A stretch of 53,430 nucleotides of DNA from a virus (lineage: Duplodnaviria > Caudoviricetes). The DNA is taken from positions 1-53,430 of IMG/VR virus record IMGVR_UViG_3300042312_000048; one strand, written 5' to 3'. The position numbers were made by a program, and so were the translations under genes. Under the pieces are notes generated by a model. It saw only the letters and a program-made list of their open reading frames with translations. It ran no database searches and had not been told where the DNA came from. Positions 1-53,430 of the stretch are shown in pieces; positions within the stretch are counted from its first letter, which is position 1; the number at the start of each line of letters is the position of its first letter.

Positions 1-3000
1 AAGTCCAGTTAATGTTCCTAAACTTGTTACGTTTGGTTGAGCCGCAGTAGTTAGTGTACCTGTTAATAGAGTACCGCTTACGTTTCCTGCGCTAACATTA
101 CCTGTTACACTCAATGATGTTAGTGTGCCAACGCTAGTGATGTTAGGTTGAGCCGCAGTTGTTACAGTACCTGCTGTAGTTGCCGCACCTGTCAATGCAC
201 CAACGAATGTTGTTGAAGTTACACTAGTTAAACCTGCTACTGTAGTAACAGTGCTTCCTAATGTAAGTGCAGTGTTTCCTAAAGTTACACTTGCGTTTGC
301 TAATCTTGCTTGTGCTAATGTACCAGTTGAAATATTACTTGCGTTCAATGCAGTTAGAGCAGAACCATTACCAGTAAATACACCTGTGTTTGCAGTAAAT
401 GCTACTGCCGTCACTGTGCCATTTACACCTAAGCCAGTTAGTGTACCAACTGAAGTAATATTAGGTTGTGCTGCTGTTGTTACAGTACCTGCAACTGTTG
501 CTGCTGGAACTGTACCTGTCACGTTAGCGCCAGTAATTGATGCTAGATTTGCACCTGACAAGCCTGCTGCGAATGTTGCGCTTGAACCTACTAGGCTGTT
601 CCAAGTACCAGTTGTTACTGTACCCAATGCTGTAACTTGTGTCTGTGAAGCATTTACGCTAAATGTTAGATTAGAAAGAGTTAAGCCGGTGCCTGCAAGA
701 TAAACTTGTGAACTACTGAACTGAGCGAATTCAATATTAGAAGTACCGAATGTGATTGTTCCAGTAGGAGCATCAAGAACATATGCACTACCTTTGTTGA
801 CACTACCACCGCTTACAAAGAAGTAATTGTTGAGACTCAATTCATCGGCACCAGGACCGTATGAATCAGCATCAGTTGCACGGGTGATAACTGTCGTGCT
901 TGTGTAAGTATAGACACCGTTATGCGCGGCGTTTGCTTCGTTCTTGACTAATATACGAGTACCAACTGTTTGAACGTTTGCTGTATCAATCAAGTTGAAT
1001 GTACCAGTAGTTGTCAATGTTGCACCAACACCTGCTGTACCGTTGTTATAAGTGATTGTTCCGCCAGTAGCACTAGCCAATGTACCAGTTGTGGCTGCTA
1101 TTACACCTTCGTGGTATACAAGAGCAGTACTTGCTAAATCATCAACATATTGCTTAGTTGCCGCGTCAGTACTTGCTACCGGAGTTGCAAGGTTAATAAT
1201 ATTGTTGCTGGTCATATCTAGATTACCAGCAATACTGCTTACACCTGTACCAGTTACACTTAGTACACCTGTAGTTGTTAAGTTACCTGCCGCAACGTTT
1301 GCTGTTACTGCTAGTGAACTTAGTGTACCAACACTTGTAATATTTGGCTGAGCGTTAGTATAAACTGTACTTGCAACAAGAGCATTGCCTACTTGACCAG
1401 TTACATTGCCACCTGCTAGTTGTGATAAACCACTACCATTGCCTGTGAATACACCTGTATTTGCTGTGATATTGGCAGCAGTGATATTGCCATTTACACC
1501 GAGACCTGTTAGCGTACCAAGACTTGTTACGTTAGGCTGTGCGGCAGTTGTCAATGTGCCAGTTAATAAACTTGCACCTATCGTGCCGCTGTTTGCGTAT
1601 ACATTACCAAATGTACCATTACCTGTTACTGCTACAGATGTTAGAGTGCCTAATGATGTAATATTTGGCTGTGCTGCATCATTGACAGTATTTGCTACGT
1701 TGCTTGTTGCAGCACGTAAATTTGCTACCACTGTGGTTGATGAAACTACTAATGGAGCAGTGCCGGTTGATACGTTTGATATTAACTGTGGGGCAGTTAC
1801 GTTAGCACTTGCTAGTACTTGAGCAGTACCAAGATTGCCAACATTAGCATTACCTGTCGCATTTAATGTTCCTGCTACATTTACGCCTGTGCTTGTGATT
1901 ACTAATTCATTTGGCGTACCAGTCGCAGAAATGTTTATATTGCCGTTAGCAGTAATACTAATATTACTATTACCGTTCTGTAACAATCCGCTATTGATCG
2001 TAGTGATATTACCGGTAGTGATTATGGCAGTTGCCGCGCCGATATTACCTACGTTTGCATTGCCTGTAGCATTCAAAGTACCTGCAATATTTGCGCCTGT
2101 AGTTGTTACAACTAATACATTAGCAGTGCCGCCTACATCAAAATTGATGTTACCGTTTGCTGCAGGAATTGATATATCTGAATTTCCGTTGGCTAGATTG
2201 CCTACAAAATTTGCTGCTGTAACATTGCCTGTCACTGCTAGGCTGACTAATGTACCAACTGAAGTTATATTTGGTTGTGCAGCAGTATATACGGTGCCTG
2301 CTACTAATGCGTTTGCTACTTGACCAGTGACGTTACCACCTGCAATCGCGCTTAAACCACTGCCGTTACCAGTAAACACGCCTGTGTTTGCCGTGATATT
2401 AACAGCATCAATGTTGCCGTTTACACCAAGACCAGTCAATGTGCCTACTGATGTGATATTTGGTTGTGCTGCTGTATAGACAGTACCTGCGACAAGGGCA
2501 TTTGCTACTTGACCAGTGACGTTACCACCGGTTATTGAACTTAGTGCTGAACCATTACCGCTTACATTTGTGAATGCACCGCTTGTTGCACTAACATTAC
2601 CTGCACTTACGTTACCTGTAACTGTTAATGATGACAATGTGCCTACACTAGTAATATTTGGTTGAGCCGCAGTTGTTAGTGTACCACCTAATGTAGTACC
2701 GCTGATGCCAGTTGCGCTGACATTGCCTGCACTTACGTTACCTGTAACTGCTAAACTTGTTAGTGTACCGACTGAAGTGATGTTAGGCTGTGCGGCTGTT
2801 GCTAATGTGCCTGTCAATAACGTACCGCTTAGATTACCTGCGCTGACATTACCTGTTACAGTAAGTGCTGATAGTGTACCGACTGAAGTGATATTAGGTT
2901 GTGCCGCTGTTGTCAATGTACCGGTTAATAGACTTGCTCCAACTGTACCGCTGTTCGCATAGACATTACCTGCTGTTGCATTACCTGTTACTGCTAGGCT

Positions 3001-5004
3001 TGATAATGTGCCAACACTTGTGATATTTGGTTGTGCGTTTGTATAAACTGTTCCAGCAACTAATGCGTTGCCTACTTGACCAGTTACATTAGCGCCGCCT
3101 AGTGCTGATAAGCCACTACCATTACCTGTAAATACGCCAGTATTTGCTGTGATATTGACAGCAGCAATGTTGCCATTTACACCAAGACCAGTCAATGTGC
3201 CTACTGATGTGATGTTTGGCTGTGCTGCTGTGACTACTGTACCGGCAGTTGTAGCGTTACCGCTAAGATTTGCTGTTACGATATTTGCGCTAAAGCTACC
3301 GTCTGCGTTACGAACAACTACAGTATTTGCTGTGGCTGCTGTTGCTGTGTCATAGCCATCCAATAAATCTGCGTTTAAATTTGTTACCTTAGTAGTTGAT
3401 GCCACAGTCAATGGAGCAGTACCAGTTGCTACGTTTGATTCTAATGTTGAAGCAACTACTTTGCCTGCTGTATTAACATTACCTGCGCTTGCATTACCAC
3501 TTACAGCAAGTGATGATAACGTGCCTAGGCTAGTAATGTTTGGTTGTGCTGCTGTATAAACTGTGCCGGCTACTAATGCATTTGCTACTTGACCACTAAT
3601 ATTACCTGAAGGAATATTTGTCAATCCTGCTGCATTACCGAAATATACGCCGGCGCGCAAGTTACCATATGTTGAGAAAGTAACTACTTCGTTTGTTATG
3701 CTTGCTTGACTTGCTAGACCGAACTCTGCGTTGCTGACATCCCAGCCCATAAACGCAATTTGTGCCTGACTGTCATAATAATTTAGAGCAGAACCTACGT
3801 CTTTACCGCTGTTACTTGTTGGTGCTGCACCGTTTGGTCCTGTTTGTAACTGAATGATTGGATCTTCTACAGAGAATGTTTCCACGTTTACATAGACAAG
3901 ATTGCCATCTACTGTTAAGTTACCTGTGATGATTGCGTTACCACTTACTGATAGATTACCGCCTGTAGATAAATTGCCTGCGCTTGCATTTCCAGTTACA
4001 GTAAGTGAACTTAATGTACCTACTGATGTTATATTTGGTTGTGCATTAGTTGTCAATGTGCCAGTTAGTAAACTTGCACCGATTGTGCCACTATTTGCAT
4101 ATACATTACCACCGGTAATATTACCTGTAACTGCTACAGCAGTTAATGTACCTAATGATGTAATATTTGGCTGTGCTGCGTCTGCTACAGTATTTGCCAC
4201 ATTGCTAGTGGCTGCACGTAAATTAGCAACTACAGTTGTTGAAGTAACAACTAAAGGTGCTGTCCCTGTTGAAACATTTGAAATAAGTTGTGGTGCAGTT
4301 ACGTTAGCACTTGCTAGTACTTGTGCAGTACCAAGATTACCAACATTAGCATTACCAGTTACAGTTAAACCTGTTAGAGAACCAACACTAGTGATATTTG
4401 GTTGGGCAGCAGTATAAACTGTACCGGCAACTAATGCATTAGCAACTTGACCAGTGATGTTGCCTGCTGTAACATTACTAATGTTTCCACCTTCACCTTT
4501 GAGTGTTTGCGCGCCTATAGTACCAGTATTTGCCCATACATTACCTGATGTAATATGTGTTGTGGCGTTAAGATTATTGGCATCTAGATTTGCACTAACT
4601 GTAACTAAATTACTTGACTTGTTGAAAGTGAATGCTGCTGAACCACCGAATGATTCATCATCATTGAATTGAATTTGAGTGTTGCTACCACCTGGGTCAC
4701 TTAGATCCCAAGGTACGCCGTTTGAATATAGTAGGTTATCTGTTTTGACGTTGCCTGCTGCGATATTACCGCTTACTGTTAGAATGTTATTGTTGAAATC
4801 GTATGTGAATGCTGCTTCACCTGTTAAAGCAGTACCATTTATAAAGACTACTTGTGCGTTAGATGCGGCTACTGTTGGAAAATTTTCAACATTTCCATCA
4901 CTAGTTTTGACACTCAACGTGTCACTATCATCTAAGAAAATAGTACCTTTACCGGCTGGGGGTGTTGGTACTGTGTTCGCTGCGTTCTGTTTTAAAATTA
5001 GCAT
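1..5004 (-). CDS. Very large fibre-like virion structural protein (>1668 aa, truncated at window edge; missing from ORF track)
   Basis: ATG at 5004 with AGGAG at 5018-5014; begins MLILKQNAANTVPTPPAGKGTIFLDD; same frame reads AAQPNVTSLGTLTGL at positions 45-1; many TxAQPNITSVGTL repeats, NADLLDG motif, modules shared with neighbouring genes. Frame checked at both ends, not codon by codon. Confidence 0.88.
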   Translation of the reverse strand, partial: MLILKQNAANTVPTPPAGKGTIFLDDSDTLSVKTSDGNVENFPTVAASNAQVVFINGTALTGEAAFTYDFNNNILTVSGNIAAGNVKTDNLLYSNGVPWDLSDPGGSNTQIQFNDDESFGGSAAFTFNKSSNLVTVSANLDANNLNATTHITSGNVWANTGTIGAQTLKGEGGNISNVTAGNITGQVANALVAGTVYTAAQPNITSVGSLTGLTVTGNANVGNLGTAQVLASANVTAPQLISNVSTGTAPLVVTSTTVVANLRAATSNVANTVADAAQPNITSLGTLTAVAVTGNITGGNVYANSGTIGASLLTGTLTTNAQPNITSVGTLSSLTVTGNASAGNLSTGGNLSVSGNAIITGNLTVDGNLVYVNVETFSVEDPIIQLQTGPNGAAPTSNSGKDVGSALNYYDSQAQIAFMGWDVSNAEFGLASQASITNEVVTFSTYGNLRAGVYFGNAAGLTNIPSGNISGQVANALVAGTVYTAAQPNITSLGTLSSLAVSGNASAGNVNTAGKVVASTLESNVATGTAPLTVASTTKVTNLNADLLDGYDTATAATANTVVVRNADGSFSANIVTANLSGNATTAGTVVTAAQPNITSVGTLTGLGVNGNIAAVNITANTGVFTGNGSGLSALGGANVTGQVGNALVAGTVYTNAQPNITSVGTLSSLAVTGNATAGNVYANSGTVGASLLTGTLTTAAQPNITSVGTLSALTVTGNVSAGNLSGTLLTGTLATAAQPNITSVGTLTSLAVTGNVSAGNVSATGISGTTLGGTLTTAAQPNITSVGTLSSLTVTGNVSAGNVSATSGAFTNVSGNGSALSSITGGNVTGQVANALVAGTVYTAAQPNITSVGTLTGLGVNGNIDAVNITANTGVFTGNGSGLSAIAGGNVTGQVANALVAGTVYTAAQPNITSVGTLVSLAVTGNVTAANFVGNLANGNSDISIPAANGNINFDVGGTANVLVVTTTGANIAGTLNATGNANVGNIGAATAIITTGNITTINSGLLQNGNSNISITANGNINISATGTPNELVITSTGVNVAGTLNATGNANVGNLGTAQVLASANVTAPQLISNVSTGTAPLVVSSTTVVANLRAATSNVANTVNDAAQPNITSLGTLTSVAVTGNGTFGNVYANSGTIGASLLTGTLTTAAQPNVTSLGTLTGLGVNGNITAANITANTGVFTGNGSGLSQLAGGNVTGQVGNALVASTVYTNAQPNITSVGTLSSLAVTANVAAGNLTTTGVLSVTGTGVSSIAGNLDMTSNNIINLATPVASTDAATKQYVDDLASTALVYHEGVIAATTGTLASATGGTITYNNGTAGVGATLTTTGTFNLIDTANVQTVGTRILVKNEANAAHNGVYTYTSTTVITRATDADSYGPGADELSLNNYFFVSGGSVNKGSAYVLDAPTGTITFGTSNIEFAQFSSSQVYLAGTGLTLSNLTFSVNASQTQVTALGTVTTGTWNSLVGSSATFAAGLSGANLASITGANVTGTVPAATVAGTVTTAAQPNITSVGTLTGLGVNGTVTAVAFTANTGVFTGNGSALTALNASNISTGTLAQARLANASVTLGNTALTLGSTVTTVAGLTSVTSTTFVGALTGAATTAGTVTTAAQPNITSVGTLTSLSVTGNVSAGNVSGTLLTGTLTTAAQPNVTSLGTLTGL

Positions 5005-5049
5005 TTGTCAAATCTCCTACTATAATAGACACTCTCTACTATATTGTTG

Positions 5050-5057
5050 TATTTATC
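5050..5057 (-). promoter_or_regulatory. T4-type late promoter box GATAAATA
   Basis: One mismatch to TATAAATA, intergenic, upstream of ATG 5004; gp55 encoded in window. Confidence 0.7.
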
Positions 5058-5068
5058 TCAATTCATTG

Positions 5069-5686
5069 TTATCTACTTGTGATCGCAGCATTATCGCCTA
5101 CATAAGACCAGCGACTATTTGTTGCGTCCCAAAAAACTAATTGTCCTATAGGACTACTATCATTTAGTACTGCTAGTTGTCCTAATACTCCTGTAATAGC
5201 TCCCAATTCTGCTTTACTATACGCAGGAAATCTAAAAAATGCTCCCACACTAATACTTCCTGGAACATTCATATTTCCTGATGTTTTATTAAAGGTAAAT
5301 CCGTTATTTCCTGCCGGATTACCTTGATCATTAAAACTTATTTGAGCGTTGCTGCCCGGTGCGCCTTGCCCGCTGACATCAACAAGTACGCCGTCAATTT
5401 CTAAATTACCATTAATGGTTAGCGGAGTACCAAATAAGCCTTGGTAATTTGATCTAATAGTAAGTGTATTGCCTTCGTCTACCACTATTGGCATGGGGTC
5501 AGCTGGTACCGAGGCTGAGGCATCAGCCCAACTTAAGGTACCATTACCGTTGGTGCTAAGGAAATAGCCACTATTTCCGCCGGATATATGTAGGTTGCTG
5601 ACATTGCCTAATGTTACATTGGCGTCACTGACAAGAATATTGCCGGTCGTCAGACCTTGTTTAACGTTAAAATACTTAGTAGTCAC
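5069..5686 (-). CDS. Short fibre-family structural protein (205 aa)
   Basis: GTG start; N-terminal FNVKQGLTTG peptide; GSNAQISFN..GFTFN module and PMP..QGL..P.TI.G.L..DG.LV module shared with 9328..11526. Confidence 0.8.
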   Translation of the reverse strand: MTTKYFNVKQGLTTGNILVSDANVTLGNVSNLHISGGNSGYFLSTNGNGTLSWADASASVPADPMPIVVDEGNTLTIRSNYQGLFGTPLTINGNLEIDGVLVDVSGQGAPGSNAQISFNDQGNPAGNNGFTFNKTSGNMNVPGSISVGAFFRFPAYSKAELGAITGVLGQLAVLNDSSPIGQLVFWDATNSRWSYVGDNAAITSR

Positions 5687-5738
5687 AGTTCCATATATCC
5701 CTGTTATACTAAACCAGATTTTTTAGCCTAGTCTAATA

Positions 5739-8700
5739 TTATGTTTTTATATAACTACTTACAAGGTTCACATAGCAATTATCGCTACCTGAAGCCGCAT
5801 AAACAGTTACGTTTCCACTTACTCCATCAATATTTGCTGATAGTTCAATTAAGTCTGCACTTACATTAGAACATACTGAACCATAAATTGTAATATAAGC
5901 AGTTGTACCGTCATGTACAAGTAGAGTTTCAACTGACTGATATCCGTCGTCTCCGCTTGCGCTAATTACATACTTAGCAGTTCTCCAATCTGTCGGTGCA
6001 AATTGATCTATCACTGTTGCTGATGCGCCTACTGCAACGTTTGCACGATTGCTTGTGATACCAACTTGTACCTTGACGTTTCCACCAACAACTGCATTAC
6101 CTGAAGTTGTTAGACTTGTTAGGGTACCAACACTTGTTACGTTTGGCTGTGCTGCTGTTGTCAATGTACCTGTTAGCAAGTTTGCACTGACAAGATTTGC
6201 ACCGCTTAGTGTTGCTTCTGCACCACTCATTGATATATTGCCGTTTGCAGCAATAGTCAAGCTAGTCAAACTACCAACGCTTGTGACGTTTGGTTGACTT
6301 GCAGTTGTCAATGTACCAGTCAATAAATTTGCGCCAACTGTACCGCTGTTTGCAAAGATATTGCCACCAGTAATTGTACCACTTACTGCCAATGATGATA
6401 ATGTACCAACACTAGTAATGTTTGGTTGTGCAGCAGTTGTTAGAGTGCCACCTAATGTTGTACCACTTATATCAGTTGCAGTGATATTACCTGCTGATAG
6501 ATTAGCAGTTACGTTAGCGTAACCATTGATGTTTGCACCAGTGCCTGTAAACACAGCAACTGCACTATTACCTGCTACGCTGATTGTTACGTTACCGTTT
6601 GCTGCTACTGAAACATTACTGTTGCCATTAGCGATCAATGATGTGTCAATGCCTGTCAAGAATGCGCCATTACCGATAAAGTAATTTGCACTCAAGTTAC
6701 CGTCACTATTACGTAATGCGATAGTATTTGCTGTATTTGAAGTTGAACTATCAAAACCATCAAGTAAATCAGCGTTCAAGTTAGCAACTTTAGTTGTTGA
6801 ACTTACTAGTAACGGTGCTGTACCTGTTGATATATTTGATATGAACTGTGGTGCAGTTACATTAGCACTTGCTAATACTTGTGCAGTACCAAGATTACCG
6901 ACGTTCGCATTACCAGTTACACTTAGTGCGCCACCTGTTGTCAAGTTACCGGCAGCAACGTTTGCTGTTACAGTTAGTGATGACAATGTGCCAACTGATG
7001 TAATATTTGGTTGTGCTGCTGTTGTTAATGTACCTGCAACAAAGTTAGCAGTTACAAGATTACCACCGTCAACATTTGCTGCTGCTAGATTACCAGTAAC
7101 AGTTAGTGATGATAGATTACCAACACTAGTGATGTTTGGTTGAGCAGCAGTTGTCAATGTACCTGCAACAAAGTTTGCAGTCAACAAATTGCCTGCATTG
7201 ATGTTGCCTGCACTTGCATTACCACTTACATCAAGTGATGATAATGTGCCAACACTTGTGATATTTGGTTGTGCTGCTGTAGTCAATGTACCTGCAACAA
7301 AATTTGCTGTCAATAAGTTGCCAGCATTGACATTACCTGCACCAATATTGCCGCTTACAGTCAATGAACCAAGTGTACCAACACTTGTCAAACTTGAATT
7401 TACAATGTTTGCATTTAGTGTTGTGCCACTTAGGTTAGCAGCATTAGCAGTGATCGCAGTGTTTGCTGCTGCTGTCAATTGACCTTGAGCATTTACAGTA
7501 AATGTAGCAACATAGTCGCCATTACCATATGCGCCCGCTGTCACAGCAGTATTGCTTATGCTGAACTCTGTACCATTTAGTGTTAGACCAGTGCCTGCTG
7601 TATATGTACCAGCACCTGAGAATTGTACCCAGTTTACATTAGTTGTACCTACAGTTGTTACTGGATCAGTCATTACCCAACCAGTATCGTTATATAATGT
7701 ACCTTGTTGTATGAATGTGAAGTCACCGCCACCCATCTCAGTTGGCGTGTCAAAATCAGTTGCTCTTGTTAGAACAGTGCTGCTTGTATATGTGTAGATA
7801 CCATTATGTGCGGCATTTGCTTCGTTCTTGACAAGAATTCTTGTGCCAACTGTAGCAATGTTTACACCATCAATAGTTGCGTATGTGCCTGTAGTTGTCA
7901 ATGTTGCGCCAACACCGCTACTACCGTTATTATATGTGACAGTACCGCTTGATATTGTTGCTAATGTGTTTGGTGTTGCTGCTGCGCAAGGTGCATGTAT
8001 GTGCAAGCCTTCAACTGCCGCGTCAACATAACCTTTAGTTGCTGCGTCAGTGCTTGCTACTGGTGTAGCAACGTTTGATATTATTTTGCTCCATACATCA
8101 ACTGTACCAGTGCCGCTTGGTTTTAGTTCAATGTCTTGGTTACTTCCAGCAGCAGCGATTGTTACGCCTGATGTTCTACCAACAATCAAATCTGTTACAA
8201 CGTTTGCGCTTGTTAGAATGTTACCAGTTACTTCAAGTGCTGATAGATTACCTAAACTTGTGATGTTTGGTTGTGCTGCTGTTGTTAGTGTACCTGCAAT
8301 ATAGTTTGCAGTGACTAAGTTACCACCATTTACATTGCCTGCACCAACGTTGCCAGTTACATCAAGTGAACTTAGTGTGCCTACTGATGTTATATTTGGC
8401 TGTGCTGCTGTAGTCAATGTACCTGCAACAAAGTTTGCTGTCAATAAGTTGCCAGCATTGACATTACCGCCTAAAATGTTGCCAACTACTGCTAAGTTTT
8501 GTGATACGTTTACATAGTTTGCTGTTGCAAGATTACCAAGAGCAGCATTCTGTGAACTAATGTTACCACCAACTGTTAGAACATTTGATGTCTTGTTGAA
8601 AGTGAATGCATTGCTGCCGCCTAAGATGCCACCGTCGTTGAATTGAACGTCAGTATTTGCACCTTGTGCTGCGATATTACCTGTAATGTTGCCTGCTACG

Positions 8701-9311
8701 TTACCAACAAATGTTGGTGCAGTTACATTTGCTGGGAAAGCAACTACGCCGTTAGCATAGAAGTTTGTAACATTTGTATTTGCAGTGATAGTTAGGGCTG
8801 CACTACCTGAGTTGATATTGGCAGCATTTACATGACCAGTTACATTTGCATTGCCTGTTACTGCTAGGGTATCAGTAGCAGTATTGAATGTAAAATTAGC
8901 ACTTGCGCCAAAATCATTATTATTATTGAACTGAATCTGTGTGTTGCTTCCTGCTGCTTGCTGGAAGTCAACTGGACTACCGTTTGCATAGTAGTAGTTG
9001 TTAGTTAAAATTCCGCCAACTGCTGCATTACCAGTTACTGTGAGTGCGCTAAGATTACCAACACTAGTGATATTTGGTTGCGCATTAGTTGTGACCGTTC
9101 CTGCTGTAACCGATACGTTTGCATTTGGTACAGTACCTACAACGTTTGCACCTTGTATGTTGAATAATGCATTGCCATTGCCTTGGAAGAAATTAGCAAC
9201 TGCTAAGTTACCAAGATTAGCGTTTGTGACTGTAAGATTACCAGTAGCTGCATCAATTGTTGTGTTGCCTACTGTAAGACCATTTTTTACGACAAAATTT
9301 TTGATTGCCAT
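5739..9311 (-). CDS. Fibre-like virion structural protein (1190 aa)
   Basis: N-terminal FVVKNGLTVG; TLTTAAQPNITSVGTL repeats; DAATKGYVD..RILVKNE..NGIY..LTRATDFD domain; C-terminal RTAKYVIS..LLVHDG domain. Confidence 0.85.
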   Translation of the reverse strand: MAIKNFVVKNGLTVGNTTIDAATGNLTVTNANLGNLAVANFFQGNGNALFNIQGANVVGTVPNANVSVTAGTVTTNAQPNITSVGNLSALTVTGNAAVGGILTNNYYYANGSPVDFQQAAGSNTQIQFNNNNDFGASANFTFNTATDTLAVTGNANVTGHVNAANINSGSAALTITANTNVTNFYANGVVAFPANVTAPTFVGNVAGNITGNIAAQGANTDVQFNDGGILGGSNAFTFNKTSNVLTVGGNISSQNAALGNLATANYVNVSQNLAVVGNILGGNVNAGNLLTANFVAGTLTTAAQPNITSVGTLSSLDVTGNVGAGNVNGGNLVTANYIAGTLTTAAQPNITSLGNLSALEVTGNILTSANVVTDLIVGRTSGVTIAAAGSNQDIELKPSGTGTVDVWSKIISNVATPVASTDAATKGYVDAAVEGLHIHAPCAAATPNTLATISSGTVTYNNGSSGVGATLTTTGTYATIDGVNIATVGTRILVKNEANAAHNGIYTYTSSTVLTRATDFDTPTEMGGGDFTFIQQGTLYNDTGWVMTDPVTTVGTTNVNWVQFSGAGTYTAGTGLTLNGTEFSISNTAVTAGAYGNGDYVATFTVNAQGQLTAAANTAITANAANLSGTTLNANIVNSSLTSVGTLGSLTVSGNIGAGNVNAGNLLTANFVAGTLTTAAQPNITSVGTLSSLDVSGNASAGNINAGNLLTANFVAGTLTTAAQPNITSVGNLSSLTVTGNLAAANVDGGNLVTANFVAGTLTTAAQPNITSVGTLSSLTVTANVAAGNLTTGGALSVTGNANVGNLGTAQVLASANVTAPQFISNISTGTAPLLVSSTTKVANLNADLLDGFDSSTSNTANTIALRNSDGNLSANYFIGNGAFLTGIDTSLIANGNSNVSVAANGNVTISVAGNSAVAVFTGTGANINGYANVTANLSAGNITATDISGTTLGGTLTTAAQPNITSVGTLSSLAVSGTITGGNIFANSGTVGANLLTGTLTTASQPNVTSVGSLTSLTIAANGNISMSGAEATLSGANLVSANLLTGTLTTAAQPNVTSVGTLTSLTTSGNAVVGGNVKVQVGITSNRANVAVGASATVIDQFAPTDWRTAKYVISASGDDGYQSVETLLVHDGTTAYITIYGSVCSNVSADLIELSANIDGVSGNVTVYAASGSDNCYVNLVSSYIKT

Positions 9312-9327
9312 TTTATTTTATCCTATT

Positions 9328-11526
9328 TTAGTTGGAAACATATGTTCCTATTAGTTTTATTACTGTGTTAGCTGCTAGTCCCGTAGCACGTAGTTCTACG
9401 TTACCGCTGCTGATTCCTGTTGACATTGTAACGGTATTACCGCCACCGTCATTGATAGCGCCATAAACTGTTATGAAACTATTTATGTCATTATGTATCA
9501 AAAGCACTTCTAGGCTTTCATATCCATCATCATTCTGACTGCTTACAACATATTTTGCTGTTCTATAAGCGTTGGCTGCAAAGCTGTCTATCACTGTAAG
9601 TGTAGTTACAGGTACGCTTGTACGTTTGCTTACAATACTATGTGTTATTGTAGTGTTAGCATCTACTATATTGCTTAATGTGTTGCCGGATACAGTAAGA
9701 TTTCCTAGTGTACCTACTGAAGTAATGTTTGGTTGTGCTGCGGTTGTTAGCGTACCAGTTATTAGATTTGCGCTTATATTACCAGTTGTTGTAAAACTAT
9801 TTGCTATTAGATTACCACGAACAGTAACATTGCCTGTCGTGCTGCCCATAGTAATGTTTGCAGCAAGTCCTAAATTTATGTCTGTTGGGCCGCTTGTGAA
9901 GATTCCACCTGCACCAGTCGCGCTATTATATGCTAGATAAGCACCATTAACGCTTACGCAACCGCTAGTTGATACCAAGAAATTTGCTGAGATCGTATTT
10001 GCACCAGAAACATTACCGGGAGATATATTACCTAATACTGTCAATGAACTTAATGTACCTAGCGTTGTGATATTGCTTTGTGTGGCCGTTGTTAAACTAC
10101 CGGAAATGGTTGTTGCTTCAATATTACCTTTAAATGTCTGCGCACGAACATTACCTAATGTAGTAAATGTGACAACTTCGCTGCTAATACTTGTCTGGCT
10201 ACCAAACGCAAATTCTGCGTTGCTAGTGTCCCAACCCATGAATGCTACACGGGCTTGAGTATCATAATAGTTTAATGCTGAACCAACATCTTTCCCTGAA
10301 TTGCTTGTAGGTGCTGCACCGTTTGCACCAGTCTGTAAATTTATGATAGGATCTTCTATTGATAATTCTTCAACATTGATATAAACGAGATTACCATTAA
10401 CTGTTAGATTGCCATTTACTATTGCATTATTACTAACATTTAAATCTGTCACATTTGCTGTACCAGCAAGTGTCAATAAATTAGTAGTCTTGTTAAATGT
10501 GAAATTTGCTGTAGCAGCAAAATTACCATCATCATTAAATTGAACCTGTGTATTGCTACCGCCCGGGTCCTGGCCGAAATTCCATGCAGTGCCGTTGGCA
10601 TAATACAGATTATCTGTTTTGACACCGCCAGTAGTCAAGTTGCCTGAAAAATTTGCTGTATTTCCTATAATAACATTACCGGTAACGTTACCACCATTGG
10701 CTATAATATTTCCATTTACTACTAGATTACCGTCGTAGTCAATACCATTGCTAGTAAGAATTAATATATTGGCAGTGCCGCCGACACCAAAACGAATATC
10801 GCTATTAAGGTCAATAGTAATGTTACTAGTACCATTTTCAATAATTGAAGTGTTCGCATCTCCGGTCACTGCAATCGTGGCTCCACTGCCACTTTCTAAA
10901 ATAATCTGATTATTTGAGGTAGTGATAACGCTGTCGCCGATGTAAATTGTATTACCACCAAAATAACCATTACGCCATCTTTTATTTGCTGAACCCAAAT
11001 CATAAACATCGTCAGTAAAAGGTATAATACTACCGGTTATATTAATATTTCCAGGAACATTTAAATTACCATTATATGCTAAAAATGTAAATCCTGTGTT
11101 CCCTGTAGCAGTTCCATTAGTATCAAATAATACTTGAGTTGGGTTTGACTGAATACTGTCTTGTATTTCAACCAAAATACCATCTACAGTAAGATCACCG
11201 TCAATAGTGATTGGTTGAGTATATAATCCCTGAAAATTCTCATTTACAATAAAGGATTGACCTGTAGGGATCAAATATGGCATGGGAGCAGCACGATTGC
11301 TTGATATATTACCTACATCATCCCACGATAAATTTCCTGCACCGTCAGTAGATAAAAATTGACCAGTATTACCACCTAATATTGTAATGTTTCCAACATT
11401 GCCTAAGTTGGACTGGCCATTAGCAGTAAAGTTGATGGTTGATACGTCACCGTTAGCCTGTATGATAGTGACTGCAGGATCCCCTGTTGAGAATCCTGCT
11501 ATGGAATTTAACGGTCGTAACGCCAT
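9328..11526 (-). CDS. Fibre-like virion structural protein (732 aa)
   Basis: Same repeat families; YDLGS...RW fibre motif; C-terminal YRTAKYVVS..LLIHND domain paralogous to 5739..9311. Confidence 0.85.
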   Translation of the reverse strand: MALRPLNSIAGFSTGDPAVTIIQANGDVSTINFTANGQSNLGNVGNITILGGNTGQFLSTDGAGNLSWDDVGNISSNRAAPMPYLIPTGQSFIVNENFQGLYTQPITIDGDLTVDGILVEIQDSIQSNPTQVLFDTNGTATGNTGFTFLAYNGNLNVPGNINITGSIIPFTDDVYDLGSANKRWRNGYFGGNTIYIGDSVITTSNNQIILESGSGATIAVTGDANTSIIENGTSNITIDLNSDIRFGVGGTANILILTSNGIDYDGNLVVNGNIIANGGNVTGNVIIGNTANFSGNLTTGGVKTDNLYYANGTAWNFGQDPGGSNTQVQFNDDGNFAATANFTFNKTTNLLTLAGTANVTDLNVSNNAIVNGNLTVNGNLVYINVEELSIEDPIINLQTGANGAAPTSNSGKDVGSALNYYDTQARVAFMGWDTSNAEFAFGSQTSISSEVVTFTTLGNVRAQTFKGNIEATTISGSLTTATQSNITTLGTLSSLTVLGNISPGNVSGANTISANFLVSTSGCVSVNGAYLAYNSATGAGGIFTSGPTDINLGLAANITMGSTTGNVTVRGNLIANSFTTTGNISANLITGTLTTAAQPNITSVGTLGNLTVSGNTLSNIVDANTTITHSIVSKRTSVPVTTLTVIDSFAANAYRTAKYVVSSQNDDGYESLEVLLIHNDINSFITVYGAINDGGGNTVTMSTGISSGNVELRATGLAANTVIKLIGTYVSN

Positions 11527-11546
11527 CTTTTACCTATACCCTTTAA

Positions 11547-14500
11547 TTACAGAGTTCTATACTGTGTCACCCAAACTGTTGAGTTAGAACTTGATGGTGT
11601 AACTTGTAGTGCAATATTGCTACCACTGACATTAACTGCTAACGATCCAGTAGTACCGTTAAGATTTACTGTACCGAATGTTGAGTAGTCTGCGCTTGTA
11701 CCATCTGTCACAGCAGTGACCACTGCCACGCTATATTTGGTTCCTGCACTGTCAACACCTTTTACAATCCATTCAATACCAGTCACTCCTGTAATTGAAA
11801 CGCTGGATATTGTTTGATTTGCTCCTGTTGAACTTGTAGTGACTTGACCCCAGTAAATCTGTGTGTTACCAACGTCAATACTAGTATTTGCAGTGAGTGT
11901 ATTTGCACTAAAATTGTTAGCAGACAGATCTCCGCCTAGTGTTAAATTTCCACTAGCATCAATATTGCCTGCATAAACATCTTGCCAACGTTGTGTGCTT
12001 GAACCTAGATCAAGTGTCAAGTTAGCGTTTGGTGTTAGTGCGCTTGTGACATTTGCTGTAACATTTAGATTTGCTACGTTTGCCGTACCTGATGTTGCAA
12101 AATTTGCAGCAATTACATTGCCTGAGAAGTTTGCTGTGTTACCTGCAAGTTCTAGATTTACTGTTAGATTTGGTACTACAACGTTACCGCTGAAGTTTGC
12201 TGTGTTACCTAACAATGCATTACCAACTGTTACATTTGCTCCATTGAATACAGCATTACCACTAAAGTTTGCAGTATTACCAGCAAGTGCTAGATTTACA
12301 GTTAGATTTGGTACTACGACATTACCACTGAAGTTTGCAGTATTACCTGACAACTCATTAGTAATCGTCACGTTACCAGCATTGACGATATTTGAAACGT
12401 TAGCAGTTGGTACAACAATCAATGTATTTGCATTGACATTGTTTGCTAGTACGTTACCAGTTGCTTGAACATTACCTGATGTAGTTAAATTCAATCCACT
12501 TACGTTAGCATTTGAACTGATAGTACCATTAGCCGCAATATTACCACCAACTGTTAGATCAAGTGTGATATTAGCAATACTGCTAATGCTCAAGTTATTA
12601 GCACTGACGTTACCGTTGCTTAGTGTATTCCAACTTAGGCTGCTGAATGTTGCATCACCGAGATTTGGTGTCACAAGATTTGCGCTTGTCTTGACGACGA
12701 TGTTGCCTGAACTGATAGCAGTGGTGTCATTATCAACATTTGCGCTGATTACTGTACCAGTGATAGCGATACCATTGCCTGCAGTAAAACTTTGTGCCGC
12801 GCTGAACTGACTGTACACTATGTTTGTCAATCCAAATAATATTTCGTATACTGGAGAAGTTAGTGCATAACTTGATCCAGCATTATTTAGACCTTGTTGT
12901 ACAAAGAAGTAGTCACCATAGCTCATTCCTGTTGTACTCTTAGGACTATATGTATCTTCGTCTGTTGCTCTTGTCAATACCCACGCAGTTGAACCATTAC
13001 CCACTGTTGTTACAGTATAGACACCGTTCTCAAATTGATTTGTCTGACCTTGAACAAGAACTCTGTTTGTTGATACTAATGCAATACTATCAATAGATAG
13101 TGCGGCGTTTGCACCTGCGTTTGTTAGTGTTGCGCCAACACCAGTGTTCGCTCTTGCAGTTTGTGATAGACCTGCACCGTTAGTCAATGTAGTGACTTCA
13201 GCACCGAAATATCCTGCCTTGACTGTTATAGTATCGGCTCCTGGGGTGCTGTAGACAAAGTATGGGTCGTTGCCGATGATACCATTGAAACTGTTATCCC
13301 AAGCAAGTTCATCACCTATGCTTAGATTGTGATTTGCACCAAACTGTATAGTCTTACCACCAGTGATTGCGATAGTAGTCAATACGCTACCGCCGTTAGC
13401 ATATGTAGCGTTTAGATTAGTTGTGCTAGTAGCTACTACTGGTAAATGTATTGTTAGACCAACAGTACTGTTGTCAACATATTCTTTTGTGGCTGCATCA
13501 TTTGGTTGTGTTGGTCCACCAACTTGTGCTATACGGGCTAATGATGCTTCGATCACACCATTAGGGCCGCCAGGAACAAGATTGATATTGACATTTGAAC
13601 CTGAAGCAGTAATCGTTAGATTACCATTTGCTGTGATGTTTGAAGTTAGTAAACTACCAACATTTGCTTCGCCGGTTACTGCAAGATTTGCACCAACTAA
13701 GAAACTGTTTGCAGTCACGTTACCATTTGCTATGATATAACCTGCTGTTGAGTGAATATTACCTGATGTGAACAATCCAGTATCGGATATTGTCACAATA
13801 TTTGAAACGCCATTTGAACTGAGTTCAATATTAGCATCTTGGAATATTCTAACGTTGCTATTGCCGTTTGCCAATGTACCAACTAAGTTGCCCGCATTGA
13901 CATTGCCAATAACGTTTAGATCGTTAGCAACGTTTACATAGTTTGCAGTTACTAAGTTACCTAATGCAGCATTTGCAGCAGTTAGATTACCAGTAAAGTT
14001 TGCAATATTACCGTTTAGATCATTAGCAACGTTTATATAATTTGCTGTTGCTAGGTTGCCTAATGCAGCATTTAGTGATGTTAGATTACCAGTAAAGTTT
14101 GCAATATTACCGTTTAGGTCATTAGCAACGTTTATATAATTAGCAGTTGCTAGGTTACCTAAACTTGCATTTAGGGATGTTAGATTACCAGTAAAGTTTG
14201 CAACATTACCTGACAATGTTGTATTGACAGTTAGATTTGGAACAATAACGTTACCGCTGAAGTTAGCAGTATTGGCTGCGAGTTCTAAATTTACAGTTAC
14301 ATTATTTGATGTTACATTACTTGCGGCATTGATGTAATTTGCATAAGCAAGATTACCAAGATTTGCGTTGTCAGTCTGTAAATTACCTGTTAGTGTTACA
14401 CTATTTGATAACTTGTTGAATGTGAATGCATTGCTACCATCAACTAGACCAGCATCTGAGAATAGTAATGTAGTGTTTGGAGCAGTGATGTTGATATTTG

Positions 14501-15605
14501 CTTGTACGTTACCAACAAGTGTTCCAACTGTTACTATACCGCCTGCAGGGAACGTGACATTACCTGTGTTATCATAAACGGTGCTGAAACCGTTTGATGT
14601 TAGTGTTAGGTTGCCAGTGCCGCTGTTGACGTTTGGTGTCAATAATGTATTTGTGACGTTGGCATTACCATTTACAGTCAATACATTTGTTGTATCGTTG
14701 AATGTGAAGTTTGCACTTGCCGCAAAATTGTCACCCATGTTATACTGAATTTCAGTATTTGCACCAGCAGCTTCTTGTAAGTCCCAAGGATTGCCGTTAG
14801 CATACAATAGATTATCAGTGCGAACATTACCGGCTTCCATAGTGCCAGTGACATTTACATTAGTTGATACGTTTACAAAGTTAGCACTCGCTAGATTTCC
14901 AAGATTAGCATTTACAGCAGTGATGTTACCACTGAAGTTTGCTGTGTTACCTGCAAGTTCTAGATTTACAGTTAGATTTGGTACTACAACATTACCACTG
15001 AAATTTGCTGTGTTACCATTGATTTGTTGTGCTACGTTTACATAATTAGCAGTTGCTAGGTTACCAAGATTAGCATTGAGTGAGTTGATATTACCACTGA
15101 AGTTGCCAACTACTGCATTAACGTTATTAGTTACACTGATGTTATTAGCATTTGCAATATTGCCTTGAACCACTAAGTCGTTAGCAAAGTTTGCATAGTT
15201 TGCAGTTACAAGATTGCCAAGATTAGCATTAAGGGCAGTCAAGTTACTAGACGCTGTGAGATAACCAGTGATATTAGCACCGGTACCAGTAAACACAGCA
15301 ACATTAGCATTGCCTGCAACACTTATTTCTACATTGCCGTTAGCACTAGGTATGCTTACATTACTATTACCGTTCAGGATACGGGAAGTATCTGCTGTGG
15401 TAAAAGTTAAGTTACCAAACCCATCAGTCTGCAAATATTGATTTGCGGAACCGCCCGTGATTATGACGTTTCCTACAGGACCTAAGTTTGCTACCTTTTG
15501 TACTGTTAAGTTATTTGAAATGATATCTGCGTTTGACAGTATCACATTTGCTGGTATCTCACCTACTGAGAACCCGCCTACTGAATTTAATGGTTTTAAT
15601 GCCAT
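11547..15605 (-). CDS. Fibre-like virion structural protein (~1352 aa)
   Basis: ATG 15605 (GGAG 10 nt upstream) preferred to TTG 15614; Asn-rich GNTANFSGN and NLATANY repeats; DAATKEYVD domain; LDLGSSTQRW motif. Confidence 0.85.
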   Translation of the reverse strand: MALKPLNSVGGFSVGEIPANVILSNADIISNNLTVQKVANLGPVGNVIITGGSANQYLQTDGFGNLTFTTADTSRILNGNSNVSIPSANGNVEISVAGNANVAVFTGTGANITGYLTASSNLTALNANLGNLVTANYANFANDLVVQGNIANANNISVTNNVNAVVGNFSGNINSLNANLGNLATANYVNVAQQINGNTANFSGNVVVPNLTVNLELAGNTANFSGNITAVNANLGNLASANFVNVSTNVNVTGTMEAGNVRTDNLLYANGNPWDLQEAAGANTEIQYNMGDNFAASANFTFNDTTNVLTVNGNANVTNTLLTPNVNSGTGNLTLTSNGFSTVYDNTGNVTFPAGGIVTVGTLVGNVQANINITAPNTTLLFSDAGLVDGSNAFTFNKLSNSVTLTGNLQTDNANLGNLAYANYINAASNVTSNNVTVNLELAANTANFSGNVIVPNLTVNTTLSGNVANFTGNLTSLNASLGNLATANYINVANDLNGNIANFTGNLTSLNAALGNLATANYINVANDLNGNIANFTGNLTAANAALGNLVTANYVNVANDLNVIGNVNAGNLVGTLANGNSNVRIFQDANIELSSNGVSNIVTISDTGLFTSGNIHSTAGYIIANGNVTANSFLVGANLAVTGEANVGSLLTSNITANGNLTITASGSNVNINLVPGGPNGVIEASLARIAQVGGPTQPNDAATKEYVDNSTVGLTIHLPVVATSTTNLNATYANGGSVLTTIAITGGKTIQFGANHNLSIGDELAWDNSFNGIIGNDPYFVYSTPGADTITVKAGYFGAEVTTLTNGAGLSQTARANTGVGATLTNAGANAALSIDSIALVSTNRVLVQGQTNQFENGVYTVTTVGNGSTAWVLTRATDEDTYSPKSTTGMSYGDYFFVQQGLNNAGSSYALTSPVYEILFGLTNIVYSQFSAAQSFTAGNGIAITGTVISANVDNDTTAISSGNIVVKTSANLVTPNLGDATFSSLSWNTLSNGNVSANNLSISSIANITLDLTVGGNIAANGTISSNANVSGLNLTTSGNVQATGNVLANNVNANTLIVVPTANVSNIVNAGNVTITNELSGNTANFSGNVVVPNLTVNLALAGNTANFSGNAVFNGANVTVGNALLGNTANFSGNVVVPNLTVNLELAGNTANFSGNVIAANFATSGTANVANLNVTANVTSALTPNANLTLDLGSSTQRWQDVYAGNIDASGNLTLGGDLSANNFSANTLTANTSIDVGNTQIYWGQVTTSSTGANQTISSVSITGVTGIEWIVKGVDSAGTKYSVAVVTAVTDGTSADYSTFGTVNLNGTTGSLAVNVSGSNIALQVTPSSSNSTVWVTQYRTL
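13913..14210. repeat. Three tandem 99-bp (33-aa) coding repeats
   Basis: gttagattaccagtaaagtttgcaa at 13981, 14080, 14179; unit NIANFTGNLTSLNAALGNLATANYINVANDLNG. Confidence 0.9.
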
Positions 15606-15630
15606 GATTGCCAATCTCCGTTAGTATTAT

Positions 15631-15638
15631 TATTTATC
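15631..15638 (-). promoter_or_regulatory. T4-type late promoter box GATAAATA
   Basis: Intergenic, upstream of ATG 15605. Confidence 0.7.
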
Positions 15639-15644
15639 AAACTT

Positions 15645-18600
15645 TTACTCTTTATAGCGTGTGACGCACATTTTATGTACCATCAAGTTCGCTGTCTGAG
15701 GGCTTAGTTTCAATTGAACTGTCGCTGGAGTAATTATATTTCCTGCGTCATAGCTAACTGTAAAGTCCCCTATATACCCATTTACCGGTAATGTTGAATA
15801 TTCAACATAATTTACAACATTACCAAAAACAACTGTAGAAATTTTTACTAGATTTCTTATACCAGCACCATTATCTGTAGATATAATGATCAAATCTAAC
15901 CCCGCCAAATCATCTGCCTCTATGCTTAATATCGTTTGATTTGGGGTATCACTAATAGTGGTAGCAAAGTAAACATTACTATGACTAAATTCATAGATGC
16001 CCGCGCCTATAGTCAATGAGTTGGCTATCAAATTTCCTGCAATTTGAACATTGCTAGTATTTTCATTAAAAGTGAAGAATGCACTACCAGCAAATGTTCC
16101 ATTATCGTTATACTGAACCTGTGTGTTACTTCCGCCTGGGTTGCCGTTTCCACCGCCACCACCTGCTGTCCAGTATAAGTTGGCATTTCCGTCAGTCGCT
16201 AGAACATAACCGTTTATGCCGCCCGAAATATGAAGATTAGAAATGCTTCCTAAATTTACATTGCTTGAGCCGGCACTATTGAATTTGCCATTGATCGTTA
16301 ATGTTCCAGAACCGCTTACGATAGCAGTATTACTAAAGTTTGCCGTGCCTGTAACATTTAGATTAGTCGTGCCTATCGTACCAGGTGTTGTGATATTTCC
16401 TGCATTAAACGTATTAGTGACTGACAGGTTACTTGTATTGATATTTCCACTGACAGTCAATGATGTTAACGTGCCTACGCTGGTGATGTTTGGTTGTGCA
16501 TTATCACGAACGGTAGCGGCTGTTTCTACTCCTAGATTTGCTACAGGTGTTGTACTTGTTACCTGTAAAGGCGCAGTACCGGTCGCTATATTAGAAATAA
16601 AGATAGGTGTTGTTATTACGCTTGATACGTTTATATTTCCACCTACAAACAACGTGTCTGAATTTTTGTTCCAAGTAAATGTATTGTCGCCGCCGAAACT
16701 TCCGTTATCATTAAATTGTATATAAGTGTTTAATCCGCCAGGCGTAGTAGCATTTGATGCTGCTTGTTCTATCCAACTTAAATTACCAGTACCATCTGTA
16801 CTTAACACGTAGTTAGCATTACCGCCTAATATCTTAACATTACCGGCATTGCCTAAATTACTTTCACCTATTACTGTTAAGTCTGTCAAATTTCCTAAAC
16901 TTGTTATGTTAGGTTGTGCAGCAGTATCTATAATACCGATAAGCAATTCTGCCTGTACATAATTGCCTGCATTTAGATTACCAGTAATGTTAATATCACT
17001 AGAGCCGCCTATACCGTTTATTGAACCATTGAATGTGATATTACCATTACTATTTGGCTGTGCGGTATCAACATTTAACCAACCTACATTACCTAGATAA
17101 TGTATGTTTAGTTGTGAGTTAGTAGTTAAGGTTCCAGATAAGAAATTTGCAGATACTAAATTACCGCCAGATATATTTCCTGCACTGATATTGCCTGAGG
17201 CAGTGATAGTTGTTGCATTCGCATTTGTAGTAATAAAATTAGTAGTTAAGAGATTACTTGTAACTGTAGTATTACCATTAACAGTTAATTGTGCAGTAAA
17301 ATCGTTCCAAGTTAAACTTGGGCTACCACCAAAAGAACCTGCATTGTTAAATTGAATTTGTGTATTGCTACCACCTGGTGTGCCGTTTCCACCGCCACCT
17401 GATTGTGCTATCCAAGAAAGATTTCCAATTCCATCAGTAGAAAGGACATAACCATTTATGCCGCCTAATATTTTTACATTACCTACATTTCCTAAATTTG
17501 AATTTCCCTCAACTGTAAGTGAAACTAAATTGCCTAGACTTGTTATACTAGGCTGCGCTGCGGTTGCGATTTCGCCTATCAACAATTCGGCTTGTACATA
17601 ATTTCCTGCATTTAAATTGCCGGTAATATTAATATCACTTGAAGGACCATTACCTAAAATGCTTCCGTTAAAAGTGATGTTACCGTTACTTCCTGCTAAG
17701 CCTGTTTGAACATTTAGCCAACCTATATTACCTAAAAAGTTAACGTTAGGTTGCGCATTTGTAGTCAGTGTGCCTGATAAAAAGTTTGCTGATGCTAAAT
17801 TACCTAAATTTGCATTGGCTCCGCTTATATTACCTGCAACAGTTAAATTTGTTAGCACGCCTACTGTAGTGATGTTTGGCTGTAATCCAGTAGTCAAAGT
17901 ACCTAATATTAAATTAGCCCTTATATTACCGGTATTGGCATAGACATTTCCTGCTATGACATTACCTAATGTGGTAAAACTGCTTTCTACTGTGAAATTA
18001 TTAGCAAATAAGTTTGTAGTATTAGTTACACCTAAATTAGTATTACCTGATACTGATAGAGTTGTCAACGTTCCTAATGAAGTGATGTTAGGTTGAGATG
18101 CTAAAGTAACGTTTCTAGCAAGATTAGCAAGACCGTATAAATTTCCTGTAAAGAAATTGGCAGTAACATTATTGCCTAATGTAGTGTTTCCTATAACAAC
18201 TAAATTAGTTAGATTGCCTACAGTAGTAATATTAGGTTGAGATGCAACAGTTACATTTCCTGCATATGCAGCAAAGTTAGCATTAGCAACAGTGCCTACA
18301 ACATTAGAACCTACTATACCAAATAATGAACTACCGTTGCCTGCAAATAAATTTGCATTTATAACATTTGCATTAGTTATATTACCTGCAAGATTTAAAC
18401 TTGTTAATGTACCTACACTTGTAATATTCGGTTGAGCATTGCCTGATACTGTAATTGCTATATTTGAGTTTGCTGCTTGTGCTACATTAGTAATGTTTGA
18501 TCCATCACCATATAGATAATTTGCCAAGACTACATTAGCAGTCACATCCCAATTTAGTACGATGTAATCCGCGACTATATTGCCTGTCGTTAATGTATTT

Positions 18601-19118
18601 GTAATCTTATTATATGTGAAGCCAGCATTACCACCGAATGCTCCTGCATCATTAAACTGTACTTGAGTGTTGGCTCCGCCCGGTGTACCATTACCCCCGT
18701 TACCTGTAGCAGCGGCCCATGTTAAATTACCTGCACCGTCGGTCTGTAAGAAGTATCCATTAGTTCCACCTAGGATAATAACATTTGCTACATTGCCTAA
18801 ATTAGCACTAGTTCCTACTTGAATTTTTGTAACTGTTAATAAATTAGTTGCGCTATTAAACGTAAACGCTGAACTTGCACCAAAATTACCGTTATTGTTA
18901 TATTGTACTTGTGTATTGCTACCGGATGCTACTGCGTTTGGTGTAAATGGCAATCCATTCGCATAGAAATATCCATTAGCAAATACACGATTTGCAGTTA
19001 CATTGCTGTTAGGTGCATTAACATTATTGACAACATTACCGGTTTCATCAATAACAAGTTCTGGTGGTATTCCTACACTAAAACCACCTAACGCATTAAA
19101 AGGATCAACGTGTGACAT
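15645..19118 (-). CDS. Fibre-like virion structural protein (1157 aa)
   Basis: N-terminal FNALGGFSVG; repeated GG.NGY.L.TDG.GNL.W + PGGSNTQ.QFN..G.FGG modules and AQPNITS repeats. Confidence 0.85.
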   Translation of the reverse strand: MSHVDPFNALGGFSVGIPPELVIDETGNVVNNVNAPNSNVTANRVFANGYFYANGLPFTPNAVASGSNTQVQYNNNGNFGASSAFTFNSATNLLTVTKIQVGTSANLGNVANVIILGGTNGYFLQTDGAGNLTWAAATGNGGNGTPGGANTQVQFNDAGAFGGNAGFTYNKITNTLTTGNIVADYIVLNWDVTANVVLANYLYGDGSNITNVAQAANSNIAITVSGNAQPNITSVGTLTSLNLAGNITNANVINANLFAGNGSSLFGIVGSNVVGTVANANFAAYAGNVTVASQPNITTVGNLTNLVVIGNTTLGNNVTANFFTGNLYGLANLARNVTLASQPNITSLGTLTTLSVSGNTNLGVTNTTNLFANNFTVESSFTTLGNVIAGNVYANTGNIRANLILGTLTTGLQPNITTVGVLTNLTVAGNISGANANLGNLASANFLSGTLTTNAQPNVNFLGNIGWLNVQTGLAGSNGNITFNGSILGNGPSSDINITGNLNAGNYVQAELLIGEIATAAQPSITSLGNLVSLTVEGNSNLGNVGNVKILGGINGYVLSTDGIGNLSWIAQSGGGGNGTPGGSNTQIQFNNAGSFGGSPSLTWNDFTAQLTVNGNTTVTSNLLTTNFITTNANATTITASGNISAGNISGGNLVSANFLSGTLTTNSQLNIHYLGNVGWLNVDTAQPNSNGNITFNGSINGIGGSSDINITGNLNAGNYVQAELLIGIIDTAAQPNITSLGNLTDLTVIGESNLGNAGNVKILGGNANYVLSTDGTGNLSWIEQAASNATTPGGLNTYIQFNDNGSFGGDNTFTWNKNSDTLFVGGNINVSSVITTPIFISNIATGTAPLQVTSTTPVANLGVETAATVRDNAQPNITSVGTLTSLTVSGNINTSNLSVTNTFNAGNITTPGTIGTTNLNVTGTANFSNTAIVSGSGTLTINGKFNSAGSSNVNLGSISNLHISGGINGYVLATDGNANLYWTAGGGGGNGNPGGSNTQVQYNDNGTFAGSAFFTFNENTSNVQIAGNLIANSLTIGAGIYEFSHSNVYFATTISDTPNQTILSIEADDLAGLDLIIISTDNGAGIRNLVKISTVVFGNVVNYVEYSTLPVNGYIGDFTVSYDAGNIITPATVQLKLSPQTANLMVHKMCVTRYKE
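16690..17790. repeat. Internal duplication with 639-bp (213-codon) period
   Basis: SDINITGNLNAGNYVQAELLIG and flanking ~150 aa occur twice; matching DNA at 16956 and 17595. Boundaries approximate. Confidence 0.85.
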
Positions 19119-19141
19119 CTATAACAGGCCCTATTATAATA

Positions 19142-19149
19142 TATTTATC
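19142..19149 (-). promoter_or_regulatory. T4-type late promoter box GATAAATA
   Basis: Intergenic, upstream of ATG 19118. Confidence 0.7.
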
Positions 19150-19198
19150 AGTAACGGTAAAACATAGGTGCATAAAAAAGACCCAATAAGAACTTTTT

Positions 19199-19206
19199 TC
19201 TAAATA
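19199..19206 (+). promoter_or_regulatory. Late promoter box variant TCTAAATA
   Basis: TAAATA core 6 nt before ATG 19213, preceded by T-tract; no SD. Confidence 0.55.
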
Positions 19207-19212
19207 TATAAC

Positions 19213-19581
19213 ATGTTAACAAAACAAAAATCACGTCCTATTTGCAAAAATTGCGGTATTATTCCTGCTAAGCCAAATGGTATTAGTAAGTTAGGTTTCA
19301 AAAAATGGCACAAATATTGTATTGATTGTAGTAAAATAATGTACAGTGACAAACACAAATATCTCCGACATAAACAAATGAAGTGTGAGTTTTGTGGATT
19401 CAAAGCAGAAGACAAATGCCAATTAGATATAGTTTTTAAAGACGGTAATAAAAAGAATAAGAAAGAAAGCAATCTTAAAACACTATGTGCTAATTGTAGT
19501 AGATTGTATCAAAAAAGATTAAAGAAAGGTCGTAAGTCAGTAATGAATATGACTGTTGATGCTGACATTCGTATAGCATAA
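19213..19581 (+). CDS. Basic zinc-finger protein with degenerate HNH endonuclease fold
   Basis: Four CxxC pairs (CKNC, CIDC, CEFC, CANC); LDIVFKDGNKKNKKESNLKTLCANCS matches the HNH pattern H.DG...N....NL..LC..CH but lacks both histidines. Confidence 0.8.
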   Translation: MLTKQKSRPICKNCGIIPAKPNGISKLGFKKWHKYCIDCSKIMYSDKHKYLRHKQMKCEFCGFKAEDKCQLDIVFKDGNKKNKKESNLKTLCANCSRLYQKRLKKGRKSVMNMTVDADIRIA

Positions 19582-19614
19582 AAAAGAAAGGGCGCACAAG
19601 GCGCCCAGTCTTTT
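19580..19614. terminator. Probable bidirectional intrinsic terminator
   Basis: GGGCGC-ACAAG-GCGCCC stem (19590-19606) flanked by A-tract on left and TCTTTT on right, between converging HNH-like gene and gp23. Confidence 0.8.
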
Positions 19615-19631
19615 GAACAACAATCCAATTA

Positions 19632-20828
19632 TTATTGGAAAGTTAGGTTCTGTACAGCGATCTCACCAACGTAGTCTGCTGCGTTGCCGAAGCTGCTTGC
19701 AGTGTTAGTTAATTCGATGTAACCATAACGAGTCATAAATGACACGACTGGTTCGAATGTTGATGGATCTAGAACAACGCCACTGCTCATTAATGGAATA
19801 TATGGGCAGTAGAATGCTGCTGCGTCAGTCTCACTTGAGCCCTTATAACCAACCAATACTGGCTGAGTATCTGGAGCATATGAGTTGACGAATACGCGCA
19901 TTGCGCCATTCAATGTACCAACGAACTTAGTGTTTGTTGGTGCTTCAAATGTACCTTCAGTTGTTCTTGCGAATGCTGAAGTTGTTGCTGACTGTAGAAC
20001 AGTTAGTGATGCTGGTGATACAACTGCCCAGTTACCTGCACCGCGACGAGTGCGCTGTGCAATCAAGTTTGCAACGCGGTTGATTAGAACTGCTAGAGCA
20101 GCATGTTCGTCACCGACGTATGTTGCAGTACCTGATACTGTTGCTTGGTTGTATGTGAACTCAGTTGAAGCAAGAGTTGCTAGTGACAACAAGATTTCTT
20201 GATCGATTTCAGCAGTGATTTCTTGAGCAAGTGCTGCCATGATTTCTGCTTCAACGTCAATACCGTGTTGTGACTGTGCATCTTGTGCTGCTTCAAATGT
20301 CCAACGTGCTTGCAACTTACGTGATTTGGCTTCAACAGCCTGACGTAAGATTTGTACGCTGATCTGCTTACCGCCGTTACCTTCTAATGCCGCAGTATCA
20401 TTACCTGTGTAGTAACTTGATGATGTTGCATTTTGTGGTGAACGTGAATATGCCTGAGCAATTTTGAATGGGCTCAATGCTTCTTCACCAGCAGTTACAG
20501 ATGTCTGTGCTGCTGAGTTGTCAGTCAATGACTGAGCATAACGTACACGCAATGTGTGGATCTGACCAACTGGACCAGTCATTGGCTGTACGCCGACTAG
20601 TTCGTTAGCGATAACAGTTGGCATAACACGACGGATAACCGGTAGAATTACTCGGTTAAGAGTTGCGATGTTACCAGCAGTTGTAGTACCGGCTGAAGAT
20701 TCAGCAAGCAACTGCTTCTTGGTGTTCTCTAAAATAACACCCATTGTTGAGCGGCGAGTTCCTTTCAAGCCTTCTAGTAGGGCTTCCTTGGTCTCGTCCC
20801 AACGGCTTTCTAAGAGTACTTTTGACAT
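19632..20828 (-). CDS. gp23: Major capsid protein, T4 gp23 family
   Basis: GVQPMTGPVGQI, VEAKSRKL.A.WT.E.AQD..S.HGID.E.E, FYCPYIPL, F.P...F.TRYG motifs; SD AGGAG. Confidence 0.97.
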   Translation of the reverse strand: MSKVLLESRWDETKEALLEGLKGTRRSTMGVILENTKKQLLAESSAGTTTAGNIATLNRVILPVIRRVMPTVIANELVGVQPMTGPVGQIHTLRVRYAQSLTDNSAAQTSVTAGEEALSPFKIAQAYSRSPQNATSSSYYTGNDTAALEGNGGKQISVQILRQAVEAKSRKLQARWTFEAAQDAQSQHGIDVEAEIMAALAQEITAEIDQEILLSLATLASTEFTYNQATVSGTATYVGDEHAALAVLINRVANLIAQRTRRGAGNWAVVSPASLTVLQSATTSAFARTTEGTFEAPTNTKFVGTLNGAMRVFVNSYAPDTQPVLVGYKGSSETDAAAFYCPYIPLMSSGVVLDPSTFEPVVSFMTRYGYIELTNTASSFGNAADYVGEIAVQNLTFQ

Positions 20829-20851
20829 TTTAATTATCTCCTAATTATGTC

Positions 20852-21955
20852 TTACTTAAGCCCTGCCAGACGCTTGAGATCAATAACGTGTCCGTTATCT
20901 TCCTCAACTTCTTTTTTGGCAGTTTCTTTATCACCAGTCACTTCTTTGATAACACTTTCTGTTAAAGTAGTTTTAGCGCCTGCTTTAACTGTTCCAGTGT
21001 TAAGAACTGCTGGTAAATATTTTGCGAAAGCATCCTGCAATTTTGGTGTTTGGACACTTTCTAGTAAAGCCTTCATTACTTCTTTCTTCTCTTTGTTTAA
21101 TGGGGCTAGGAGTTCATCCATTGCCTTTTCACGCTGAGTTGATTCTTTAATGATGCGAGCTTCACGATCCTTTATTTCGGCAACTTGAACTGCTTGTTCA
21201 GCAATCTGTTTTGCCTTAGCAAGTGCTTCATCTTTTGATTTAATTGCTGACATTAACTTGCGAGCCTCAGCCTTATCGTTTAGATAAGTTACTGAATATT
21301 CGCTAGCAAATGCTTCAAACAATTTACGTCCAAAGTTGTTTTCACGAGCTAGTTTTATATCTTCTTTGAGTTGTGATAATTCACCCTTCAATTGAGATGT
21401 AACTGCATTGCCGACTTTTTTAGCACTTTCAGCAATGAATTTTGCTTTAAGTTCTTCAAGTTTTTCACGGCCTTCAGCAATTAGTTTTACACGTGCCTCA
21501 ACAACAGCCTTCTTGTCTTGTGCAAACTCTTTAATTTCATTAGCAAGAGCATGAACAATAAACTTTTCTAGCTTTTGTTGATTTTCCATTTGTGCTTTAC
21601 GATCACTGCGCAATTCTTTAATTTCTTCTGCTAATTTTGTTACCATAAAGTCATTAAATTTAGTTGCGTGTTCACCTAAAGCCACTCTAGTAGCAACACG
21701 ATCTGCCGCTAATTGCTTCTTTTCCTCATGAAATTCTTTAATTTCTTGAGATAGATTTTCAGTTAACATCTTATCTAGGGCTTCTACCATCACACTACGA
21801 TCATGTTCGTAACGTTGTGCAAACTCTTCTCTGAGTTCACCACGTACTTGATCGCGGGCTTCAGTCAACTTAGATTCCCACAACTTATTAAGTTCGTTGC
21901 CGACATCTTCGTTGATTAGACCACTCTCTAGTAATGGTTTGATAGCATCTAACAT
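20852..21955 (-). CDS. gp22: Prohead scaffold/core protein, gp22-like
   Basis: Glu/Lys coiled-coil protein between gp21 and gp23; FGRKLFEAF motif; ATG 21955 fits SD AGGGG better than ATG 21961. Confidence 0.85.
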   Translation of the reverse strand: MLDAIKPLLESGLINEDVGNELNKLWESKLTEARDQVRGELREEFAQRYEHDRSVMVEALDKMLTENLSQEIKEFHEEKKQLAADRVATRVALGEHATKFNDFMVTKLAEEIKELRSDRKAQMENQQKLEKFIVHALANEIKEFAQDKKAVVEARVKLIAEGREKLEELKAKFIAESAKKVGNAVTSQLKGELSQLKEDIKLARENNFGRKLFEAFASEYSVTYLNDKAEARKLMSAIKSKDEALAKAKQIAEQAVQVAEIKDREARIIKESTQREKAMDELLAPLNKEKKEVMKALLESVQTPKLQDAFAKYLPAVLNTGTVKAGAKTTLTESVIKEVTGDKETAKKEVEEDNGHVIDLKRLAGLK

Positions 21956-21969
21956 GCTCATATCCCCTA

Positions 21970-22611
21970 TTATTTAATTTTCAATTCCTTGATGAGACGC
22001 TTTACTTCCTCACCTAAGAAATTTTGTACCTTTTTGTTGCCCCTTGCGTCCCTAGCGATTTCTAAAACTTTATGACCATGCTTCATATTCATGAGGCTTT
22101 CATATATTGCTTTAGGATATGCGTTAGGTGCGCTTGGTTGTGCAACGATATCAACAGTGATTATTTCAAAATCACTTACCTTGCCGTCCATGTCGCTTAC
22201 ATTACCTGATCCACGACTTGAAACGCCTAGTTTCACACCACTCTCCAACATAGTCTTTACTAATTGACCCATTGGAGTTGGTAAAATCTTTAGTTTGCCG
22301 AAACCGTTTGCGCCATCCATCCACATGTTTGTGATCATATGGCTAACACGGTCTAGATTAATCTTAAGGTCATCTGGGTGATCGACTTCACCTAATACAG
22401 AATAACCTTCTTGAATTTGTGTGTTTAACGTATTGACAGCAGTTTCAATTTCAGAAACGGGGTAAACACGCTCATTTGCGTTCTTTACCCCACCCTGAAT
22501 AAAGATGCCCTTCATGTAGAGGGTCTTTAATTCATCGTTGCCTTCCTTTACGGATTCAACGATCATGTTTGCTCTATCAAACGTTAAGTGTTCCCTGAGA
22601 TACAAAGCCAT
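21970..22611 (-). CDS. gp21: Prohead protease, T4 gp21 family
   Basis: GIFIQ...KN.N.RVYP, LGEVDHP, LGVSSRGSG, DIVAQPSAPNA motifs. Confidence 0.96.
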   Translation of the reverse strand: MALYLREHLTFDRANMIVESVKEGNDELKTLYMKGIFIQGGVKNANERVYPVSEIETAVNTLNTQIQEGYSVLGEVDHPDDLKINLDRVSHMITNMWMDGANGFGKLKILPTPMGQLVKTMLESGVKLGVSSRGSGNVSDMDGKVSDFEIITVDIVAQPSAPNAYPKAIYESLMNMKHGHKVLEIARDARGNKKVQNFLGEEVKRLIKELKIK

Positions 22612-22632
22612 TTGTCTCCAAGTTACTCTTAA

Positions 22633-23358
22633 TTAGCCTTTAGCCACTGGGCTTTTGGCATTTGCACCGTCATCACCATGTTTTGGTTTTGGTGCATTTT
22701 CTAACTTAGCGCCTTTACCGCCTGGTGCATTCTTGAATTTGCCTGCACCTGGTAAATCGCCTTCCTTCTTGCTGTATTCGTTAGAAGGACCTTTTGGACT
22801 ATTTGGAACTGATTCATCACCGCCCTGATCAAACTTTACTGGCTTTACGCCGTTTGCTTTGACTTTAGGTTCATGTAATGCGGGGCTCTTAGTATATGCT
22901 CCGTTATCACCGTGAGTTACAGATACTTTTTGTAACTGTACGGCTTCCATCATTGGATCTTCTTCATCACCCATGTCGTCCATGCCTTCTTCATCTGATT
23001 CGCCTTTTAGAACGGCTTCAAGATGTGCAACGATATCTGCTAATTCGTCCTTAACTTCTGCAACTTCTCCTGCATCAATGTCGCCTGCTGGTTCTTCTAC
23101 TTCTTCTTCTGAAGCTTCAAAATCAATATCTTCTGCTTCTTCTTCATTCATTCCTGTTTCTTCAACATCAATCTCGTCCATCAAATCAGCGACTTGACCG
23201 TGCATTTGACCGCCTTCATCCATCATTTCTTCATCCATGATTGATTCATAGATTTCGCGTGATTTCTCAACTACGATTTCGTGGAATAATTCGCGGGCTT
23301 TTTCTTCTTGCTCATTGATAATAAGATCAATAAGCTGTTCATATTTCTTGTTTTCCAT
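22633..23358 (-). CDS. Acidic prohead core-like protein
   Basis: Very acidic N-half, Pro/Lys/Gly C-half; lies between portal and protease where T4 has core genes 67/68; SD AGGAG. Confidence 0.65.
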   Translation of the reverse strand: MENKKYEQLIDLIINEQEEKARELFHEIVVEKSREIYESIMDEEMMDEGGQMHGQVADLMDEIDVEETGMNEEEAEDIDFEASEEEVEEPAGDIDAGEVAEVKDELADIVAHLEAVLKGESDEEGMDDMGDEEDPMMEAVQLQKVSVTHGDNGAYTKSPALHEPKVKANGVKPVKFDQGGDESVPNSPKGPSNEYSKKEGDLPGAGKFKNAPGGKGAKLENAPKPKHGDDGANAKSPVAKG

Positions 23359-23393
23359 TTGTATTTCTCCTGGATAATAATGGCTTTGTAGAA

Positions 23394-23402
23394 TTATTTA
23401 GT
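23394..23402 (-). promoter_or_regulatory. Late promoter box variant ACTAAATA
   Basis: Intergenic upstream of the core-gp21-gp22-gp23 operon. Confidence 0.6.
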
Positions 23403-23455
23403 GTCTACATACAAAAAGTGTTCAATAAGTGCGATTTTTTTGCGTTTTTGGTGTA

Positions 23456-23683
23456 TTAACCAGTTGGTTGCTGTGGTTGGGCTGGTATTCCGTATTGTTC
23501 TTTTACTTTTTTAAGATATTCTTTTTTCTCAAAATTTCTAACGTCCAACATTTTACGTAATTTTCTGATATGCTCAAGCGTTAGTTTGGTCTTGCGGCTT
23601 GTTCTCCATACAGGTTTGCTATTATCATCAGCGATATTTTGATAGCCCGGTACTGGGGGATTAAACATTTCAATTAAATGCAT
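23456..23683 (-). CDS. Small basic head-module protein (75 aa), function unknown
   Basis: ATG 23683 avoids overlap with the portal gene and lies 5 nt after a late box; RKTKLTLEHIRKLRK..KEQYG. Confidence 0.7.
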   Translation of the reverse strand: MHLIEMFNPPVPGYQNIADDNSKPVWRTSRKTKLTLEHIRKLRKMLDVRNFEKKEYLKKVKEQYGIPAQPQQPTG

Positions 23684-23688
23684 GATAT

Positions 23689-23696
23689 TATTTATC
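23689..23696 (-). promoter_or_regulatory. T4-type late promoter box GATAAATA
   Basis: Directly after portal stop, 5 nt before ATG 23683. Confidence 0.7.
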
Positions 23697-25505
23697 TTAT
23701 GCCGGTGGACTACCGGGACCTGCAGGACCTGCTTGCGGTGCTCCAGCCATTGCTGCATTTGGACCGGCTGCATTAACTGGACCTGCCGGAGGTTGCTGTT
23801 CTGGTCCTTGCTGTGCTTGTTGTTGCTCTAGTTCTTCGCCTGTTTCTTTATCAGACTCAATATCACTTACGCTAACGCCTATGCTACGTAAATCTGTTCC
23901 TGCTGGTTCATCAAGTTTTTCTTTACCATTTTCTTCACGCCACAATTTTTCATTCTTGTTGATTTCTTCTTGTGTTAGGCCCAAGAAGCGTTCTAGGGCA
24001 AAGCGTTTAGAGATATATGAAAATTGTTCCATTGTCTGATAAGTTGTCACTCTTGCTGTGTCTAACTCGCTTTGACGATATGCAGCAAAGTTTTGCGGAG
24101 GATTGAAAGTTAATTCAAACAATCCGCTATCAATGTTAAATCCGCGCCAACGTAAAAATAGTTTAAACTCTTCATCTAATTTTTTACTGATATAATTCTG
24201 TAGTCGTTCACAATATTGATTGAAACGATATTCTTGAATCAATGCTGTACCAACACGACCATCACTTAATGGTCTATCACTATCGTCTGGTCCAGTTGGT
24301 AGATAACTGCTTGGTACACGTAAACCACGTGCTAATCTGTTGTTGAAGTATTTTAGGTCATCAATTTCACCTAGATTTTGCCCACCTTGCATAACTTCTA
24401 CTGATGATCCGCGACCGTCTGCGGTGACTGGGAAGAAGTAATCTTCGTTCATTGAAAGTGGGTTATATGTAGCATCTACTATAGATGCACCACCATATAC
24501 GCTAGGTATTCTGCGTTGATGAATCTCATTTTTAATACGTTCTACATAAGCCATAGCCATGTGACTTGGCATGTTACCAACGTCAATCTTGAAGAGTCTG
24601 CGTTCTGGTGCACGTTGTACACGATAGATTAACACAGCATCTTCAAGCAATTCTTTCTGCTTGTATACTTTAAAGATATTTTCTAATATACTTTGTCCAA
24701 AAGGCCAAAATCTGTCAAGGCCTTCAGTCAGGCTAAGATGCACAATGTGTTTCGCGTCGATAGCCGATTCGCTCTGACCCAATGTAAAGCGGCTACCTGA
24801 CGTATTGTATGGCATTGCAGGAACAGTATATGGTGTATTAGTACCACCACCTGTACCACCTAAACCTGTTGCCGGATTAGCGGCGAAATCCGTATTAGTT
24901 TTTTGTGCAACTGATAAATTTTGAAGATTAATGTTTAAATCTTTTAATACGTACTGTTCTGGAAGTTTACCTTCACTTTCGTTGACGATAACCTTGATAA
25001 CTTTAACCATATCAACCCAATACAACTTAAAGTTTTCTGGGTCGCGTACAAATACTTGATCTCCGTACTTGATAACGTTACGGAATATCTTAAAAATTCT
25101 TTGATCAAATTCGTTTAGTTTACACCACTGTTGTAATTGCTCTTTAAGGATATTAATTTCATTCGGTGTAGGATCTTCTTTAAAATCCAATGTAAAAGCA
25201 GTTTTGTTTTGTTCGTTTTTCTGTGTACTAAACTCTGAAATGATGTCTAAACATGCGTTGATTTCAGCATCAACGTCCATCATTTCATATTGATTATAGC
25301 GTTCTATGCGATTTGGATGACCTGTGTAGACTTCTGGAAGTCTACTCATGTAATTTCGGTATCCAAAATTATCATTATTCCAATTGCCACTGCTTGTTTG
25401 ACCATTGTTACCAGAATCGGTATTCCAAGCACCGGTATTGCTGTTAGCACCGGATATCGGACTACTAATTCCTGATCTGTTTAAAAATTTCTTTTTATAT
25501 GACAT
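23697..25505 (-). CDS. gp20: Portal vertex protein, T4 gp20 family
   Basis: LEDAVLIYRVQRAPERR.F.IDVGNMP, EDYFFP....GRG..VE...GGQNLGEI.D..YF motifs. Confidence 0.97.
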   Translation of the reverse strand: MSYKKKFLNRSGISSPISGANSNTGAWNTDSGNNGQTSSGNWNNDNFGYRNYMSRLPEVYTGHPNRIERYNQYEMMDVDAEINACLDIISEFSTQKNEQNKTAFTLDFKEDPTPNEINILKEQLQQWCKLNEFDQRIFKIFRNVIKYGDQVFVRDPENFKLYWVDMVKVIKVIVNESEGKLPEQYVLKDLNINLQNLSVAQKTNTDFAANPATGLGGTGGGTNTPYTVPAMPYNTSGSRFTLGQSESAIDAKHIVHLSLTEGLDRFWPFGQSILENIFKVYKQKELLEDAVLIYRVQRAPERRLFKIDVGNMPSHMAMAYVERIKNEIHQRRIPSVYGGASIVDATYNPLSMNEDYFFPVTADGRGSSVEVMQGGQNLGEIDDLKYFNNRLARGLRVPSSYLPTGPDDSDRPLSDGRVGTALIQEYRFNQYCERLQNYISKKLDEEFKLFLRWRGFNIDSGLFELTFNPPQNFAAYRQSELDTARVTTYQTMEQFSYISKRFALERFLGLTQEEINKNEKLWREENGKEKLDEPAGTDLRSIGVSVSDIESDKETGEELEQQQAQQGPEQQPPAGPVNAAGPNAAMAGAPQAGPAGPGSPPA

Positions 25506-25521
25506 TGGTTTACTTCTAATT

Positions 25522-25529
25522 TATTTATA
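25522..25529 (-). promoter_or_regulatory. T4 late promoter TATAAATA
   Basis: Exact consensus between tape measure stop and portal start. Confidence 0.8.
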
Positions 25530-25530
25530 G

Positions 25531-28500
25531 TTAAACTTGACTATGACGCAATATCTTGTGACTAGTTTGATTACCCGTATCAAGTTTTAATATTACTTCA
25601 TCTAATTTACTTGTCAATACTTTAGCGATCATCTCATTCGCTCTAATTAAATCATCTTTTAGAGTTGTAGCAGAGATATTTTCGGACTCTTGTTGAGCAG
25701 TTTTAGTTTCTGAAGCAAATTGATCTGAACCCTTTTTTCCTAATTCTGCTAATAAACTATCAGGTGATAGTGGAATCACCATTTCATTACCGTGAAGCAT
25801 AGCAGGGAAACCTGATTTAGGTCCGCGTACAATACCTCCCATATCTAAACTAGGTAGTTCTTGTTTAGGAATCTCAGCGTGGAAATGTTTTCCTTCTGTT
25901 GAAGAAGTAGGATAATTGTACTCATCTTTAACAGTACCAAACCCTATACCCTTAAGGATGTTAATTATCTTTGCTGATTGCTCAGGTGTAGGTGCTTTGT
26001 TTAAGGTAAAATCAACAGCACGACCATCTTTGTGTGCGGTATTATTAAAGTTAAGTGCGTGATAATAATCATTTAAAGCAGTTATATGTTGTAGAGTTAA
26101 ATCTCCGAAATCAGCCTGTTGTAGTTTTACAATACCGTCTAATAATTTTGGATCAAGACCGTAACCTTCTCCGTGAGTGTCTCTAGTTTTTGAATCTGCA
26201 TCATCAGCAAATTTTCTTCCTCTAGCGTTAGTCCTGATGTTTGTTGGAATTTCTTGAGGGCCACGCAAATATTTAGGATCAATAACACCTGTATCAATTA
26301 ATTTAGCGAGTGATGTTGGTACTGCACCTTGTCTTAAAGTAGGTGTAGCAATCTTGCTTGCGACCATTGCAGGAGTTTCTGCTTGTAATCTACCAGAATT
26401 CACTAATTCTGCTATATTAGGTCCTTGTGGTTGTGTTTCTGATTCAGGTGTGACGACTGGTGCTTCGGGTGTTGTAGTTCCAGCAGTTGAACCTGGAGGT
26501 ACAGACAATCTTGCTTGGTTAGCGACCTTATCAATTATTGTATCTAATGTTTTTGTATCTAACTTGCCTACGTTTTTTGTACCTGCACTATCTAATGCAA
26601 GCATAACTTTTGGTCGTAACGAACGGGCTCTATTATTTGATTGTCTGATAAATCCTGCAATTTTACCGACCAAAGATGCATTCAGTTCTAATGTTGTACC
26701 TAAATTTGTTTGGACATTGATAGGTTGAAAATTGATTTCAGTTTGAGTAGTTCTATCTTGCTCTACATTAGTAGTAGGTGGTGCTGCCTGTTGTGTAGTT
26801 TGCTGTTGTTGTGGTGCAGTAGTTTGCTGTGTAGCCGGTTGTTGCTGTTGTGGTGCAGTAGTTTGCTGTGTAGCCGGTTGTTGCTGTTGTGGCGCAGTAG
26901 TTTGCTGTGTAGCCGGTTGTTGCTGTTGTGGCGCAGTAGTTTGCTGTGTAGCCGGTTGTTGCTGTTGTGGCGCAGTAGTTTGCTGTGTAGCCGGTTGTTG
27001 CTGTTGTGGCGTTACCGGTCTAGCAGTATTTTCCCCTCGACGTAAAATTTCACTACCAACTGGTGCTGCAGGTGTGCTTGATTCTCTAGACTTTTGAGGG
27101 TCGCTTACATTTTGTTGAGATACAATATTATTTTGTGCAAGTTCTTTAAATCTTTTTGCTTCTTCGCTGACATTTATTCCGAATAATCCAAGAATTTTTT
27201 CAACATCATCAGCTATTGAACCTAAGAAGTTGACAGCAGCCTGATCAGATTTTGCAATATTATCTAATGTACCTATAATTTTATTGGCATTATCAATCTC
27301 AGTTGTGGGTGCTGCTTGTCTTTTTGCTTCTTCTGTCGCAACAGGAGATTGAGTATTAATATCAAAATCTTGTACAAAAGGATTTACAACGTTTTGTAAT
27401 TTGTCGGTTGCTTGTCCTAATGCTACTGCTGCTTCTTGTAATGATGATGCAATTTTACTTGCGCTATCTGCACCGCTTGTCATTGCTGACGCTATTTGTT
27501 GGGCAGCTTCTGAACGCAATTGAGCTCTATCTTCGGGTTGACGAGCATATTGTTTCATCGCATCTGACGGGAATAATTGATTTCTTAGTTGTTCATTTAA
27601 TAATGCCGCAGGACCTACAGTAGTTGCTAATTGCCCTAAACGACCTCCCGGTTCATACATTTCTTTAGCAAGTAGATCAGCAAACACTTTTGCTTGATCT
27701 TCAGGTGCAAGTAATGCACCTGTTTCTTTATCTCTAGCATTTCTTGCTTGTTCTGCTAATTCTGGTATTACTTGAGCCGCACCAGACATGAACATCTGCA
27801 AGTTGTCTTTGCCCAACACACCTGTTGTTAATAATTCTTTGACACCTTTTTGTAATCCGGCAGGTAAAACTGACAACTGATCAACGACAGCATTTCTGAA
27901 TTTTAATTCATCTTCTAATCTTTGTGCTTCTCTACGTAATTGTTCAGCTTCTCTTGCTGATTCAGGAGTGCCTTCTTTATCTTTCTGTTCAGCCTGCTGT
28001 CTTAATGCGTTAATTTCTTCTTGTTGCATTAAGTTTCTTAATTGTATGATAGGATCTTCTCTAGCAGCCCTCATACGTTTTTCAATAGTGCTGACTTCTT
28101 CTCCCGTTAATGCTGATAACTCATATAAATTTTTAATATATTCTAAACTTGCGGCCTGCAATTTGCTCATATTTGCATTTTGCATTCTTAGACTGATACC
28201 GGCAGCATCTTGGGCAGCAACGTAGTTGCCCTGATACTTCATCATTTCTTCTTGGAAGACGCCTATATTAGCAAATTGTTTTCTATTTTCGTTTCCAACT
28301 TGTACTAATTCAAAAAATGCTTTTTGTGCGTCTCCTGCACCGCGTCCTAATCCTAATAATGCAGGCCCTAGACTTGCAATAGGATTAATCATTCTGCTTA
28401 TAGTGTCAGAATGTAATCCCGCAGCATGTGCATAAGAGTAAAGTGAACTTGCTGTTTGTTGACCTACACCGCCTAATTTATTAAGGCTGTCTCTAGCACC

Positions 28501-28986
28501 TAATAAAGCCTGTGTTTGCCCTAAGAAAACATTTGCAAGTGAGCCAAATGCAGTAGCAAGGCCGGCAGCAGCTGCTGCCGGCAGTCCCAATCTTGCTGCT
28601 AACGTACCTAATGCCCCACCAACTGCACCTGCAGCACCGCTAAAATTGTTTAGACTTCCTGTTGAAGTAGCCATCGCAGATGCCGCTTGCCCAACTTGAT
28701 TCTTAAGTGTTTGCGCGGATTGTGCTATGGACGCATTATTTTGTGCAATTTGTTGTGCAGCTTGCTGCTGTGCAGAAGCAACCGACATTGATGAAGATAC
28801 TATGTTTTGTCCGGCTGCTTGAAAATTTTGTCCTGCAGTTCTTGCTGATTGCGAGGAGTTTAATACCTGACCATTTAGATTATTAAGACTACTTCCAACG
28901 ATTCCGGTACTATTGGCTAATCCATTAACTGATTGTTGTAAAGCATTTATAGCATTCTGTAGATTATCAATATCTTGTGGGGTCAT
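25531..28986 (-). CDS. Tape measure-like protein with C-terminal M15/LAS-type metallopeptidase motif
   Basis: Ala/Gln-rich helical N-region, hydrophobic Gly/Ala segment, H-x6-D (HKDGRAVD) and HxH (HFH), GGIV.GPKSG.P..LHG.E.VIPL motif; adjacent to tail chaperone genes. Confidence 0.78.
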   Translation of the reverse strand: MTPQDIDNLQNAINALQQSVNGLANSTGIVGSSLNNLNGQVLNSSQSARTAGQNFQAAGQNIVSSSMSVASAQQQAAQQIAQNNASIAQSAQTLKNQVGQAASAMATSTGSLNNFSGAAGAVGGALGTLAARLGLPAAAAAGLATAFGSLANVFLGQTQALLGARDSLNKLGGVGQQTASSLYSYAHAAGLHSDTISRMINPIASLGPALLGLGRGAGDAQKAFFELVQVGNENRKQFANIGVFQEEMMKYQGNYVAAQDAAGISLRMQNANMSKLQAASLEYIKNLYELSALTGEEVSTIEKRMRAAREDPIIQLRNLMQQEEINALRQQAEQKDKEGTPESAREAEQLRREAQRLEDELKFRNAVVDQLSVLPAGLQKGVKELLTTGVLGKDNLQMFMSGAAQVIPELAEQARNARDKETGALLAPEDQAKVFADLLAKEMYEPGGRLGQLATTVGPAALLNEQLRNQLFPSDAMKQYARQPEDRAQLRSEAAQQIASAMTSGADSASKIASSLQEAAVALGQATDKLQNVVNPFVQDFDINTQSPVATEEAKRQAAPTTEIDNANKIIGTLDNIAKSDQAAVNFLGSIADDVEKILGLFGINVSEEAKRFKELAQNNIVSQQNVSDPQKSRESSTPAAPVGSEILRRGENTARPVTPQQQQPATQQTTAPQQQQPATQQTTAPQQQQPATQQTTAPQQQQPATQQTTAPQQQQPATQQTTAPQQQQTTQQAAPPTTNVEQDRTTQTEINFQPINVQTNLGTTLELNASLVGKIAGFIRQSNNRARSLRPKVMLALDSAGTKNVGKLDTKTLDTIIDKVANQARLSVPPGSTAGTTTPEAPVVTPESETQPQGPNIAELVNSGRLQAETPAMVASKIATPTLRQGAVPTSLAKLIDTGVIDPKYLRGPQEIPTNIRTNARGRKFADDADSKTRDTHGEGYGLDPKLLDGIVKLQQADFGDLTLQHITALNDYYHALNFNNTAHKDGRAVDFTLNKAPTPEQSAKIINILKGIGFGTVKDEYNYPTSSTEGKHFHAEIPKQELPSLDMGGIVRGPKSGFPAMLHGNEMVIPLSPDSLLAELGKKGSDQFASETKTAQQESENISATTLKDDLIRANEMIAKVLTSKLDEVILKLDTGNQTSHKILRHSQV
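26812..27011. repeat. Five tandem near-identical 39-bp repeats encoding QQQQPATQQTTAP
   Basis: Unit tgg(t/c)gcagtagtttgctgtgtagccggttgttgctgttg at 26812, 26851, 26890, 26929, 26968; one variable position. Confidence 0.95.
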
Positions 28987-29009
28987 TTTTTACACGCTTT
29001 TTTTGGTTT

Positions 29010-29032
29010 TATAAATAACTCTACTATTTATA
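29010..29032. promoter_or_regulatory. Palindromic pair of late promoters TATAAATA-N7-TATTTATA
   Basis: Exact consensus on + (29010-29017) and on - (29032-29025) between divergent tape measure and gp26-like genes. Confidence 0.8.
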
Positions 29033-29064
29033 GTTTAAAAATTACCCAAAATTAAGAGGACAAT

Positions 29065-29886
29065 ATGGATAATCCACTACGTCAACATTTTAGAAGACCA
29101 GCCGTTTATATCAAATTACCCAGCGCAGGAGTAGGATATACACAGGATGTCATTGACATGCCCAGTAACGGTGAGTTGCCGGTTTATCCTATGACCGCAT
29201 TAGATGAAATTGCATTACGCACACCTGACGCACTGTTTAATGGTGTTGCTGTTGCTGATGTAATCAAGAGTTGCGTACCTGCGATTAAAAACCCTATGCA
29301 ACTCATGGTAAGCGACTTAGATGCTATATTGATTGGTATCAGAAGCGCAGGTGGTCAAGATACTGTTGATATAACAACAGTTTGCCCCGGTTGTCAAAAT
29401 GAAGCAACATATGGTGTAAATCTGATGTCAATATTATCTACGATGAAGTTAGGTAATTATAATGAACCATTAAAACTTGATACGTTAGAAATTAAATTTA
29501 GACCAGTAACCTATATGCAGATGACAAATGCTGCTATTGGTCAGTTTGATTTACAAAAAGTTTTTAACCGTATTGAAAATATTCAAGACGAAAAAGAAAA
29601 AAGAGAAGCAACTCAAGAAGCAATCAAAATGGTAACAACGTTGACTATGAAAGTGATTAGCCAGTCAATTGAATTTGTTAGAACTCCTGAGGCTGTAGTC
29701 ACTGATACTGATCATATTAGCGAATTTCTAGAACATTGTGATGCTAATACCTATAATAAAATCAAAGACTATAACGCAAAATTAAAAGAAAGCACCGAAA
29801 TCAAACCGTTAAACATCACATGTACCGGATGTAATAAAGATTACAAACAACCCTTCACATTAAATTCATCCGATTTTTTCGGATGA
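29065..29886 (+). CDS. gp26: Baseplate hub assembly / tail assembly chaperone, gp26-like
   Basis: I.LPS, YPMTA.DE, D.DAIL..IR, two CxxC (CPGC, CTGC), terminal DFF; SD GAGG. Confidence 0.8.
   Translation: MDNPLRQHFRRPAVYIKLPSAGVGYTQDVIDMPSNGELPVYPMTALDEIALRTPDALFNGVAVADVIKSCVPAIKNPMQLMVSDLDAILIGIRSAGGQDTVDITTVCPGCQNEATYGVNLMSILSTMKLGNYNEPLKLDTLEIKFRPVTYMQMTNAAIGQFDLQKVFNRIENIQDEKEKREATQEAIKMVTTLTMKVISQSIEFVRTPEAVVTDTDHISEFLEHCDANTYNKIKDYNAKLKESTEIKPLNITCTGCNKDYKQPFTLNSSDFFG
29874..29880 (+). other. Candidate -1 ribosomal frameshift heptamer T TTT TTC
   Basis: X XXY YYZ register in gp26 frame (GAT TTT TTC GGA TGA); -1 frame continues CGG ATG into the next ORF; stem-loop follows. Confidence 0.65.
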
Positions 29887-30110
29887 CGCTTCTGGCTTCT
29901 TCCCCTGCAGAAGTCACGAAGTTAATCACAGATATGGAGAATGAAGTTAGGGGTATCAAAGAAGCAGCATTAGCCATGGCTTGGCATCTACGCGGAGGTG
30001 CCACATATGAAGATATATTGAATATGTCTGTCGACGAACGTAAAGCAATCAACAAAATTATTGAAGCACATATGGAAACAACTAAGAAGACCGGACTTAA
30101 TTATTTTTAA
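29883..30110 (+). CDS. gp51: gp51-like tail/baseplate assembly chaperone domain (possibly made as a frameshift fusion)
   Basis: W..RGG.TYEDI.NMS..ER..I pattern; in -1 frame relative to gp26; no SD. Confidence 0.7.
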   Translation: MTLLASSPAEVTKLITDMENEVRGIKEAALAMAWHLRGGATYEDILNMSVDERKAINKIIEAHMETTKKTGLNYF

Positions 30111-30155
30111 GTTGTCCTTCGGACAACACTTCACTCGCTATCGCTCGTTCAGTAT
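30111..30155 (-). other. Two strand-specific ssDNA-type hairpins (GAA triloop; tandem G-A mismatch stem), primosome-assembly-site-like
   Basis: Minus strand: ACT GA AC GA GC GATA GC GA GT GA AGT, then GTTGTCC GAA GGACAAC. Confidence 0.6.
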
Positions 30156-30179
30156 TTTAATTTTATAAGGATTTAGATT

Positions 30180-30518
30180 ATTTGCCGCTTTGAATCCATG
30201 GTAGTGCTATCACAGCACTACCATAAGTTGGATTTGCCTGCCCATCACCCATGTCGTTTGTTCCAATATATCTAGCCTGTTGTGCTGATACATCCTACCG
30301 GTTATACTGTAAAGTTTATGGACTGTAGTTGTAGACTCTCATCTACTATAACGCATGTTACATATCCGCAAAACGAAATAAGATATGTACTCATCGTGGG
30401 TTCGCAAACCTGTCGATTGCCCACTCGGTATGCGACACATATATAATGTGTCTTTACTCCAGATCCGCAGGTAACTAGTGTACTAGACTTGCTCAAGGAG
30501 AGCAGAGCATCCTCTGCC
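30180..30518 (-). ncRNA. Candidate ~340 nt structured non-coding RNA, family not recognised
   Basis: At least eight stems seen by eye, including 11 bp 30198-30208/30214-30224, 8 bp 30359-30366/30382-30389, 7 bp 30434-30440/30446-30452, 6 bp 30502-30507/30512-30517; G-U pairs favour minus strand; 3' end uncertain. Confidence 0.65.
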
Positions 30519-30524
30519 AAACAA

Positions 30525-30551
30525 ATTTTAGATTGTTGTAGAAATTGTCAA
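30525..30551 (-). promoter_or_regulatory. Candidate sigma70-type promoter TTGACA-N15-TAAAAT for the structured RNA
   Basis: -35 at 30551-30546, -10 at 30530-30525; predicted +1 is G30518, the first base of the first hairpin; 15-nt spacer is suboptimal. Confidence 0.5.
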
Positions 30552-31085
30552 AGTTTTAGTTGACGTGGTGTCTGGTGAGTTTGAAGAATATACTTTTAAT
30601 AAATCTGAGTTTAAATTGAAAAAATGGTTGAATTCTATGATTAGCCAGTCTTTATGCTTTTTACTTGTGTAATATAAAAATTGATCAGTAATCCATGTTA
30701 ATTTAGTTTGTACGCAAACAAAACTGCCCTTTCTGTTAAATTTCATAAACAAAATGTTTAAATCATTTTCGTCGCTAACTTCCATCATTTGATCTAACCA
30801 ACTATCTAATACTTTACAATCTCCTGTTAATACAAGATGAAATGGAAAATCAGCGTATGACTTGCATTCTGCGTTAAATCTAGGAAAACTTTGTCCAGGA
30901 ACTATATCACCTTTGAAACTGCGTATCTGTCCCTCATGTAAGATTTGTGTCCTTACTTTATTTTTTCCGCCTACGTATGCACCGCTGCCCGGCGCACGTA
31001 TAAAACTCTCATTGTATTTTTCACTTAAAAATCTAGCGACTTCACGTTCCCAACTAGACCCTTTTTGTTTCTGTGGACTTGGCAT
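30528..31085 (-). CDS. Holliday junction resolvase-like nuclease, Hjc/PD-(D/E)XK family
   Basis: K.KG..WEREVA..L, R.PGSG, GDI, ECK motifs; downstream of gp47/gp46. Confidence 0.8.
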   Translation of the reverse strand: MPSPQKQKGSSWEREVARFLSEKYNESFIRAPGSGAYVGGKNKVRTQILHEGQIRSFKGDIVPGQSFPRFNAECKSYADFPFHLVLTGDCKVLDSWLDQMMEVSDENDLNILFMKFNRKGSFVCVQTKLTWITDQFLYYTSKKHKDWLIIEFNHFFNLNSDLLKVYSSNSPDTTSTKTLTISTTI

Positions 31086-31090
31086 GCGAT

Positions 31091-31098
31091 TACTTATC
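31091..31098 (-). promoter_or_regulatory. Late promoter box variant GATAAGTA
   Basis: 5 nt before ATG 31085, same geometry as boxes at 23696 and 45316. Confidence 0.55.
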
Positions 31099-31107
31099 CC
31101 TGTCTTT

Positions 31108-32211
31108 TTAATTCGTTAAAAATCCTACAGCATAGGGTTCATCTACAAGAGAACTGTGACACTTGTGTTCACATTCTACCCATGCCTTTTTTGTATCATC
31201 AAAACTATTAAAGAGGTATTTCCAAACATCATCATTTAAAACTTCTTCTAATGATTTTGTTTTAATACAAACTTTATCTCTGTATACTTGATGAAAACTA
31301 TCTTTCCAATAAATTCTTTTACGCTCAGTTTCGTTATAGTCATAGGGAAAACTTACCCAACTGCATGGGTGTAGTACTCCATCAGCACTTACATATAAAC
31401 CGCGATTACCTATACTACACATAGGAGTTATAAATTTATTATGCTTACTTGACACTTCTTTATATAAATCATAATTTTTTTGCAGGTATGAATCGTTGTT
31501 TTGTTTTCTACCTGTGATATCTTTAAAATATCTTTCGTACCTATGTGTCTTGCTAATGAATTCGGCTCTAGGTTCTAATGGATCAGTATTACCACCGAAC
31601 GACTCGCCATACTTACTACCGAATTTCGTGCTATAAGTTAGTTGTAATCCGTCGCAACCCTTTTCTTTTGCTAGATTATAGATAGTATCTAAATGGTCTT
31701 GATTAAACGAAAATACAATAGTTGCCCAATAAACGAATGCAGGGCTTTCCTTACACATGATTTCCATACCAGTCATTATAGATTCCCAATCATTGTTGAC
31801 TCTGTATAGATCGTTAGATTTTTCATCATACCCATCTATACTAAAGTTTATGGTATCATACTCATTTGATAGTTTTGCGAATTTTCGCCACCAGTCTGGT
31901 TTTTTGTAACTTCCATTTGTTATAGTATAGATATGAATCTTTTCGTTATGACTTTTGATATACTCAATAATTTCAAGGTACTGTGAAGCATAAATCGGAT
32001 CTCCGATATCACCGCACATTGTGATTCTCTTTACTTCATTCTTAAGTAAGTCAGGAGTTAATGTATTCTCAAAAAACTTTAAATCAAGTTCATGATTAAA
32101 CCACGGTACACGATCTGTGTCATTTCTAGGACATCTAGGACATTGTAGCGTACATTTGCCGCTTACTTCAAAATGCCAATGATATAATTGCCATGGATAT
32201 TTTAAGTTCAT
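31108..32211 (-). CDS. Radical SAM enzyme with SPASM/twitch-like C-terminal cysteines
   Basis: CTLQCPRC (CxxxCxxC), GDP, TNG, FSIDG, C..G...YVSADG.LHPC, terminal CEHKC. Confidence 0.92.
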   Translation of the reverse strand: MNLKYPWQLYHWHFEVSGKCTLQCPRCPRNDTDRVPWFNHELDLKFFENTLTPDLLKNEVKRITMCGDIGDPIYASQYLEIIEYIKSHNEKIHIYTITNGSYKKPDWWRKFAKLSNEYDTINFSIDGYDEKSNDLYRVNNDWESIMTGMEIMCKESPAFVYWATIVFSFNQDHLDTIYNLAKEKGCDGLQLTYSTKFGSKYGESFGGNTDPLEPRAEFISKTHRYERYFKDITGRKQNNDSYLQKNYDLYKEVSSKHNKFITPMCSIGNRGLYVSADGVLHPCSWVSFPYDYNETERKRIYWKDSFHQVYRDKVCIKTKSLEEVLNDDVWKYLFNSFDDTKKAWVECEHKCHSSLVDEPYAVGFLTN

Positions 32212-32810
32212 GGACTTATCTCAATAAATTTTATATTGTCATCAAATAAGATTTTGATGATTTGTCCTGCAACATATTTGGCTGTTAGATGTTTATTTTG
32301 ATAAATGTCCTGATATCTTTCAGTATCATTTTTATATCTGTTTTTATTAAAATTTGTTTTAGTAAGACCTACACGAACCTCTAAAGTCCTTATATTAGGA
32401 TACTCTATTTGAAGCATACTATTAAAGTCTGACAATGATTTTTTAGTTAAACTATAAGTTAAATTATTAGGGTAATATCTTTTATTATTAGTGCTAGTAA
32501 TATTAACAATCTTACAATTTGAATTTTGTTTTAATACTTTTTGTGTCAGTAAGACAGGAGATAATAAGTTGGTATTTAAAATAGAAACGACATTATTTGG
32601 ATCATGGTTATCAAAAATTATCTTACCGCCTATATCTGTACCGGCCATGTTAATTAGTATATCAACCTCGGGCATGTCAAATTCTATAACGTCTTGTATA
32701 TTAGATAAGTCTAAAATATCCCGGGTGAGCGGTATAATCTCAAACTTGTCAAGACTATTGGTTAATTCTTTTCCAATACCGCTATTGGCACCCGTTATTG
32801 CTATTTTCAT
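32208..32810 (-). CDS. Short-chain dehydrogenase/reductase (SDR)
   Basis: TGANSGIG, INMAG, IVNITS, catalytic YSLTK. Confidence 0.92.
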   Translation of the reverse strand: MKIAITGANSGIGKELTNSLDKFEIIPLTRDILDLSNIQDVIEFDMPEVDILINMAGTDIGGKIIFDNHDPNNVVSILNTNLLSPVLLTQKVLKQNSNCKIVNITSTNNKRYYPNNLTYSLTKKSLSDFNSMLQIEYPNIRTLEVRVGLTKTNFNKNRYKNDTERYQDIYQNKHLTAKYVAGQIIKILFDDNIKFIEISP

Positions 32811-34573
32811 AGTACAAGGTCATGTGTCGTATTATATGTTGTAAAGCCATTCTCTTTAACGACCTTGAGAACGCTAGGTACACGACCGGCTAATTCTTCT
32901 CTATGTGAGACTAGCCATACGCTCTTGTTACGATTACGGCTCATATCCTTCAAGATAGCCATGCTATTCTCAACACCAATGCTATCCATACCGCTATCAA
33001 TAAGTTCGTCAATAAACAAGGTATTGATAGGACTGTATAGACTTTCCCATACATCACGGAATGCAAACGACAGTCCTAATATCAATCTGTTACGTTCACC
33101 GCGACTTAAGTTATCAAAGTCTAACTCGCGCCCATACTCAGTTATCTCAACAGATAGATCGTTTAAAAATATTACTTGATGAGGTAATCCGATTCTATCA
33201 AGGTAGTGTGTGAGCCTTGCGTTGAGATAACTGAGATTTTGATCTATGATTTTCTTGCGTACAAAACTGTCTTTGTTTGTTAATAGGTCTAATAAAAACT
33301 TTTGATGTTCAAGAAGTTTAGTATATGCGTTAATACTATTAAAGTCAACAATTTGTAAGGCCTGATTCTCCATCTCACTTATTTGATCTGTATATGGATT
33401 TTCTTCCTTTGATTTTTCATCAATTTTACTAATAAGGCTATCTACTAGGCTACGATGCTGAAATGCTTCTTGCTCTGTATCATAGTAGAGAACTGGCTGT
33501 TTGCCAATCGTTCCTAGTTCTTGTTTGGCTTTGTGGTAGGTTGCCAAACTAATATTAAGTGTTTCAATATTCTTTTCAGTTTCTTTTACAAACTTTTCTT
33601 TTTCTTTTTGTAATTTCTTATGCTGATCGTCATGTATCTCTTGACCGCAAGTATGGCACTTATGTTCTTCAATCGTGGCTAATTCTTTCTTAGCCTTTTT
33701 AAGTGCTTTCTCTTCACGCTCTACATCAGCCTCTTCTCTTGCGATAGCCTTGTCAATATCAGCATGATCTTTCTTTCGCTGATTATATGCAGCCAAATCT
33801 TTATGACCTTGAAGTTCAGCATCAATATCTAACTTCTTAAGTTCATCTAAATCATCTGTTAGTTTCTTTAAATCATCACTGTGCTTGACATCCCAAAGTT
33901 TTGCTCTGCGTTTTAAATTTTCAATTTGTTCTAATATACGCTTGTTTGCTTCTTCAATTGCCTTGTTTTTATATTCTTCTTCTGTGATTTTATCTTTAGT
34001 TTGTTTAATTTGGTCTTTGATTAGTTCTGCTTTTTCGCTGAGTAATGTGATGCCAAGCAACTGTTCAATAATGTTACGTTGTTCATTTGTTTTCATCGCT
34101 AAGAACGGCTCGCTGTATGTGTTTAACGCAATGATTTGCTTGAACATATCAGGAGTCATTCCAATAGCACGTTCAATATGCTCTTGTGTTTCTTTGTTTT
34201 CACCTTGAGCATCGTTGACACATTCTTCTTCTTTATTATCTACATAAAACTTGAGTATGTTCGGCTTGCGACCACGTTCAATTTTATAGTCTACACCATT
34301 ACACTGAAATTCTAATGTAACCATCATGCCTTTAGCATTGGTGCGATTTATTAAGTTATCTTTACGAATGTTGTTGATTGGGGTTCCAAACAACACATAA
34401 CTCAAACCCTGAATAAGAGTAGTCTTACCAGTGCCATTTCTAGCACCATCTCCGCCTAGATCAAGATTCTCTCCTAAAATCAGAGTTAATTCTTTACTAT
34501 CAAAGTTTACAGCCTGGGTAACGGCACCTATTGATAAAAAATTTCGTAATGTTATATTTTTTAGTTGTATCAT
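32807..34573 (-). CDS. gp46: Recombination nuclease ATPase subunit (Rad50/SbcC-like)
   Basis: Walker A NGTGKTT, hook CHTC, signature LSRGE, Walker B LFIDE, SH loop. Confidence 0.95.
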   Translation of the reverse strand: MIQLKNITLRNFLSIGAVTQAVNFDSKELTLILGENLDLGGDGARNGTGKTTLIQGLSYVLFGTPINNIRKDNLINRTNAKGMMVTLEFQCNGVDYKIERGRKPNILKFYVDNKEEECVNDAQGENKETQEHIERAIGMTPDMFKQIIALNTYSEPFLAMKTNEQRNIIEQLLGITLLSEKAELIKDQIKQTKDKITEEEYKNKAIEEANKRILEQIENLKRRAKLWDVKHSDDLKKLTDDLDELKKLDIDAELQGHKDLAAYNQRKKDHADIDKAIAREEADVEREEKALKKAKKELATIEEHKCHTCGQEIHDDQHKKLQKEKEKFVKETEKNIETLNISLATYHKAKQELGTIGKQPVLYYDTEQEAFQHRSLVDSLISKIDEKSKEENPYTDQISEMENQALQIVDFNSINAYTKLLEHQKFLLDLLTNKDSFVRKKIIDQNLSYLNARLTHYLDRIGLPHQVIFLNDLSVEITEYGRELDFDNLSRGERNRLILGLSFAFRDVWESLYSPINTLFIDELIDSGMDSIGVENSMAILKDMSRNRNKSVWLVSHREELAGRVPSVLKVVKENGFTTYNTTHDLVL

Positions 34574-35586
34574 AGATTTCTATAAATCTCAAGCAACACT
34601 TTAGGATCATAATGTTGACTTTCAATATTGCTTATTTGATCTGTTATTATCTGATCTATGCTTTCAAATTTCAACTCACCTGGAGCAAGATCCACTGCAT
34701 GTTGATCAAGTTTCATAGGTATCAATGCCATTTCGCGCAATTGATGTTTCGGTACTAGTGTTTCTTTGATATAGTTGGCTTCCTCATAACTGATATCAAT
34801 ATCAAGATGTACACGAACACTTCCGCGCGGTAGTAGATATCCATCAGGATTTTCTAATACATCGCTCAATTTATAAACACGGAATGTGGGTTGTTTAGGC
34901 CATGATTTGAATACTGGGTCACAACCCCATTCTAATATCATCATGCCCCTAGCATCATCACCTGCGTCAGCATAGTTGTGCGGGAAAGCATTGCCCATGT
35001 ACCAAATGTTCTTACGTGACTGACGTTTATGAAAATGCCCTGAGTATACTTGCTCAAATCCACATACGTGAGCATCACTTATTTCACCGTGATCCGGCAT
35101 CTCAACCATTGCGTTCATGTAGAAGCGTGGCAGTTCAAGATGCGAAAACAAATATTTTGTTTTGAACTTGAGTAGTTTCTTATATTCATCTCCTACAAGC
35201 CAGGGAGAAATAGTTACATCGCCTTCACTAAACCAATCATTTACGATATGTACATTGGGTAAATGCTTTGCCCACTCTACACTATGAATATCTCTACGGT
35301 CACGATAATAAAGATCGTGATTGCCTGGAATGAAATGCACTGTTTGAAAAGCATCATTTAGTTTTTCTAATGCACGTAGTCCATACTGCATAGTGTGGAT
35401 ATTGATGCTTGCTCTGTGGTGATTGTAATCACCTAAGAAAAAGCAAGTTTCACAACCTTCTTGTTTAGCAGTTTCTATGAACCAATCAACAAAATCGGAA
35501 CAGTCTTGATTATGTTCAAGACTGTTTGACTTCAAGCCGAAATGTATGTCTGTAAAAACTGCTGCCTTTTTAAATAAATTAGACAT
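34570..35586 (-). CDS. gp47: Recombination nuclease subunit (Mre11/SbcD-like)
   Basis: DIH, LGD, GNHD, SGHFH phosphoesterase motifs; ATG 35586; ATGA overlap with gp46. Confidence 0.95.
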   Translation of the reverse strand: MSNLFKKAAVFTDIHFGLKSNSLEHNQDCSDFVDWFIETAKQEGCETCFFLGDYNHHRASINIHTMQYGLRALEKLNDAFQTVHFIPGNHDLYYRDRRDIHSVEWAKHLPNVHIVNDWFSEGDVTISPWLVGDEYKKLLKFKTKYLFSHLELPRFYMNAMVEMPDHGEISDAHVCGFEQVYSGHFHKRQSRKNIWYMGNAFPHNYADAGDDARGMMILEWGCDPVFKSWPKQPTFRVYKLSDVLENPDGYLLPRGSVRVHLDIDISYEEANYIKETLVPKHQLREMALIPMKLDQHAVDLAPGELKFESIDQIITDQISNIESQHYDPKVLLEIYRNL

Positions 35587-35630
35587 CAATATAGTTTATC
35601 TAAGTTGTTGATTTACTTAAAGTTTTTTGG

Positions 35631-36527
35631 TTATTCTTCGTAGACGTTGAATTTCATGCCTGCCATCTGACGAGTATGGCTTGGGTTCAATCCATTCATT
35701 TCTAAAATATCGTCACGTATATTTTGATTACGTTTTTCAGTATTCAATACGCGGCAGAAACTATTTGTGATAGCAGCCGTGTAATATGCGAATGGATTGG
35801 CTGACTTAGCCTCATTGAAACGTAATCCAACATATGTGAGTTGAAGTATGGCGCTGTTACGCATCTCATCGTTATACGTGTATCCACGCCAGTTGAACTT
35901 CATAGCATACTTTTCACAAAGCATGATGAACATACGTGCTAACTTATCAGTTAATTGACCATGATCTTTACTGAACTCACCGGTCTTCACACCACCCTTC
36001 CAGTGACTCTTGCCCACGCAAACTGCGCTGTTATTTTCATCAAGTTTGTAATGCTGGAAGGGAGGAAAGTTGACCTTGACATGAACCATATCATCTACAT
36101 CATCCTTAGTCTCTTCAATCTCTAAATCTTCAAATAGATTTTCATCTTCAACGTCATCAAACTCAAGGATATCTTTAGCAGTTTTTTTCTTTACAATCTT
36201 TCTAGGTTGTTTTGGGCTGACTGGAATATGATCCCAAGTCATGACACGAAAGACTAGATCGGTTACTGGAATGTCCTTTAGTTTTACTTCTTGTCCAGTT
36301 GTATTAAGAATTCTTGCTGCCCTTGCTTCTCTAGCAGCCTTGATGTTTTTGGGTCTTGATAATTGATCTAATGACTTTTCTAATGGGCTCTGCGGCATGT
36401 CTATGATTAGATCATATTGATGATATTCTTGACGGCTGTAGCAGCAATAACTGGTCTTGCTTGCGTGAATCTCTTTAAGAATATCTTTATTGTTTAAATA
36501 GTTTACTGGTTTTTTCGCTGTAGACAT
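35631..36527 (-). CDS. gp55: Late transcription sigma factor, T4 gp55 family, with large insertion
   Basis: NYLNNKD, N..GYT..DEM, F...KS.NPFAY.T....NSF motifs; ATG 36527 has SD GAGG; adjacent to gp47 as in T4. Confidence 0.9.
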   Translation of the reverse strand: MSTAKKPVNYLNNKDILKEIHASKTSYCCYSRQEYHQYDLIIDMPQSPLEKSLDQLSRPKNIKAAREARAARILNTTGQEVKLKDIPVTDLVFRVMTWDHIPVSPKQPRKIVKKKTAKDILEFDDVEDENLFEDLEIEETKDDVDDMVHVKVNFPPFQHYKLDENNSAVCVGKSHWKGGVKTGEFSKDHGQLTDKLARMFIMLCEKYAMKFNWRGYTYNDEMRNSAILQLTYVGLRFNEAKSANPFAYYTAAITNSFCRVLNTEKRNQNIRDDILEMNGLNPSHTRQMAGMKFNVYEE

Positions 36528-36554
36528 AGTTCCTCTTATTATTTTGTTGTAAAA

Positions 36555-36583
36555 ATGATACATGACCTGACACTACATGTCAA
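36555..36583 (-). promoter_or_regulatory. Host sigma70-type promoter TTGACA-N17-TATCAT for gp55
   Basis: Perfect -35 (36583-36578), 17-nt spacer, 5/6 -10 (36560-36555). Confidence 0.8.
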
Positions 36584-36616
36584 GCCTCATTTAACAAAAT
36601 TGGTGATTTTTAGGGC

Positions 36617-36624
36617 GATAAATA
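36617..36624 (+). promoter_or_regulatory. T4-type late promoter box GATAAATA
   Basis: Upstream of the baseplate operon starting at 36670. Confidence 0.7.
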
Positions 36625-36669
36625 ATACACAGACATGCTATTTATACGTATCGTATTAGAGGTTTATTA

Positions 36670-38367
36670 ATGGCTACTTGCGCTGAATTATCACAACAGG
36701 CACAGAAATTTGCTACAGCATTAGCACAAGCAACAATAAGAGGAGACAACCTCTTAAAGTTACCTATACCTAATACAACTAACCCTTCTGAAACCCTAGC
36801 TGTACAGACACAGATTACCGGCTTAGTCAACAGCATGAATATAGTTAATGCTGAAATAAACAAACAACTTAGCAATTTAAATTCTACTAGAAGTCAACAG
36901 GAAGCACAGAATTGTCCTAGAGACGGCTATTTTAATACTAGAAAGGCGGCAGAAAAAACATTAGCAGCATTACAAAGTAAAACTCAAGTAGCACAACAAA
37001 CTTTTCAAAATTTACCACCTGCGCCATCATCTAATACTGCTGTTGTGCCCAGCGGCAATACTTTGATCACGCCTGGGACGCAAGCCCCGAACGATTTTCC
37101 AACAATTACTGTTATAGGTACTAAAATACCTGACGGCAAAATTACGGTTGCTGATCCTAATTTGGTCACGCCGTCATTAGATCCTGCACTATTAGGTCCT
37201 CCAAATATTAATACAGGACAACTTGAAGGTACTGATGTTAATATTCCTACTGGTGCAGGTAATATAGATGTTACTGCACCAAACTTAAACATCACGGGGG
37301 AATTGCAAGGTGGTGACGTAAACATCCCAACAAACGCAGGAAATATAGATGTCACAGCGCCAAACTTTGACCTTACTGAAGATGAAGAATTAGAAGAAGT
37401 CGTGGTTACTGCCAACAGAGCTCCAACAACGCAAGGTGCAGTACAAAATACTAGAAAGCAAGCATCACTAAGACAAGAAACAAATTTTGAAGCACGAAAA
37501 GACTGGCGCGTTAAGTTGTCTTTAAGCCCCGGCGCTACATATTTGTATAACGATAACTCAAATGTTTTATTAGCACCTCTAAGAGGTACTAATGGTGTTA
37601 TTTTCCCATATACCCCTAGTGTACAAGTAGGATATAGCGCAGCATATGGAAATTACCGTCCATCGGGTTCAAACTATTCATATCCATATTATGATAGTAG
37701 CGCCATAGATAGTATTTCAATAACAGGTGACTTTACCGCTCAAGATAATTATGAAGCAAATTATCTATTGGCAACGATACACTTTTTCAGATCGGTCACG
37801 AAAATGTTCTATGCATTAGACTCAAATCCTAAAGCTGGTACGCCTCCCCCAGTTTTATTTCTAACAGGATTCGGACAATTTATGTTTAACAATCACCCAT
37901 TGGTGATAACTAATTTTACATATACTACTCCAACAGATGTAGACTATATCAGAGCAGGAAACTTTACACAAGGTGCTGGGTCACAAACAAATGACAGTAA
38001 TAACGATGCCCTTAAAAAATCAACAAACTGGAATTGGGGAACATTGTTACAAAACACTATACAAAATACATTGGCTTCGGGCGCAGCAGCAATTGGTAAT
38101 TTCTTGAACTTTAGTAAAGACTATAATGTGTTGACTCCAGGTGGAGAATTAGGACAGGCTAATTGGACTTATTCAGGATTTAAAGGATTTAATTCGGGAG
38201 AAACAGCAAATCCAACATATGTACCCACTAGAATGCAGATACAACTTTCAGCAATGCCTGTACCAAGCAGACTAGATGTCAGTAACTACTTCAGTCTCAA
38301 AGATTATGCTAACGGTAAGTTGTTGAGTGGATACAACGGAAAAGGTAAAGGCGCAGGATTCTGGTAA
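36670..38367 (+). CDS. Baseplate/tail-tube junction protein (gp48/gp54-like) with long N-terminal extension
   Basis: C-terminal domain GVIFPYTP..ISITGDFT..FFRSVTKM..G.PPPV..L...G..F...P.VITNF resembles tube-initiator folds; directly upstream of gp53-like gene. Confidence 0.65.
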   Translation: MATCAELSQQAQKFATALAQATIRGDNLLKLPIPNTTNPSETLAVQTQITGLVNSMNIVNAEINKQLSNLNSTRSQQEAQNCPRDGYFNTRKAAEKTLAALQSKTQVAQQTFQNLPPAPSSNTAVVPSGNTLITPGTQAPNDFPTITVIGTKIPDGKITVADPNLVTPSLDPALLGPPNINTGQLEGTDVNIPTGAGNIDVTAPNLNITGELQGGDVNIPTNAGNIDVTAPNFDLTEDEELEEVVVTANRAPTTQGAVQNTRKQASLRQETNFEARKDWRVKLSLSPGATYLYNDNSNVLLAPLRGTNGVIFPYTPSVQVGYSAAYGNYRPSGSNYSYPYYDSSAIDSISITGDFTAQDNYEANYLLATIHFFRSVTKMFYALDSNPKAGTPPPVLFLTGFGQFMFNNHPLVITNFTYTTPTDVDYIRAGNFTQGAGSQTNDSNNDALKKSTNWNWGTLLQNTIQNTLASGAAAIGNFLNFSKDYNVLTPGGELGQANWTYSGFKGFNSGETANPTYVPTRMQIQLSAMPVPSRLDVSNYFSLKDYANGKLLSGYNGKGKGAGFW

Positions 38368-38681
38368 TGTCACAAAATAATATATACCCATCAACAAGTC
38401 CTTACAGAGACACAGAAATTTTTAATAATAAATTTCTTGACTTTATGGTCAATAGACCTTTCCCTGCATCTAGTAGCGATGTTCTTTATACATTGCCTAT
38501 CGCTTATCAATATCGTCCTGACTTGTTAGCATATCATTTATATAATGACAGCAGGTTATGGTGGGTATTTGCAGCAAGAAATCCTAATCGTTTAGGATTT
38601 GACCCTTATTTTGATTTTGTAGCAGGCATACAAATATACATACCAAAATTAGAAACATTACGTCAATATTTAGGTATATAA
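38367..38681 (+). CDS. gp53: Baseplate wedge LysM-like subunit, gp53-like
   Basis: YRPDLLAY.LY....LWWVF..RN and G..I.IP motifs. Confidence 0.8.
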   Translation: MSQNNIYPSTSPYRDTEIFNNKFLDFMVNRPFPASSSDVLYTLPIAYQYRPDLLAYHLYNDSRLWWVFAARNPNRLGFDPYFDFVAGIQIYIPKLETLRQYLGI

Positions 38682-38682
38682 C

Positions 38683-41600
38683 ATGGCAATCGTTAATGTA
38701 AATGGGCCAGATGCAACAGTAAGAAGATGGCCTAAAAGTTCTGGCTCTAGCGAATTTGTTGATATTAATATATCCGGCACAGTCAATGATAAGACATTAA
38801 AACCAGAAATGACTGTAAGATTGCCCGGTGGAAAGACTATTACCGGAGACATTAATTATTGGAATAGTATAAAATCAGCAGGTGGTGTGCCCGGTCTTAA
38901 CGAAGAACAGTCATACTATATGACTCAGTTTTTAACACAGCCTACTCAAACAGTTAAAGACTCTAGCGGTTTTCCAGTAAAATTAAAAGGATTTCCTGCA
39001 CTAAAAGAAGTTTATTCTAGCGTAGATGAAACATTAAAAGAAAGAGAAAGAGAAGATACGCTACCAGGCACAAAAACATCTACAGAGGACTTAACATTAC
39101 CTGACGGTACTAAAGTCAAGACTACAACAGTGAACGAAGTTAGTGAGCCAAGAAATCCTGCAAGCGAAAATAATCCTACTCCACAGCCTTCAACAATAAA
39201 TCAAACACCCGGCGACAATGCTGACAAGAAACAAATAGTTGGGGCAGGAGACGACGATCAAAGTCCTAATAAACAAAATACAGTAGATGGTACTAATACC
39301 GGTAGCACAGTAGCCAAAGATGAATTTGGACTTCCTGTAGGTACTATTATTGATCCTACAGGATGGGGACCATCAGCAGGATCTTCTAACTCACAGACTG
39401 ATAGTTCGGGCAAACCTTCTGGAAGTAGACGCACCTACAATCCATTAGCGCAACTTTCTAGTTATTCTTATATTATAACACTGTATATGATAAGTCCAGA
39501 TGCTTACAAAGCATTTATTGATTCTGGTAGAAAAAAGATAGATGCATTATCTAAAGCAACTCCTGTAGGTGAAGGTAGTCCTAATGTTGAAGGAGGTGCA
39601 TTGATTGTTGCTAGAACAGGGGGCAACAACACAACAGACAGAATAGGCAACATGGATTATTTTATTGATAATTTAAGAATGAGTTCTTATATCAATACTA
39701 AAACTACAGGTGCGGCGATAGCGGCTGTGAGTGAAATTTCTTTTACAATTTCTGAACCATATGGTTTTAGATTTATAACTGATTTAAAAAATGCTGTAAA
39801 AAGATTGCAAGCACAATCAACATCGGCAAGTTATAAAAGCATGACATCATTGTTTAAACAATTTTTTATATTGGGTATAAAATATTATGGCTATGATGCA
39901 GATGGTAATTTGATAAAAGGCACAGATAAACTTTATGGAAATATGGTAGATCCATTAGGCGGCGATGGTTTATTTGAAAACTTTTATGATATACAAATAC
40001 AAGATTTTAGATTTAGATTAACAGGCGATACTGTGACTTATAATGTGACCGCAGCCGTTCCTGTGACACAGAATGTGTTAGGTGTTAAAAGAGGAAGAAT
40101 ACCGACAGGGGCAACAGTACAAGGTAAGACTGTTGAAGATGCATTGATAGGTGAGTATGGTCTTTTCACAAACCTAAATAAAAAAGAAGAGGATAAACTT
40201 AAAAACGGCAATGTGACTTATCCTAATAAATTTAGTGTTGTGTTCATGGGAGAAGCAGAACAGTTAATTAAAAAATCTCCGTTAGTGACATCAAATGATT
40301 TAGAGAAAGCAAGATTTGGTGATCCGTTATTGAACACGACTAAAGAAGTTAATGAAACACAAGCACAATCACCACCTGACACTACCTCAAGAATTTTATC
40401 TTTTGGTCATGATACCTCAATAATTTCTGCGATTGAAACAATCATAAAGAAAAGTGCTTATATGGTTGATGCATTAAACACACTTTATACTAATGCTAAA
40501 GAACCTAATCCTTCACAGAAAAATTATGAACAAATTAATCAAGAACCACAAACATTAAGGTGGTTTACAGTCACTAGCGATATTAAAAAAGTTGATTGGG
40601 ATCCTAAAACAAATGACTGGGCTTATGATTTAGTTTATATCATACAAGTTTATGATATACCTAGCATGGAGACTCCATATTATAGCACAACGTCAAAGTA
40701 TAGGGGCCCTCATAAACGTTATGACTATTGGTTTACAGGGCAGAATAGTGAAGTGCTTGATTTAGATTTTACATTAGATAATACATATTTTCTTTCTATC
40801 ATGGGTTTCCCTAATAAAAATACACAACCTTCTGCTTCAACACCGGGAAATAGAGAAACAAACACTGATCAAAGACAAACGACAGGTCCAGCGGCTGGCA
40901 ATGGAAACTCTACAGCGAATTCTACTGGACTAAAAAATGACCCGCAAGCCCCGAACAATCAAGGACCATCAGAAAAAAATGCTTCAGGTGGCGGCGAATT
41001 CTCTGTAGCACCGGGCATAGTTAATAACGCAGATAAAAGTTCATCATTAGGGGTTGGTCTAGAAGCAGAAAATACTGTAGCAACTTATCTATATGATCCT
41101 CAGGCATTCAGCACTGCCAGACTACAAATTATAGGAGATCCAGATTTTCTTGTAAGAGATTCAACTACAACTATTAATAGTTTGTATAATCAATATTATA
41201 ACACAGACGGATTTACACCTAATGCAAATGGCGGACAAGTATTTGTTGAGATAGGATTCAAAGAAGGTGTTGATTATAGAGATACTGATGGATTACTAAA
41301 CATAAACGATAATATTTTATTTTTAACATATCCCGATTACGTAAAAAAAATAAGTGAAAATAGAATCGTATACATGGTAGCCCAGGTTGACAGCCTATTC
41401 AACAGAGGTAGATTTACACAAACACTTAGTTTAGTACAGCCATACTTTCCAGGTAGTTCTACTGCACCGCCAACTGCGCCTGCTCAAAGCACGCCTGCAC
41501 AAAATCCAAATAACTCACAAACTGTGAGTGATACTAGCAAGGGAACTACTACTGCCAATGATGACGCACTACAAGAAGTTCAGGTCACTGGTAGAAGAGT

Positions 41601-41727
41601 CTCTCCTGCCCCTGCAAAAACTGAAGGCAGACAATCAGATAATCTAGCGAATAAGACTGATGCAGAGTTATTCACTTTAGGTTATATGCCTGATGAATTT
41701 GATAAAGTAAGAAATGGTGGTGGCTAA
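38683..41727 (+). CDS. Baseplate hub protein (gp27/VgrG-N-like) with disordered extensions
   Basis: Position between gp53 and gp5; F.I.EP.G, I.GDP and C-terminal Y.V..V...F..G.FTQTL.L hub-type motifs. Confidence 0.65.
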   Translation: MAIVNVNGPDATVRRWPKSSGSSEFVDINISGTVNDKTLKPEMTVRLPGGKTITGDINYWNSIKSAGGVPGLNEEQSYYMTQFLTQPTQTVKDSSGFPVKLKGFPALKEVYSSVDETLKEREREDTLPGTKTSTEDLTLPDGTKVKTTTVNEVSEPRNPASENNPTPQPSTINQTPGDNADKKQIVGAGDDDQSPNKQNTVDGTNTGSTVAKDEFGLPVGTIIDPTGWGPSAGSSNSQTDSSGKPSGSRRTYNPLAQLSSYSYIITLYMISPDAYKAFIDSGRKKIDALSKATPVGEGSPNVEGGALIVARTGGNNTTDRIGNMDYFIDNLRMSSYINTKTTGAAIAAVSEISFTISEPYGFRFITDLKNAVKRLQAQSTSASYKSMTSLFKQFFILGIKYYGYDADGNLIKGTDKLYGNMVDPLGGDGLFENFYDIQIQDFRFRLTGDTVTYNVTAAVPVTQNVLGVKRGRIPTGATVQGKTVEDALIGEYGLFTNLNKKEEDKLKNGNVTYPNKFSVVFMGEAEQLIKKSPLVTSNDLEKARFGDPLLNTTKEVNETQAQSPPDTTSRILSFGHDTSIISAIETIIKKSAYMVDALNTLYTNAKEPNPSQKNYEQINQEPQTLRWFTVTSDIKKVDWDPKTNDWAYDLVYIIQVYDIPSMETPYYSTTSKYRGPHKRYDYWFTGQNSEVLDLDFTLDNTYFLSIMGFPNKNTQPSASTPGNRETNTDQRQTTGPAAGNGNSTANSTGLKNDPQAPNNQGPSEKNASGGGEFSVAPGIVNNADKSSSLGVGLEAENTVATYLYDPQAFSTARLQIIGDPDFLVRDSTTTINSLYNQYYNTDGFTPNANGGQVFVEIGFKEGVDYRDTDGLLNINDNILFLTYPDYVKKISENRIVYMVAQVDSLFNRGRFTQTLSLVQPYFPGSSTAPPTAPAQSTPAQNPNNSQTVSDTSKGTTTANDDALQEVQVTGRRVSPAPAKTEGRQSDNLANKTDAELFTLGYMPDEFDKVRNGGG

Positions 41728-41729
41728 CA

Positions 41730-44700
41730 ATGGCAACTGACGTACAAAAAAGCAAAGGTAAATTAAAGCGCAGCAGCCCTACATCGGGCGGATCTAATCC
41801 TGAACTAGTACCTAAGATAGGCATCGTCAAAAATAATAGCGACAGCACACGTTCAGGACGCATTTGGGTTTATATATCAGACAACAGCGGCACAGACCCA
41901 GAAGATAGCACTTGTTGGAGACCTGTTTTCTTTTTAAGTCCTTTTTATGGCAAAACATTGAATACTGCGCCGAATACCGGCGAAGGCAATTTCAAAGGTA
42001 ACACACATAGTTATGGAATGTGGTTCAGTCCTCCAGACATAGGAACATCTGTATTATGTGTATTTGCTAATGGTGACTTAAATTTTGGTTATTACATAGG
42101 ATGCATACCAGATCCACAAGCATTACACATGGTACCGGCTATTGGATCTAGCACATACATCGTTCCGGGATCAGGCGAAGCAAACAAGTATGGCGGTGCA
42201 ACACGATTACCTGTAACGAACGTTAACAGTAGCAATAAAGAGATCACTAACACTGGTAAATATTTAACAGAAGCGAAACCAGTACACCGATATGTCGCTG
42301 CTACAATGTGGCAACAAGGCATTTTGCGCGATCCTATAAGGGGGCCTATAAGTTCAAGTTCACAGCGTGAAAATGCAAGTAGAGTGGGTTTTGGTATTAG
42401 CACTCCCGGAAGACCTATATATGAAGGCGGATTTAACGATACTAATATAGTTGATAATTTGACCCCAGATAAAGCCGATAGTTTAAAAATTATAGGTAGA
42501 AGAGCAGGTCATAGCATAGTGATGGATGATGGCGATGTTATCGGAAGAGATCAATTAATAAGATTACGCACAGCAGACGGTCACCAAATCACTATGAGTG
42601 ATGATGGTCAAACCATTTTTATTATTCATAAAAACGGACAAAGTTATGTTGAGCTAGGTAAAGAAGGCACAGTTGACATATACTCTACAAATAGTATTAA
42701 TCTACGAACACAAGGTGATTTAAACCTACACGCAGATAACAACTTAAACATACATGCAGGAAAAAACTTAAATATTTTTGCCGGCGAGGCAATGCATGTA
42801 CAAAGCACTAAAGAATTTAAGTTAAGGGCAGGAGCAGATTTAAGTATTTTCACAACATCTATTTTTACTGCTAAAGCATCTGGTGCTATGAGTTTAGAAA
42901 GTACAGGTGATATTAGTATGGCATCATCTGCAAAAGCCTTTGTGAATGGAAGTAGAGTCAACTTAAATTCAGGCAAAACAGGTACGACTCCTAAAGAAGT
43001 GCCTGCGATAGATCAAGTATTGCATACTGATACGTTGTTTGATAGTGCAAAGGGTTATGTAGCAGCGCCTGCAAAATTAAAGAGCGTAACTAGTAGAGCG
43101 CCGGCACATGCTCCATGGACAAACGCAGGTCAGGGTGTTGATATTAAGAGTAACTTAAATGCTGGTTCAAATTTACCAAGCAAACCAAATACTGCTACAA
43201 GTTCAATTAATACAGCAGCAAGAAACGGCGGAGTCACTAATCCAGTATCAAATGCTACGATTGCAAAAACTCCCGTCAAACAAAACATCAGTAATGCTAT
43301 TGATAAAAATGCGACTCAGGCGTTGTCCGCTCAAGTTGCTACAAATGCTGCTGCAGGTCCTGCAGCCGACGCAGTGAAAAAAGGTGCGACCCTTGTTCAA
43401 AATGCTACAGGCAATAGCACTGTTGCTATTGGACAATTTGCTCAAACACCAAAACAATTAGAACAAGCAGGTATATTAAAACCTGGTTCATCAAGCCTAG
43501 TTGATAGCCTTGTAGCATCAGGATCTAATATTGCCAATGCTATACCTAGTACTCTGTTTACAGGTAAACCAGGCGCAGAAAATCTGCCTGCGTTCATCAA
43601 TAATATAGGAGCACAGCAAGAATCGTTAGCAAAGAATTTACAGATTGCACAGACAAAATTACAAAATGCTGGTGCGATAACTGGTAATGAATCAAGTACT
43701 GAAATAGGTGGTGTGATATTATCTGCTGCAAATAACGGTGTAGACAACGTATTAGGATCAATGCAAACATCTAAATTGTCAGATTTCTTACCTGGTAGTG
43801 GTCCTAACATTCAGTCCTTTACTAACAAACTAGATCAAACATTAAAAGATGTCTCACAAGGAAATTTTGCTAGCAAACTAGGTGAATCTGCAGGCGGAGC
43901 ATTGGATGGTTTACAATCATCATTGAGTGCAATGTTTAAATCTTCTTTAGGAAATGCTAAACCAACATCACAAGGAACAGCAGCAGATGCATTCAGTGCT
44001 ATAGTAAGTTCTATACCGTCATTAGTACCAAACAAACCTCAAAATCTAACAGCAGAAGCAACTAAGTCAGCAGAAAAAACGACTGCTGCATCAGTTGGTA
44101 ATGAATCTCAAAATCTTGCACAGGGTTTATTTGGAGCAGCAACAAACATAGCAACAGACAAATTATCAAGTTCAGTAGCCAAAAAATTATCAGGGAACTC
44201 ATCCGATCCATTAGTTTCTGCTGTTGTGTTACCATTAACAAACAGTTTAGCGTCCTCACTGATCGAGGCTGCTAAGCCTAAAGCAAATGTTAATGTTGAC
44301 ACTAAAAATTCAGTTGCAACTTTAGCATTGGGTGTAACAGATCCTCAAACTGCTGCAAAAAATACAGCAGATAGCGTATCTGGAATTAAACAGGCAGCAC
44401 AAACTGTGGCATCCGGATTAATCTCAACAACTGCTGCTACATTGGCATCAGGTGTAAATAATTTGCCCGGCGGCCAAGACGCTGTGTCAACTGTCAATAA
44501 TTTAGCAAGTTTAACTCAAAACATTCCTAATACAAATGATTTGAAGGTTGCTATACAAAATGGGGCGACAGATGCCATCAATAACGCACAAAATACTTTA
44601 GGTAACAATCCTACACTACAATTAATAAATGCTACAGCAAGCGATGTTCAAGCGTTAGCAAGCAAAGATGGAATAGAACAATTGATTAGTGCCGGATTAC

Positions 44701-45320
44701 CTGCTGGTAAAGTTGCTGAAGTTAAGAACGCACTATCAGCAATCACATCACAAGGCAGCGGAGTAAAGATGCCTTCTGTTGGTGTGAATACAAATGATAG
44801 AAGTTCATTAGAAGCAGGTGTTAAAGATGCTCTTGAAGATCCGGGACTACCGGCGCCTACATATGGAGAAGTTGATAGAGAAACATTAGACGATAAACGT
44901 AAACAGAAGAAAAAAGAATCTGATGCATTATATCAAACTTATCTTAAAAAAGATGAAGCATCACAAATAGCCTTCAATGATTTTCAAGATGCGCAGAAAG
45001 CATATGATACTGCACAAAAAAATCTAGTACAAGGTAGTCCAGAACTTGCCAATTTACGTCAAGCAAGAGATGAAAAATATTCAATATATGAGAAAGCATC
45101 CTTAGAAACAGATAAGGCTCTTATAGATTATGAAAATGCTTTAACCACCAATAAAACAAATAAAAATACACAACCATCTAATGTTATCGTCACTACCGGT
45201 TCTCCTGATAATAATCTTGTCGTTTACAGGTCAGTAAATGAAAAAGGTGACGAAGAAATAGGCTGGATTGAAAATAAATCACAGACTACAACGACAACTA
45301 CGAGCAAAAGAGGTTCATAA
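41730..45320 (+). CDS. gp5: Baseplate central spike, gp5/VgrG-like, with long C-terminal extension
   Basis: OB-fold (G.VK.N.D..R.GR..V.I; PPDIG..VL..F.NGD), GH.I.MDD/GHQI.MSD repeats, beta-helix LNLHA/LNIHA repeats. Confidence 0.82.
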   Translation: MATDVQKSKGKLKRSSPTSGGSNPELVPKIGIVKNNSDSTRSGRIWVYISDNSGTDPEDSTCWRPVFFLSPFYGKTLNTAPNTGEGNFKGNTHSYGMWFSPPDIGTSVLCVFANGDLNFGYYIGCIPDPQALHMVPAIGSSTYIVPGSGEANKYGGATRLPVTNVNSSNKEITNTGKYLTEAKPVHRYVAATMWQQGILRDPIRGPISSSSQRENASRVGFGISTPGRPIYEGGFNDTNIVDNLTPDKADSLKIIGRRAGHSIVMDDGDVIGRDQLIRLRTADGHQITMSDDGQTIFIIHKNGQSYVELGKEGTVDIYSTNSINLRTQGDLNLHADNNLNIHAGKNLNIFAGEAMHVQSTKEFKLRAGADLSIFTTSIFTAKASGAMSLESTGDISMASSAKAFVNGSRVNLNSGKTGTTPKEVPAIDQVLHTDTLFDSAKGYVAAPAKLKSVTSRAPAHAPWTNAGQGVDIKSNLNAGSNLPSKPNTATSSINTAARNGGVTNPVSNATIAKTPVKQNISNAIDKNATQALSAQVATNAAAGPAADAVKKGATLVQNATGNSTVAIGQFAQTPKQLEQAGILKPGSSSLVDSLVASGSNIANAIPSTLFTGKPGAENLPAFINNIGAQQESLAKNLQIAQTKLQNAGAITGNESSTEIGGVILSAANNGVDNVLGSMQTSKLSDFLPGSGPNIQSFTNKLDQTLKDVSQGNFASKLGESAGGALDGLQSSLSAMFKSSLGNAKPTSQGTAADAFSAIVSSIPSLVPNKPQNLTAEATKSAEKTTAASVGNESQNLAQGLFGAATNIATDKLSSSVAKKLSGNSSDPLVSAVVLPLTNSLASSLIEAAKPKANVNVDTKNSVATLALGVTDPQTAAKNTADSVSGIKQAAQTVASGLISTTAATLASGVNNLPGGQDAVSTVNNLASLTQNIPNTNDLKVAIQNGATDAINNAQNTLGNNPTLQLINATASDVQALASKDGIEQLISAGLPAGKVAEVKNALSAITSQGSGVKMPSVGVNTNDRSSLEAGVKDALEDPGLPAPTYGEVDRETLDDKRKQKKKESDALYQTYLKKDEASQIAFNDFQDAQKAYDTAQKNLVQGSPELANLRQARDEKYSIYEKASLETDKALIDYENALTTNKTNKNTQPSNVIVTTGSPDNNLVVYRSVNEKGDEEIGWIENKSQTTTTTTSKRGS

Positions 45321-45323
45321 ATA
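45316..45323 (+). promoter_or_regulatory. Late promoter box CATAAATA
   Basis: Overlaps the gp5 stop, 5 nt before ATG 45329. Confidence 0.65.
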
Positions 45324-45328
45324 GTTTT

Positions 45329-45778
45329 ATGCCAGAATACATAGGTTTTACAACTTTAAACGCAAATAAACCCCAAACTGTAAATGCTCCTATAGGATAC
45401 CAAGGGGGTGTTGGCACTGTTAACGAAACTATTATACCCGGGAAAAAGTTTAGATTAACTGATGCACCCCTTGTTATACAGGATTTTGTTAATGCCTTGA
45501 ACATTAGAAGGGGAACGAAAGTAGGACAACCGCAGTATGGGACAGATTTATGGAATTTTATTTTTCAACCCAACGTTCCTGAAGTACAACAAGCCCTACA
45601 AGAAGAAATCATAAGAATAGCGGGGGCTGACCCTCGCATACAACTCAATTTTGTAAACGTATATCCTAAAGATAATGGAATATTACTTGAAGTTGAAATG
45701 GCTATCGTTCCTTTTAACCAAGCACGATTATTAAGTATCTTCTTTGATTCTAGCACGAATACAGCGTCATTGGCTTAA
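45329..45778 (+). CDS. gp25: Baseplate wedge subunit, gp25-like
   Basis: LTD..LV.QD..N.L.IR.G.K..QP.YGT.LW..IF.P and DPRI motifs. Confidence 0.88.
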   Translation: MPEYIGFTTLNANKPQTVNAPIGYQGGVGTVNETIIPGKKFRLTDAPLVIQDFVNALNIRRGTKVGQPQYGTDLWNFIFQPNVPEVQQALQEEIIRIAGADPRIQLNFVNVYPKDNGILLEVEMAIVPFNQARLLSIFFDSSTNTASLA

Positions 45779-45798
45779 AAAAGCAGTTTTTATTATTA

Positions 45799-45806
45799 GA
45801 TAAATA
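45799..45806 (+). promoter_or_regulatory. T4-type late promoter box GATAAATA
   Basis: Intergenic upstream of ATG 45824. Confidence 0.7.
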
Positions 45807-45823
45807 ATAAAACGAGATTTATT

Positions 45824-48800
45824 ATGGCTACAAGTTCTAGACAAAGTGCTTTGTTTGGTATAAATGACTGGAAGGCGATATATCAGACCTTTCGTGAGGC
45901 TGATTTCCAGAGTTATGATTATGAAACGTTACGCAAGAGTTTCATAGATTATTTGCGCGTATACTACCCTGAAACATATAACGACTACATTGAATCAAGC
46001 GAATTTATCGCATTATTAGACGTTATGGCGTTCATGGGTCAAGGTCTAGCATTTAGAAATGACTTGAATGCCCGTGAAAACTTTATTGATACTGCTGAAC
46101 GCCGTGATAGCGTTGTTAAGTTAGCAAACTTAGTAAGTTATACTCCGAAAAGAAATTTAGAAGCGCAGGGATTACTCAAAGTTACTAGCATTCAAACTAC
46201 TCAAAATCTAGTAGATTTTAATGGAGTTAATCTAAGCAATCTCACAGTATTATGGAATGACCCCGCAAATCCAAATTGGTTTGAGCAATTTAATACGATA
46301 ATTAATGCTGCTTTAGTAGATAGCCAACGCATAGGTAGACCAGGAAATATAGCAGAAATTTTAGGCGTCACAACAGCAGAATATGCATTGCAGATCCCTG
46401 CAGAAAGTTTACCAATAGTACCATTTACTTCAACAGTTGATGGTATAACTATGGGATTTGAATTAGTAAGTGTAACAAGCGTAGACGAAGATTATCTGTA
46501 TGAAATTCCACCTGCACCTACAGGTCGTTTTAATATGGTTTATCAAAACGATAGATTAGGTTTTGCAAGCCCAAACACTGGTTATTTTTTCTATTTTAAA
46601 CAAGGCTCATTGACTAATTTTGATTTTGTATTAGAACAGCAAATCGCAAACCAAGCAGTTAATATTGATATTCAAGGTATTAATAATGAAGATACTTGGT
46701 TGTATCAATTAAATTTAAATAATAATACAAGAACATTATGGAGAAAGGTAGATAACGTTTATGCTAATGCTTATCTACAGACCGAAACAAGCAAAAAAAG
46801 TATTTTCAGTGTAAGTTCAAGATTTAACGATCAAGTTACTTATAATTTCGGTGATGGTGTATTCTCAAATATCCCAGTGGGAACTTTTAGAGCATATGTA
46901 CGTTCAAGCAACGGATTAACATATACTATTGACCCAAGCGAAATGCAAGGTATTAATGTTGCTTTCAACTACATCACACGCCAGGGTAAGGTAGAAACCT
47001 TAGCGATAGGTTTACAATTAACACAACCTGTCAGTAATGCACAGGCAAGAGAATCATTACCTTCTATCAAGCAACGCGCACCAACACGCTATTATACTCA
47101 GAACCGTATGGTCAATGGAGAAGATTATAACAATTTTCCTTATACATTATACAGTTCAATCATCAAATCAAAAGCGATCAATCGTACTAGTGTTGGAGTA
47201 AGTAAAAATTTAGATTTGTTAGACCCAACTGGCAAATATTCTAGCACAAATACATTTGCTGACGACGGCTCAATCTGGGAAAACAATGAAGATACTGTAT
47301 TGACACTTGCGATTAATAACACGCCTAGCGACATTATCGCATTTATCACTGATACATTGGCAAGCGTACTTGCACTCAACAGATCAAATCAATATTATAT
47401 TAATCAATCAAGCGACAGCATAACAGCCTGGTATAAGCGATTTGATTTACCAACAAACGCAGCAGATCCAGAGACAGGGTCTCAAGTTATGTATTGGGCT
47501 AGCAGCACAGTTGATGCGAATAGCCAAACAGGATATTTTTATAACTTAGATCAAGGTTCTGAAGTACCTGCATTCGTTGGAATATTCTCAACTACAAATG
47601 CGAAGTATGTAACTAAAGGAGCATTGATTAAATTTAGGGCTCCTGATAATTATTATTTTGATAATAATAATAGATTAGTAGAAGGAATATCTGGACCTAA
47701 TAAACCAAACACATTATGGACAACTGTACTTAATGTGATAGGCGATGGAACAAATACAGGTCAAGGACAGTTTTCTAACGGAACAGGTCCTGTAACATTA
47801 AATGGTTATGTACCTGCTGAATGTATACTTGAACAAATAATACCTGCATTTGATAACTCACTACCTGTAGAAGTGGTACAAGATGCTATTATTAAAATGG
47901 AATTACAACAAAGTTTTTCACTTGTGTTTAACAATTCTTTATTAATAAATCAAAATAGATGGATAGTAAGACCTGTAAATGATTCTAATTGTTTCGTTAA
48001 GTTCGTATCAGATCCTGCTATTAACAGATACACTATCACAGTCAAATCACTAAAATATTATTTTGGTAGTGTGAGTGAAACTAGATTTACTTTTGCTACT
48101 AATGAAATTGTATATGATCCATTTAGCGGAAAGATTTTACAAGATTTTGTTAATGTCTTAGGAATAAACACACAACCAGAATCTTTAGATGCATTAGGCA
48201 GAGATTATAAAGTTAATATAGTTGGACAAACAGTTGAAACAGATGGCTATGTAAATGATTTTCAAGTTGAAATAAGTGCCACTGATATTAATAACAAACA
48301 ACTTATATTAAATCCTGATTTCTTCACTACAATAACAGGCGTGACTTCTGATGGCAATAATGCAGGATTTTATGTGTTTTTTGAAACGGTTCAAGACCCT
48401 ATCAATTTGACAAGACTTCAATTAGTACCTGTAAACACAATTAATTTCCAGTATAGCACAAAGAATGAGATAGAAGATGTAAAATACGAATATCCAGTAG
48501 GTCAACTCTTTTTCGCCAATCAAGAGCCACTAGAGTCTAATCCTGCAATAAAAGGAGTATTTTATAAAACAGTTCAAGATACTTCAGTGACAACTATAAG
48601 TTATCAATTAGTGATACAAGATCAATTTTCATTTAAGTATGGAAGACAAGGATTAAGTTATCAATATCGTCATAATAGTAATAATACAACACGTATTGAT
48701 CCTGCTACTACAAATATAATTGATTTATATGTAGTTACACAATCATATTATACAGCCTATCAAAATTACATTCAAGATTCTACAAATACAGTACCTAAAC

Positions 48801-49267
48801 CATCAACACCTACAATCGCTGAATTGAGTGCAAGTTATGGCAAAGTTCAAGATTACAAAATGTTGAGTGATTCTGTAGTATTAAATAGTGTAGTGTTCAA
48901 GCCTTTGTTTGGTCCTAAAGCAGATCCTGCATTAAGAGGCACAATCAAAGTCATTAAAACAAATACAACTACAGCAAGTGATAGTGAAATACGTAGCGCA
49001 GTGTTAACAGCAATGAATACATATTTTGATATAAACAATTGGAATTTCGGTGACACTTTCTTCTTTTCAGAATTAAGTGCATACTTACATAATCAATTAG
49101 GTGATTTGATTAGTTCTGCTGTATTGGTACCAAATAATCCAAATGAACCGTTTGGTACTTTGTACGAGATAAAGAGCGCGCCTTACGAAATTTTTGTAAA
49201 TGGTGCGATTGCTGAAAATATTCTAGTGATCGCTGCATTAACACCAAATGAATTACAAATAGCATAA
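45824..49267 (+). CDS. gp6: Baseplate wedge subunit, gp6-like
   Basis: DYETLR..IDYL, ENFIDTA.RR.SV..LA..V.Y.P.R, FGDG, ES...IK..AP..Y..QNRMV..EDY motifs. Confidence 0.9.
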   Translation: MATSSRQSALFGINDWKAIYQTFREADFQSYDYETLRKSFIDYLRVYYPETYNDYIESSEFIALLDVMAFMGQGLAFRNDLNARENFIDTAERRDSVVKLANLVSYTPKRNLEAQGLLKVTSIQTTQNLVDFNGVNLSNLTVLWNDPANPNWFEQFNTIINAALVDSQRIGRPGNIAEILGVTTAEYALQIPAESLPIVPFTSTVDGITMGFELVSVTSVDEDYLYEIPPAPTGRFNMVYQNDRLGFASPNTGYFFYFKQGSLTNFDFVLEQQIANQAVNIDIQGINNEDTWLYQLNLNNNTRTLWRKVDNVYANAYLQTETSKKSIFSVSSRFNDQVTYNFGDGVFSNIPVGTFRAYVRSSNGLTYTIDPSEMQGINVAFNYITRQGKVETLAIGLQLTQPVSNAQARESLPSIKQRAPTRYYTQNRMVNGEDYNNFPYTLYSSIIKSKAINRTSVGVSKNLDLLDPTGKYSSTNTFADDGSIWENNEDTVLTLAINNTPSDIIAFITDTLASVLALNRSNQYYINQSSDSITAWYKRFDLPTNAADPETGSQVMYWASSTVDANSQTGYFYNLDQGSEVPAFVGIFSTTNAKYVTKGALIKFRAPDNYYFDNNNRLVEGISGPNKPNTLWTTVLNVIGDGTNTGQGQFSNGTGPVTLNGYVPAECILEQIIPAFDNSLPVEVVQDAIIKMELQQSFSLVFNNSLLINQNRWIVRPVNDSNCFVKFVSDPAINRYTITVKSLKYYFGSVSETRFTFATNEIVYDPFSGKILQDFVNVLGINTQPESLDALGRDYKVNIVGQTVETDGYVNDFQVEISATDINNKQLILNPDFFTTITGVTSDGNNAGFYVFFETVQDPINLTRLQLVPVNTINFQYSTKNEIEDVKYEYPVGQLFFANQEPLESNPAIKGVFYKTVQDTSVTTISYQLVIQDQFSFKYGRQGLSYQYRHNSNNTTRIDPATTNIIDLYVVTQSYYTAYQNYIQDSTNTVPKPSTPTIAELSASYGKVQDYKMLSDSVVLNSVVFKPLFGPKADPALRGTIKVIKTNTTTASDSEIRSAVLTAMNTYFDINNWNFGDTFFFSELSAYLHNQLGDLISSAVLVPNNPNEPFGTLYEIKSAPYEIFVNGAIAENILVIAALTPNELQIA

Positions 49268-49274
49268 TAATAAA

Positions 49275-52200
49275 ATGACACGCATTAGAACTTTAGATTT
49301 TCTACCAGAAATTTTTCAAACGCCAACAAATGAGCAATTTTTGTCGGCTACCCTTGATCAATTGGTAAATCCACCTGTAACACGTAAGATACAAGGTTTC
49401 GTTGGTAGCACTATAGGTTATGGTGTAAATGCTAATGATTTTTATGTAACTGAACCTACTAAAGTTAGAAAAGATTATCAATTAGAGCCGGGTGTAGTAT
49501 TCTTAAAGAATAATCAGGGCAAAGCAAATGATTTTTTAAGTTATCCAGGAATACTAGATGCATTAAAACTTCAGTATGGATTAACAAATAATAATAATGA
49601 TTTATTTGAAAGTCAATTTTATAGTTGGGATAGTTTTACAGACCTAGATAAAATTATAAACTTCAATCAATACTATTGGTTACCACAAGGACCTCCTGCT
49701 GTAGTAGTTACAAACGAAGTTGTGTACCTTGAAAATCAATATGATGTGGTTAGCGCAGAAAATTCATATCAAATTAAGCCATTGGGAGCAACTGCATATT
49801 CTGATAATCCTACGCTTACTTTGATACGCGGTGGCACTTATACTTTTAATGTAAATCAAGACTCTCAATTTTGGATTCAAGGCGCTCCCGGAATAAACGG
49901 CACTAGTTTAACACAACCTAACTTTAGTGTAAGACTAACAGAATTAGGTGGAGTGATCAATAACGGCGCAGAATCAGGAACAATAACCTTTAATGTTCCT
50001 GCAAAAGATGCAATGGACCAATACAATTATGAAGCAGGAGTAGGTGTACCTGCATTCGTAGTATCAACAAAAAGTATAGAACAAATTCAAAATTTACCAT
50101 TGAGCCAAGTAGGAAATATTGACGGCGTTACTGCATTAAACGGCATCAATATTCTATTTTATAATGCTGATACTGAAACTATCACGGGAACTTTCCCATC
50201 AGATAATTTCTATAAAATCACATATGATTATAGTTCAAGTCCTGTAGACCCAATCGTTACTCTAGCACCTGATGCTGTAATCTACAACGAAGAAAAAATA
50301 ACTCCTTCATATGGTTCTACTTATATAGGCATTGGTTTTGTCAAAACAACTTCAATTGCACCTATTCCGTTTATTTCAGCACCATTGGATACACTGTATT
50401 ATCAAGATAGTGTGAATCCGAACAAAGTAGGTATTATAAAATTAATTGAAAATAATGATTTAAACACTCTTGACGTAGAGACTCAGATATTAGGTAAAAA
50501 ATCATTTACTTCATCAAATGGAATTAAGTTTACAAATGGATTAAAAGTATCTTTTAGCGGAGATATTATTCCTACAAGTTATCAACAAGGCGAATATTAT
50601 GTAGAAGGAGTAGGTACAGCAATTGAATTAATTCCTACAACGGCATTATTAATTCCAGAATCTTTTACTACAGATACATCAATTGCGTATGACATGACCA
50701 ATTATGATATTGAAAACTATGACGAGGCTTTAAACTTACCTTTAACTCCCGACTATATTACTATTGCTAGAAATAGTATCAATAAGAATGCTTGGTCACG
50801 CAGTAATAGATGGTTCCATAGTCAAGTAATTAGCGACACAGCAGTTTATAATGGTAATCCAAATATATTAAACCTTGCTAGCAGTTTTAACAAAGCAAAA
50901 AGACCTATACTTGAATTTTATCCTAACTTAAGATTGTTTAACTCTGGCACAGTAGGCAAAGAATCAGTTGACTTTATTGACACTAGAACCACAGACGCAC
51001 TTTCAACTGTAGCAGGGCAAGCAGGTTACTATCCTGATGTCAGCACATACACGGCTTATACAGGATCTATTGCAACAAATCCTACTGTAAATTGCGGAGA
51101 TTTTATAGTAGGTGAACAATATAAAATTGCAAATCTAGGTACCACAGACGTAACGATTTGGGAGCAATTAGGTGCGACACTGGGTGTAGACGGACAATTT
51201 GTTGTCGGTCAAGAGTACATAATCTGGAATCTAGGTAGCACATCACAAGCAGCATGGAACAAAATTGCTGGAACGACCGGTGTCACATACGAATTCAATT
51301 CAACATTTAAATGTGCATATCCAGGTGAGATAATTGGATCTGGTGGAGGTCAGGCATTTAACGTTTTGTTTACTGCATTGATTTCGGGATTACTAAATTC
51401 TTCTGATTTAGTCTCAGGATTACAATATACAATTGTATCTGTAGGCAGCACACTATGGAATAACATTGGTTATGTAGGCACTCCTACAGTAGGTGGAACT
51501 TTTACTGCTACCGCTCCAGCCGTAGGTACGGGTACAGCGATACAGGGTAACGGCACTGCGCTAGCACAAACTAATACTACGATTACTATCCCCACTTCTG
51601 ATATCACAGGTACACTAAGTGCAGGCATGTACATCAATGATCTAATATTAGGAGAACAAAGTAAACTGCCTGTTGGTACACGTATTTTTGATATTATTAG
51701 TGGTACTACAACTACTACAATGACTGTAAATTGGCCAACTCCTACTATAGTATTGCCTACCTCAGGAGACGCAAGTTTTGTAGCAAGTATTAAAAATAAT
51801 GCTGACTTAGCATTGTTTTCAGGTGCAAGAGTTGTATTCTCTGCCGATACTAATCCAGAAGTTTCAAATAAAATTTTTGTAGCCAATTTTTCAACTACGA
51901 TATCTGGTTCATATCCAGTATTAACTTTTACTGAGGCATTAGATGGAGAAATTTTAACTAATGATCAGTTTGCTGTTTTACGTGGACAAAACAATGAAGG
52001 TGTAAGTTGGTATTATGATGAAGATGAGTTAGGTGTATTATTCCATGTGGCTCAACAGAAAATCAAAGTAAATCAACCTCCAAAATTTGATGTGTTTGAT
52101 AAAAACGGTATAAGTTTTGGTGACACTAGCATCTATAAGTCAACCACATTCCAGGGTTGCGAATTGTTTAACTATAAAGTAAATTTAGGTGGGGTTAACG

Positions 52201-53430
52201 ATACTATTTTAGGTTTCCCTATCACGTTTAGTAGTATTAGAAATACAGGAGATATTTCTTTTGAAGTTTCATTAAACGTTGACGAATTCAATTATGTTAC
52301 AGGTTTAGAACAAAATATTACTGAAACAGAAAAAGTTAATACAGGGTATGTTTATAATACGACCGGAAGATTAACTTATGAAAGATTACTAGGATGGCAA
52401 ACTGCGGTTGCCCCAAGCACTCAATATCAAGTATTTGAATTTCCTTACACACCTCCTAATGTTGTTTTAACTTCTTTAGATGCAACAACTTTAGATGTTA
52501 CAGTTACTTGCGATGTTCCACAATTAAATGTTGAAGATACTATATGGCCATCTATTCAAGTCTTTAATAATAATAATCTTATCACTGATTATACTGTACA
52601 AAATACAGAAACAAGCACAAGTGTAACTGTAAATATCCCTGCACTTGAAAAAACAGTAATCCAAGTTTTAATTTTAAGCGATAAAGTAAGTACGCAAGCA
52701 TTTTATACTATCCCTATAAACTTAAGCAACAATCCATTTAATACTGATATTACTTCAGTTGACGTTGGTGATATACGTGGTCAATATCAAAGCATATTCT
52801 ACAATAATCCTGACACTACCGGCGATGTATTTGGAGCAAACAATACACGCGATTTAGGTAATCTTGTACCATGGGGTAATCGCATTATACAAAATAGTGC
52901 AAGTTTAGTAATACCAGGTGCTTTCCTAAGACAAAAAGAGCATAACTTATTTGAAGCACTGTTGTTCAATAGCAGAGAATATGTAAAGTTTAAATCATTA
53001 TTAGTGGATACTGCTAATAAAATAGATTGGCAACAACGTTATGATGCAGGTGCATTATTAGATTATACACTTGATATTATATCAAGTGTCAAAAATCAAG
53101 AGATGCCTTTCTTTTGGTCAGACATGATACCAAACAAGGCTCCTTATATTTCAAACGTCTATAACTTTTTTAATAATATCGGAACTACGACATTTGGTTT
53201 AAGCAAAGTTTATAATTATGAAACAGCAAACTATAATGGTATTTTAGTTTATCTAAAGCGTAAAGTACAGGGAACTACAGTTACAGAGTTATTATATAAA
53301 AATATTGATTATACTGTAAGCAAAGATAGCCCATCACTTACTATCACAAAAGATTTAATTACTGGTGATCAAGTTATCATCAATGAATATAATCAAACTT
53401 ATGGCTCTTATGTTCCTAATACACCAAGTA
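49275..53430 (+). CDS. Giant baseplate wedge/structural protein, gp7-like by position (>1385 aa, truncated; missing from ORF track)
   Basis: ATG 49275, MTRIRTLDFLPEIFQT..N..FL..TLDQL; same frame gives sensible sequence at 51060-51560 and YGSYVPNTPS at the window end; follows gp6. Confidence 0.8.
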   Translation, partial: MTRIRTLDFLPEIFQTPTNEQFLSATLDQLVNPPVTRKIQGFVGSTIGYGVNANDFYVTEPTKVRKDYQLEPGVVFLKNNQGKANDFLSYPGILDALKLQYGLTNNNNDLFESQFYSWDSFTDLDKIINFNQYYWLPQGPPAVVVTNEVVYLENQYDVVSAENSYQIKPLGATAYSDNPTLTLIRGGTYTFNVNQDSQFWIQGAPGINGTSLTQPNFSVRLTELGGVINNGAESGTITFNVPAKDAMDQYNYEAGVGVPAFVVSTKSIEQIQNLPLSQVGNIDGVTALNGINILFYNADTETITGTFPSDNFYKITYDYSSSPVDPIVTLAPDAVIYNEEKITPSYGSTYIGIGFVKTTSIAPIPFISAPLDTLYYQDSVNPNKVGIIKLIENNDLNTLDVETQILGKKSFTSSNGIKFTNGLKVSFSGDIIPTSYQQGEYYVEGVGTAIELIPTTALLIPESFTTDTSIAYDMTNYDIENYDEALNLPLTPDYITIARNSINKNAWSRSNRWFHSQVISDTAVYNGNPNILNLASSFNKAKRPILEFYPNLRLFNSGTVGKESVDFIDTRTTDALSTVAGQAGYYPDVSTYTAYTGSIATNPTVNCGDFIVGEQYKIANLGTTDVTIWEQLGATLGVDGQFVVGQEYIIWNLGSTSQAAWNKIAGTTGVTYEFNSTFKCAYPGEIIGSGGGQAFNVLFTALISGLLNSSDLVSGLQYTIVSVGSTLWNNIGYVGTPTVGGTFTATAPAVGTGTAIQGNGTALAQTNTTITIPTSDITGTLSAGMYINDLILGEQSKLPVGTRIFDIISGTTTTTMTVNWPTPTIVLPTSGDASFVASIKNNADLALFSGARVVFSADTNPEVSNKIFVANFSTTISGSYPVLTFTEALDGEILTNDQFAVLRGQNNEGVSWYYDEDELGVLFHVAQQKIKVNQPPKFDVFDKNGISFGDTSIYKSTTFQGCELFNYKVNLGGVNDTILGFPITFSSIRNTGDISFEVSLNVDEFNYVTGLEQNITETEKVNTGYVYNTTGRLTYERLLGWQTAVAPSTQYQVFEFPYTPPNVVLTSLDATTLDVTVTCDVPQLNVEDTIWPSIQVFNNNNLITDYTVQNTETSTSVTVNIPALEKTVIQVLILSDKVSTQAFYTIPINLSNNPFNTDITSVDVGDIRGQYQSIFYNNPDTTGDVFGANNTRDLGNLVPWGNRIIQNSASLVIPGAFLRQKEHNLFEALLFNSREYVKFKSLLVDTANKIDWQQRYDAGALLDYTLDIISSVKNQEMPFFWSDMIPNKAPYISNVYNFFNNIGTTTFGLSKVYNYETANYNGILVYLKRKVQGTTVTELLYKNIDYTVSKDSPSLTITKDLITGDQVIINEYNQTYGSYVPNTPS

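What the first reader, a model, noticed from the sequence alone, without database searches (positions are those of the whole stretch)
30111..30182. Strand-specific G-A ssDNA hairpins plus AT-rich tract: candidate ColE1-like RNA-primed origin in a T4-like phage
Seen on minus strand, downstream of the structured RNA: an AT-rich tract (30182-30152), a stem with two tandem GA/GA mismatches and a GATA loop, then a 7-bp stem with C-GAA-G triloop. Established: sheared G-A pairs and GAA triloops are very stable in ssDNA while the complement (TC/TC) is not; ColE1 uses a long folded primer RNA then a primosome assembly site on the displaced strand; T4 origins use R-loops. From memory, to be verified: CGAGCG-ATA-GCGAGT resembles CGAGCG-CA-GCGAGT downstream of the pBR322 origin in the same orientation. 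The folding strand is the one an R-loop would displace, and gene polarity broadly diverges around 29-36.6 kb. Inference: promoter, primer RNA, unwinding element and helicase/primase loading site.
Basis: partly seen in the sequence, partly recalled or inferred. Interest (0 to 1): 0.8.

Follow-up and report, generated by a model that had tools for sequence, protein, structure and literature searches.

The report
Conserved double hairpin ending phage RNA
Two small hairpins held together partly by G-A pairs sit at the end of a conserved non-coding RNA gene in giant T4-like lake phages; they are real and conserved and look like known replication-priming signals, but whether they cap the RNA or start DNA replication is still open.

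Summary
On the minus strand, HP1 (30153-30128) is ACT-GA-AC-GA-GC-GATA-GC-GA-GT-GA-AGT. HP2 (30127-30111) is a 7-bp stem with a C-GAA-G loop. Both follow a G-free, AT-rich linker and a ~340-nt structured RNA.

The module is single-copy in the 53-kb window. It is present in all 77 related loci that reach the site. Its stems covary while the tandem G.A pairs and the G..A loops are kept.

The same two-hairpin module ends a short, promoter-driven unit next to gp55 in a second T4-like lineage. HP1's core has the same architecture as a conserved hairpin about 135 nt downstream of the ColE1 origin, on the RNA II-sense strand. Both cores fit the DNA mini-hairpin rule.

It is not the clade's normal terminator: it has no U tract, while canonical bidirectional terminators occur elsewhere in a relative. 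It lies 4-6.5 kb from the gene-strand switch and GC-skew minimum, not on it.

My best reading (0.42) is a non-canonical module that forms and protects the 3' end of the non-coding transcript.

The parts
30128..30153 (-). HP1: strand-specific hairpin ACT-GA-AC-GA-GC-GATA-GC-GA-GT-GA-AGT. It has two tandem sheared-type G.A blocks, and its core GCGATAGC fits the GCGNNAGC mini-hairpin pattern.
   Evidence: Read and folded. It is the single descriptor hit in the window. It is present in 70 of 80 related loci strictly, plus 7 variants. Outer stems covary (CG/TA/AT at position 1; AT/GC/CG at position 2), and 10 of 32 distinct contexts have the double-GA form.
30111..30127 (-). HP2: 7-bp palindromic stem with a C-GAA-G triloop (core CCGAAGG). 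There is no spacer after HP1 and none before the stop codon of the convergent ORF.
   Evidence: In RNAalifold on 37 sequences, 5 of 7 pairs have compensatory changes, 0 are broken and there is no G.U. Loops are mostly GAA, then GTA and GCA; tetraloops are GAAA, GTAA, GCAA, GCTA, GTTA and GCCA; rare exceptions are CCT, ACC, TTC and TTCA.
30154..30181 (-). AT-rich, A-rich, G-free linker between the RNA core and HP1.
   Evidence: In relatives the stretch from the core 3' hairpin to HP1 is 32-82 nt (median 63), averages 70% A+T and 47% A, and is not conserved in sequence.
30182..30525 (-). Conserved structured non-coding RNA core, with multi-helix junctions and an invariant 3' hairpin at 30224-30198. 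The module closes this unit.
   Evidence: DNA-level conservation across the related loci. Of 72 predicted pairs, 41 have compensatory changes. There is no Rfam family. A metatranscriptome contig bridges 30106-30268, and another from a relative covers 30241-30435.

Best explanation
HP1 and HP2 are the 3'-terminal module of a phage non-coding transcription unit, and they act mainly on the transcript. After the structured RNA and an unstructured A-rich linker, the RNA folds into two directly adjacent, compact hairpins. HP1 is stabilised by tandem G.A pairs and a G..A-closed loop. HP2 is a 7-8-bp stem with a C-GNA-G loop. Together they define the 3' end, either by U-tract-independent or factor-assisted termination or by stopping 3'-to-5' trimming. 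They protect the RNA from exonucleases and limit read-through into the convergent late genes. HP2 is a true palindrome that touches the stop codon of the convergent ORF, so it can cap that mRNA as well.

Shown: the structure, its strand specificity, its conservation and covariation, its single-copy status, its position at the end of two different non-coding units, and its presence in RNA-library contigs.

Inferred: 3'-end formation and protection, and any protein partner.
For: 1. Position. In lineage A the module follows the RNA core in every locus that reaches the site (77 of 77). In a second T4-like lineage, 11 of 60 distinct gp55-anchored loci have a TTGACA-17/18-TATAAT promoter, then 38-52 nt, then HP1, then HP2, then the stop codon of a convergent ORF. 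The module therefore always lies in sense orientation at the far end of a non-coding unit, at a convergent boundary. The convergent genes are unrelated to each other.
2. The upstream RNA has 41 covarying pairs and invariant loops. That is typical of a functional RNA whose gene needs a defined end.
3. An RNA-library contig (163 nt, 1 mismatch) bridges the core 3' hairpin, the linker, HP1 and HP2.
4. As RNA the fold is predicted on the minus strand at -15.8 kcal/mol, against -11.0 for the complement.
5. HP2 has 0 G.U among 259 cells, while the RNA core helices have 67 of 2405 (my count from the table). This fits a hairpin that must pair in both convergent transcripts.
Against: - There is no U tract after HP2; the following bases are TTAAAAA. 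A 352-kb relative does have classical A-tract/GC-stem/T-tract bidirectional terminators at four convergent junctions, and a 171-kb relative has a GC-stem hairpin followed by a T run. This is therefore not the clade's ordinary terminator.
- The loops and closing pairs follow the DNA mini-hairpin rule: C-G closure and G..A with any bases between. All 15 distinct HP1 tetraloops are G-N-Y-A, not the RNA GNRA form. The review PMC13037366 (section 2.3, read whole) gives r(GCGAAAGC) a Tm of 39 C against 76.5 C for the DNA.
- G.U pairs are nearly absent from HP1 too: 0 of 108 at the R-Y pair and at most 9 of 579 in the outer stems.
- I know of no RNA precedent for this motif. Its only annotated look-alikes are ssDNA priming signals.
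- Contigs cannot show a 3' end.
Confidence: 0.42

Rival explanations
1. This is the first reader's model: a DNA-level element of an RNA-primed (R-loop) origin. Transcription of the non-coding unit displaces the non-template (minus) strand. HP1 and HP2 can fold only, or far better, on that strand, as extraordinarily stable mini-hairpins. They would keep the strand from re-annealing, so stabilising the R-loop, and would present an SSB-poor, fork-like two-hairpin structure. On that structure a helicase/primase (phage gp59-gp41-gp61 or host PriA primosome) loads for lagging-strand synthesis, as at ColE1 ssiA.
For: - HP1's core has the same architecture as the only tandem-GA hairpin in ColE1. That hairpin lies on the RNA II-sense strand, about 135-145 nt past the GGCGGAGCC motif near the origin. 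It sits inside the block most widely shared among ColE1-type plasmids. Its loops are GTA, GCA, GGA and GTGA with invariant G.A pairs.
- ColE1 ssiA/n'-pas on the displaced strand recruits PriA (passages of PMC3167613 and PMC3640518).
- HP2's core CCGAAGG is the mini-hairpin named in RSF1010 ssiA. GCGNAGC/GCGNNAGC hairpins occur at the G4, St-1 and alpha3 primase origins and bind SSB poorly (PMC13037366, sections 4.1 passages and 4.2 whole).
- The module has no U tract, avoids G.U, and has G-N-Y-A loops.
- It is single-copy per genome, including two relatives that CheckV rates 100% complete.
- It lies 4-6.5 kb from a strand switch and GC-skew minimum in the window and in the 352-kb and 524-kb relatives. 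T4 oriE, oriF and oriG also lie near such switches (PMC3016281 passages).
- In one lineage-B locus the same promoter is followed by 5.8 perfect 10-nt iterons instead of the hairpins. That recalls T4 oriE, which has an early promoter plus iterons.
Against: - The skew and strand switch sit exactly at the divergent gene boundary and follow gene orientation. The three genomes share synteny, so this counts as one observation.
- In lineage B the transcribed spacer is about 46% GC, G-poor and CA-rich. It is not an AT-rich unwinding element, and it is unfavourable for a purine-rich RNA hybrid.
- Only 11 of 60 lineage-B loci have the module.
- The 340-nt RNA is far more elaborately conserved than a primer needs.
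- T4, SCTP-2, S-CAM7 and Mosig lack the motif, and T4 oriE shows no such hairpins.
- T4-type loading by gp59 is structure-specific, and no sequence-specific site is known.
- The mapped limits of ColE1 ssiA could not be checked (PMC346372 and PMC350317 are not held).
- The ColE1 match was found post hoc.
Confidence: 0.3
2. The module is a specific protein-binding (or RNA-docking) handle of the non-coding RNA rather than a 3'-end device. The tandem G.A pairs and G..A loops would form a recognition surface, as in K-turn or loop-E type motifs. A phage or host protein would bind it to assemble the RNA into a particle or to target it.
For: - The G.A pairs and loop G/A are strictly conserved in sequence while the neighbouring Watson-Crick pairs covary freely.
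- The module is portable between two unrelated upstream RNAs.
- There is no terminator-like U tract.
Against: - No candidate partner gene travels with it; its neighbours differ.
- There is no asymmetric bulge as in K-turns.
- The same motif occurs in ColE1 plasmids, where no RNA role is known.
- It does not explain why HP2 always touches the convergent stop codon.
Confidence: 0.13
3. HP2, with HP1 as an accessory, is an ordinary intrinsic bidirectional terminator between convergent genes.
For: It is a palindromic hairpin placed exactly between convergent units and touching a stop codon. Stems covary without G.U.
Against: - There is no T run on either side, and the consensus scan does not call it.
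- Real terminators in a relative have A and T tracts and GC-rich stems.
- The module is single-copy, although the 352-kb relative has about 33 convergent junctions by crude gene calls.
- The G.A design of HP1 is unexplained.
Confidence: 0.07

Closest known systems
ColE1/pMB1 ssiA (n'-pas) region hairpin downstream of the RNA II-primed origin
   Same: It has the same core architecture, Y-GA-GC-G(N)1-2A-GC-GA-R, on the strand with the sense of the primer RNA and downstream of a long structured RNA. The loop N varies and the G.A pairs are invariant in both systems.
   Different: In ColE1 there is one G.A block, no adjacent HP2-type hairpin, and about 135 nt between origin and hairpin. PriA/Pol I dependence is documented only for the plasmid. 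No RNA I-like antisense regulator or Rop was seen here.
DNA mini-hairpins d(GCGNAGC)/d(GCGNNAGC) at ssDNA initiation sites: G4/St-1/alpha3 primase origins, RSF1010 ssiA (CCGAAGG), and N4 virion RNA polymerase promoters (PMC13037366)
   Same: The window's cores are GCGATAGC (HP1) and CCGAAGG (HP2). Lineage B uses GCGAAGC in both hairpins. The G..A loop rule holds with any N.
   Different: Many relatives have A-T as the second pair (ACGAAGT, TCGAAGA), which the review says weakens the mini-hairpin. Those known sites act in ssDNA phages and plasmids with their own primases or polymerases. None is known in T4-like phages.
T4 oriF/oriG (R-loop origins) and oriE
   Same: All are a promoter-driven non-coding or antisense transcript with an A+T-rich stretch downstream, a location near a transcription strand switch and skew shift, and a displaced non-template strand proposed as the primosome entry site (PMC3016281 passages). 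In lineage B the unit lies in the uvsY-uvsW-gp55 neighbourhood.
   Different: T4 origins share no sequence motif and have no known hairpin signal. No MotA-type promoter was identified here. T4 itself lacks the motif. Lineage B has no AT-rich element.
Intrinsic (Rho-independent) bidirectional terminators and 3' stabiliser hairpins
   Same: It is a hairpin at a convergent gene boundary at the 3' end of a transcription unit, and the palindromic HP2 is usable on both transcripts.
   Different: There is no U/A tract, the stems are AT-rich, and the strand-specific G.A hairpin is attached. The clade's real terminators look canonical.
3' hairpin domains of bacterial and phage small RNAs
   Same: The lineage-B unit has the sRNA layout: a strong promoter, an unstructured body of about 40 nt, and two 3' hairpins.
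   Different: The body is less conserved than the promoter and the hairpins, and there is no U tail. No Rfam family matches.

Membership tests
Intrinsic (Rho-independent) terminator | GC-rich stem-loop followed within 0-2 nt by a run of U | tested here: not met
   HP2 is followed by TTAAAAATAA on the minus strand and by ACTTCACTCG on the plus strand. The consensus scan does not list it. Canonical examples exist in relatives.
ColE1-type RNA-primed origin | Long structured primer RNA transcribed towards the origin | tested here: inconclusive
   A ~340-nt structured RNA on the same strand lies directly upstream. Its promoter was not identified, and a primer role is untested.
ColE1-type RNA-primed origin | Primosome assembly site (ssiA/n'-pas hairpin) on the displaced strand downstream of the RNA-DNA switch | tested here: inconclusive
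   HP1 shares its core architecture with the conserved ColE1 hairpin at 1331-1343. Binding and priming are not testable, and the ssiA limits were not verified.
ColE1-type RNA-primed origin | Antisense RNA I control, RNase H processing and Pol I extension | not testable with these tools
   There is no RNAI-like Rfam hit in the window. The enzymology cannot be addressed.
T4 oriF/oriG-type R-loop origin | Promoter immediately followed by an A+T-rich DNA unwinding element within about 100 bp | tested here: inconclusive
   Lineage A has an AT-rich linker (window 25 of 28 A/T; mean 70% against about 63% for the region) but no identified promoter next to it. Lineage B has a promoter, but its spacer is about 46% GC.
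T4 oriF/oriG-type R-loop origin | Persistent R-loop and autonomous replication of origin plasmids during infection | not testable with these tools
   The phage is uncultured, and only metagenome and metatranscriptome contigs are available.
Replication origin (general) | Coincides with the cumulative GC-skew minimum / gene-strand switch | tested here: not met
   The switch is at 36.6 kb and the skew minimum at 37-39 kb, while the module is at 30.1 kb. In the 352-kb relative the module is at 13.2 kb and the switch at 18.9-19.1 kb. In the 524-kb relative the module is at 346.3 kb and the switch at 341-342 kb. It is near, at 1-2% of genome length, but not coincident.
DNA mini-hairpin motif (GCGNAGC / GCGNNAGC, CC-GG stem accepted) | Two G-C pairs closing a G-N-A or G-N-N-A loop | tested here: met
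   Window: GCGATAGC in HP1 and CCGAAGG in HP2. Lineage B: GCGAAGC in both. Many lineage-A relatives have only one G-C pair (ACGAAGT, TCGAAGA).
Dispersed REP-like repeat | Many copies per genome | tested here: not met
   There is one copy in the window. There is one true copy in each of 10 related contigs of 86-525 kb. The remaining pattern hits are isolated matches that lack the module context, compared with 0-2 hits per strand for the reversed-pattern control; one recurs at several contigs.
Known RNA families (Rfam 15) | Covariance-model match | tested here: not met
   There is no hit at gathering score in the window. Only chance-level hits at E up to 10 occur in 29800-30700. There is none for the lineage-B units.

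The most novel reading that the evidence does not exclude
The module is a strand-asymmetric ssDNA device of a replication origin in giant T4-like phages. When the non-coding unit is transcribed, the displaced strand snaps into two adjacent G.A-closed mini-hairpins. These lock the R-loop and mimic a fork for helicase/primase loading. On this reading it is the same kind of signal as the ColE1 ssiA hairpin, and it would be the first sequence-defined priming signal in the T4 superfamily. The 340-nt structured RNA would then be a ColE1 RNA II-like primer.
Probability: 0.3. Interest if true: 0.85.

Novelty: new variant of a known kind. Interest (0 to 1): 0.62.

Why it matters
T4-type origins have no known sequence signal, and origins of uncultured jumbo phages are unknown. 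A conserved, single-copy, strand-specific motif is a concrete, cheap-to-test candidate. It is shared with the ColE1 ssiA region and obeys the DNA mini-hairpin rule, and it could be tested with ssi rescue, PriA/gp59 binding and DRIP.

If it instead works on RNA, it defines a new U-tract-less 3'-end module. Phages attach this module to different non-coding RNAs. It would be useful for annotating phage ncRNA genes and possibly as a compact RNA-stabilising element.

Either way it marks the end of a new, richly covarying ~340-nt phage RNA with no Rfam family.

Tried and rejected
- **Rfam.** There were no gathering-score hits in the window. Only chance-level hits (pntA, snoU36a, RAGATH-33) appeared in 29800-30700. 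There was none for lineage B. No tRNA or tmRNA was found.
- **GenBank phages.** There was no DNA match by near or distant search. The closest PDDEXK homologues, at about 43% identity, are in the jumbo phages SCTP-2 and PA5oct. SCTP-2 has no room for an RNA after its homologue.
- **Core pattern in cultured phages.** T4 has one hit, inside gene 67 with unpaired flanks, which I take as chance. SCTP-2 and Mosig have none. S-CAM7 has three hits at control-level frequency; two of them were checked and lie inside CDS.
- **T4 oriE.** No G..A mini-hairpins of note were found on the primer-RNA strand.
- **phiX174.** No convincing tandem-GA hairpin was found. The only C-GAA-G hairpin with 4 pairs is CCCCGAAGGGG at 4331-4341, which is 25 nt from the annotated viral-strand origin at 4306.
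- **Convergent gene.** The idea that the module belongs to a particular convergent gene is rejected, because those genes are unrelated.
- **IMG/VR hits.** Of the 29 hits outside the family, 14 lie inside ORFs. I estimated about 12 chance hits under an assumed collection size of about 100 Gb, so I count only the intergenic ones.
- **Read laying.** No RNA-library contig covered 29212-30105, and the bridging contig stops at 30106. Contigs at depth 3-4 cannot show ends or absence, so neither point is used as evidence.
- **Literature.** ColE1 ssiA coordinates were not obtainable. Searches for this motif or this RNA in print found nothing specific.
- **Thermodynamics.** Nearest-neighbour energies do not capture mini-hairpin stability, so they cannot decide between RNA and DNA.

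Full report
**Setting.** The window is a 53,430-bp IMG/VR fragment that CheckV rates 15% complete. It comes from a T4-like jumbo phage and encodes gp23, gp20, gp21, gp26-like hub, gp55, gp46/47 and baseplate proteins. Lake-water metagenomes hold it.

The finding lies at the only convergent gene junction of the window. On the plus strand, a gp26-like gene (29065-29886) and a 75-aa ORF (29883-30110) run towards it. On the minus strand, the operon gp55, gp47, gp46, SDR, radical-SAM and PDDEXK nuclease (36563 down to 30528) runs towards it. The operon is followed by 417 non-coding bases.

**The observation.** Reading the minus strand gives four features in order:
- A structured-RNA region down to about 30182.
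- A 28-nt linker (30181-30154) with 25 A/T and no G.
- HP1 at 30153-30128: ACT-GA-AC-GA-GC-GATA-GC-GA-GT-GA-AGT.
- HP2 directly after, at 30127-30111: GTTGTCC-GAA-GGACAAC.

The next base is the stop codon of the 75-aa ORF. The predicted folds match this as RNA (-15.8 kcal/mol, z -3.9) and as DNA (-7.1, z -3.1). The complement is weaker (-11.0 and -6.2). A descriptor for helices interrupted by 5'-GA/3'-AG blocks and closed by a G..A loop finds one hit in 53 kb on both strands. HP2 is the only stem of 6 bp or more with a C-G..A-G loop on the minus strand.

**Conservation in relatives (lineage A).**
- A scan with the PDDEXK protein found 251 relatives, of which the best 80 loci were kept. The non-coding stretch is conserved at the DNA level down to about 66-70% identity.
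- RNAalifold on 37 sequences predicts 72 pairs, 41 of them with compensatory changes. The upstream element is therefore a genuine structured RNA. It has no Rfam family.
- HP2 has 7 pairs in that alignment. Five have both-sides changes in 6 to 18 sequences, and none is broken.
- HP2 stems include AGTTGTCC, AGACAAAC, AGATGAAC, AGATGTCC, AGTTGTTC, AGTTGTAC and AGACGAAC. The loop stays C-GNA-G.
- HP1 is found by the strict descriptor in 70 of 80 loci. Seven more have a 1-nt bulge or a 4-bp inner stem, and three loci end before the site.
- HP1's outer stems covary, for example GAAC/GTTC, GAAT/ATTC, GTAC/GTAC, GTCT/AGAC, GACC/GGTC, TACC/GGTA and AC/GT against GT/AC. The G.A blocks, the R-C/G-Y inner pairs and the loop G and A are constant. 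Ten of 32 distinct contexts carry two G.A blocks.
- The linker is 32-82 nt long, 70% A+T and not conserved in sequence.
- The core pattern occurs once as a true copy in each of ten related contigs of 86-525 kb. The other pattern hits are isolated matches lacking the module context; the reversed-pattern control gives 0-2 hits per strand, and one such match recurs at several contigs.

**A second, unrelated context (lineage B).**
- Scanning IMG/VR for one HP1 variant returned at least 120 loci. Most are the same family, and 14 lie inside ORFs of GC-rich contigs, which I take as chance (I estimated about 12 chance hits under an assumed collection size). About 15 lie in intergenic DNA of other phages with GC 0.27-0.57.
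- The clearest case is a Kyanoviridae-like T4-like lineage with this layout: uvsY, uvsW, two small ORFs, then on the other strand HP2, HP1, a short body and a TTGACA-17/18-TATAAT promoter, then gp55.
- Of 60 distinct gp55-anchored loci, 11 have the promoter, then 38-52 nt, then HP1 (stem-GA-GC-GAA-GC-GA-stem with outer stems GTT/AAC, GAT/ATC, GTC/GAC, GGTC/GACC, TGTC/GACA and TAC/GTG), then an HP2 whose core is GCGAAGC, then the stop codon of the convergent ORF.
- The body is G-poor and CA-rich, about 46% GC, and less conserved than the promoter or the hairpins.
- Other relatives, including cultured S-CAM7, keep only the promoter. One has 5.8 perfect 10-nt iterons in place of the hairpins.
- Other hits sit beside a gp26-like gene (L113, in arrays) and between topoisomerase II and ligase genes (L126).
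- The convergent genes next to the module are unrelated to each other.

**Is it a terminator?** No U or A tracts flank HP2, and the consensus scan does not call it. In the 352-kb relative, four convergent junctions carry textbook bidirectional terminators with an A tract, a GC-rich stem and a T tract. The 171-kb relative has AGCCCC-GAAA-GGGGCT followed by TTTTT. The module is therefore not the clade's normal terminator. It is used once, although that relative has about 33 convergent junctions by crude gene calls.

**RNA or DNA?**
- For RNA:
  - It always lies in sense at the far end of a non-coding unit.
  - The unit is present in RNA libraries, and one contig bridges 30106-30268.
  - The RNA fold is predicted to be stable.
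- For DNA:
  - The cores obey the mini-hairpin rule of PMC13037366 (sections 2.3 and 4.2 read whole, others as passages). GCGATAGC (Tm 71 C) and CCGAAGG are the window's own cores.
  - The RNA counterpart r(GCGAAAGC) melts at 39 C against 76.5 C for the DNA.
  - All 15 distinct HP1 tetraloops are G-N-Y-A, not GNRA.
  - G.U pairs are common in the RNA core, at 67 of 2405 cells by my count. They are absent from HP2 (0 of 259) and from HP1's R-Y pair (0 of 108).
- The absence of G.U in HP2 is also expected if HP2 must pair in both convergent transcripts.

**The ColE1 lead.**
- In ColE1 (NC_001371) the descriptor finds one hairpin, CGAGCGTAGCGAG at 1331-1343, on the plus strand.
- Rfam places RNA I at 645-749 on the minus strand, so RNA II is plus-sense. 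The hairpin lies about 135-145 nt past GGCGGAGCC at 1179-1187.
- BLAST shows that the roughly 60 nt around it are the part most widely shared among at least 5000 plasmids.
- In six plasmids the loop is GTA, GCA, GGA or GTGA while GA-GC...GC-GA is invariant. The outer pair flips from C-G to G-C in the most divergent one.
- ColE1 ssiA/n'-pas on the displaced strand recruits PriA (passages of PMC3167613 and PMC3640518). Its mapped limits could not be checked here.
- The resemblance is specific, but it was found post hoc.

**Skew and polarity.**
- In the window the gene-strand switch is at 36.6 kb and the cumulative GC-skew minimum is at 37-39 kb.
- In the 352-kb relative the module is at 13.2 kb, the switch at 18.9-19.1 kb and the minimum at 15-20 kb.
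- In the 524-kb relative the module is at 346.3 kb and a switch at 341-342 kb. There is a second minimum at the contig end.
- The module is therefore near a switch, at 1-2% of genome length, but not on it. T4 oriE, oriF and oriG are also near such switches (PMC3016281 passages).
- The skew follows gene orientation and the three genomes are syntenic, so this is one weak observation.

**Verdict.** The element is real, functional and unusual. I rank the readings as follows:
- A non-canonical module that forms and protects the 3' end of the non-coding transcript: 0.42.
- A protein-binding RNA handle: 0.13.
- An ordinary terminator: 0.07.

The origin model passed its own tests for copy number and conservation, and it gained a motif-level link to ColE1 ssiA and RSF1010 ssiA. 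Weighing against it are the displaced skew switch, the non-AT-rich spacer in lineage B and the elaborate upstream RNA. No function was measured. Supplementary files of the cited papers were not seen and might hold the ssiA coordinates.

Noticed in passing
window 30182-30525 (-): A ~340-nt structured RNA lies directly after the PDDEXK nuclease gene. Of 72 predicted pairs, 41 have compensatory changes. It has several invariant single-stranded stretches and an invariant 11-bp hairpin (30224-30198). It has no Rfam family and is present in metatranscriptome contigs.
   Followed up: partly
window 29010-29032: A palindrome, TATAAATAG-TAGAG-TTATTTATA, lies between the divergent 1151-aa gene and the gp26-like gene. 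It carries the T4 late-promoter word TATAAATA on both strands (the consensus is recalled, not tested).
   Followed up: no
L243-L322 (lineage B), about 40-150 nt upstream of gp55 on the opposite strand; also S-CAM7 L241 4380-4545: A conserved sigma-70-like promoter points away from gp55 into the 3' end of the uvsY-uvsW operon. It is present with or without the hairpin module and is often followed by a conserved ...GATGATATGAATA... word.
   Followed up: partly
L316 1067-1124: 5.8 perfect copies of a 10-nt repeat (iteron-like) lie just downstream of that promoter, where other relatives have HP1/HP2.
   Followed up: partly
L113 about 2990-3120; L103 3866-3884 and 5292-5310; L208: Other phage contigs carry arrays or duplicates of the tandem-GA motif. 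L113 has GCGAA pentamer runs beside a gp26-like gene. L103 has two identical copies 1.4 kb apart, each next to the same GC-rich hairpin. L208 has two different tandem-GA hairpins side by side.
   Followed up: no
L218 (ColE1) 1298-1368 and L324-L328: The roughly 60 nt around the ColE1 tandem-GA hairpin are the most widely shared part of the origin-distal region among at least 5000 plasmids. The loop N is free (T, C, G or TG).
   Followed up: partly
L217 (phiX174) 4331-4341: A CCCCGAAGGGG mini-hairpin lies 25 nt from the annotated viral-strand origin at 4306.
   Followed up: no
window 31108-32810 (-): Radical-SAM and short-chain dehydrogenase genes are inserted between gp46 and the PDDEXK nuclease gene. 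Their function in this phage is unknown.
   Followed up: no
G007 (L329-L355), whole 524,565-bp contig: This relative has four long gene-orientation arms with matching GC-skew signs: two divergence and two convergence points if the contig is circularised.
   Followed up: partly
L185 and L205 (HP2): Two relatives have HP2 with the loop inverted (TTC and TTCA in place of GAA and TGAA) on an unchanged stem, as if the loop of the palindrome had flipped.
   Followed up: no

Follow-up and report, generated by a model that had tools for sequence, protein, structure and literature searches.

Evidence for a conserved structured RNA of about 340 nt, outside known Rfam families, in giant T4-like lake phages

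Known large RNAs and the lake-phage locus

Large RNAs with ribozyme-grade conservation are seldom newly found, and RNase P, group I and group II introns, GOLLD, ROOL, OLE, the omega RNAs and the bridge RNAs have each opened new biochemistry or tools. The RNA described here resembles GOLLD, ROOL, OLE and HEARO in being a long, multi-helix, pseudoknotted molecule with many invariant unpaired nucleotides. Like them (they often come from phages or lake metagenomes), it is phage-borne, stems from lake water and was detected by covariation ahead of any function. It differs from all four in matching none of their Rfam models and in being confined to a single syntenic position within a single phage clade, and GOLLD and ROOL are longer than its ~340 nt. 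Kretsch et al. (2025; PMC12286853) describe GOLLD, ROOL and OLE as homo-oligomeric RNA-only assemblies.

RNase P RNA and the cores of group I introns are comparable in size (300–400 nt), in having a multi-way junction held by long-range pseudoknot helices, and in the concentration of conservation in joining strands. Unlike these, the lake-phage RNA has no exons and no covariance-model match at E up to 10, and their conserved blocks are not seen in it. The TnpB and IscB omega RNAs and the IS110 bridge RNA offer another likeness, namely a structured RNA downstream of a co-oriented nuclease gene (here in 95/96 loci), with two short arms that co-vary together. In contrast to those systems, the RNA lies outside any mobile-element context, its nuclease neighbour is a small PDDEXK resolvase, the RNA persists at a locus where the nuclease gene has been replaced (L150), and the tested 14-nt arms have no other match or complement in five large RNA-bearing phage records. 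Finally, the locus shares with the T4 ori(uvsY) and ori(34) primers and with ColE1 RNA II a promoter-like site followed by a transcript, here predicted, with a G-rich strand, and it lies near hub genes 26 and 51 as T4 oriF does. No conserved tertiary fold is known to be required of those primers; unlike them, the lake-phage RNA has no unwinding element or origin signal that we could find and is absent from cultured relatives.

The window, i.e., the whole 53,430-nt stretch of DNA analysed, is a fragment of a T4-like jumbo phage from lake water and represents ~15% of the genome. Its sole long ORF-free interval is a 417-nt gap at 30111-30527, the only one above ~110 nt when ORFs of at least 90 aa are counted. 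The GC content of the gap is 0.395–0.41, against 0.275–0.34 in adjoining 200-nt windows. An earlier sequence-only reading of this DNA had singled out the gap as the only long non-coding one and as less AT-rich than its flanks, and was correct on both counts. Two convergent genes, their stop codons facing each other, enclose the RNA gene:

29883-30110, plus strand: gp51-like ORF of 75 aa, its stop codon bordering the gap
30528-31085, minus strand: PDDEXK/RusA-like resolvase, small and without an extra domain, its stop codon bordering the gap

The RNA lies at the 3' end of a recombination operon of early/middle type (gp55, gp47, gp46, SDR, radical SAM, resolvase). The resolvase adjoins it in 95/96 loci, with the RNA beginning a few nt past the resolvase stop. 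Synteny is near-absolute (95/96 and 100/100), and the gene neighbourhood is thus uninformative on function. At locus L150, a SegE-type GIY-YIG gene replaces the resolvase while the RNA and the leader block before it are intact, which suggests that the RNA may be independent of the resolvase. The position of a riboswitch or cis-regulatory leader was rejected: the next gene is convergent, and the following minus-strand gene is served by its own late promoter, TATAAATA at 29025-29032, so that the RNA is not the leader of downstream genes. All four TATAAATA sites are intergenic, each a short way upstream of a gene, and the RNA has no such site before it.

Covariation and architecture

Comparison across relatives demonstrates a conserved RNA structure. 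The model has 103 pairs; across 105 representatives they are canonical in 89.8% of cases and 71 of them show compensatory changes, while RNAalifold on 55 sequences returned 66 pairs, 40 of which have changes on both sides. The paired fraction in alignment A2 is 89.5%, compared with 79.2 ± 0.6% in shuffles (0/500 as high) and 21–54% when the partners are slid. The native sequence also folds better than its shuffles, with z-scores of -3.12 (minus strand) and -3.92 (plus strand), and 0/100 shuffles as good in either case. Covariation and folding energy had both been named by the sequence-only reading as checks on its proposal, and both came out in its favour. So did its choice of strand: G-U outnumbers A-C by 627 to 184 over all modelled pairs, and by 426 to 65 once the badly aligned hairpins H1 and P8 are subtracted, an excess that establishes, on comparative grounds, that the RNA is read from the minus strand.

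About 340 nt, roughly 30518-30177, would make up the core, and the RNA would reach ~410 nt and end at 30111 with the 3' G-A-rich and terminal hairpins included. Its fold opens with a hairpin at the 5' end, followed by an irregular helix whose internal loops are invariant and by a four-way junction that UACCG/CGGUA closes. Two pseudoknots tie the junction domain to the strand after P9, and a sequence-invariant 10-bp hairpin stands between two co-varying direct repeats. From 5' to 3', the parts are as follows:

30519-30551, minus strand: upstream signals, TTGACA (30551-30546), a 15-nt spacer and TAAAAT (30530-30525), the last overlapping the resolvase stop codon
30529-30519, minus strand: conserved leader block AAAAUUUGUUU, directly before hairpin H1
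30501-30518, minus strand: H1, variable 5' hairpin GGCAGAG/CUCUGCU, with compensatory variants visible in alignment A1
30457-30500, minus strand: P2, invariant CUCC/GGAG helix with conserved internal loops UUGA and GGAUCU and an inner variable hairpin
30434-30452, minus strand: P3 hairpin, 90.6% canonical against 61% in shuffles, 6/7 pairs compensatory
30296-30430, minus strand: four-way junction domain, with P4, P5, P6, P7, P8 and a conserved strand
30430-30426 with 30300-30296, minus strand: P4, UACCG with CGGUA, closing the junction; 98.1% canonical, 3 compensatory pairs
30424-30396, minus strand: P5, 99.9% canonical, 6 compensatory pairs
30394-30355, minus strand: P6, 96.5% canonical, 10 compensatory pairs
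30371-30376 with 30259-30254, minus strand: 5' strand of pseudoknot PK1, in the P6 loop; six pairs, each canonical in 101–104/105
30352-30347 with 30306-30301, minus strand: P7, 97.1% canonical, 3 compensatory pairs
30346-30331, minus strand: P8, inside the junction domain, badly aligned
30330-30307, minus strand: conserved strand ACUACAGUCCAUAAACUUUACAG, inside the junction domain
30320-30322 with 30264-30262, minus strand: 5' strand of pseudoknot PK2, UCC with GGA; in A2, 3/3 pairs changed on both sides and 99.1% paired
30266-30293, minus strand: P9 hairpin, 91.7% canonical against 62% in shuffles, 9/9 pairs compensatory
30254-30264, minus strand: 3' strands of PK2 (30264-30262) and PK1 (30259-30254), within the conserved joining strand GGAACAAACGA
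30230-30244, minus strand: repeat A, GGGCAGGCAAAUCC, part of the G-rich patch pointed out in the sequence-only reading
30199-30223, minus strand: P10, 10-bp hairpin UGGUAGUGCU...AGCACUACCA, near-invariant on both strands, 99.1% canonical, followed by an invariant UGG
30177-30191, minus strand: repeat B, AAGCGGCAAAUAAUC, where the strongly conserved core stops
30151-30176, minus strand: A/U-rich variable linker, 26 nt in the window and far longer where gaps reach 580 nt
30128-30153, minus strand: 3' hairpin of Watson-Crick steps alternating with tandem G-A/A-G, ACU GA AC GA GC GAUA GC GA GU GA AGU
30111-30127, minus strand: terminal hairpin GUUGUCC-GAA-GGACAAC, directly beside the gp51 stop codon

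PK1 and PK2 emerged from mutual information without prior assumption and were then confirmed pair by pair, and covariation backs both of them as well as the helix closing the four-way junction. For PK1, example pairs are UA 67 / CG 31 / AU 4, GC 58 / AU 41 and CG 71 / UA 28; for PK2, UA 69 / CG 14 / AU 9 / GC 7, CG 103 / UA 2 and CG 99 / UG 3 / UA 3; and for P4, UA 62 / CG 19 / AU 5, AU 103 / GC 2 and CG 102 / UA 3. The CUCC/GGAG helix of P2 is canonical in 105/105 representatives, with an inner pair (41-66) that is GC 84 / AU 11 / GU 10. H1 was poorly aligned by MAFFT, and a hairpin of at least 5 bp folds at this place in 100/104 members.

Several of the stems first drawn from the window alone are kept across the family: CTCC/GGAG corresponds to P2, GTAGA/TCTAC to P8, ATATATC/GATACAT to P9 and an 11-bp stem to P10. 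Two others had to be given up. CGCAT/ATGCG pairs only in close relatives of the window, the family using the P4 pairing instead to close the junction, and the proposed AATCC/GGATT extension of the 11-bp stem is no more canonical (68.1%) than in shuffles (67.7%). RNAalifold, on A1 and A2, also put forward CGGUAG as a partner for the 3' arm of P10; this was likewise rejected, because locus L192 has CGAUCG, changed together with its P4 partner, and an unaltered P10. The G-U variant of P10 (A to G) on the minus strand occurs in 4/36 sequences of A2. An invariant CCAUGG lies half within P10, and no palindromic self-association loop was noted in the RNA.

Of the two hairpins beyond the linker, the G-A-rich one had four Watson-Crick pairs tested, which are 94.2% canonical and all compensatory (e.g., AU 54 / GC 34 / GU 12), with G-U at 33 against A-C at 13. 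The terminal hairpin is 98.8% canonical with 7/7 pairs compensatory; G-U and A-C are equal at 7 each, meaning that it folds equally on both strands, and it is probably a two-way terminator.

Of the 320 positions of the core, 91 are conserved at 97% or above, 37 of them unpaired. Core identity to the window drops as low as 55%. Such a pattern of conservation resembles that of ribozymes or aptamers.

Distribution, transcription and known families

The element is restricted to phages and occurs in single copy. A search with nhmmer gave one match per locus in 204/204 related viral loci (one match was split in two pieces); 84 of these loci were retrieved via neighbouring proteins and so were not chosen for the RNA, and all 84 carry it. 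Model R1 found exactly one copy in each of five records of 259–525 kb. The family comprises hundreds of giant T4-like lake phages with genomes up to 525 kb, and the RNA is abundant in lake viromes, with at least 204 loci. The P10 hairpin pattern matched at least 120 viral contigs and none of 185,579 prokaryote species genomes, this being a search for the exact pattern that diverged copies would escape. Among 50,697 phage records, blastn detected nothing that matches the gap. In the cultured relatives Phosso, PA5oct and SCTP-2 no gap follows the resolvase, and R1 found nothing in these three (best E 0.04, 14.6 bits; Atu_ph07 and XaC1 were left out).

The RNA is conserved more than its neighbours, as seen at locus L015, where the gap has 85.3% nucleotide identity to the window while gp51 and the resolvase have 46.7% and 79.7% amino acid identity, and at L022, where the gap has 92.1% nucleotide and gp51 52% amino acid identity. 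Giant T4-like phages retain the RNA gene as strictly as core structural genes, which would imply an RNA-dependent step in the infection cycle.

The sequence-only reading also gave the RNA its own host-type promoter. TTGACA and TAAAAT, 15 nt apart, are indeed present on the minus strand; a promoter scan did not list them, the spacer being outside its range of 16–18. In 103 relatives the -10-like block is conserved and the -35 is not: only positions -12 to -1 before H1 are informative, with nothing upstream of -12 above 0.5 bit, and the conserved sequence consists of an A/T-rich block, then TTnGTTT, and nothing else. The leader block was rejected as a general promoter: 9 AAWTTNGTTT sites are present where 3.9 would be expected, and the 8 apart from the leader itself all lie inside listed genes or ORFs. 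Six RNA runs contain small shares of the window. Contigs of four RNA libraries (depth 3–8) overlap parts of 30106-30435, and two of the four runs also reach the resolvase gene; these contigs show no ends, strand or level, and could reflect DNA carry-over. The transcription of the RNA and its ends are inferred, as is any activity. It would probably be transcribed with the recombination operon, from a weak -10-type start just before H1, or both.

No known family accounts for the RNA in the searches made. At the gathering threshold, the 4227 covariance models of Rfam 15 gave 0 matches in the whole window. In E-value mode, positions 30000-30700 yielded only three hits of 13.6–19.9 bits against thresholds of 45–120, and 11 other members (30,213 nt) yielded one unrelated hit, with E 4.3 and outside the RNA. 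RNase P models had no hit at E up to 10 in 30000-30700 or in the 11 other members, nor are the conserved RNase P blocks seen in the consensus. ARAGORN found no tRNA or tmRNA gene in the window. The sequence-only reading had seen no hallmarks of tRNA, tmRNA, RNase P or introns and had proposed a new class of non-coding RNA. These null results agree with the former, and together with the strong covariation they support the latter, with the predicted ~340-nt structured RNA belonging to no known Rfam family. A group I or group II intron was rejected, given a gap between convergent genes without exons and no hit to an intron model. A guide or bridge RNA of a nuclease or recombinase appears unlikely, as the tested 14-mer arms match only the RNA gene in five records. 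An invariant CCUCCUU paired to GGAG had raised the idea of an anti-Shine-Dalgarno role linked to bS21, which was dropped for want of correlation: bS21 genes are found in 4/5 RNA-bearing records and in 3/3 cultured relatives without the RNA.

The RNA is not described in the parts of the published literature consulted, which include two jumbo-phage reviews and Fremin et al. (2023; PMC10690425). The 8,495 unnamed candidates that Fremin et al. (2023) drew from IMG/VR may include it.

Possible roles of the RNA

On balance, and with moderate confidence, we favour a free-standing minus-strand RNA that would act in trans during infection by the lake jumbo phage clade, its fold serving either for catalysis, as in a ribozyme, or as the core of a ribonucleoprotein. 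Its double-pseudoknot architecture is a ready target for probing, cryo-EM and activity assays.

The setting of the RNA could also suit a cis-acting 3' UTR element of the recombination operon, one that would keep 3' exonucleases off the mRNA, direct how the mRNA is processed and terminate transcription between the two convergent units. The start a few nt from the resolvase stop in 95/96 loci, the lack of a conserved -35 and a last hairpin able to fold on either strand and placed right at the gp51 stop all speak for this. We nevertheless regard it as unlikely, while allowing it some weight, since protection or termination needs neither 91 near-invariant positions nor two pseudoknots and a four-way junction, L150 has a different upstream gene with the RNA unchanged, and cultured relatives have the same resolvase without the RNA. 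A sensing switch, in which binding of a ligand or factor toggles pairings and repeats A and B compete for one strand, controlling termination at the 3' hairpins or availability of the RNA, would explain segments that co-vary by identity, as expected of strands competing for a common partner, and the many invariant, aptamer-like unpaired nucleotides. We see only a slim chance of this. A search of the RNA for exact complements found no partner strand shared by the repeats; duplex energies of A and B, self versus cross, show gains of no more than 1.5 kcal/mol, largest for each repeat against itself; and no co-oriented gene follows the RNA before one that has its own late promoter. At ~340 nt, the RNA also exceeds most riboswitch aptamers in size.

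The role preferred in the sequence-only reading was that of a replication-origin primer, forming a persistent hybrid with the template like the RNA of T4 oriF/oriG or ColE1 RNA II and priming the leading strand. A primer would fit the promoter-like site in the window, as well as the G-rich strand (conserved in part) and the A/T-rich stretch that follow the core, and T4 oriF lies in uvsY, near genes 25-26-51. The proposal is nevertheless without support: no origin feature turned up, the window's A/T-rich linker measures only 26 nt, with wide length variation among members, and cultured relatives belonging to this phage group lack the RNA. A primer or R-loop function is not known to need conserved tertiary structure, invariant junction nucleotides or a double pseudoknot. 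A ribozyme or protein-binding RNA would suit the conservation pattern better, and we consider a primer very unlikely. Single-stranded DNA structure or a protein site at the DNA level, e.g., the inverted repeat GGTAGTGC...GCACTACC as a site of binding or cleavage with no RNA function, has in its favour that the P10 arms are invariant instead of co-varying, as in an operator, that single-stranded DNA would tolerate G-T wobble too, and that the comparative data alone are also compatible with a fold of the same strand as ssDNA. It is very improbable, given that pseudoknots and a covarying 340-nt multi-helix fold are not known for double-stranded DNA sites and that the strand asymmetry extends throughout the well-aligned helices; the family members in contigs of four RNA libraries argue weakly in the same direction. 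Least credible is a decayed or very short protein gene. The gap does contain ORFs of 54 and 72 aa, the latter a TTG ORF at 30302-30520 on the minus strand, but their position, strand and frame are not kept across relatives, neither matches PHROGs or Pfam, and substitutions are paired rather than codon-like; we give this next to no probability.

A more specific proposal, which seems rather improbable, is a new ribozyme or a nucleic-acid-positioning cofactor in which P10, with arms A and B, would bind either one partner sequence in duplicate or both halves of a symmetric substrate. Branched or paired nucleic acids would be an example, processed jointly with the junction-resolving nuclease encoded next to the RNA. 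If true, it would mean an RNA-assisted step in jumbo-phage DNA processing. The trans-acting RNA that we favour leaves the identity covariation of the two repeats unexplained. In the window the 5' leader can pair with A or B; by eye, this pairing is not kept in relatives. The window contains the 7-mer GGCAAAT 10 times, the expected number being 10.1. A search of both strands of five large records with 14-mers (arm A of G002, identical in G004, and arm B of G005), allowing at most one mismatch, recovered only the RNA gene itself. The covariation points to a specific partner that could be sought. The repeats are two short direct repeats flanking the invariant P10, and they change together by identity: at position 292/345 (A/B) the family has GG 66 / UU 17 / CC 8, and in divergent members longer words are common to both.

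Source phage and setting of the gap

The window is estimated to hold ~15% of a genome (IMG/VR virus record), and its gene content, including gp46/gp47-like SbcCD genes, a gp55-like late sigma factor and a T4-type portal, places it among distant T4-like jumbo myoviruses. By portal, the nearest cultured phages are Phosso, Atu_ph07, the PA5oct group and XaC1 (50–53% amino acid identity), and the DNA runs containing this stretch are lake-water metagenomes. Many very large ORFs (1014 to >1668 aa) lie on both sides of the window (1–19118 and 38683–53429).

Features around the gap
25522–25529 (−), 29010–29017 (+), 29025–29032 (−), 36639–36646 (−): TATAAATA, T4-type late promoter motif
29065–29886 (+): gp26-like hub protein
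29883–30110 (+): gp51-like ORF, 75 aa
30528–31085 (−): PDDEXK/RusA-like resolvase
31108–32810 (−): radical SAM gene (367 aa) and short-chain dehydrogenase (SDR) gene (200 aa), between the resolvase and the gp46/gp47-like genes

The four TATAAATA sites are not above chance in number (7.3 expected), but all are intergenic and lie just 5′ of genes (portal, gp26-like, 1151-aa and gp55-like), and T4-type late promoters thus appear to be in use by this phage. The 1151-aa ORF (25531–28986) had no match in Pfam or PHROG. T4-like recombination operons do not usually carry radical SAM and SDR genes at this position.

The gap at 30111–30527 is 417 nt long, is bounded by two convergent stop codons and, when ORFs of at least 90 aa are considered, is the only one longer than ~110 nt. 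Its G+C content (0.395–0.41) exceeds that of adjacent windows (0.275–0.34). A search of viral contigs with the resolvase protein returned 251 relatives, of which the best 80 were fetched, and the gp26-like protein added four more. Both flanking genes could be located in 77 of the loci, and the order there was resolvase, a gap of 404–580 nt, gp51 on the opposite strand and gp26; no conserved ORF was kept in the relatives' gaps. The gap is better conserved than its neighbours: in two related loci, gap identity to the window was 85.3% (L015) and 92.1% (L022) at the nucleotide level, against 46.7% and 52% amino acid identity for gp51. An additional DUF6071 gene of ~250 aa sits between the RNA and gp51 in five of the 77 loci, representing three distinct gap sequences (L044:5029–5817(−), shared with L045; L052:5056–5787(−); L054:5052–5795(−)).

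An nhmmer profile found the element once per locus in 204/204 loci, and the covariance model of its 3′ half detected a single copy in every one of five records of 259–525 kb, three of them rated 100% complete. With an exact pattern for the best-conserved hairpin, at least 120 more viral contigs were matched, and nothing in the prokaryote genome collection. Among these pattern-found loci, which were not chosen for synteny, 95 of 96 have the resolvase immediately upstream in the same orientation, and 100 of 100 have gp51/gp26 downstream in the opposite orientation. The sole exception, L150, carries a SegE-type GIY-YIG homing-endonuclease gene (L150:6718–7161 (+)) in place of the resolvase directly upstream, while the RNA, its leader block (the conserved stretch before the first hairpin) and the remaining synteny are intact. 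In Phosso, PA5oct and SCTP-2, the resolvase is followed by no gap, and the covariance model has no match.

Fold of the gap RNA and its support

The sequence-only reading had proposed a structured non-coding RNA with its own candidate host-type promoter at 30180–30551. The gap does fold better than shuffles, a check named beforehand (z = −3.12 and −3.92 on the two strands, 0/100 shuffles as good for each), and the relatives' alignment bears out a structured RNA. From 55 distinct gap sequences, RNAalifold predicted 66 pairs, and 40 of these show compensatory changes. For a larger alignment, 179 full-length copies were reduced to 118 unique sequences and then to 104 representatives below 96% identity, aligned with the window; mutual information scored over all column pairs was highest for a set of nested helices plus two helices crossing them.

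Elements of the RNA model (all minus strand)
30518–30501: H1
30500–30457: P2, invariant CUCC/GGAG, conserved internal loops, variable inner hairpin
30452–30434: P3
30430–30426 with 30300–30296: P4, UACCG/CGGUA, closes the four-way junction
30424–30396: P5
30394–30355: P6
30352–30347 with 30306–30301: P7, encloses P8 and a conserved 24-nt strand
30346–30331: P8
30293–30266: P9
30376–30371 with 30259–30254: pseudoknot PK1, P6 loop to joining strand
30322–30320 with 30264–30262: pseudoknot PK2
30223–30199: P10, nearly invariant hairpin

Of all cells in the 103 modelled pairs, 89.8% are canonical; compensatory variants were seen for 71 pairs, including three of the five in P4. P3, P4, P5, P6, P7 and P9 are 91–100% canonical, compared with 61–93% for shuffled partners and 7–52% when partners are slid by one or two columns. 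The six pairs of PK1 are each canonical in 101–104 of 105 sequences, with at most three Watson-Crick types per pair, and the first pair of PK2 occurs as four types (UA 69, CG 14, AU 9, GC 7). H1 and P8 vary in length and were badly aligned by MAFFT; folded individually, 100/104 and 104/105 members form these hairpins, respectively. When an independent alignment of the 3′ half (36 sequences) was scored, 89.5% of cells were paired (79.2 ± 0.6 in shuffles; 21–54% in slid controls) and 17 pairs had changed on both sides (10.1 ± 1.2 in shuffles), with 0/500 shuffles as high on either count. Most stems of the sequence-only reading are real; the exceptions are CGCAT/ATGCG, whose place P4 takes in the family, and the AATCC/GGATT extension of P10, which scores no higher than shuffles across the family.

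G-U pairs outnumber A-C mismatches by 627 to 184 (426 to 65 without H1 and P8), indicating that the folded strand is the minus strand, in the same sense as the resolvase.

Putative nature and novelty of the RNA

The representatives share a median of 63% core identity with the window, with a minimum of 55%; across them, 91 of 320 core positions are at least 97% conserved. Of these near-invariant positions, 37 are unpaired in the model and concentrate in junction strands and internal loops. Such conservation, combined with two pseudoknots that lock a four-way junction, is the pattern of catalytic RNAs, ribonucleoprotein cores and aptamers, and not that of a terminator, an antisense RNA or a primer, the role previously favoured. 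The element does not precede any co-oriented gene. The next gene on the minus strand is served by a late promoter of its own, and the element survives replacement of the upstream gene in L150. Together with the conservation pattern, this argues for a putative free-standing, trans-acting folded RNA.

As the sequence-only reading anticipated, no tRNA or tmRNA was matched in the window and no Rfam family matches the RNA. The closest known kind is the large orphan RNAs found by covariation in phages and metagenomes (GOLLD, ROOL, OLE, HEARO), but the window RNA matches none of these models and holds a fixed syntenic position within one clade of jumbo phages from lakes. The parts of the literature covered by our search, jumbo-phage reviews included, mention no such RNA. 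It is rated a new RNA class, with the caveat that the 8,495 unnamed structured-RNA candidates predicted from IMG/VR by Fremin et al. (2023; PMC10690425) may already include it.

A link to ribosomal protein bS21 was considered but rejected. In P2, the invariant CCUCCUU that pairs with GGAG resembles the anti-Shine-Dalgarno end of 16S rRNA. However, bS21 genes occur in four of the five large RNA-bearing records (G001–G004) and in all three RNA-lacking cultured relatives (Phosso, PA5oct, SCTP-2), hence do not correlate with the RNA; bS21 looks like a trait of the whole jumbo-phage group.

Flanking repeats, ends and transcription

P10 is flanked by repeats A (30244–30230) and B (30191–30177), direct repeats of each other that change together by identity rather than complementarity. 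Positions 292/345 give the strongest non-Watson-Crick signal of the whole alignment (GG 66, UU 17, CC 8), and divergent members have 6–9 nt words common to A and B that differ from the consensus. This identity covariation suggests that both meet the same partner, alternately or as two copies. No partner was found inside the RNA, as an enriched 7-mer in the window, or as a 14-mer match or complement in the five large RNA-bearing records. The invariance of P10 on both arms points to a putative site of sequence-specific recognition rather than simple pairing.

Conservation begins 12 nt upstream of H1 with the leader block, an A/T-rich stretch followed by TTnGTTT. The promoter proposed earlier, TTGACA-15-TAAAAT, is present in the window, but nothing is conserved upstream of the leader block, so its good −35 is not a family feature. 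Within the window, the leader block was ruled out as a general phage promoter motif. Metatranscriptome contigs from four studies overlap parts of 30106–30435 at a depth of 3–8, which is uninformative on strand, ends and level and possibly of DNA origin; two of the four runs have contigs over the resolvase gene as well.

Repeat B is followed by a variable A/U-rich linker and then a small conserved hairpin (30128–30153, −), built of alternating 2-bp Watson-Crick and tandem G-A/A-G steps around a GAUA loop. It covaries (AU 54, GC 34, GU 12) and prefers the minus strand; it could serve as a protein-binding module or be a small RNA in its own right. The strongly covarying terminal hairpin, adjacent to the gp51 stop, folds equally well on either strand. 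Members with longer gaps have more conserved sequence beyond it. In gaps of 500–580 nt (e.g., L055, L061, L067), an extra conserved motif, GATAAATGAAYAGTTACGG, follows the terminal hairpin (columns ~510–530 and 660–690 of the gap alignment), and its TTACGG can pair with a conserved ACCGTAA before the G-A hairpin, which suggests a further 3′ domain absent from the window.

Follow-up and report, generated by a model that had tools for sequence, protein, structure and literature searches.

Does a tail protein of a contractile phage carry a TonB box of its own? The TonB box is the N-terminal strand by which TonB grips TonB-dependent outer-membrane transporters, and in E. coli it reads DTLVVTA in BtuB and DTITVTA in FhuA. 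The window (the whole stretch of DNA analysed, 53,430 nucleotides) belongs to a T4-like jumbo myophage of roughly 350 kb. The original prediction had placed four TonB-box-like strings, described as an array, in the disordered arm of one of its virion proteins, and had suggested that the virion might offer its own handles to TonB. The features are given in Table 1.

Table 1. Features of the motif-bearing locus, with positions in the window (aa numbers refer to the 565-aa protein)
Feature	Position	Strand	Description
Carrier ORF	36670..38367	+	565 aa; virion protein, family phrog_12050; gp48-like by synteny
N-terminal region, aa 1-115	36670..37014	+	Ala/Gln/Leu-rich; conserved Cys4 and Cys82
Variable low-complexity linker, aa 116-254	37015..37431	+	65% P/G/N/T/D/E/S/Q; alignments A1 and A2
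PTITVIGTK, decayed motif copy	37099..37125	+	Aligns with DDLQEVSVTGKK / DDLEEVSVTGKR of distant homologues
Two 81-nt units, each with DVNIPTxAGNIDVTAPN	37219..37380	+	Second conserved linear repeat, not TonB-box-like
Canonical TonB-box-like motif EELEEVVVTANRAP	37384..37425	+	About 10 residues N-terminal to the conserved domain
Conserved folded domain, aa 255-565	37432..38367	+	61 aligned homologues; PHROG and tblastn matches
gp53-like baseplate wedge protein, short form	38367..38681	+	104 aa; PF11246, 1.9e-05; phrog_7145, 1.3e-24
1014-aa virion protein, second motif carrier	38683..41727	+	phrog_11190 match
Second motif copy DALQEVQVTGRRVS	41563..41604	+	Low-complexity C-terminal tail of the 1014-aa protein
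gp5-like baseplate hub / tail lysozyme	41730..45320	+	phrog_13211, 8.4e-35

All four strings were found in the carrier ORF. The first, DEELEEVVVTANR, spans aa 238-250 (37381-37419) and contains the core LEEVVVTANR (37390-37419). PTITVIGTK spans aa 144-152, and NIDVTAP starts at aa 198 and aa 225 (37261 and 37342). They were scored with a receptor-derived matrix, learned de novo on the 60 residues that precede the Plug domain in each of 30 bacterial receptors, with no phage input. The three genomes behind this matrix were chosen for holding one exact pattern match each, so the matrix represents receptors of the 'LEEVVVTG type'. The site LEEVVVTANRAP (37390-37425) conforms to the TonB-box consensus. 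It scored 28.2 bits and ranked first of 25,635 six-frame windows; the maximum among shuffles was 18.6 bits, and 28.2 bits was reached in 0 of 200 shuffles. PTITVIGTK scored 2.7 bits and is best regarded as a decayed copy because it aligns with DDLQEVSVTGKK of distant homologues. The two NIDVTAP copies scored -12.1 and -9.6 bits. The 81-bp duplication in which they were reported is real (37219-37299 and 37300-37380; 55/81 nt and 19/27 aa identical) and is too diverged to be reported by TRF and the repeat search. The GNIDVTAPN repeat recurs in 14 of the 120 best homologues of the carrier and in 0 of 120 of the 1014-aa family. Judged by its sequence, the carrier thus has one strong box and one relic, and the array of four does not stand.

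The carrier is not a receptor, and the motif is all that it has in common with TonB-dependent transporters. The Plug domain and 22-strand barrel of these transporters are not found on it. Plug has no match in the whole viral record, and a Pfam scan of the 565-aa protein matched no family. An NCBIfam scan of the carrier arm and of seven multi-copy homologues, at E values up to 10, gave no receptor family, as expected for a motif of only 10 residues. Searches of the PDB by sequence returned poly-Q noise only with the A2 profile and chance antibody matches only with a five-copy arm. A five-copy arm gave no tblastn match in 50,697 GenBank phage records with the low-complexity filter on.

The box stands where it had been described, in a putatively disordered arm that leads into a fold: composition and alignment show a Pro/Thr/Asn/Gly-rich linker adjoining a conserved domain. 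The linker is hypervariable and gapped in A1 and A2, and it is swapped or carries indels between near-identical proteins. Within it the box is well kept, with L241 and T247 invariant in A1 and E243, V244, and R250 at least 90% conserved. Cys4 and Cys82 are invariant across 21 aligned motif-bearing homologues. The phrog_12050 match (2.1e-39) covers aa 267-430. By tblastn, the ORF finds 88 jumbo-phage records, labelled 'virion structural protein' or 'baseplate tail-tube protein', and only the folded part aligns.

The original prediction called the carrier a protein of the tail-tube/baseplate junction, and here the evidence is divided. The gene order is identical in E. coli phage fEgEco12, where the counterpart of the carrier (243 aa, without its N-terminal region) is annotated 'baseplate tail-tube protein; gp48'. 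Downstream of the carrier, the baseplate cluster runs gp53-like, 1014-aa protein, gp5-like, gp25-like, gp6-like, and the carrier thus occupies the place of gp48 in it. A language-model lead points the same way: in the ESM Atlas the carrier scored 0.93-0.94, and 23 of 30 matches fell in the set holding PF11091, a label that rests on 22% of members in the cluster shown. The sequence or profile similarity expected of a gp48 (PF11091, phrog_230) was not seen. T4 gp48 belongs to phrog_230, PF11091 has no match on the carrier, and hhalign of A2 found no similarity to T4 gp48 (probability 0.1), to a 26-sequence gp48 alignment (0.07), or to T4 gp54. A 20-column C-terminal match between the carrier family and a true gp48 homologue had an E value of 0.049. 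We therefore call the carrier gp48-like, a label that draws on synteny, the annotation of one record, and the language-model lead, and that the profiles do not confirm. The place of the carrier at the tube end hangs on this identity.

The motif was also followed through the relatives of the carrier. The original prediction had staked itself on the presence of the motif in homologues, and it is present: the form D-x-L-E-E-V-x-V-T-G-K/R-R occurs 93 times in 41 of the 120 best homologues, at 1-5 copies each, in the variable linker. Genuine arrays, of 2-5 canonical copies, are thus found in homologues. The copies are 11-44 aa apart on P/D/G/E-rich spacers. Their sites vary between the linker, a loop of the fold, and N- or C-terminal tails; some homologues have an additional copy in the loop near aa 425 of the folded domain. 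A tree of 121 rows requires at least 14 gains or losses, and proteins with nearly identical folded domains may have the motif or lack it. Such variation in copy number, spacing, and position, together with gain and loss, is the behaviour of a short linear motif. The motif is absent from 79 of the 120 best homologues and from 75 of the 85 related loci, and in cultured relatives the entire arm is missing; the machine as such can therefore do without the motif.

Codon usage rules out recent DNA duplication or gene conversion as the source of this conservation. Copies in the same genome differ in their codons, with identical residues sharing a codon in 45 of 93 cases at one locus (L009) and 3 of 18 at another (L002). 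The window also encodes a gp21-like protease. The T4-type prohead-protease site is L/I-x-E, and such a site was considered because of this gene; it is ruled out by the ten conserved positions and by carriers that belong to the tail rather than the head interior.

These observations bear on an alternative in which the strand stays within the virion. It would be the counterpart of T4 gp48's N-terminal anchor loop and would pair with a phage baseplate partner (candidates are the gp53-like protein, the sheath, the hub, and the tape measure), keeping the tube end or the hub in its extended state; its likeness to a TonB box would in that case reflect convergence on a good edge strand. The best-conserved copy does immediately precede the fold, the gp53-like gene is next, and a true gp48 homologue has the motif in its N-terminal arm too. 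We nevertheless consider such a latch unlikely, given the near-identical domains with and without the motif and the loss of the whole arm in cultured relatives. The PF11246 match of the gp53-like protein covers only profile positions 44-88 of 200, outside the part that forms the platform in T4. Motifs also follow the spike beta-helix, lie at C-terminal ends, or occupy a loop of the fold. An unrelated tape-measure/ejection-like protein bears arrays on Pro-rich spacers of 26-89 aa. These contexts have no one baseplate partner in common. Convergence would, moreover, have to recreate 8-9 constrained positions that are receptor-specific in bacteria.

The motif is confined to few proteins. At a threshold of 19 bits on the receptor-derived matrix, the 85 related loci gave 11 matches in 772,771 windows, all in the two carrier families, and a second phage group gave 33 in 590,228 windows, all in one ORF family. 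Five whole viral records (223 kb) held 14 sites, all in the two carrier genes, and 0 control matches. A pattern scan of all IMG/VR found 57 stretches with 59 ORFs. The same pattern read backwards, as a control, found 20 stretches, so that chance would explain about 20 of the 59 ORFs. Of the 59, 38 encode tail-tip, hub, or ejection-type proteins, in six sequence families: gp5-like spikes (13 ORFs, with the motif following the beta-helix or at the extreme C-end), tape-measure/ejection-like proteins (10), the gp48-like family of the 565-aa carrier (9), the 1014-aa family (4), a true gp48 (1; phrog_230 at 1e-44, two copies in the N-arm), and an internal virion protein (1). Among 30 ORFs lying over control matches, none resembled the carrier families. 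In the Riverwalkvirus phages of Caulobacter, the tape-measure-like protein has decayed boxes only. The original prediction gains from these data, which were not available to it, the motif ORFs being mostly of spike, tube-cap, and ejection type and including the neighbouring 1014-aa protein. The beta-helix repeat of gp5 was ruled out as a trivial source of the gp5-like matches, since the motif is found either in the Ala-rich linker that follows the helix or at the extreme C-end. The gp5-like hub protein in the window has no match to a matrix derived from the phage motifs.

The second carrier in the window, the 1014-aa protein, is encoded invariably two genes downstream of the first in the 85 related loci. 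In its family the motif occurs in 22 of 120 homologues, at the C-terminal tail or in an N-terminal low-complexity region. On the phage-derived matrix, built without it, DALQEVQVTGRRVS scored 33.2 bits (shuffle maximum, 13.1); the canonical motif of the first carrier scored 37.1 bits on the phage-derived matrix. On the receptor-derived matrix DALQEVQVTGRRVS ranked second of the 25,635 windows with only 8.8 bits, a score reached by 145 of 200 shuffles, and by that matrix alone the copy is not significant. In the ESM Atlas no score for the 1014-aa protein exceeded 0.81, and a PDB sequence search with its family profile returned nothing. Nine loci have the motif in both proteins, 65 in neither, and 3 and 1 in a single one. 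Co-occurrence as a sign of a shared partner was dropped, as there are only 3 independent contrasts (p = 0.5).

Could the motif have no specific partner, being either a beta-strand unit from which some small fibrous or repetitive structure is built or a chance resemblance in low-complexity sequence? A phmmer search with a five-copy arm retrieved three fibre-like proteins with regular NLSEVDVTGQSV repeats, so L-x-E-V-x-V-T-G can be a structural repeat, and the commonest spacing between motif copies is 14 residues (18 of 49 pairs). Overall, spacing is irregular in the carrier family and in the tape-measure/ejection-like arrays alike, the spacers are rich in Pro, and in many carriers the motif occurs only once. 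With scores far beyond those of shuffles, an IMG/VR excess over the backwards control that comes from tip, hub, and ejection-type proteins, and a peptide conserved through differing codons, we regard this explanation as very improbable.

The likeness to bacterial receptors was examined from the bacterial side as well. A DNA pattern for L-E-E-V-x-V-T-G-x-R occurs at at least 80 loci in bacterial genomes, and among the matches listed Pfam Plug lies directly downstream in 58 of the 76 occurrences scanned. The phage motif can rightly be called a TonB-box look-alike, as had been proposed. It is identical at 8-9 constrained positions to the box of TonB-dependent transporters such as BtuB, FhuA, and the 'LEEVVVTGSRI'-type receptors of Gammaproteobacteria and Bacteroidota; the residues in common are L, E, E, V/I, V/I, T, G/A, and K/R at +9. 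As in receptors, it lies shortly N-terminal to what may be a channel-closing domain, the plug there and, by analogy with T4, the gp48-like tube-end domain here. Unlike the receptors, the phage carrier is a virion protein without Plug or barrel, and its motif sometimes occurs several times per chain and also at C-terminal ends and in loops. Position +8 differs too, being mostly K/R in the carrier family and S/I/T/Q in receptors. Variants of the phage motif include LEEV, LDEV, and LQPV. Only 7 of the 30 receptors reach 15 bits on the phage-derived matrix.

Such differences could tune the motif to another partner, and the K/R-R after T-G and the acidic residues before L are unlike most receptors. 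The phage strand might then be a periplasmic handle for something other than productive pulling by TonB: a TonB paralogue, TolA, another envelope protein, or TonB itself as the target of a decoy, with occupied TonB blocking TonB-dependent uptake, colicins, or competing phages. TolA is a homologue of TonB, and peptides of the TonB box are inhibitors of TonB functions. That the motif keeps to envelope-penetrating proteins suits this reading as it does productive TonB pulling. The core of the motif is, however, the receptor signature, for which TonB is to our knowledge the sole known partner, and a few dozen copies per virion would seem too few for a decoy. We think a handle of this other kind distinctly unlikely. 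A complex prediction between arm residues 216-265 and the TonB C-domain of E. coli, as a stand-in for that of the host, scored 0.27, under the mark of 0.32, in a run without controls, and weighs neither for nor against TonB binding.

Our preferred reading is that D-x-L-E-E-V-x-V-T-G/A-K/R-R, a short linear motif, mimics the TonB box on flexible segments of virion proteins that reach the periplasm; in our estimate it has about an even chance of being correct. One or several copies would be displayed on low-complexity segments and exposed once the tail fires, in the studied phage on the arm at the N-terminus of the gp48-like protein and on the tail at the C-terminus of the 1014-aa protein. On contraction of the sheath, the tube end and hub would cross the outer membrane; if T4 is a guide, the linker of the carrier would then face the periplasm. 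The C-terminal domain of inner-membrane-anchored TonB could capture the exposed boxes by beta-strand addition, coupling the tube end to the ExbB-ExbD motor, driven by the proton-motive force. This coupling would tether the tube end or pull it toward the inner membrane. It might also, or instead, pull on the arm, which runs directly into the putative gate-forming domain, and so cause shedding of the hub or opening of the tube for genome release.

Several known systems resemble parts of this scheme. The N1 domain of g3p of filamentous phage binds TolA. There, as proposed here, a protein of the virion seizes the arm with which an inner-membrane motor homologous to Ton spans the periplasm; the g3p case differs in using a folded domain, the Tol system, and a filamentous phage, where here a short linear motif, Ton, and a tailed phage would be involved. 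Among TonB-dependent bacteriocins (the subject of PMC5358913, PMC4661593, PMC10906532, and bioRxiv 10.1101/2021.05.11.443673), group B colicins, colicin M-like and S-type pyocins, and klebicin E are foreign proteins that parasitise Ton with their own TonB box in an unfolded segment. Unlike the phage proteins, these are soluble toxins, and their box is threaded through a receptor barrel; the phage box rides on a contractile-tail or ejection apparatus that itself crosses the outer membrane. No receptor-binding, toxin, or killing domain was found on the carrier in the Pfam scan.

Infection by T1 and phi80 is likewise tied to TonB and the proton-motive force, according to the passages available from PMC11658791. 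The dependence there is through the receptor FhuA, and those passages mention no phage protein with its own box. In T4, the abstract of PMC7600766 describes contact of the central spike with PpiD, an inner-membrane-anchored chaperone, which resembles our proposal in that a tip part of a myophage meets an inner-membrane-anchored periplasmic host protein. The available text of bioRxiv 10.64898/2026.03.06.709160 has T4 gp48 forming the tube end, holding the tape measure, and opening on membrane contact, and calls the route of the tube to the inner membrane unknown. Neither TonB nor a linear motif is involved in these T4 cases, and gp48 of T4 has a short anchor loop, unlike the 255-residue arm of the carrier. 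In the literature searched, and in line with the original prediction, a TonB box is not described on any phage structural protein.

A wider view, which we hold tentatively and rate a little short of even, is that tailed phages have repeatedly evolved TonB-box mimicry as a general device by which the Ton motor tethers, pulls, or unplugs the delivery channel. Spike tips, tube-end proteins, hub-associated proteins, and ejection/tape-measure proteins of unrelated lineages would then bear TonB handles, and arrays on Pro-rich spacers would permit hand-over-hand pulling, as in colicin import. The device would supply the energy link missing between outer-membrane puncture and inner-membrane entry.

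T4 DNA entry needs membrane energy. If the TonB reading is true, a TonB handle borne by the first parts to enter would be a concrete form of energy coupling, and TonB piracy would extend from bacteriocins to virions. The phage copies retain L, E, E, V, V/I, T, G/A, and the basic residue at +9, and would amount to a natural experiment on which box positions matter to TonB outside the plug context. Ton mutations would confer phage resistance by a new route. In uncultured phages the motif could mark the virion parts exposed to the periplasm, and may possibly give a clue to host range.

The peptide L-E-E-V-x-V-T-G-x-R is a signature of bacterial receptors. A scan of its DNA pattern in one genome per prokaryote species returned at least 120 stretches and at least 80 bacterial loci, which among the matches listed belong mostly to Gammaproteobacteria and Bacteroidota. 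Of the 80 listed ORFs, 76 had the minimum of 60 residues for a Pfam scan. The Plug domain follows right after the motif in 58 of these 76; six matched unrelated families and 12 no family. We built a receptor-derived matrix from 30 receptor genes of three gammaproteobacterial genomes, which were picked only by their Plug-domain score, with no phage input. In the 60 residues that lie upstream of Plug in the 30 receptors, a Gibbs search recovered [LIM]-E-[ET]-[VI]-[VI]-V-T-[GA]-x-[RK]. A homologue scan of the kind proposed in the original prediction found the motif kept in 41 of the best 120 homologues of the 565-aa carrier (93 instances), and these gave a phage-derived matrix with the consensus D-[GE]-L-E-E-V-x-[VI]-T-[GA]-[KR]-[RK]-x-P. 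At the N-terminal position where a box is expected, this matrix scored at least 15 bits in 7 of the 30 receptors selected by Plug; no background window, of 100,247, reached 10 bits. The three genomes came from loci that already held one exact match, so both tests describe LEEVVVTG-type receptors and not, for example, enterobacterial boxes.

The original prediction described an array of TonB-box-like motifs in the carrier's linker, and all of its strings are present where it placed them. With the receptor-derived matrix, LEEVVVTANRAP scores 28.2 bits and outranks all others among 25,635 six-frame windows; the maximum over 200 shuffled proteomes is 18.6 bits. PTITVIGTK scores 2.7 bits. It aligns in the column block that holds DDLQEVSVTGKK in distant homologues and is thus a decayed copy. 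The scores are −12.1 and −9.6 bits for the two NIDVTAP copies, which lie in a separate conserved linear repeat, DVNIPTxxGNIDVTAPN[LF]N, which is not TonB-box-like by either matrix; it was found in 14 of 120 carrier homologues, only in the clade of the window, and its GNIDVTAPN[LF]N part in none of 120 listed proteins of the 1014-aa family. The array therefore holds only in part: one string is a strong box, another is a relic, and the NIDVTAP copies belong to an unrelated repeat. The proposed 81-nt duplication is present, with 55 of 81 nucleotides identical, and is too diverged for repeat finders to see. An unsupported antisense ORF of 136 aa over the repeat region most probably arises from the low complexity of the coding strand.

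In the carrier homologues the peptide behaves as a short linear motif. There are one to five copies per protein, spaced by 11-44 residues (most commonly 14, in 18 of 49 pairs) with spacers rich in P, D, G and E, and in some homologues a folded-domain loop near residue 425 holds a further copy. Motif presence needs 18 changes on the folded-domain tree (121 rows, quick search), at least 14 of them forced by well-supported branches. Between paired proteins with near-identical folded domains, either the entire N-terminal half is swapped or one copy is inserted. Copies within one genome differ in codons at about half of the identical residues; it is the peptide that is kept, not the DNA. In 21 aligned motif-bearing homologues two cysteines never vary, Cys4 (within the conserved start MATC) and Cys82; they may form a disulfide or metal site in the N-terminal region.

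At 8 bits or more the phage-derived matrix has only two matches in the window, the carrier box and DALQEVQVTGRRVS, in the low-complexity C-terminal tail of a 1014-aa protein. The latter contributed nothing to the matrix and scores 33.2 bits (shuffle maximum 13.1). The motif occurs in 22 of 120 homologues of this protein, in the C-terminal tail or an N-terminal low-complexity region. Across 85 related viral loci (1.44 Mb, six frames), matches of at least 18 bits occur in 10 loci and only in the two carrier families. All 11 matches of at least 19 bits to the receptor-derived matrix, among 772,771 windows, lie in these families too. The pattern has 14 sites in 223 kb of five whole records, every one within the two carrier genes, and a backwards-read control gave none. 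Both genes are present at 78 loci; the motif is in both at nine, in neither at 65, in the 1014-aa protein only at three and in the gp48-like protein only at one. With only three independent contrasts (p = 0.5), this co-occurrence is not used as evidence. An 'ADDD' element before the motif recurs in the N-terminal low-complexity region (about aa 185-195) across the 1014-aa family, motif-free members included, and a conserved end module (…TDAELFTLGYMPDEFDKVRNGGG) follows the motif in a subset of homologues.

A phmmer search of a five-copy arm against 1.84 billion representatives returned nine proteins at E ≤0.001. Four belong to the carrier family. A fifth, of 1024 aa and unrelated, has seven motif copies on Pro-rich spacers. 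Another is an unrelated repeat protein with DTLQEI units. The remaining three are fibre-like (P0242, P0244 and P0246), with long regular arrays of a different repeat, NLSEVDVTGQSV, in NL[SD]EVD[VI]TGQSV units. These arrays are probably a structural look-alike and warn against calling every L-x-E-V-x-V-T-G a TonB box. Relatives of the 1024-aa protein occur at 50 viral loci (proteins of 800-1300 aa, contigs up to about 57 kb), and 40 of these have one to six motif copies, such as PPLEEVVVTGSKPP and EPLEEVVVTGQRPP, only in that ORF (648 kb, six frames). Genes for tail fibres and virion proteins precede the gene, and a weak 'DNA ejection protein' match follows it. At the C-terminal end the protein has weak matches to tape-measure families; Pfam found nothing in it. 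The only cultured relatives are Caulobacter Riverwalkvirus phages (last 77 residues, 64% identity), whose protein annotated as tape measure has the decayed elements PVDEIVVTPSQ, TVDPVVVNPP and PVDELVIKPP. TonB is not mentioned in the accessible part of the paper on these phages, which might serve as a way into laboratory work.

Across all of IMG/VR the exact pattern has 65 matches, in 57 stretches and 59 ORFs, against 20 stretches for the backwards-read pattern. PHROG labels, which are annotations rather than tests, come from cluster representatives only (10 of 35 ORFs outside the three known families). The largest group, 13 ORFs, is gp5-like and has the label 'baseplate hub subunit and tail lysozyme' (phrog_430, E ≤8e-75, three representatives scanned). 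These have one to three copies in an Ala-rich linker after the beta-helix, at the very C-terminal end, or both, and these are the parts that first enter the periplasm. Their N-terminal part matches 1,924 cultured T4-like records, none of which covers the motif-bearing C-terminal part. By similarity, 10 ORFs fall in the tape-measure/ejection-like 1024-aa family, nine with the folded domain of the window's carrier and four with its 1014-aa protein. AAIGLEEVVVTGSRADDRFY, around residue 45 in a group of six small proteins (about 190 aa; a 'tail fiber assembly' match is weak, E 0.003), has the best viral score with the receptor-derived matrix (29.5 bits). Three ORFs are of 158 aa (one representative, borderline 'tail protein' match, E 0.0097), and two groups have two each, the scanned representative of one matching a PHROG of unknown function. 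Among the 10 singletons are a true gp48 homologue, whose N-terminal arm holds two copies in tandem (LQEVTVTGTR and LEEVVVTGRR), an internal-virion-protein homologue (phrog_418, 2e-7) and a 785-aa ORF. The last reads like a complete TonB-dependent receptor, either from host DNA in the contig or phage-borne. A 191-aa ORF, with the HGCINV motif known from L,D-transpeptidases, could encode a periplasmic enzyme that bears its own box; alternatively, the gene could be bacterial. By these assignments six sequence families account for 38 of the 59 ORFs, all of them tip, hub or ejection-type proteins. The ORFs outside the 38 are about as many as in the control, where none of the 30 ORFs lying over matches is like a carrier family. 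That the motif is a structural repeat without a partner, or chance, seems to us very unlikely.

Coordinates of the motif-bearing proteins and neighbouring features
Feature	Record	Position	Strand	Remark
Radical-SAM and FabG-like genes	window	31108-32810	-	
gp48-like carrier	window	36670-38367	+	565 aa; phrog_12050
Cys4	window	36679-36681		
Cys82	window	36913-36915		
Antisense ORF	window	37005-37415	-	
Predicted array	window	37099-37419		
DVNIPTxxGNIDVTAPN[LF]N	window	37219-37380		
Carrier box	window	37384-37425		
DALQEVQVTGRRVS	window	41563-41604	+	
End module, 1014-aa protein	window	41605-41724		
gp5-like spike ORF	L299	11780-13426		uncultured T4-like phage
gp5-like spike ORF	L308	1043-2635		uncultured T4-like phage
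gp5-like spike ORF	L316	3836-5464		uncultured T4-like phage
gp5-like spike ORF	L321			uncultured T4-like phage
~190-aa ORF	L306	7993-8586		five similar loci
True gp48 homologue	L314	2-1255		phrog_230, 1e-44; hhalign to T4 gp48 alignment E 0.0025, 136 columns
785-aa ORF	L323	4407-6761	-	57-kb 'viral' contig; motif at residue 126
191-aa ORF	L296	2257-2829		108-kb 'viral' contig; signal-peptide-like start, LEEVVVTGVR, then domain with HGCINV
1024-aa-family ORF	L244 (of L238-L287)	7885-11589		motif on Pro-rich spacers, downstream of Gly/Ala-rich hydrophobic stretch
1024-aa-family ORF	L249 (of L238-L287)	7734-10589		as L244
Caulobacter phage GB2A gp065c	L288	7498-9240		annotated tape measure; decayed box-like elements in Pro-rich region

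The window, 53,430 bases long and the whole of the assembly, has a G+C content of 38%, and CheckV places it at about 15% of a genome, which gives a phage of about 350 kb. It holds a T4-type structural and late-gene set, with portal, gp21-like prohead protease and major head protein, a gp55-like late sigma factor and a gp46/47-like nuclease. Between the nuclease genes and one for a RusA-like resolvase lie the radical-SAM and FabG-like genes, possible auxiliary metabolic genes. The baseplate cluster on the + strand runs from the carrier through a short gp53-like gene, the 1014-aa gene (phrog_11190) and gp5-like and gp25-like genes to a gp6-like gene. The folded part of the carrier (about aa 255-565) matches virion structural proteins in 88 cultured jumbo-phage records, including 121Q, CBB, PA5oct and XaC1, at <60% identity; a DNA-level search found no near cultured genome for the window. 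The gp48-like reading of the carrier, which the original prediction called a tail-tube/baseplate junction protein, rests on gene order, on the annotation in E. coli jumbo phage fEgEco12 (same gene order; homologue of 243 residues, without the arm) and on a language-model lead (0.93-0.94; 23 of 30 matches in the set holding PF11091). Profile comparison gave no link to T4 gp48 or gp54, and to the true gp48 homologue a C-terminal match of 20 columns (E 0.049).

If the gp48 reading holds, a 2026 preprint on T4 (bioRxiv 10.64898/2026.03.06.709160) is directly relevant. According to its accessible part, gp48's N-terminal anchor loop lies between gp53 and the sheath before firing; the gp48 ring keeps hold of the tape measure, stops ejection and flares open at a membrane, and the route to the inner membrane is stated to be unknown. 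The motif could, by analogy with this loop, be a latch within the virion. Such a latch, the main rival, suits the copy beside the fold but does not suit copies after the spike helix or at C-terminal ends, Pro-spaced arrays in an unrelated protein or the frequent gain and loss; we consider it unlikely.

Since the peptide is receptor-specific, conserved and modular, and since only virion parts entering the periplasm carry it, the simplest account is TonB-box mimicry. Judged from sequence, we give mimicry, and with it capture by TonB, about an even chance. That the peptide addresses another periplasmic partner, or serves as a decoy, seems to us quite unlikely. A literature search, with subscription journals mostly outside its coverage, found no description of a TonB box in a phage structural protein, in line with the original prediction. 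For T1 and phi80, TonB dependence runs through FhuA, according to the accessible part of a 2024 review (PMC11658791). The carrier is not a member of the TonB-dependent receptor family, nor is it a bacteriocin. TonB would capture the mimic peptide on the periplasm-entering parts of the virion, and the phage motif would work as the TonB boxes of group B colicins and pyocins do.

Follow-up and report, generated by a model that had tools for sequence, protein, structure and literature searches.

Two independent TonB-box-like motifs occur in two non-homologous tail-tip proteins of an uncultured tailed phage, and they are not the product of chance. The stretch of DNA that was analysed (53,430 nucleotides, hereafter the window) is a fragment of the genome of a T4-superfamily jumbo myovirus, of which it represents about 15% according to the CheckV estimate, as reported by the tool. 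One motif is found in a tube-initiator-like protein and the other in the central hub; judged by their residues, they are indistinguishable from the TonB box of bacterial transporters. Since these near-perfect copies are carried on floppy tail-tip arms, the phage may grab the TonB motor at the moment of DNA injection. The initial annotation of this DNA had proposed that several tip components are tagged for TonB, an interpretation that is partly supported by the results described below.

The motif-bearing proteins

Both sites follow the pattern L-[EQ]-E-V-x-V-T-[AG]-x-[RK], which is flanked by acidic residues on its N-terminal side and by basic and proline residues on its C-terminal side. When the expression L.E[VI].VT[AG].[RK] given in the initial annotation was run over the six frames of the window, exactly two sites were returned, one in the hub and one in P0002. 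The two sites had been described as encoded by different DNA, and indeed 10 of 30 bases differ between the two 30-base stretches.

P0002 (36670-38367, plus strand; 565 aa) consists of a helical N-terminal domain (residues 1-120), a disordered linker (122-277) and a tail-tube-initiator-like C-terminal domain. Residues 267-430 match phrog_12050 (E 2e-39), and tblastn with P0002 retrieved virion structural proteins of jumbo phages of the 121Q/CBB/PA5oct type, one of which (in the fEgEco12 record) is annotated as “baseplate tail-tube protein”. In Foldseek, the AlphaFold model of P0002 matched PVC/AFP baseplate chains and the “baseplate-initiators” entry of cyanophage A-1(L), with E about 1e-3 and TM by target of 0.3-0.45. 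Site 1 (LEEVVVTANRAP; 37390-37425, plus strand; residues 241-252) is preceded by EDEE and is located directly N-terminal of the conserved C-terminal domain. The overlapping stretch ELEEVVVTANR spans positions 37387-37419, and in the site as translated, EDEELEEVVVTANR, the L is encoded at 37390. The pLDDT of the AlphaFold prediction is about 30 at this site and across the whole linker. No other 12-residue window of P0002 reaches 0 bits on the matrix described below.

P0001 (38683-41727, plus strand; 1014 aa) is the central hub, of the gp27/Mu gp44/VgrG type. It begins with a small N-terminal domain (14-88) and a disordered N-linker (88-243); the core (244-700 and 787-924) follows, and the tail (925-1014) is again disordered. 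Its AlphaFold model, built on a 44-sequence alignment, has an overall pLDDT of 61.6, with 70-94 in the core. The designation of this protein as a hub holds well, as Foldseek assigned a probability of 1.00 to VgrG, Mu gp44 (1wru; TM by target 0.53) and T4 gp27 (1k28_D, 2z6b_D). Relatives of P0001 are numerous (1296 at E<=0.001 among 1.84 billion representatives); tblastn against cultured phage records returned nothing at 1e-5. Translation of 38683-41727 contains TTTANDDALQEVQVTGRRVSPAPA, and the stretch to which the initial annotation had drawn attention, DDALQEVQVTGRR, was verified in sequence and position as residues 960-972 (bases 41560-41598). Within it begins site 2 (LQEVQVTGRRVS; 41569-41604, plus strand; residues 963-974), the main finding of this analysis, which is preceded by NDDA. 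The site had also been placed after the last hub strand, in a tail rich in Ser, Thr, Pro and Gln. This agrees with the predicted model, in which the last strand covers residues 910-918 and residues 925-1014 are disordered, with pLDDT about 30; S, T, P, Q, N and G make up 53% of the tail.

Between the two motif-bearing genes lies a gp53-like baseplate wedge subunit (38367-38681, plus strand; 104 aa; phrog_7145, E 1e-24; Pfam Phage_gp53, 24.9 bits), and the hub is followed by a gp5-like spike (41730-45320, plus strand; 1196 aa; phrog_13211, E 8e-35). The genes run from a late sigma factor through the tube-end protein, the gp53-like subunit, the hub and the gp5-like spike to gp25-like and gp6-like proteins. 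Gene order and folds are the same as for the gp27-gp5 cell-puncturing device and the gp48/gp54 tube end of T4, and for their homologues in 121Q, CBB, PA5oct and XaC1. The cultured homologues are shorter (P2 about 210-290 aa, with Phosso at 478 aa; hub 660-795 aa where annotated) and lack the box-bearing arms that are present in the two window proteins. The PA5oct homologues are annotated as virion proteins detected by ESI-MS/MS.

A third, weaker candidate, SNVIVTTGS, had been pointed out near the end of the gp5-like protein. The string is present (45177-45203), but it scores -6.1 bits and was rejected as a TonB box.

Comparison with the TonB boxes of bacterial transporters

A matrix of 12 columns was trained by unsupervised EM on 107 TonB-dependent transporters. 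They come from five bacterial genomes, each of which had been selected for containing one LEEVVVT[AG] transporter. Removal of the three seed transporters reduced the 110 matrix sites to 107, and the input was drawn from the upper part of a list of 249 Plug matches, 107 of which were used. Transporters of E. coli K-12 were located but left out of the matrix. In the 107 proteins the box takes the form L-E-E-V-[VIL]-V-T-A-x-[KR]-R, and the true boxes score a median of 25.1 bits in a leave-one-out procedure (quartiles 13.6 and 29.2). On the same matrix site 1 scores 22.3 bits and site 2 scores 21.2 bits, while the third best of the 17,309 positions in the 30 window proteins reaches 2.4 bits. Shuffling the proteome 100 times gave at most 16.3 bits, with a mean maximum of 8.1. 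The earlier argument that recurrence in non-homologous proteins speaks against a single chance hit is borne out by these values.

The octapeptide LEEVVVT[AG] is also closely tied to transporters in bacteria. Eighty loci were fetched from at least 121 stretches in bacterial genomes, and in 75 of them a Plug domain starts about 13-20 residues later; two further loci are cut by a contig end and three encode other proteins. According to PMC7782687, DEVVVTG is the experimentally validated Ton box of the SusC-like Bt1763 from B. thetaiotaomicron. Compared with a transporter box of this kind, the phage sites are alike over 10-12 residues, in their extended unstructured setting and in the basic residues that follow. 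They differ in that their carriers have no signal peptide, Plug or 22-strand barrel, and in that copy number and position are variable. As virion proteins are made in the cytoplasm, the phage carriers would meet TonB only on entering a new cell.

Could the sites be chance, or neutral leftovers of captured transporter DNA? Whole transporter genes do occur on viral contigs (L283, L286, L344), and the raw count of the octapeptide in viral contigs gives no over-representation, with 100 stretches against 90 and 22 for two same-codon scrambles, so that it is no commoner than one of them. On the other hand, both sites exceed the shuffle maximum, no Plug domain or other transporter sequence was found anywhere in the window (Pfam Plug and barrel being absent from P0001 and P0002 themselves), and the motif persists at roughly 45% identity, with its flanks diverging. 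We regard this origin as very improbable.

The same low standing is given to the idea that the sites are cleaved, either by the T4-type prohead protease or by another protease. The consensus of the T4-type enzyme is L-x-E, followed by the cut; L-x-E is present in both sites and a Peptidase_S77 protease of this type is encoded in the window (21973-22611). However, the carriers are baseplate parts and not head parts, and conservation runs seven to nine residues past the E, which is more than such cleavage needs, making this explanation a highly doubtful one.

Short-peptide searches for families and structures were uninformative because the motif is too short: an NCBIfam scan with 50-residue pieces around each site gave 0 families, and phmmer of a 37-residue piece against PDB sequences gave only chance-level matches, to an oomycete RxLR protein. 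A complex model of hub residues 940-1014 with the C-terminal 100 residues of a TonB (genome G003, L498, from a tonB-exbB-exbD operon) scored 0.02 against a mark of 0.34, which speaks neither for nor against binding.

Retention and turnover among related loci

Relatives whose hubs are about 45% identical retain the motif in the counterparts of both P0001 and P0002, at shifted positions and in 1-3 copies. Among 33 related loci, nine (L001-L005, L007-L010) have sites of at least 12 bits in both proteins and 23 have no site. In the 110,646 residues of the plus-strand ORFs of these loci, every site of at least 12 bits falls in the P0001 or P0002 family. More widely, 147 of the best 150 hub representatives have no site.

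A box is found at the place of site 1 in L002-L005, L007-L010 and L024 as well; P0002 homologues have 1-3 copies, one of which is inserted in a loop of the folded domain. In the hub tail, LQEVQVTG of site 2 is identical in L002-L005, with varying residues downstream of it. Among other relatives the hub box moves. In L007-L010 it is located in the N-linker and is missing from the tail, while P0004 has boxes in both. The window has KDEFGLPVGTI in its N-linker (39316-39348, plus strand), which scores below 0 bits; because this segment is aligned with the intact box KDELEEVVVTG of L007-L010 and P0004, it probably represents a decayed box.

None of six cultured relatives (XaC1, Vibrio 2.275.O, Phosso, CBB, 121Q and PA5oct) has a site of at least 12 bits in P2 or the hub, the best being one of 9.6 bits in Phosso. 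The motif therefore represents an accessory of one clade and not a requirement of the tail type.

These patterns bear on the main rival to TonB binding, namely that the motif is a strand-forming dock for another partner (a baseplate or tube protein, a chaperone or another periplasmic protein), and that its likeness to the TonB box arose by convergence towards a favourable edge strand. Such a dock would fit the nature of the motif as a β-strand with alternating hydrophobic residues, its confinement to structural proteins of the tube end, the fact that the cultured relatives do without it, and the equal frequency of one scrambled control in viral contigs. A fixed contact, however, should keep its position and copy number, whereas this site moves between N-linker, C-terminal tail and loop and varies from one to three copies. 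Gene order is identical in all 33 related loci and no extra gene accompanies the motif-bearing ones. Moreover, the likeness spans 10-12 residues and takes in the x-[KR]-[KR] found downstream of true boxes, and the bacterial octapeptide is, as mentioned above, almost limited to transporters. A dock for a partner other than TonB consequently seems unlikely, although it deserves to be kept in mind.

The motif in other viral proteins

The initial annotation had suggested a check for enrichment of the motif in tail-tip and tape measure proteins. The raw octapeptide count mentioned above did not bear this out, but the motif does recur in proteins of the tail-tube end and in tape-measure-like proteins. 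In viral contigs, the octapeptide followed by x-[KR] was found on the N-terminal side of the folded part in both a gp48-like tube cap (phrog_230) and a Phage_TTP_2 tail-tube-like protein, and tape-measure-like proteins rich in proline have arrays with as many as six copies of it. Alignment of these three kinds of proteins with P0002 is limited to the motif. Among 30 clusters, which leave out transporters and the window's own families, nine have K or R at +2 in every member, compared with a background of 0.121 (binomial P = 0.007).

Known phages gave no counterpart in the searches made. No site of at least 8 bits was present in the tape measure of Caulobacter phage GB2A or in the gp48 regions of Pseudomonas phage pf16 and Pelagibacter phage HTVC008M, and the six-box array of L277 had no tblastn match in 50,697 phage records. 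Among the papers listed in the literature searches, none dealt, by title or abstract, with a TonB box on phage virion proteins. It is conceivable, although we put it forward with reserve, that TonB-box mimicry represents a recurrent and so far undescribed entry device of tailed phages, in which the hub, the initiator or cap, or the tape measure would carry one to six boxes on floppy arms and hook TonB-ExbBD, for a pull or an anchoring that opens the tube tip and guides the DNA to the inner membrane. Such a device would have had several origins in unrelated tail proteins.

Proposed role during entry

For the phage of the window, we lean towards a role in which the boxes of the tip proteins dock the host TonB during entry, and the motor tethers the tip and/or helps to dislodge the hub. 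Sheath contraction would drive the tube tip through the outer membrane, after which the arms of P0001 and P0002 would be exposed in the periplasm, as suggested by the location of both proteins at the tip of the tube and by what is known of T4 entry. The boxes would then pair as an added β-strand with the C-terminal domain of TonB, as do the boxes of transporters, group B colicins and pyocins. Less certainly, the ExbB-ExbD-TonB complex, driven by proton motive force, could then act in one or both of two ways. It might anchor the tip at the inner membrane, or it might pull on the arms, much as the plug of a transporter is pulled, and thereby help to free the tube of the hub that blocks it. Other partners are also conceivable for a strand with alternating hydrophobic residues.

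Several known systems share parts of this scheme. In group B colicins (B, D, Ia and M), pesticin and S-type pyocins, TonB boxes are located in translocation domains, which are unstructured. The phage proteins likewise combine a disordered arm with a TonB-box motif on a protein that enters from outside, their virion location being assigned by homology. Common to both is thus a foreign protein with a box mimic on a disordered arm that uses (in the phage, presumably) the host TonB motor for entry. The bacteriocins, however, are soluble toxins that thread a transporter, whereas the phage carriers belong to a contractile tail, as its hub and initiator, and their cargo would be the tip and the DNA. 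Filamentous phage g3p, which binds domain III of TolA as a co-receptor, is another virion protein that engages a periplasm-spanning Tol/Ton-class protein coupled to proton motive force at entry, as would be the case here; g3p does so with a folded domain in another type of virus, and the window phage would do so with a short linear box and with TonB. Infection by T1 and phi80 is also TonB-dependent, but this dependence runs through the receptor FhuA, and we know of no virion TonB box in either phage.

The likeness to bacteriocins raises the question whether the boxes bind TonB in the same manner, with an arm threading a receptor transporter and being pulled by TonB, or whether they titrate TonB against competitors. 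The long disordered arms rich in S, T, P and Q and the proline-rich six-box arrays of tape-measure-like proteins would suit a threading mechanism. Yet the carriers are found inside the baseplate at the tube end and are no parts of fibres, and contractile tails pass the outer membrane by mechanical means. As for titration, the stoichiometry of T4 (a hub trimer and a tube-initiator ring) would translate into a handful to some twenty boxes per virion, which is too few. Both variants are accordingly rated as improbable, and docking of TonB by the tip proteins after contraction is retained as the preferred role.

Two questions about contractile tails are long-standing, namely how the tip is opened once it has reached the periplasm and what powers the final stages of DNA entry. 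TonB boxes carried by hub and initiator would offer a concrete and testable answer, in which the phage borrows the outer-membrane motor as colicins and pyocins do. If this is true, TonB-ExbBD would have to be counted among the factors by which the host determines host range and resistance, and mutations in tonB or exbBD might protect against phages that have no transporter receptor. The motif also provides a sequence signature for finding such phages in metagenomes.

Host signals and additional features

A Shine-Dalgarno core was found upstream of 9 of the 30 window genes, compared with 5.9% of random 18-mers. The initial annotation had pointed to a proteobacterial host. However, the phage sites score about equally on separate matrices made from two Flavobacteriia genomes and from three other genomes, and reading the host phylum from the motif was dropped because such class-specific matrices do not discriminate. 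No phage-encoded TonB_C domain was present in the window and four related fragments (five records, all of them incomplete).

Two further features of the arms were observed. Just upstream of site 1, the P0002 linker contains two copies of a 27-residue repeat (DVNIPT..AGNIDVTAPN; 37234-37365, plus strand), which are possibly decayed boxes. The hub tail ends with another short motif, DAELF.LGYMPDE...R.G (41659-41724, plus strand), which is conserved in the window, L002, L003, P0005 and L007-L010 according to the alignment.

TonB boxes of bacterial transporters

A scan for DNA encoding the octapeptide LEEVVVT[AG] in one genome per bacterial species returned at least 121 stretches, and loci were fetched for 80 of them. 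Since a Pfam Plug domain starts about 13-20 residues after the motif in 75 of these 80, the octapeptide is, among the fetched loci, close to diagnostic of a transporter box in bacteria. Two loci (L052 and L055) are interrupted by a contig end, L055 having a SusC-like-type N-terminal extension, and three (L094, L114 and L119) encode proteins other than transporters. One report gives the Ton box of Bt1763 as DEVVVTG and describes growth defects like those of SusD loss when this box is deleted or mutated to alanine (PMC7782687).

For a scoring matrix, five genomes containing octapeptide loci were used, with 249 Plug matches. The 50 residues before Plug were taken for 110 of them (the first 30 loci and the next 80 listed) and three transporters that had seeded the pattern scan were dropped, leaving 107 sequences from which a motif of 12 columns was learned by unsupervised EM. 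It reads L-[ED]-E-V-[VIL]-V-[TV]-[AG], continuing either as Y-G-T-Q, the SusC type, or as x-[KR]-R-E. In leave-one-out scoring the median for true boxes is 25.1 bits, with quartiles of 13.6 and 29.2 and a 10th percentile of 6.6.

Two box-like sites in tail-tip proteins

As the initial annotation had stated, the C-terminal tail of the gp27/VgrG-type hub (P0001) contains the motif, DDALQEVQVTGRR, at 41560-41598 (+ strand); a second site, EDEELEEVVVTANR, starts at 37378 (+ strand) in the tube-initiator-like protein P0002. The regular expression proposed in that annotation matches only these two sites in the six frames of the window. On the transporter matrix, the P0002 site scores 22.3 bits and the hub site 21.2, while the third best of 17,309 positions in 30 window proteins scores 2.4 and the maximum over 100 proteome shuffles is 16.3. 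The coding stretches of the two sites differ at 10 of 30 bases, which agrees with the claim of different DNA and gives no sign of a recent DNA copy. A weaker third site had been claimed in the gp5 tail and scores -6.1 bits; the observation thus holds for two sites but not for the third, and the accompanying interpretation is supported in part: two tail-tip proteins, but not gp5, have TonB-box-like motifs by which they may be tagged for TonB.

In the AlphaFold model of P0001 (44 aligned sequences) a confident core (residues 244-700 and 787-924) is accompanied by low-confidence segments (88-243, 701-786 and 925-1014), and its Foldseek matches are VgrG, Mu gp44, T4 gp27 and other hubs. The model of P0002 (21 sequences) consists of a helical N-domain, a low-confidence segment (122-277) containing the site, and a C-domain resembling the baseplate tube-initiator chains of PVC, AFP and cyanophage A-1(L) (Foldseek, E about 1e-3). 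Given these segments and fold matches, both sites are predicted to lie on floppy arms of the two proteins that would seal the tail tube at its far end.

An acidic A/G-D-D-D patch is found in both disordered hub arms (39250-39258 and 41560-41568), in the tail immediately before the box, and is kept family-wide, box-less clades included ('GxADDDxG' and 'VADDD' in the family consensus). Just upstream of the P0002 box lie two copies of a 27-residue repeat (DVNIPT..AGNIDVTAPN; 37234-37365), within which I-D-V-T-A-P-N resembles a worn box and scores below 0 bits.

The baseplate block and its genome

The window is 53,430 bases long, with a CheckV completeness estimate of about 15% and a G+C content of 37.9%. 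Among its products are a major capsid protein, prohead protease and portal of T4 type, SbcCD-like nucleases, a late sigma factor like gp55 and a baseplate protein like gp26. Its baseplate block runs on the + strand from 36670 and comprises P0002 (565 aa), a gp53-like protein (104 aa), P0001 (1014 aa, 38683-41727), a gp5-like spike (1196 aa), a gp25-like protein, a gp6-like protein and a very large structural protein. The order late sigma factor, P0002 homologue, gp53-like, P0001 homologue, gp5-like, gp25-like and gp6-like is annotated fully or mostly in XaC1, Vibrio phage 2.275.O, Phosso, CBB, 121Q and PA5oct; in PA5oct the homologues of P0001 and P0002 are both annotated as virion proteins detected by ESI-MS/MS.

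The gp5-like spike (41730-45320) has no lysozyme match in Pfam; its C-terminal half, 700 residues rich in Ala, Ser, Thr and Asn, ends in six threonines, and its gene is present as two ORFs in L007-L010, L023 and other related loci. At 31111-32810 (- strand), the genes of a radical SAM enzyme and of a short-chain dehydrogenase adjoin each other, flanked on one side by the nuclease genes and on the other by a PD-(D/E)XK endonuclease.

Retention and turnover of the boxes among relatives

Scanning viral contigs with P0001 gave 33 related loci (23-100% identity), all with identical gene order. Sites of at least 12 bits occur in both the hub and the P0002 homologue in nine loci (L001-L005 and L007-L010) and in the P0002 homologue alone in L024; no such site lies elsewhere in the 110,646 residues of + strand ORFs scanned. 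Among hub representatives from the protein database (the best 150 of 1296 with E<=0.001), three have sites, one of them two. A fourth match to the regular expression, in P0017, falls within the folded core and scores below 12 bits.

The window's subclade has its hub box in the C-tail. The hubs of L007-L010 carry theirs in the N-linker, KDELEEVVVTG there aligning with KDEFGLPVGTI of the window, and are without a box at the aligned C-tail place; the hub representative P0004 has boxes at both places. In the P0002 homologues, one box directly precedes the conserved domain in the nine loci and L024, an additional box lies upstream of it in L002-L005 and L007-L009, and L007-L010 have another inserted into a folded-domain loop. 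As judged from these alignments, at least one box per protein is kept while its position turns over; a short linear motif under selection behaves in this way, a fixed structural contact does not.

No site of at least 12 bits was found in the six cultured relatives named above, whose proteins are shorter and without such arms. The sole box-like case among them is the P0002 homologue of the Sinorhizobium phage Phosso (L494, 6179-7612), with a weak NLDEALVSAQSAR (9.6 bits) in an N-terminal extension. The last 22 residues of the window's hub, DAELFTLGYMPDEFDKVRNGGG (41659-41724), form a second conserved short motif in a tail that is otherwise variable; it is kept in L002, L003, L007-L010 and the hub representative P0005, and a TonB-box-like site takes its place in P0004 and P0008.

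A possible role during entry

Sequence likeness, predicted disorder and retention with turnover are established, as is, by homology, a tube-end location for the carriers, and the motif is probably a selected mimic of the TonB box. Bacteriocins mimic this box and filamentous phages use TolA. In the literature searched, no title or abstract among the matches listed reports such a box for a virion protein of a phage.

If, as in the T4 entry model, the tube tip crosses the outer membrane, the arms would reach the periplasm, where by analogy with transporters and group B bacteriocins the boxes could bind TonB; such binding during entry seems reasonably plausible. The carriers are made in the cytoplasm and the binding domain of TonB is periplasmic, so any contact would occur at entry into a new cell. 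TonB might then anchor the tip, dislodge the hub, or do both; a service in hub removal is rather doubtful. According to one study, the TonB-BtuB interaction withstands enough force for a channel to be opened in the transporter (PMC5413942), which makes a pull on the hub arms mechanically conceivable.

Concerning the host, thought in the initial annotation to be proteobacterial, the phage sites score about equally on a matrix from the two Flavobacteriia genomes and on one from the three remaining genomes, and a Shine-Dalgarno core lies upstream of 9 of the 30 window genes.

The octapeptide in other viral proteins

The octapeptide is encoded in 100 stretches of viral contigs. Since 90 and 22 stretches were obtained with two same-codon scrambles, the raw counts show no enrichment; the frequency check proposed initially therefore fails as a count, but the motif does recur in tail proteins. 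The 80 loci fetched yielded 82 ORF matches in 34 clusters, two of which are the window's own families and two genuine transporters (Plug and barrel). Complete TonB-dependent transporter genes of this kind are present on contigs classed as viral (L283, L286 and L344) and may be auxiliary genes or host flanks. In 9 of the 30 remaining clusters the second residue past the octapeptide is K or R in every member (background 0.121, binomial P = 0.007), a feature common to true boxes and not required by the search pattern. Portal, capsid-related and connector matches lack it and look like chance.

The 20 ORFs of cluster 1 encode proline-rich proteins, 770-1090 aa long, which at the C-terminus match tape-measure profiles as well as the protein annotated as tape measure in Caulobacter phage GB2A, itself without a site. 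They have up to six boxes spaced about 26-63 residues apart, as at residues 447, 489, 534, 579, 615 and 641 in L277 (1307-3943, - strand) and 429, 492, 530, 566, 602 and 638 in L281 (717-3359, + strand). Cluster 6 consists of gp48-like tube caps (phrog_230), whose one or two boxes lie N-terminal to the fold. The tail-tube-like protein of cluster 9 (Phage_TTP_2) has its box at residue 55, also N-terminal to the fold. These caps and the Phage_TTP_2-like protein, with boxes in an N-terminal extension, come from unrelated viral contigs and are represented by L331 (2-1255, + strand), L287 (932-2161, - strand) and L304 (1839-2576, + strand). P0002 can be aligned with the proteins of clusters 1, 6 and 9 over the motif only. 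Finally, a family found in L282, L294, L329, L338, L343 and L356, of which these loci cover about 680 aa, has no Pfam or PHROG match and starts M-A-(D/E)...LEEVVVTA-x-[KR], with the box at the extreme N-terminus.
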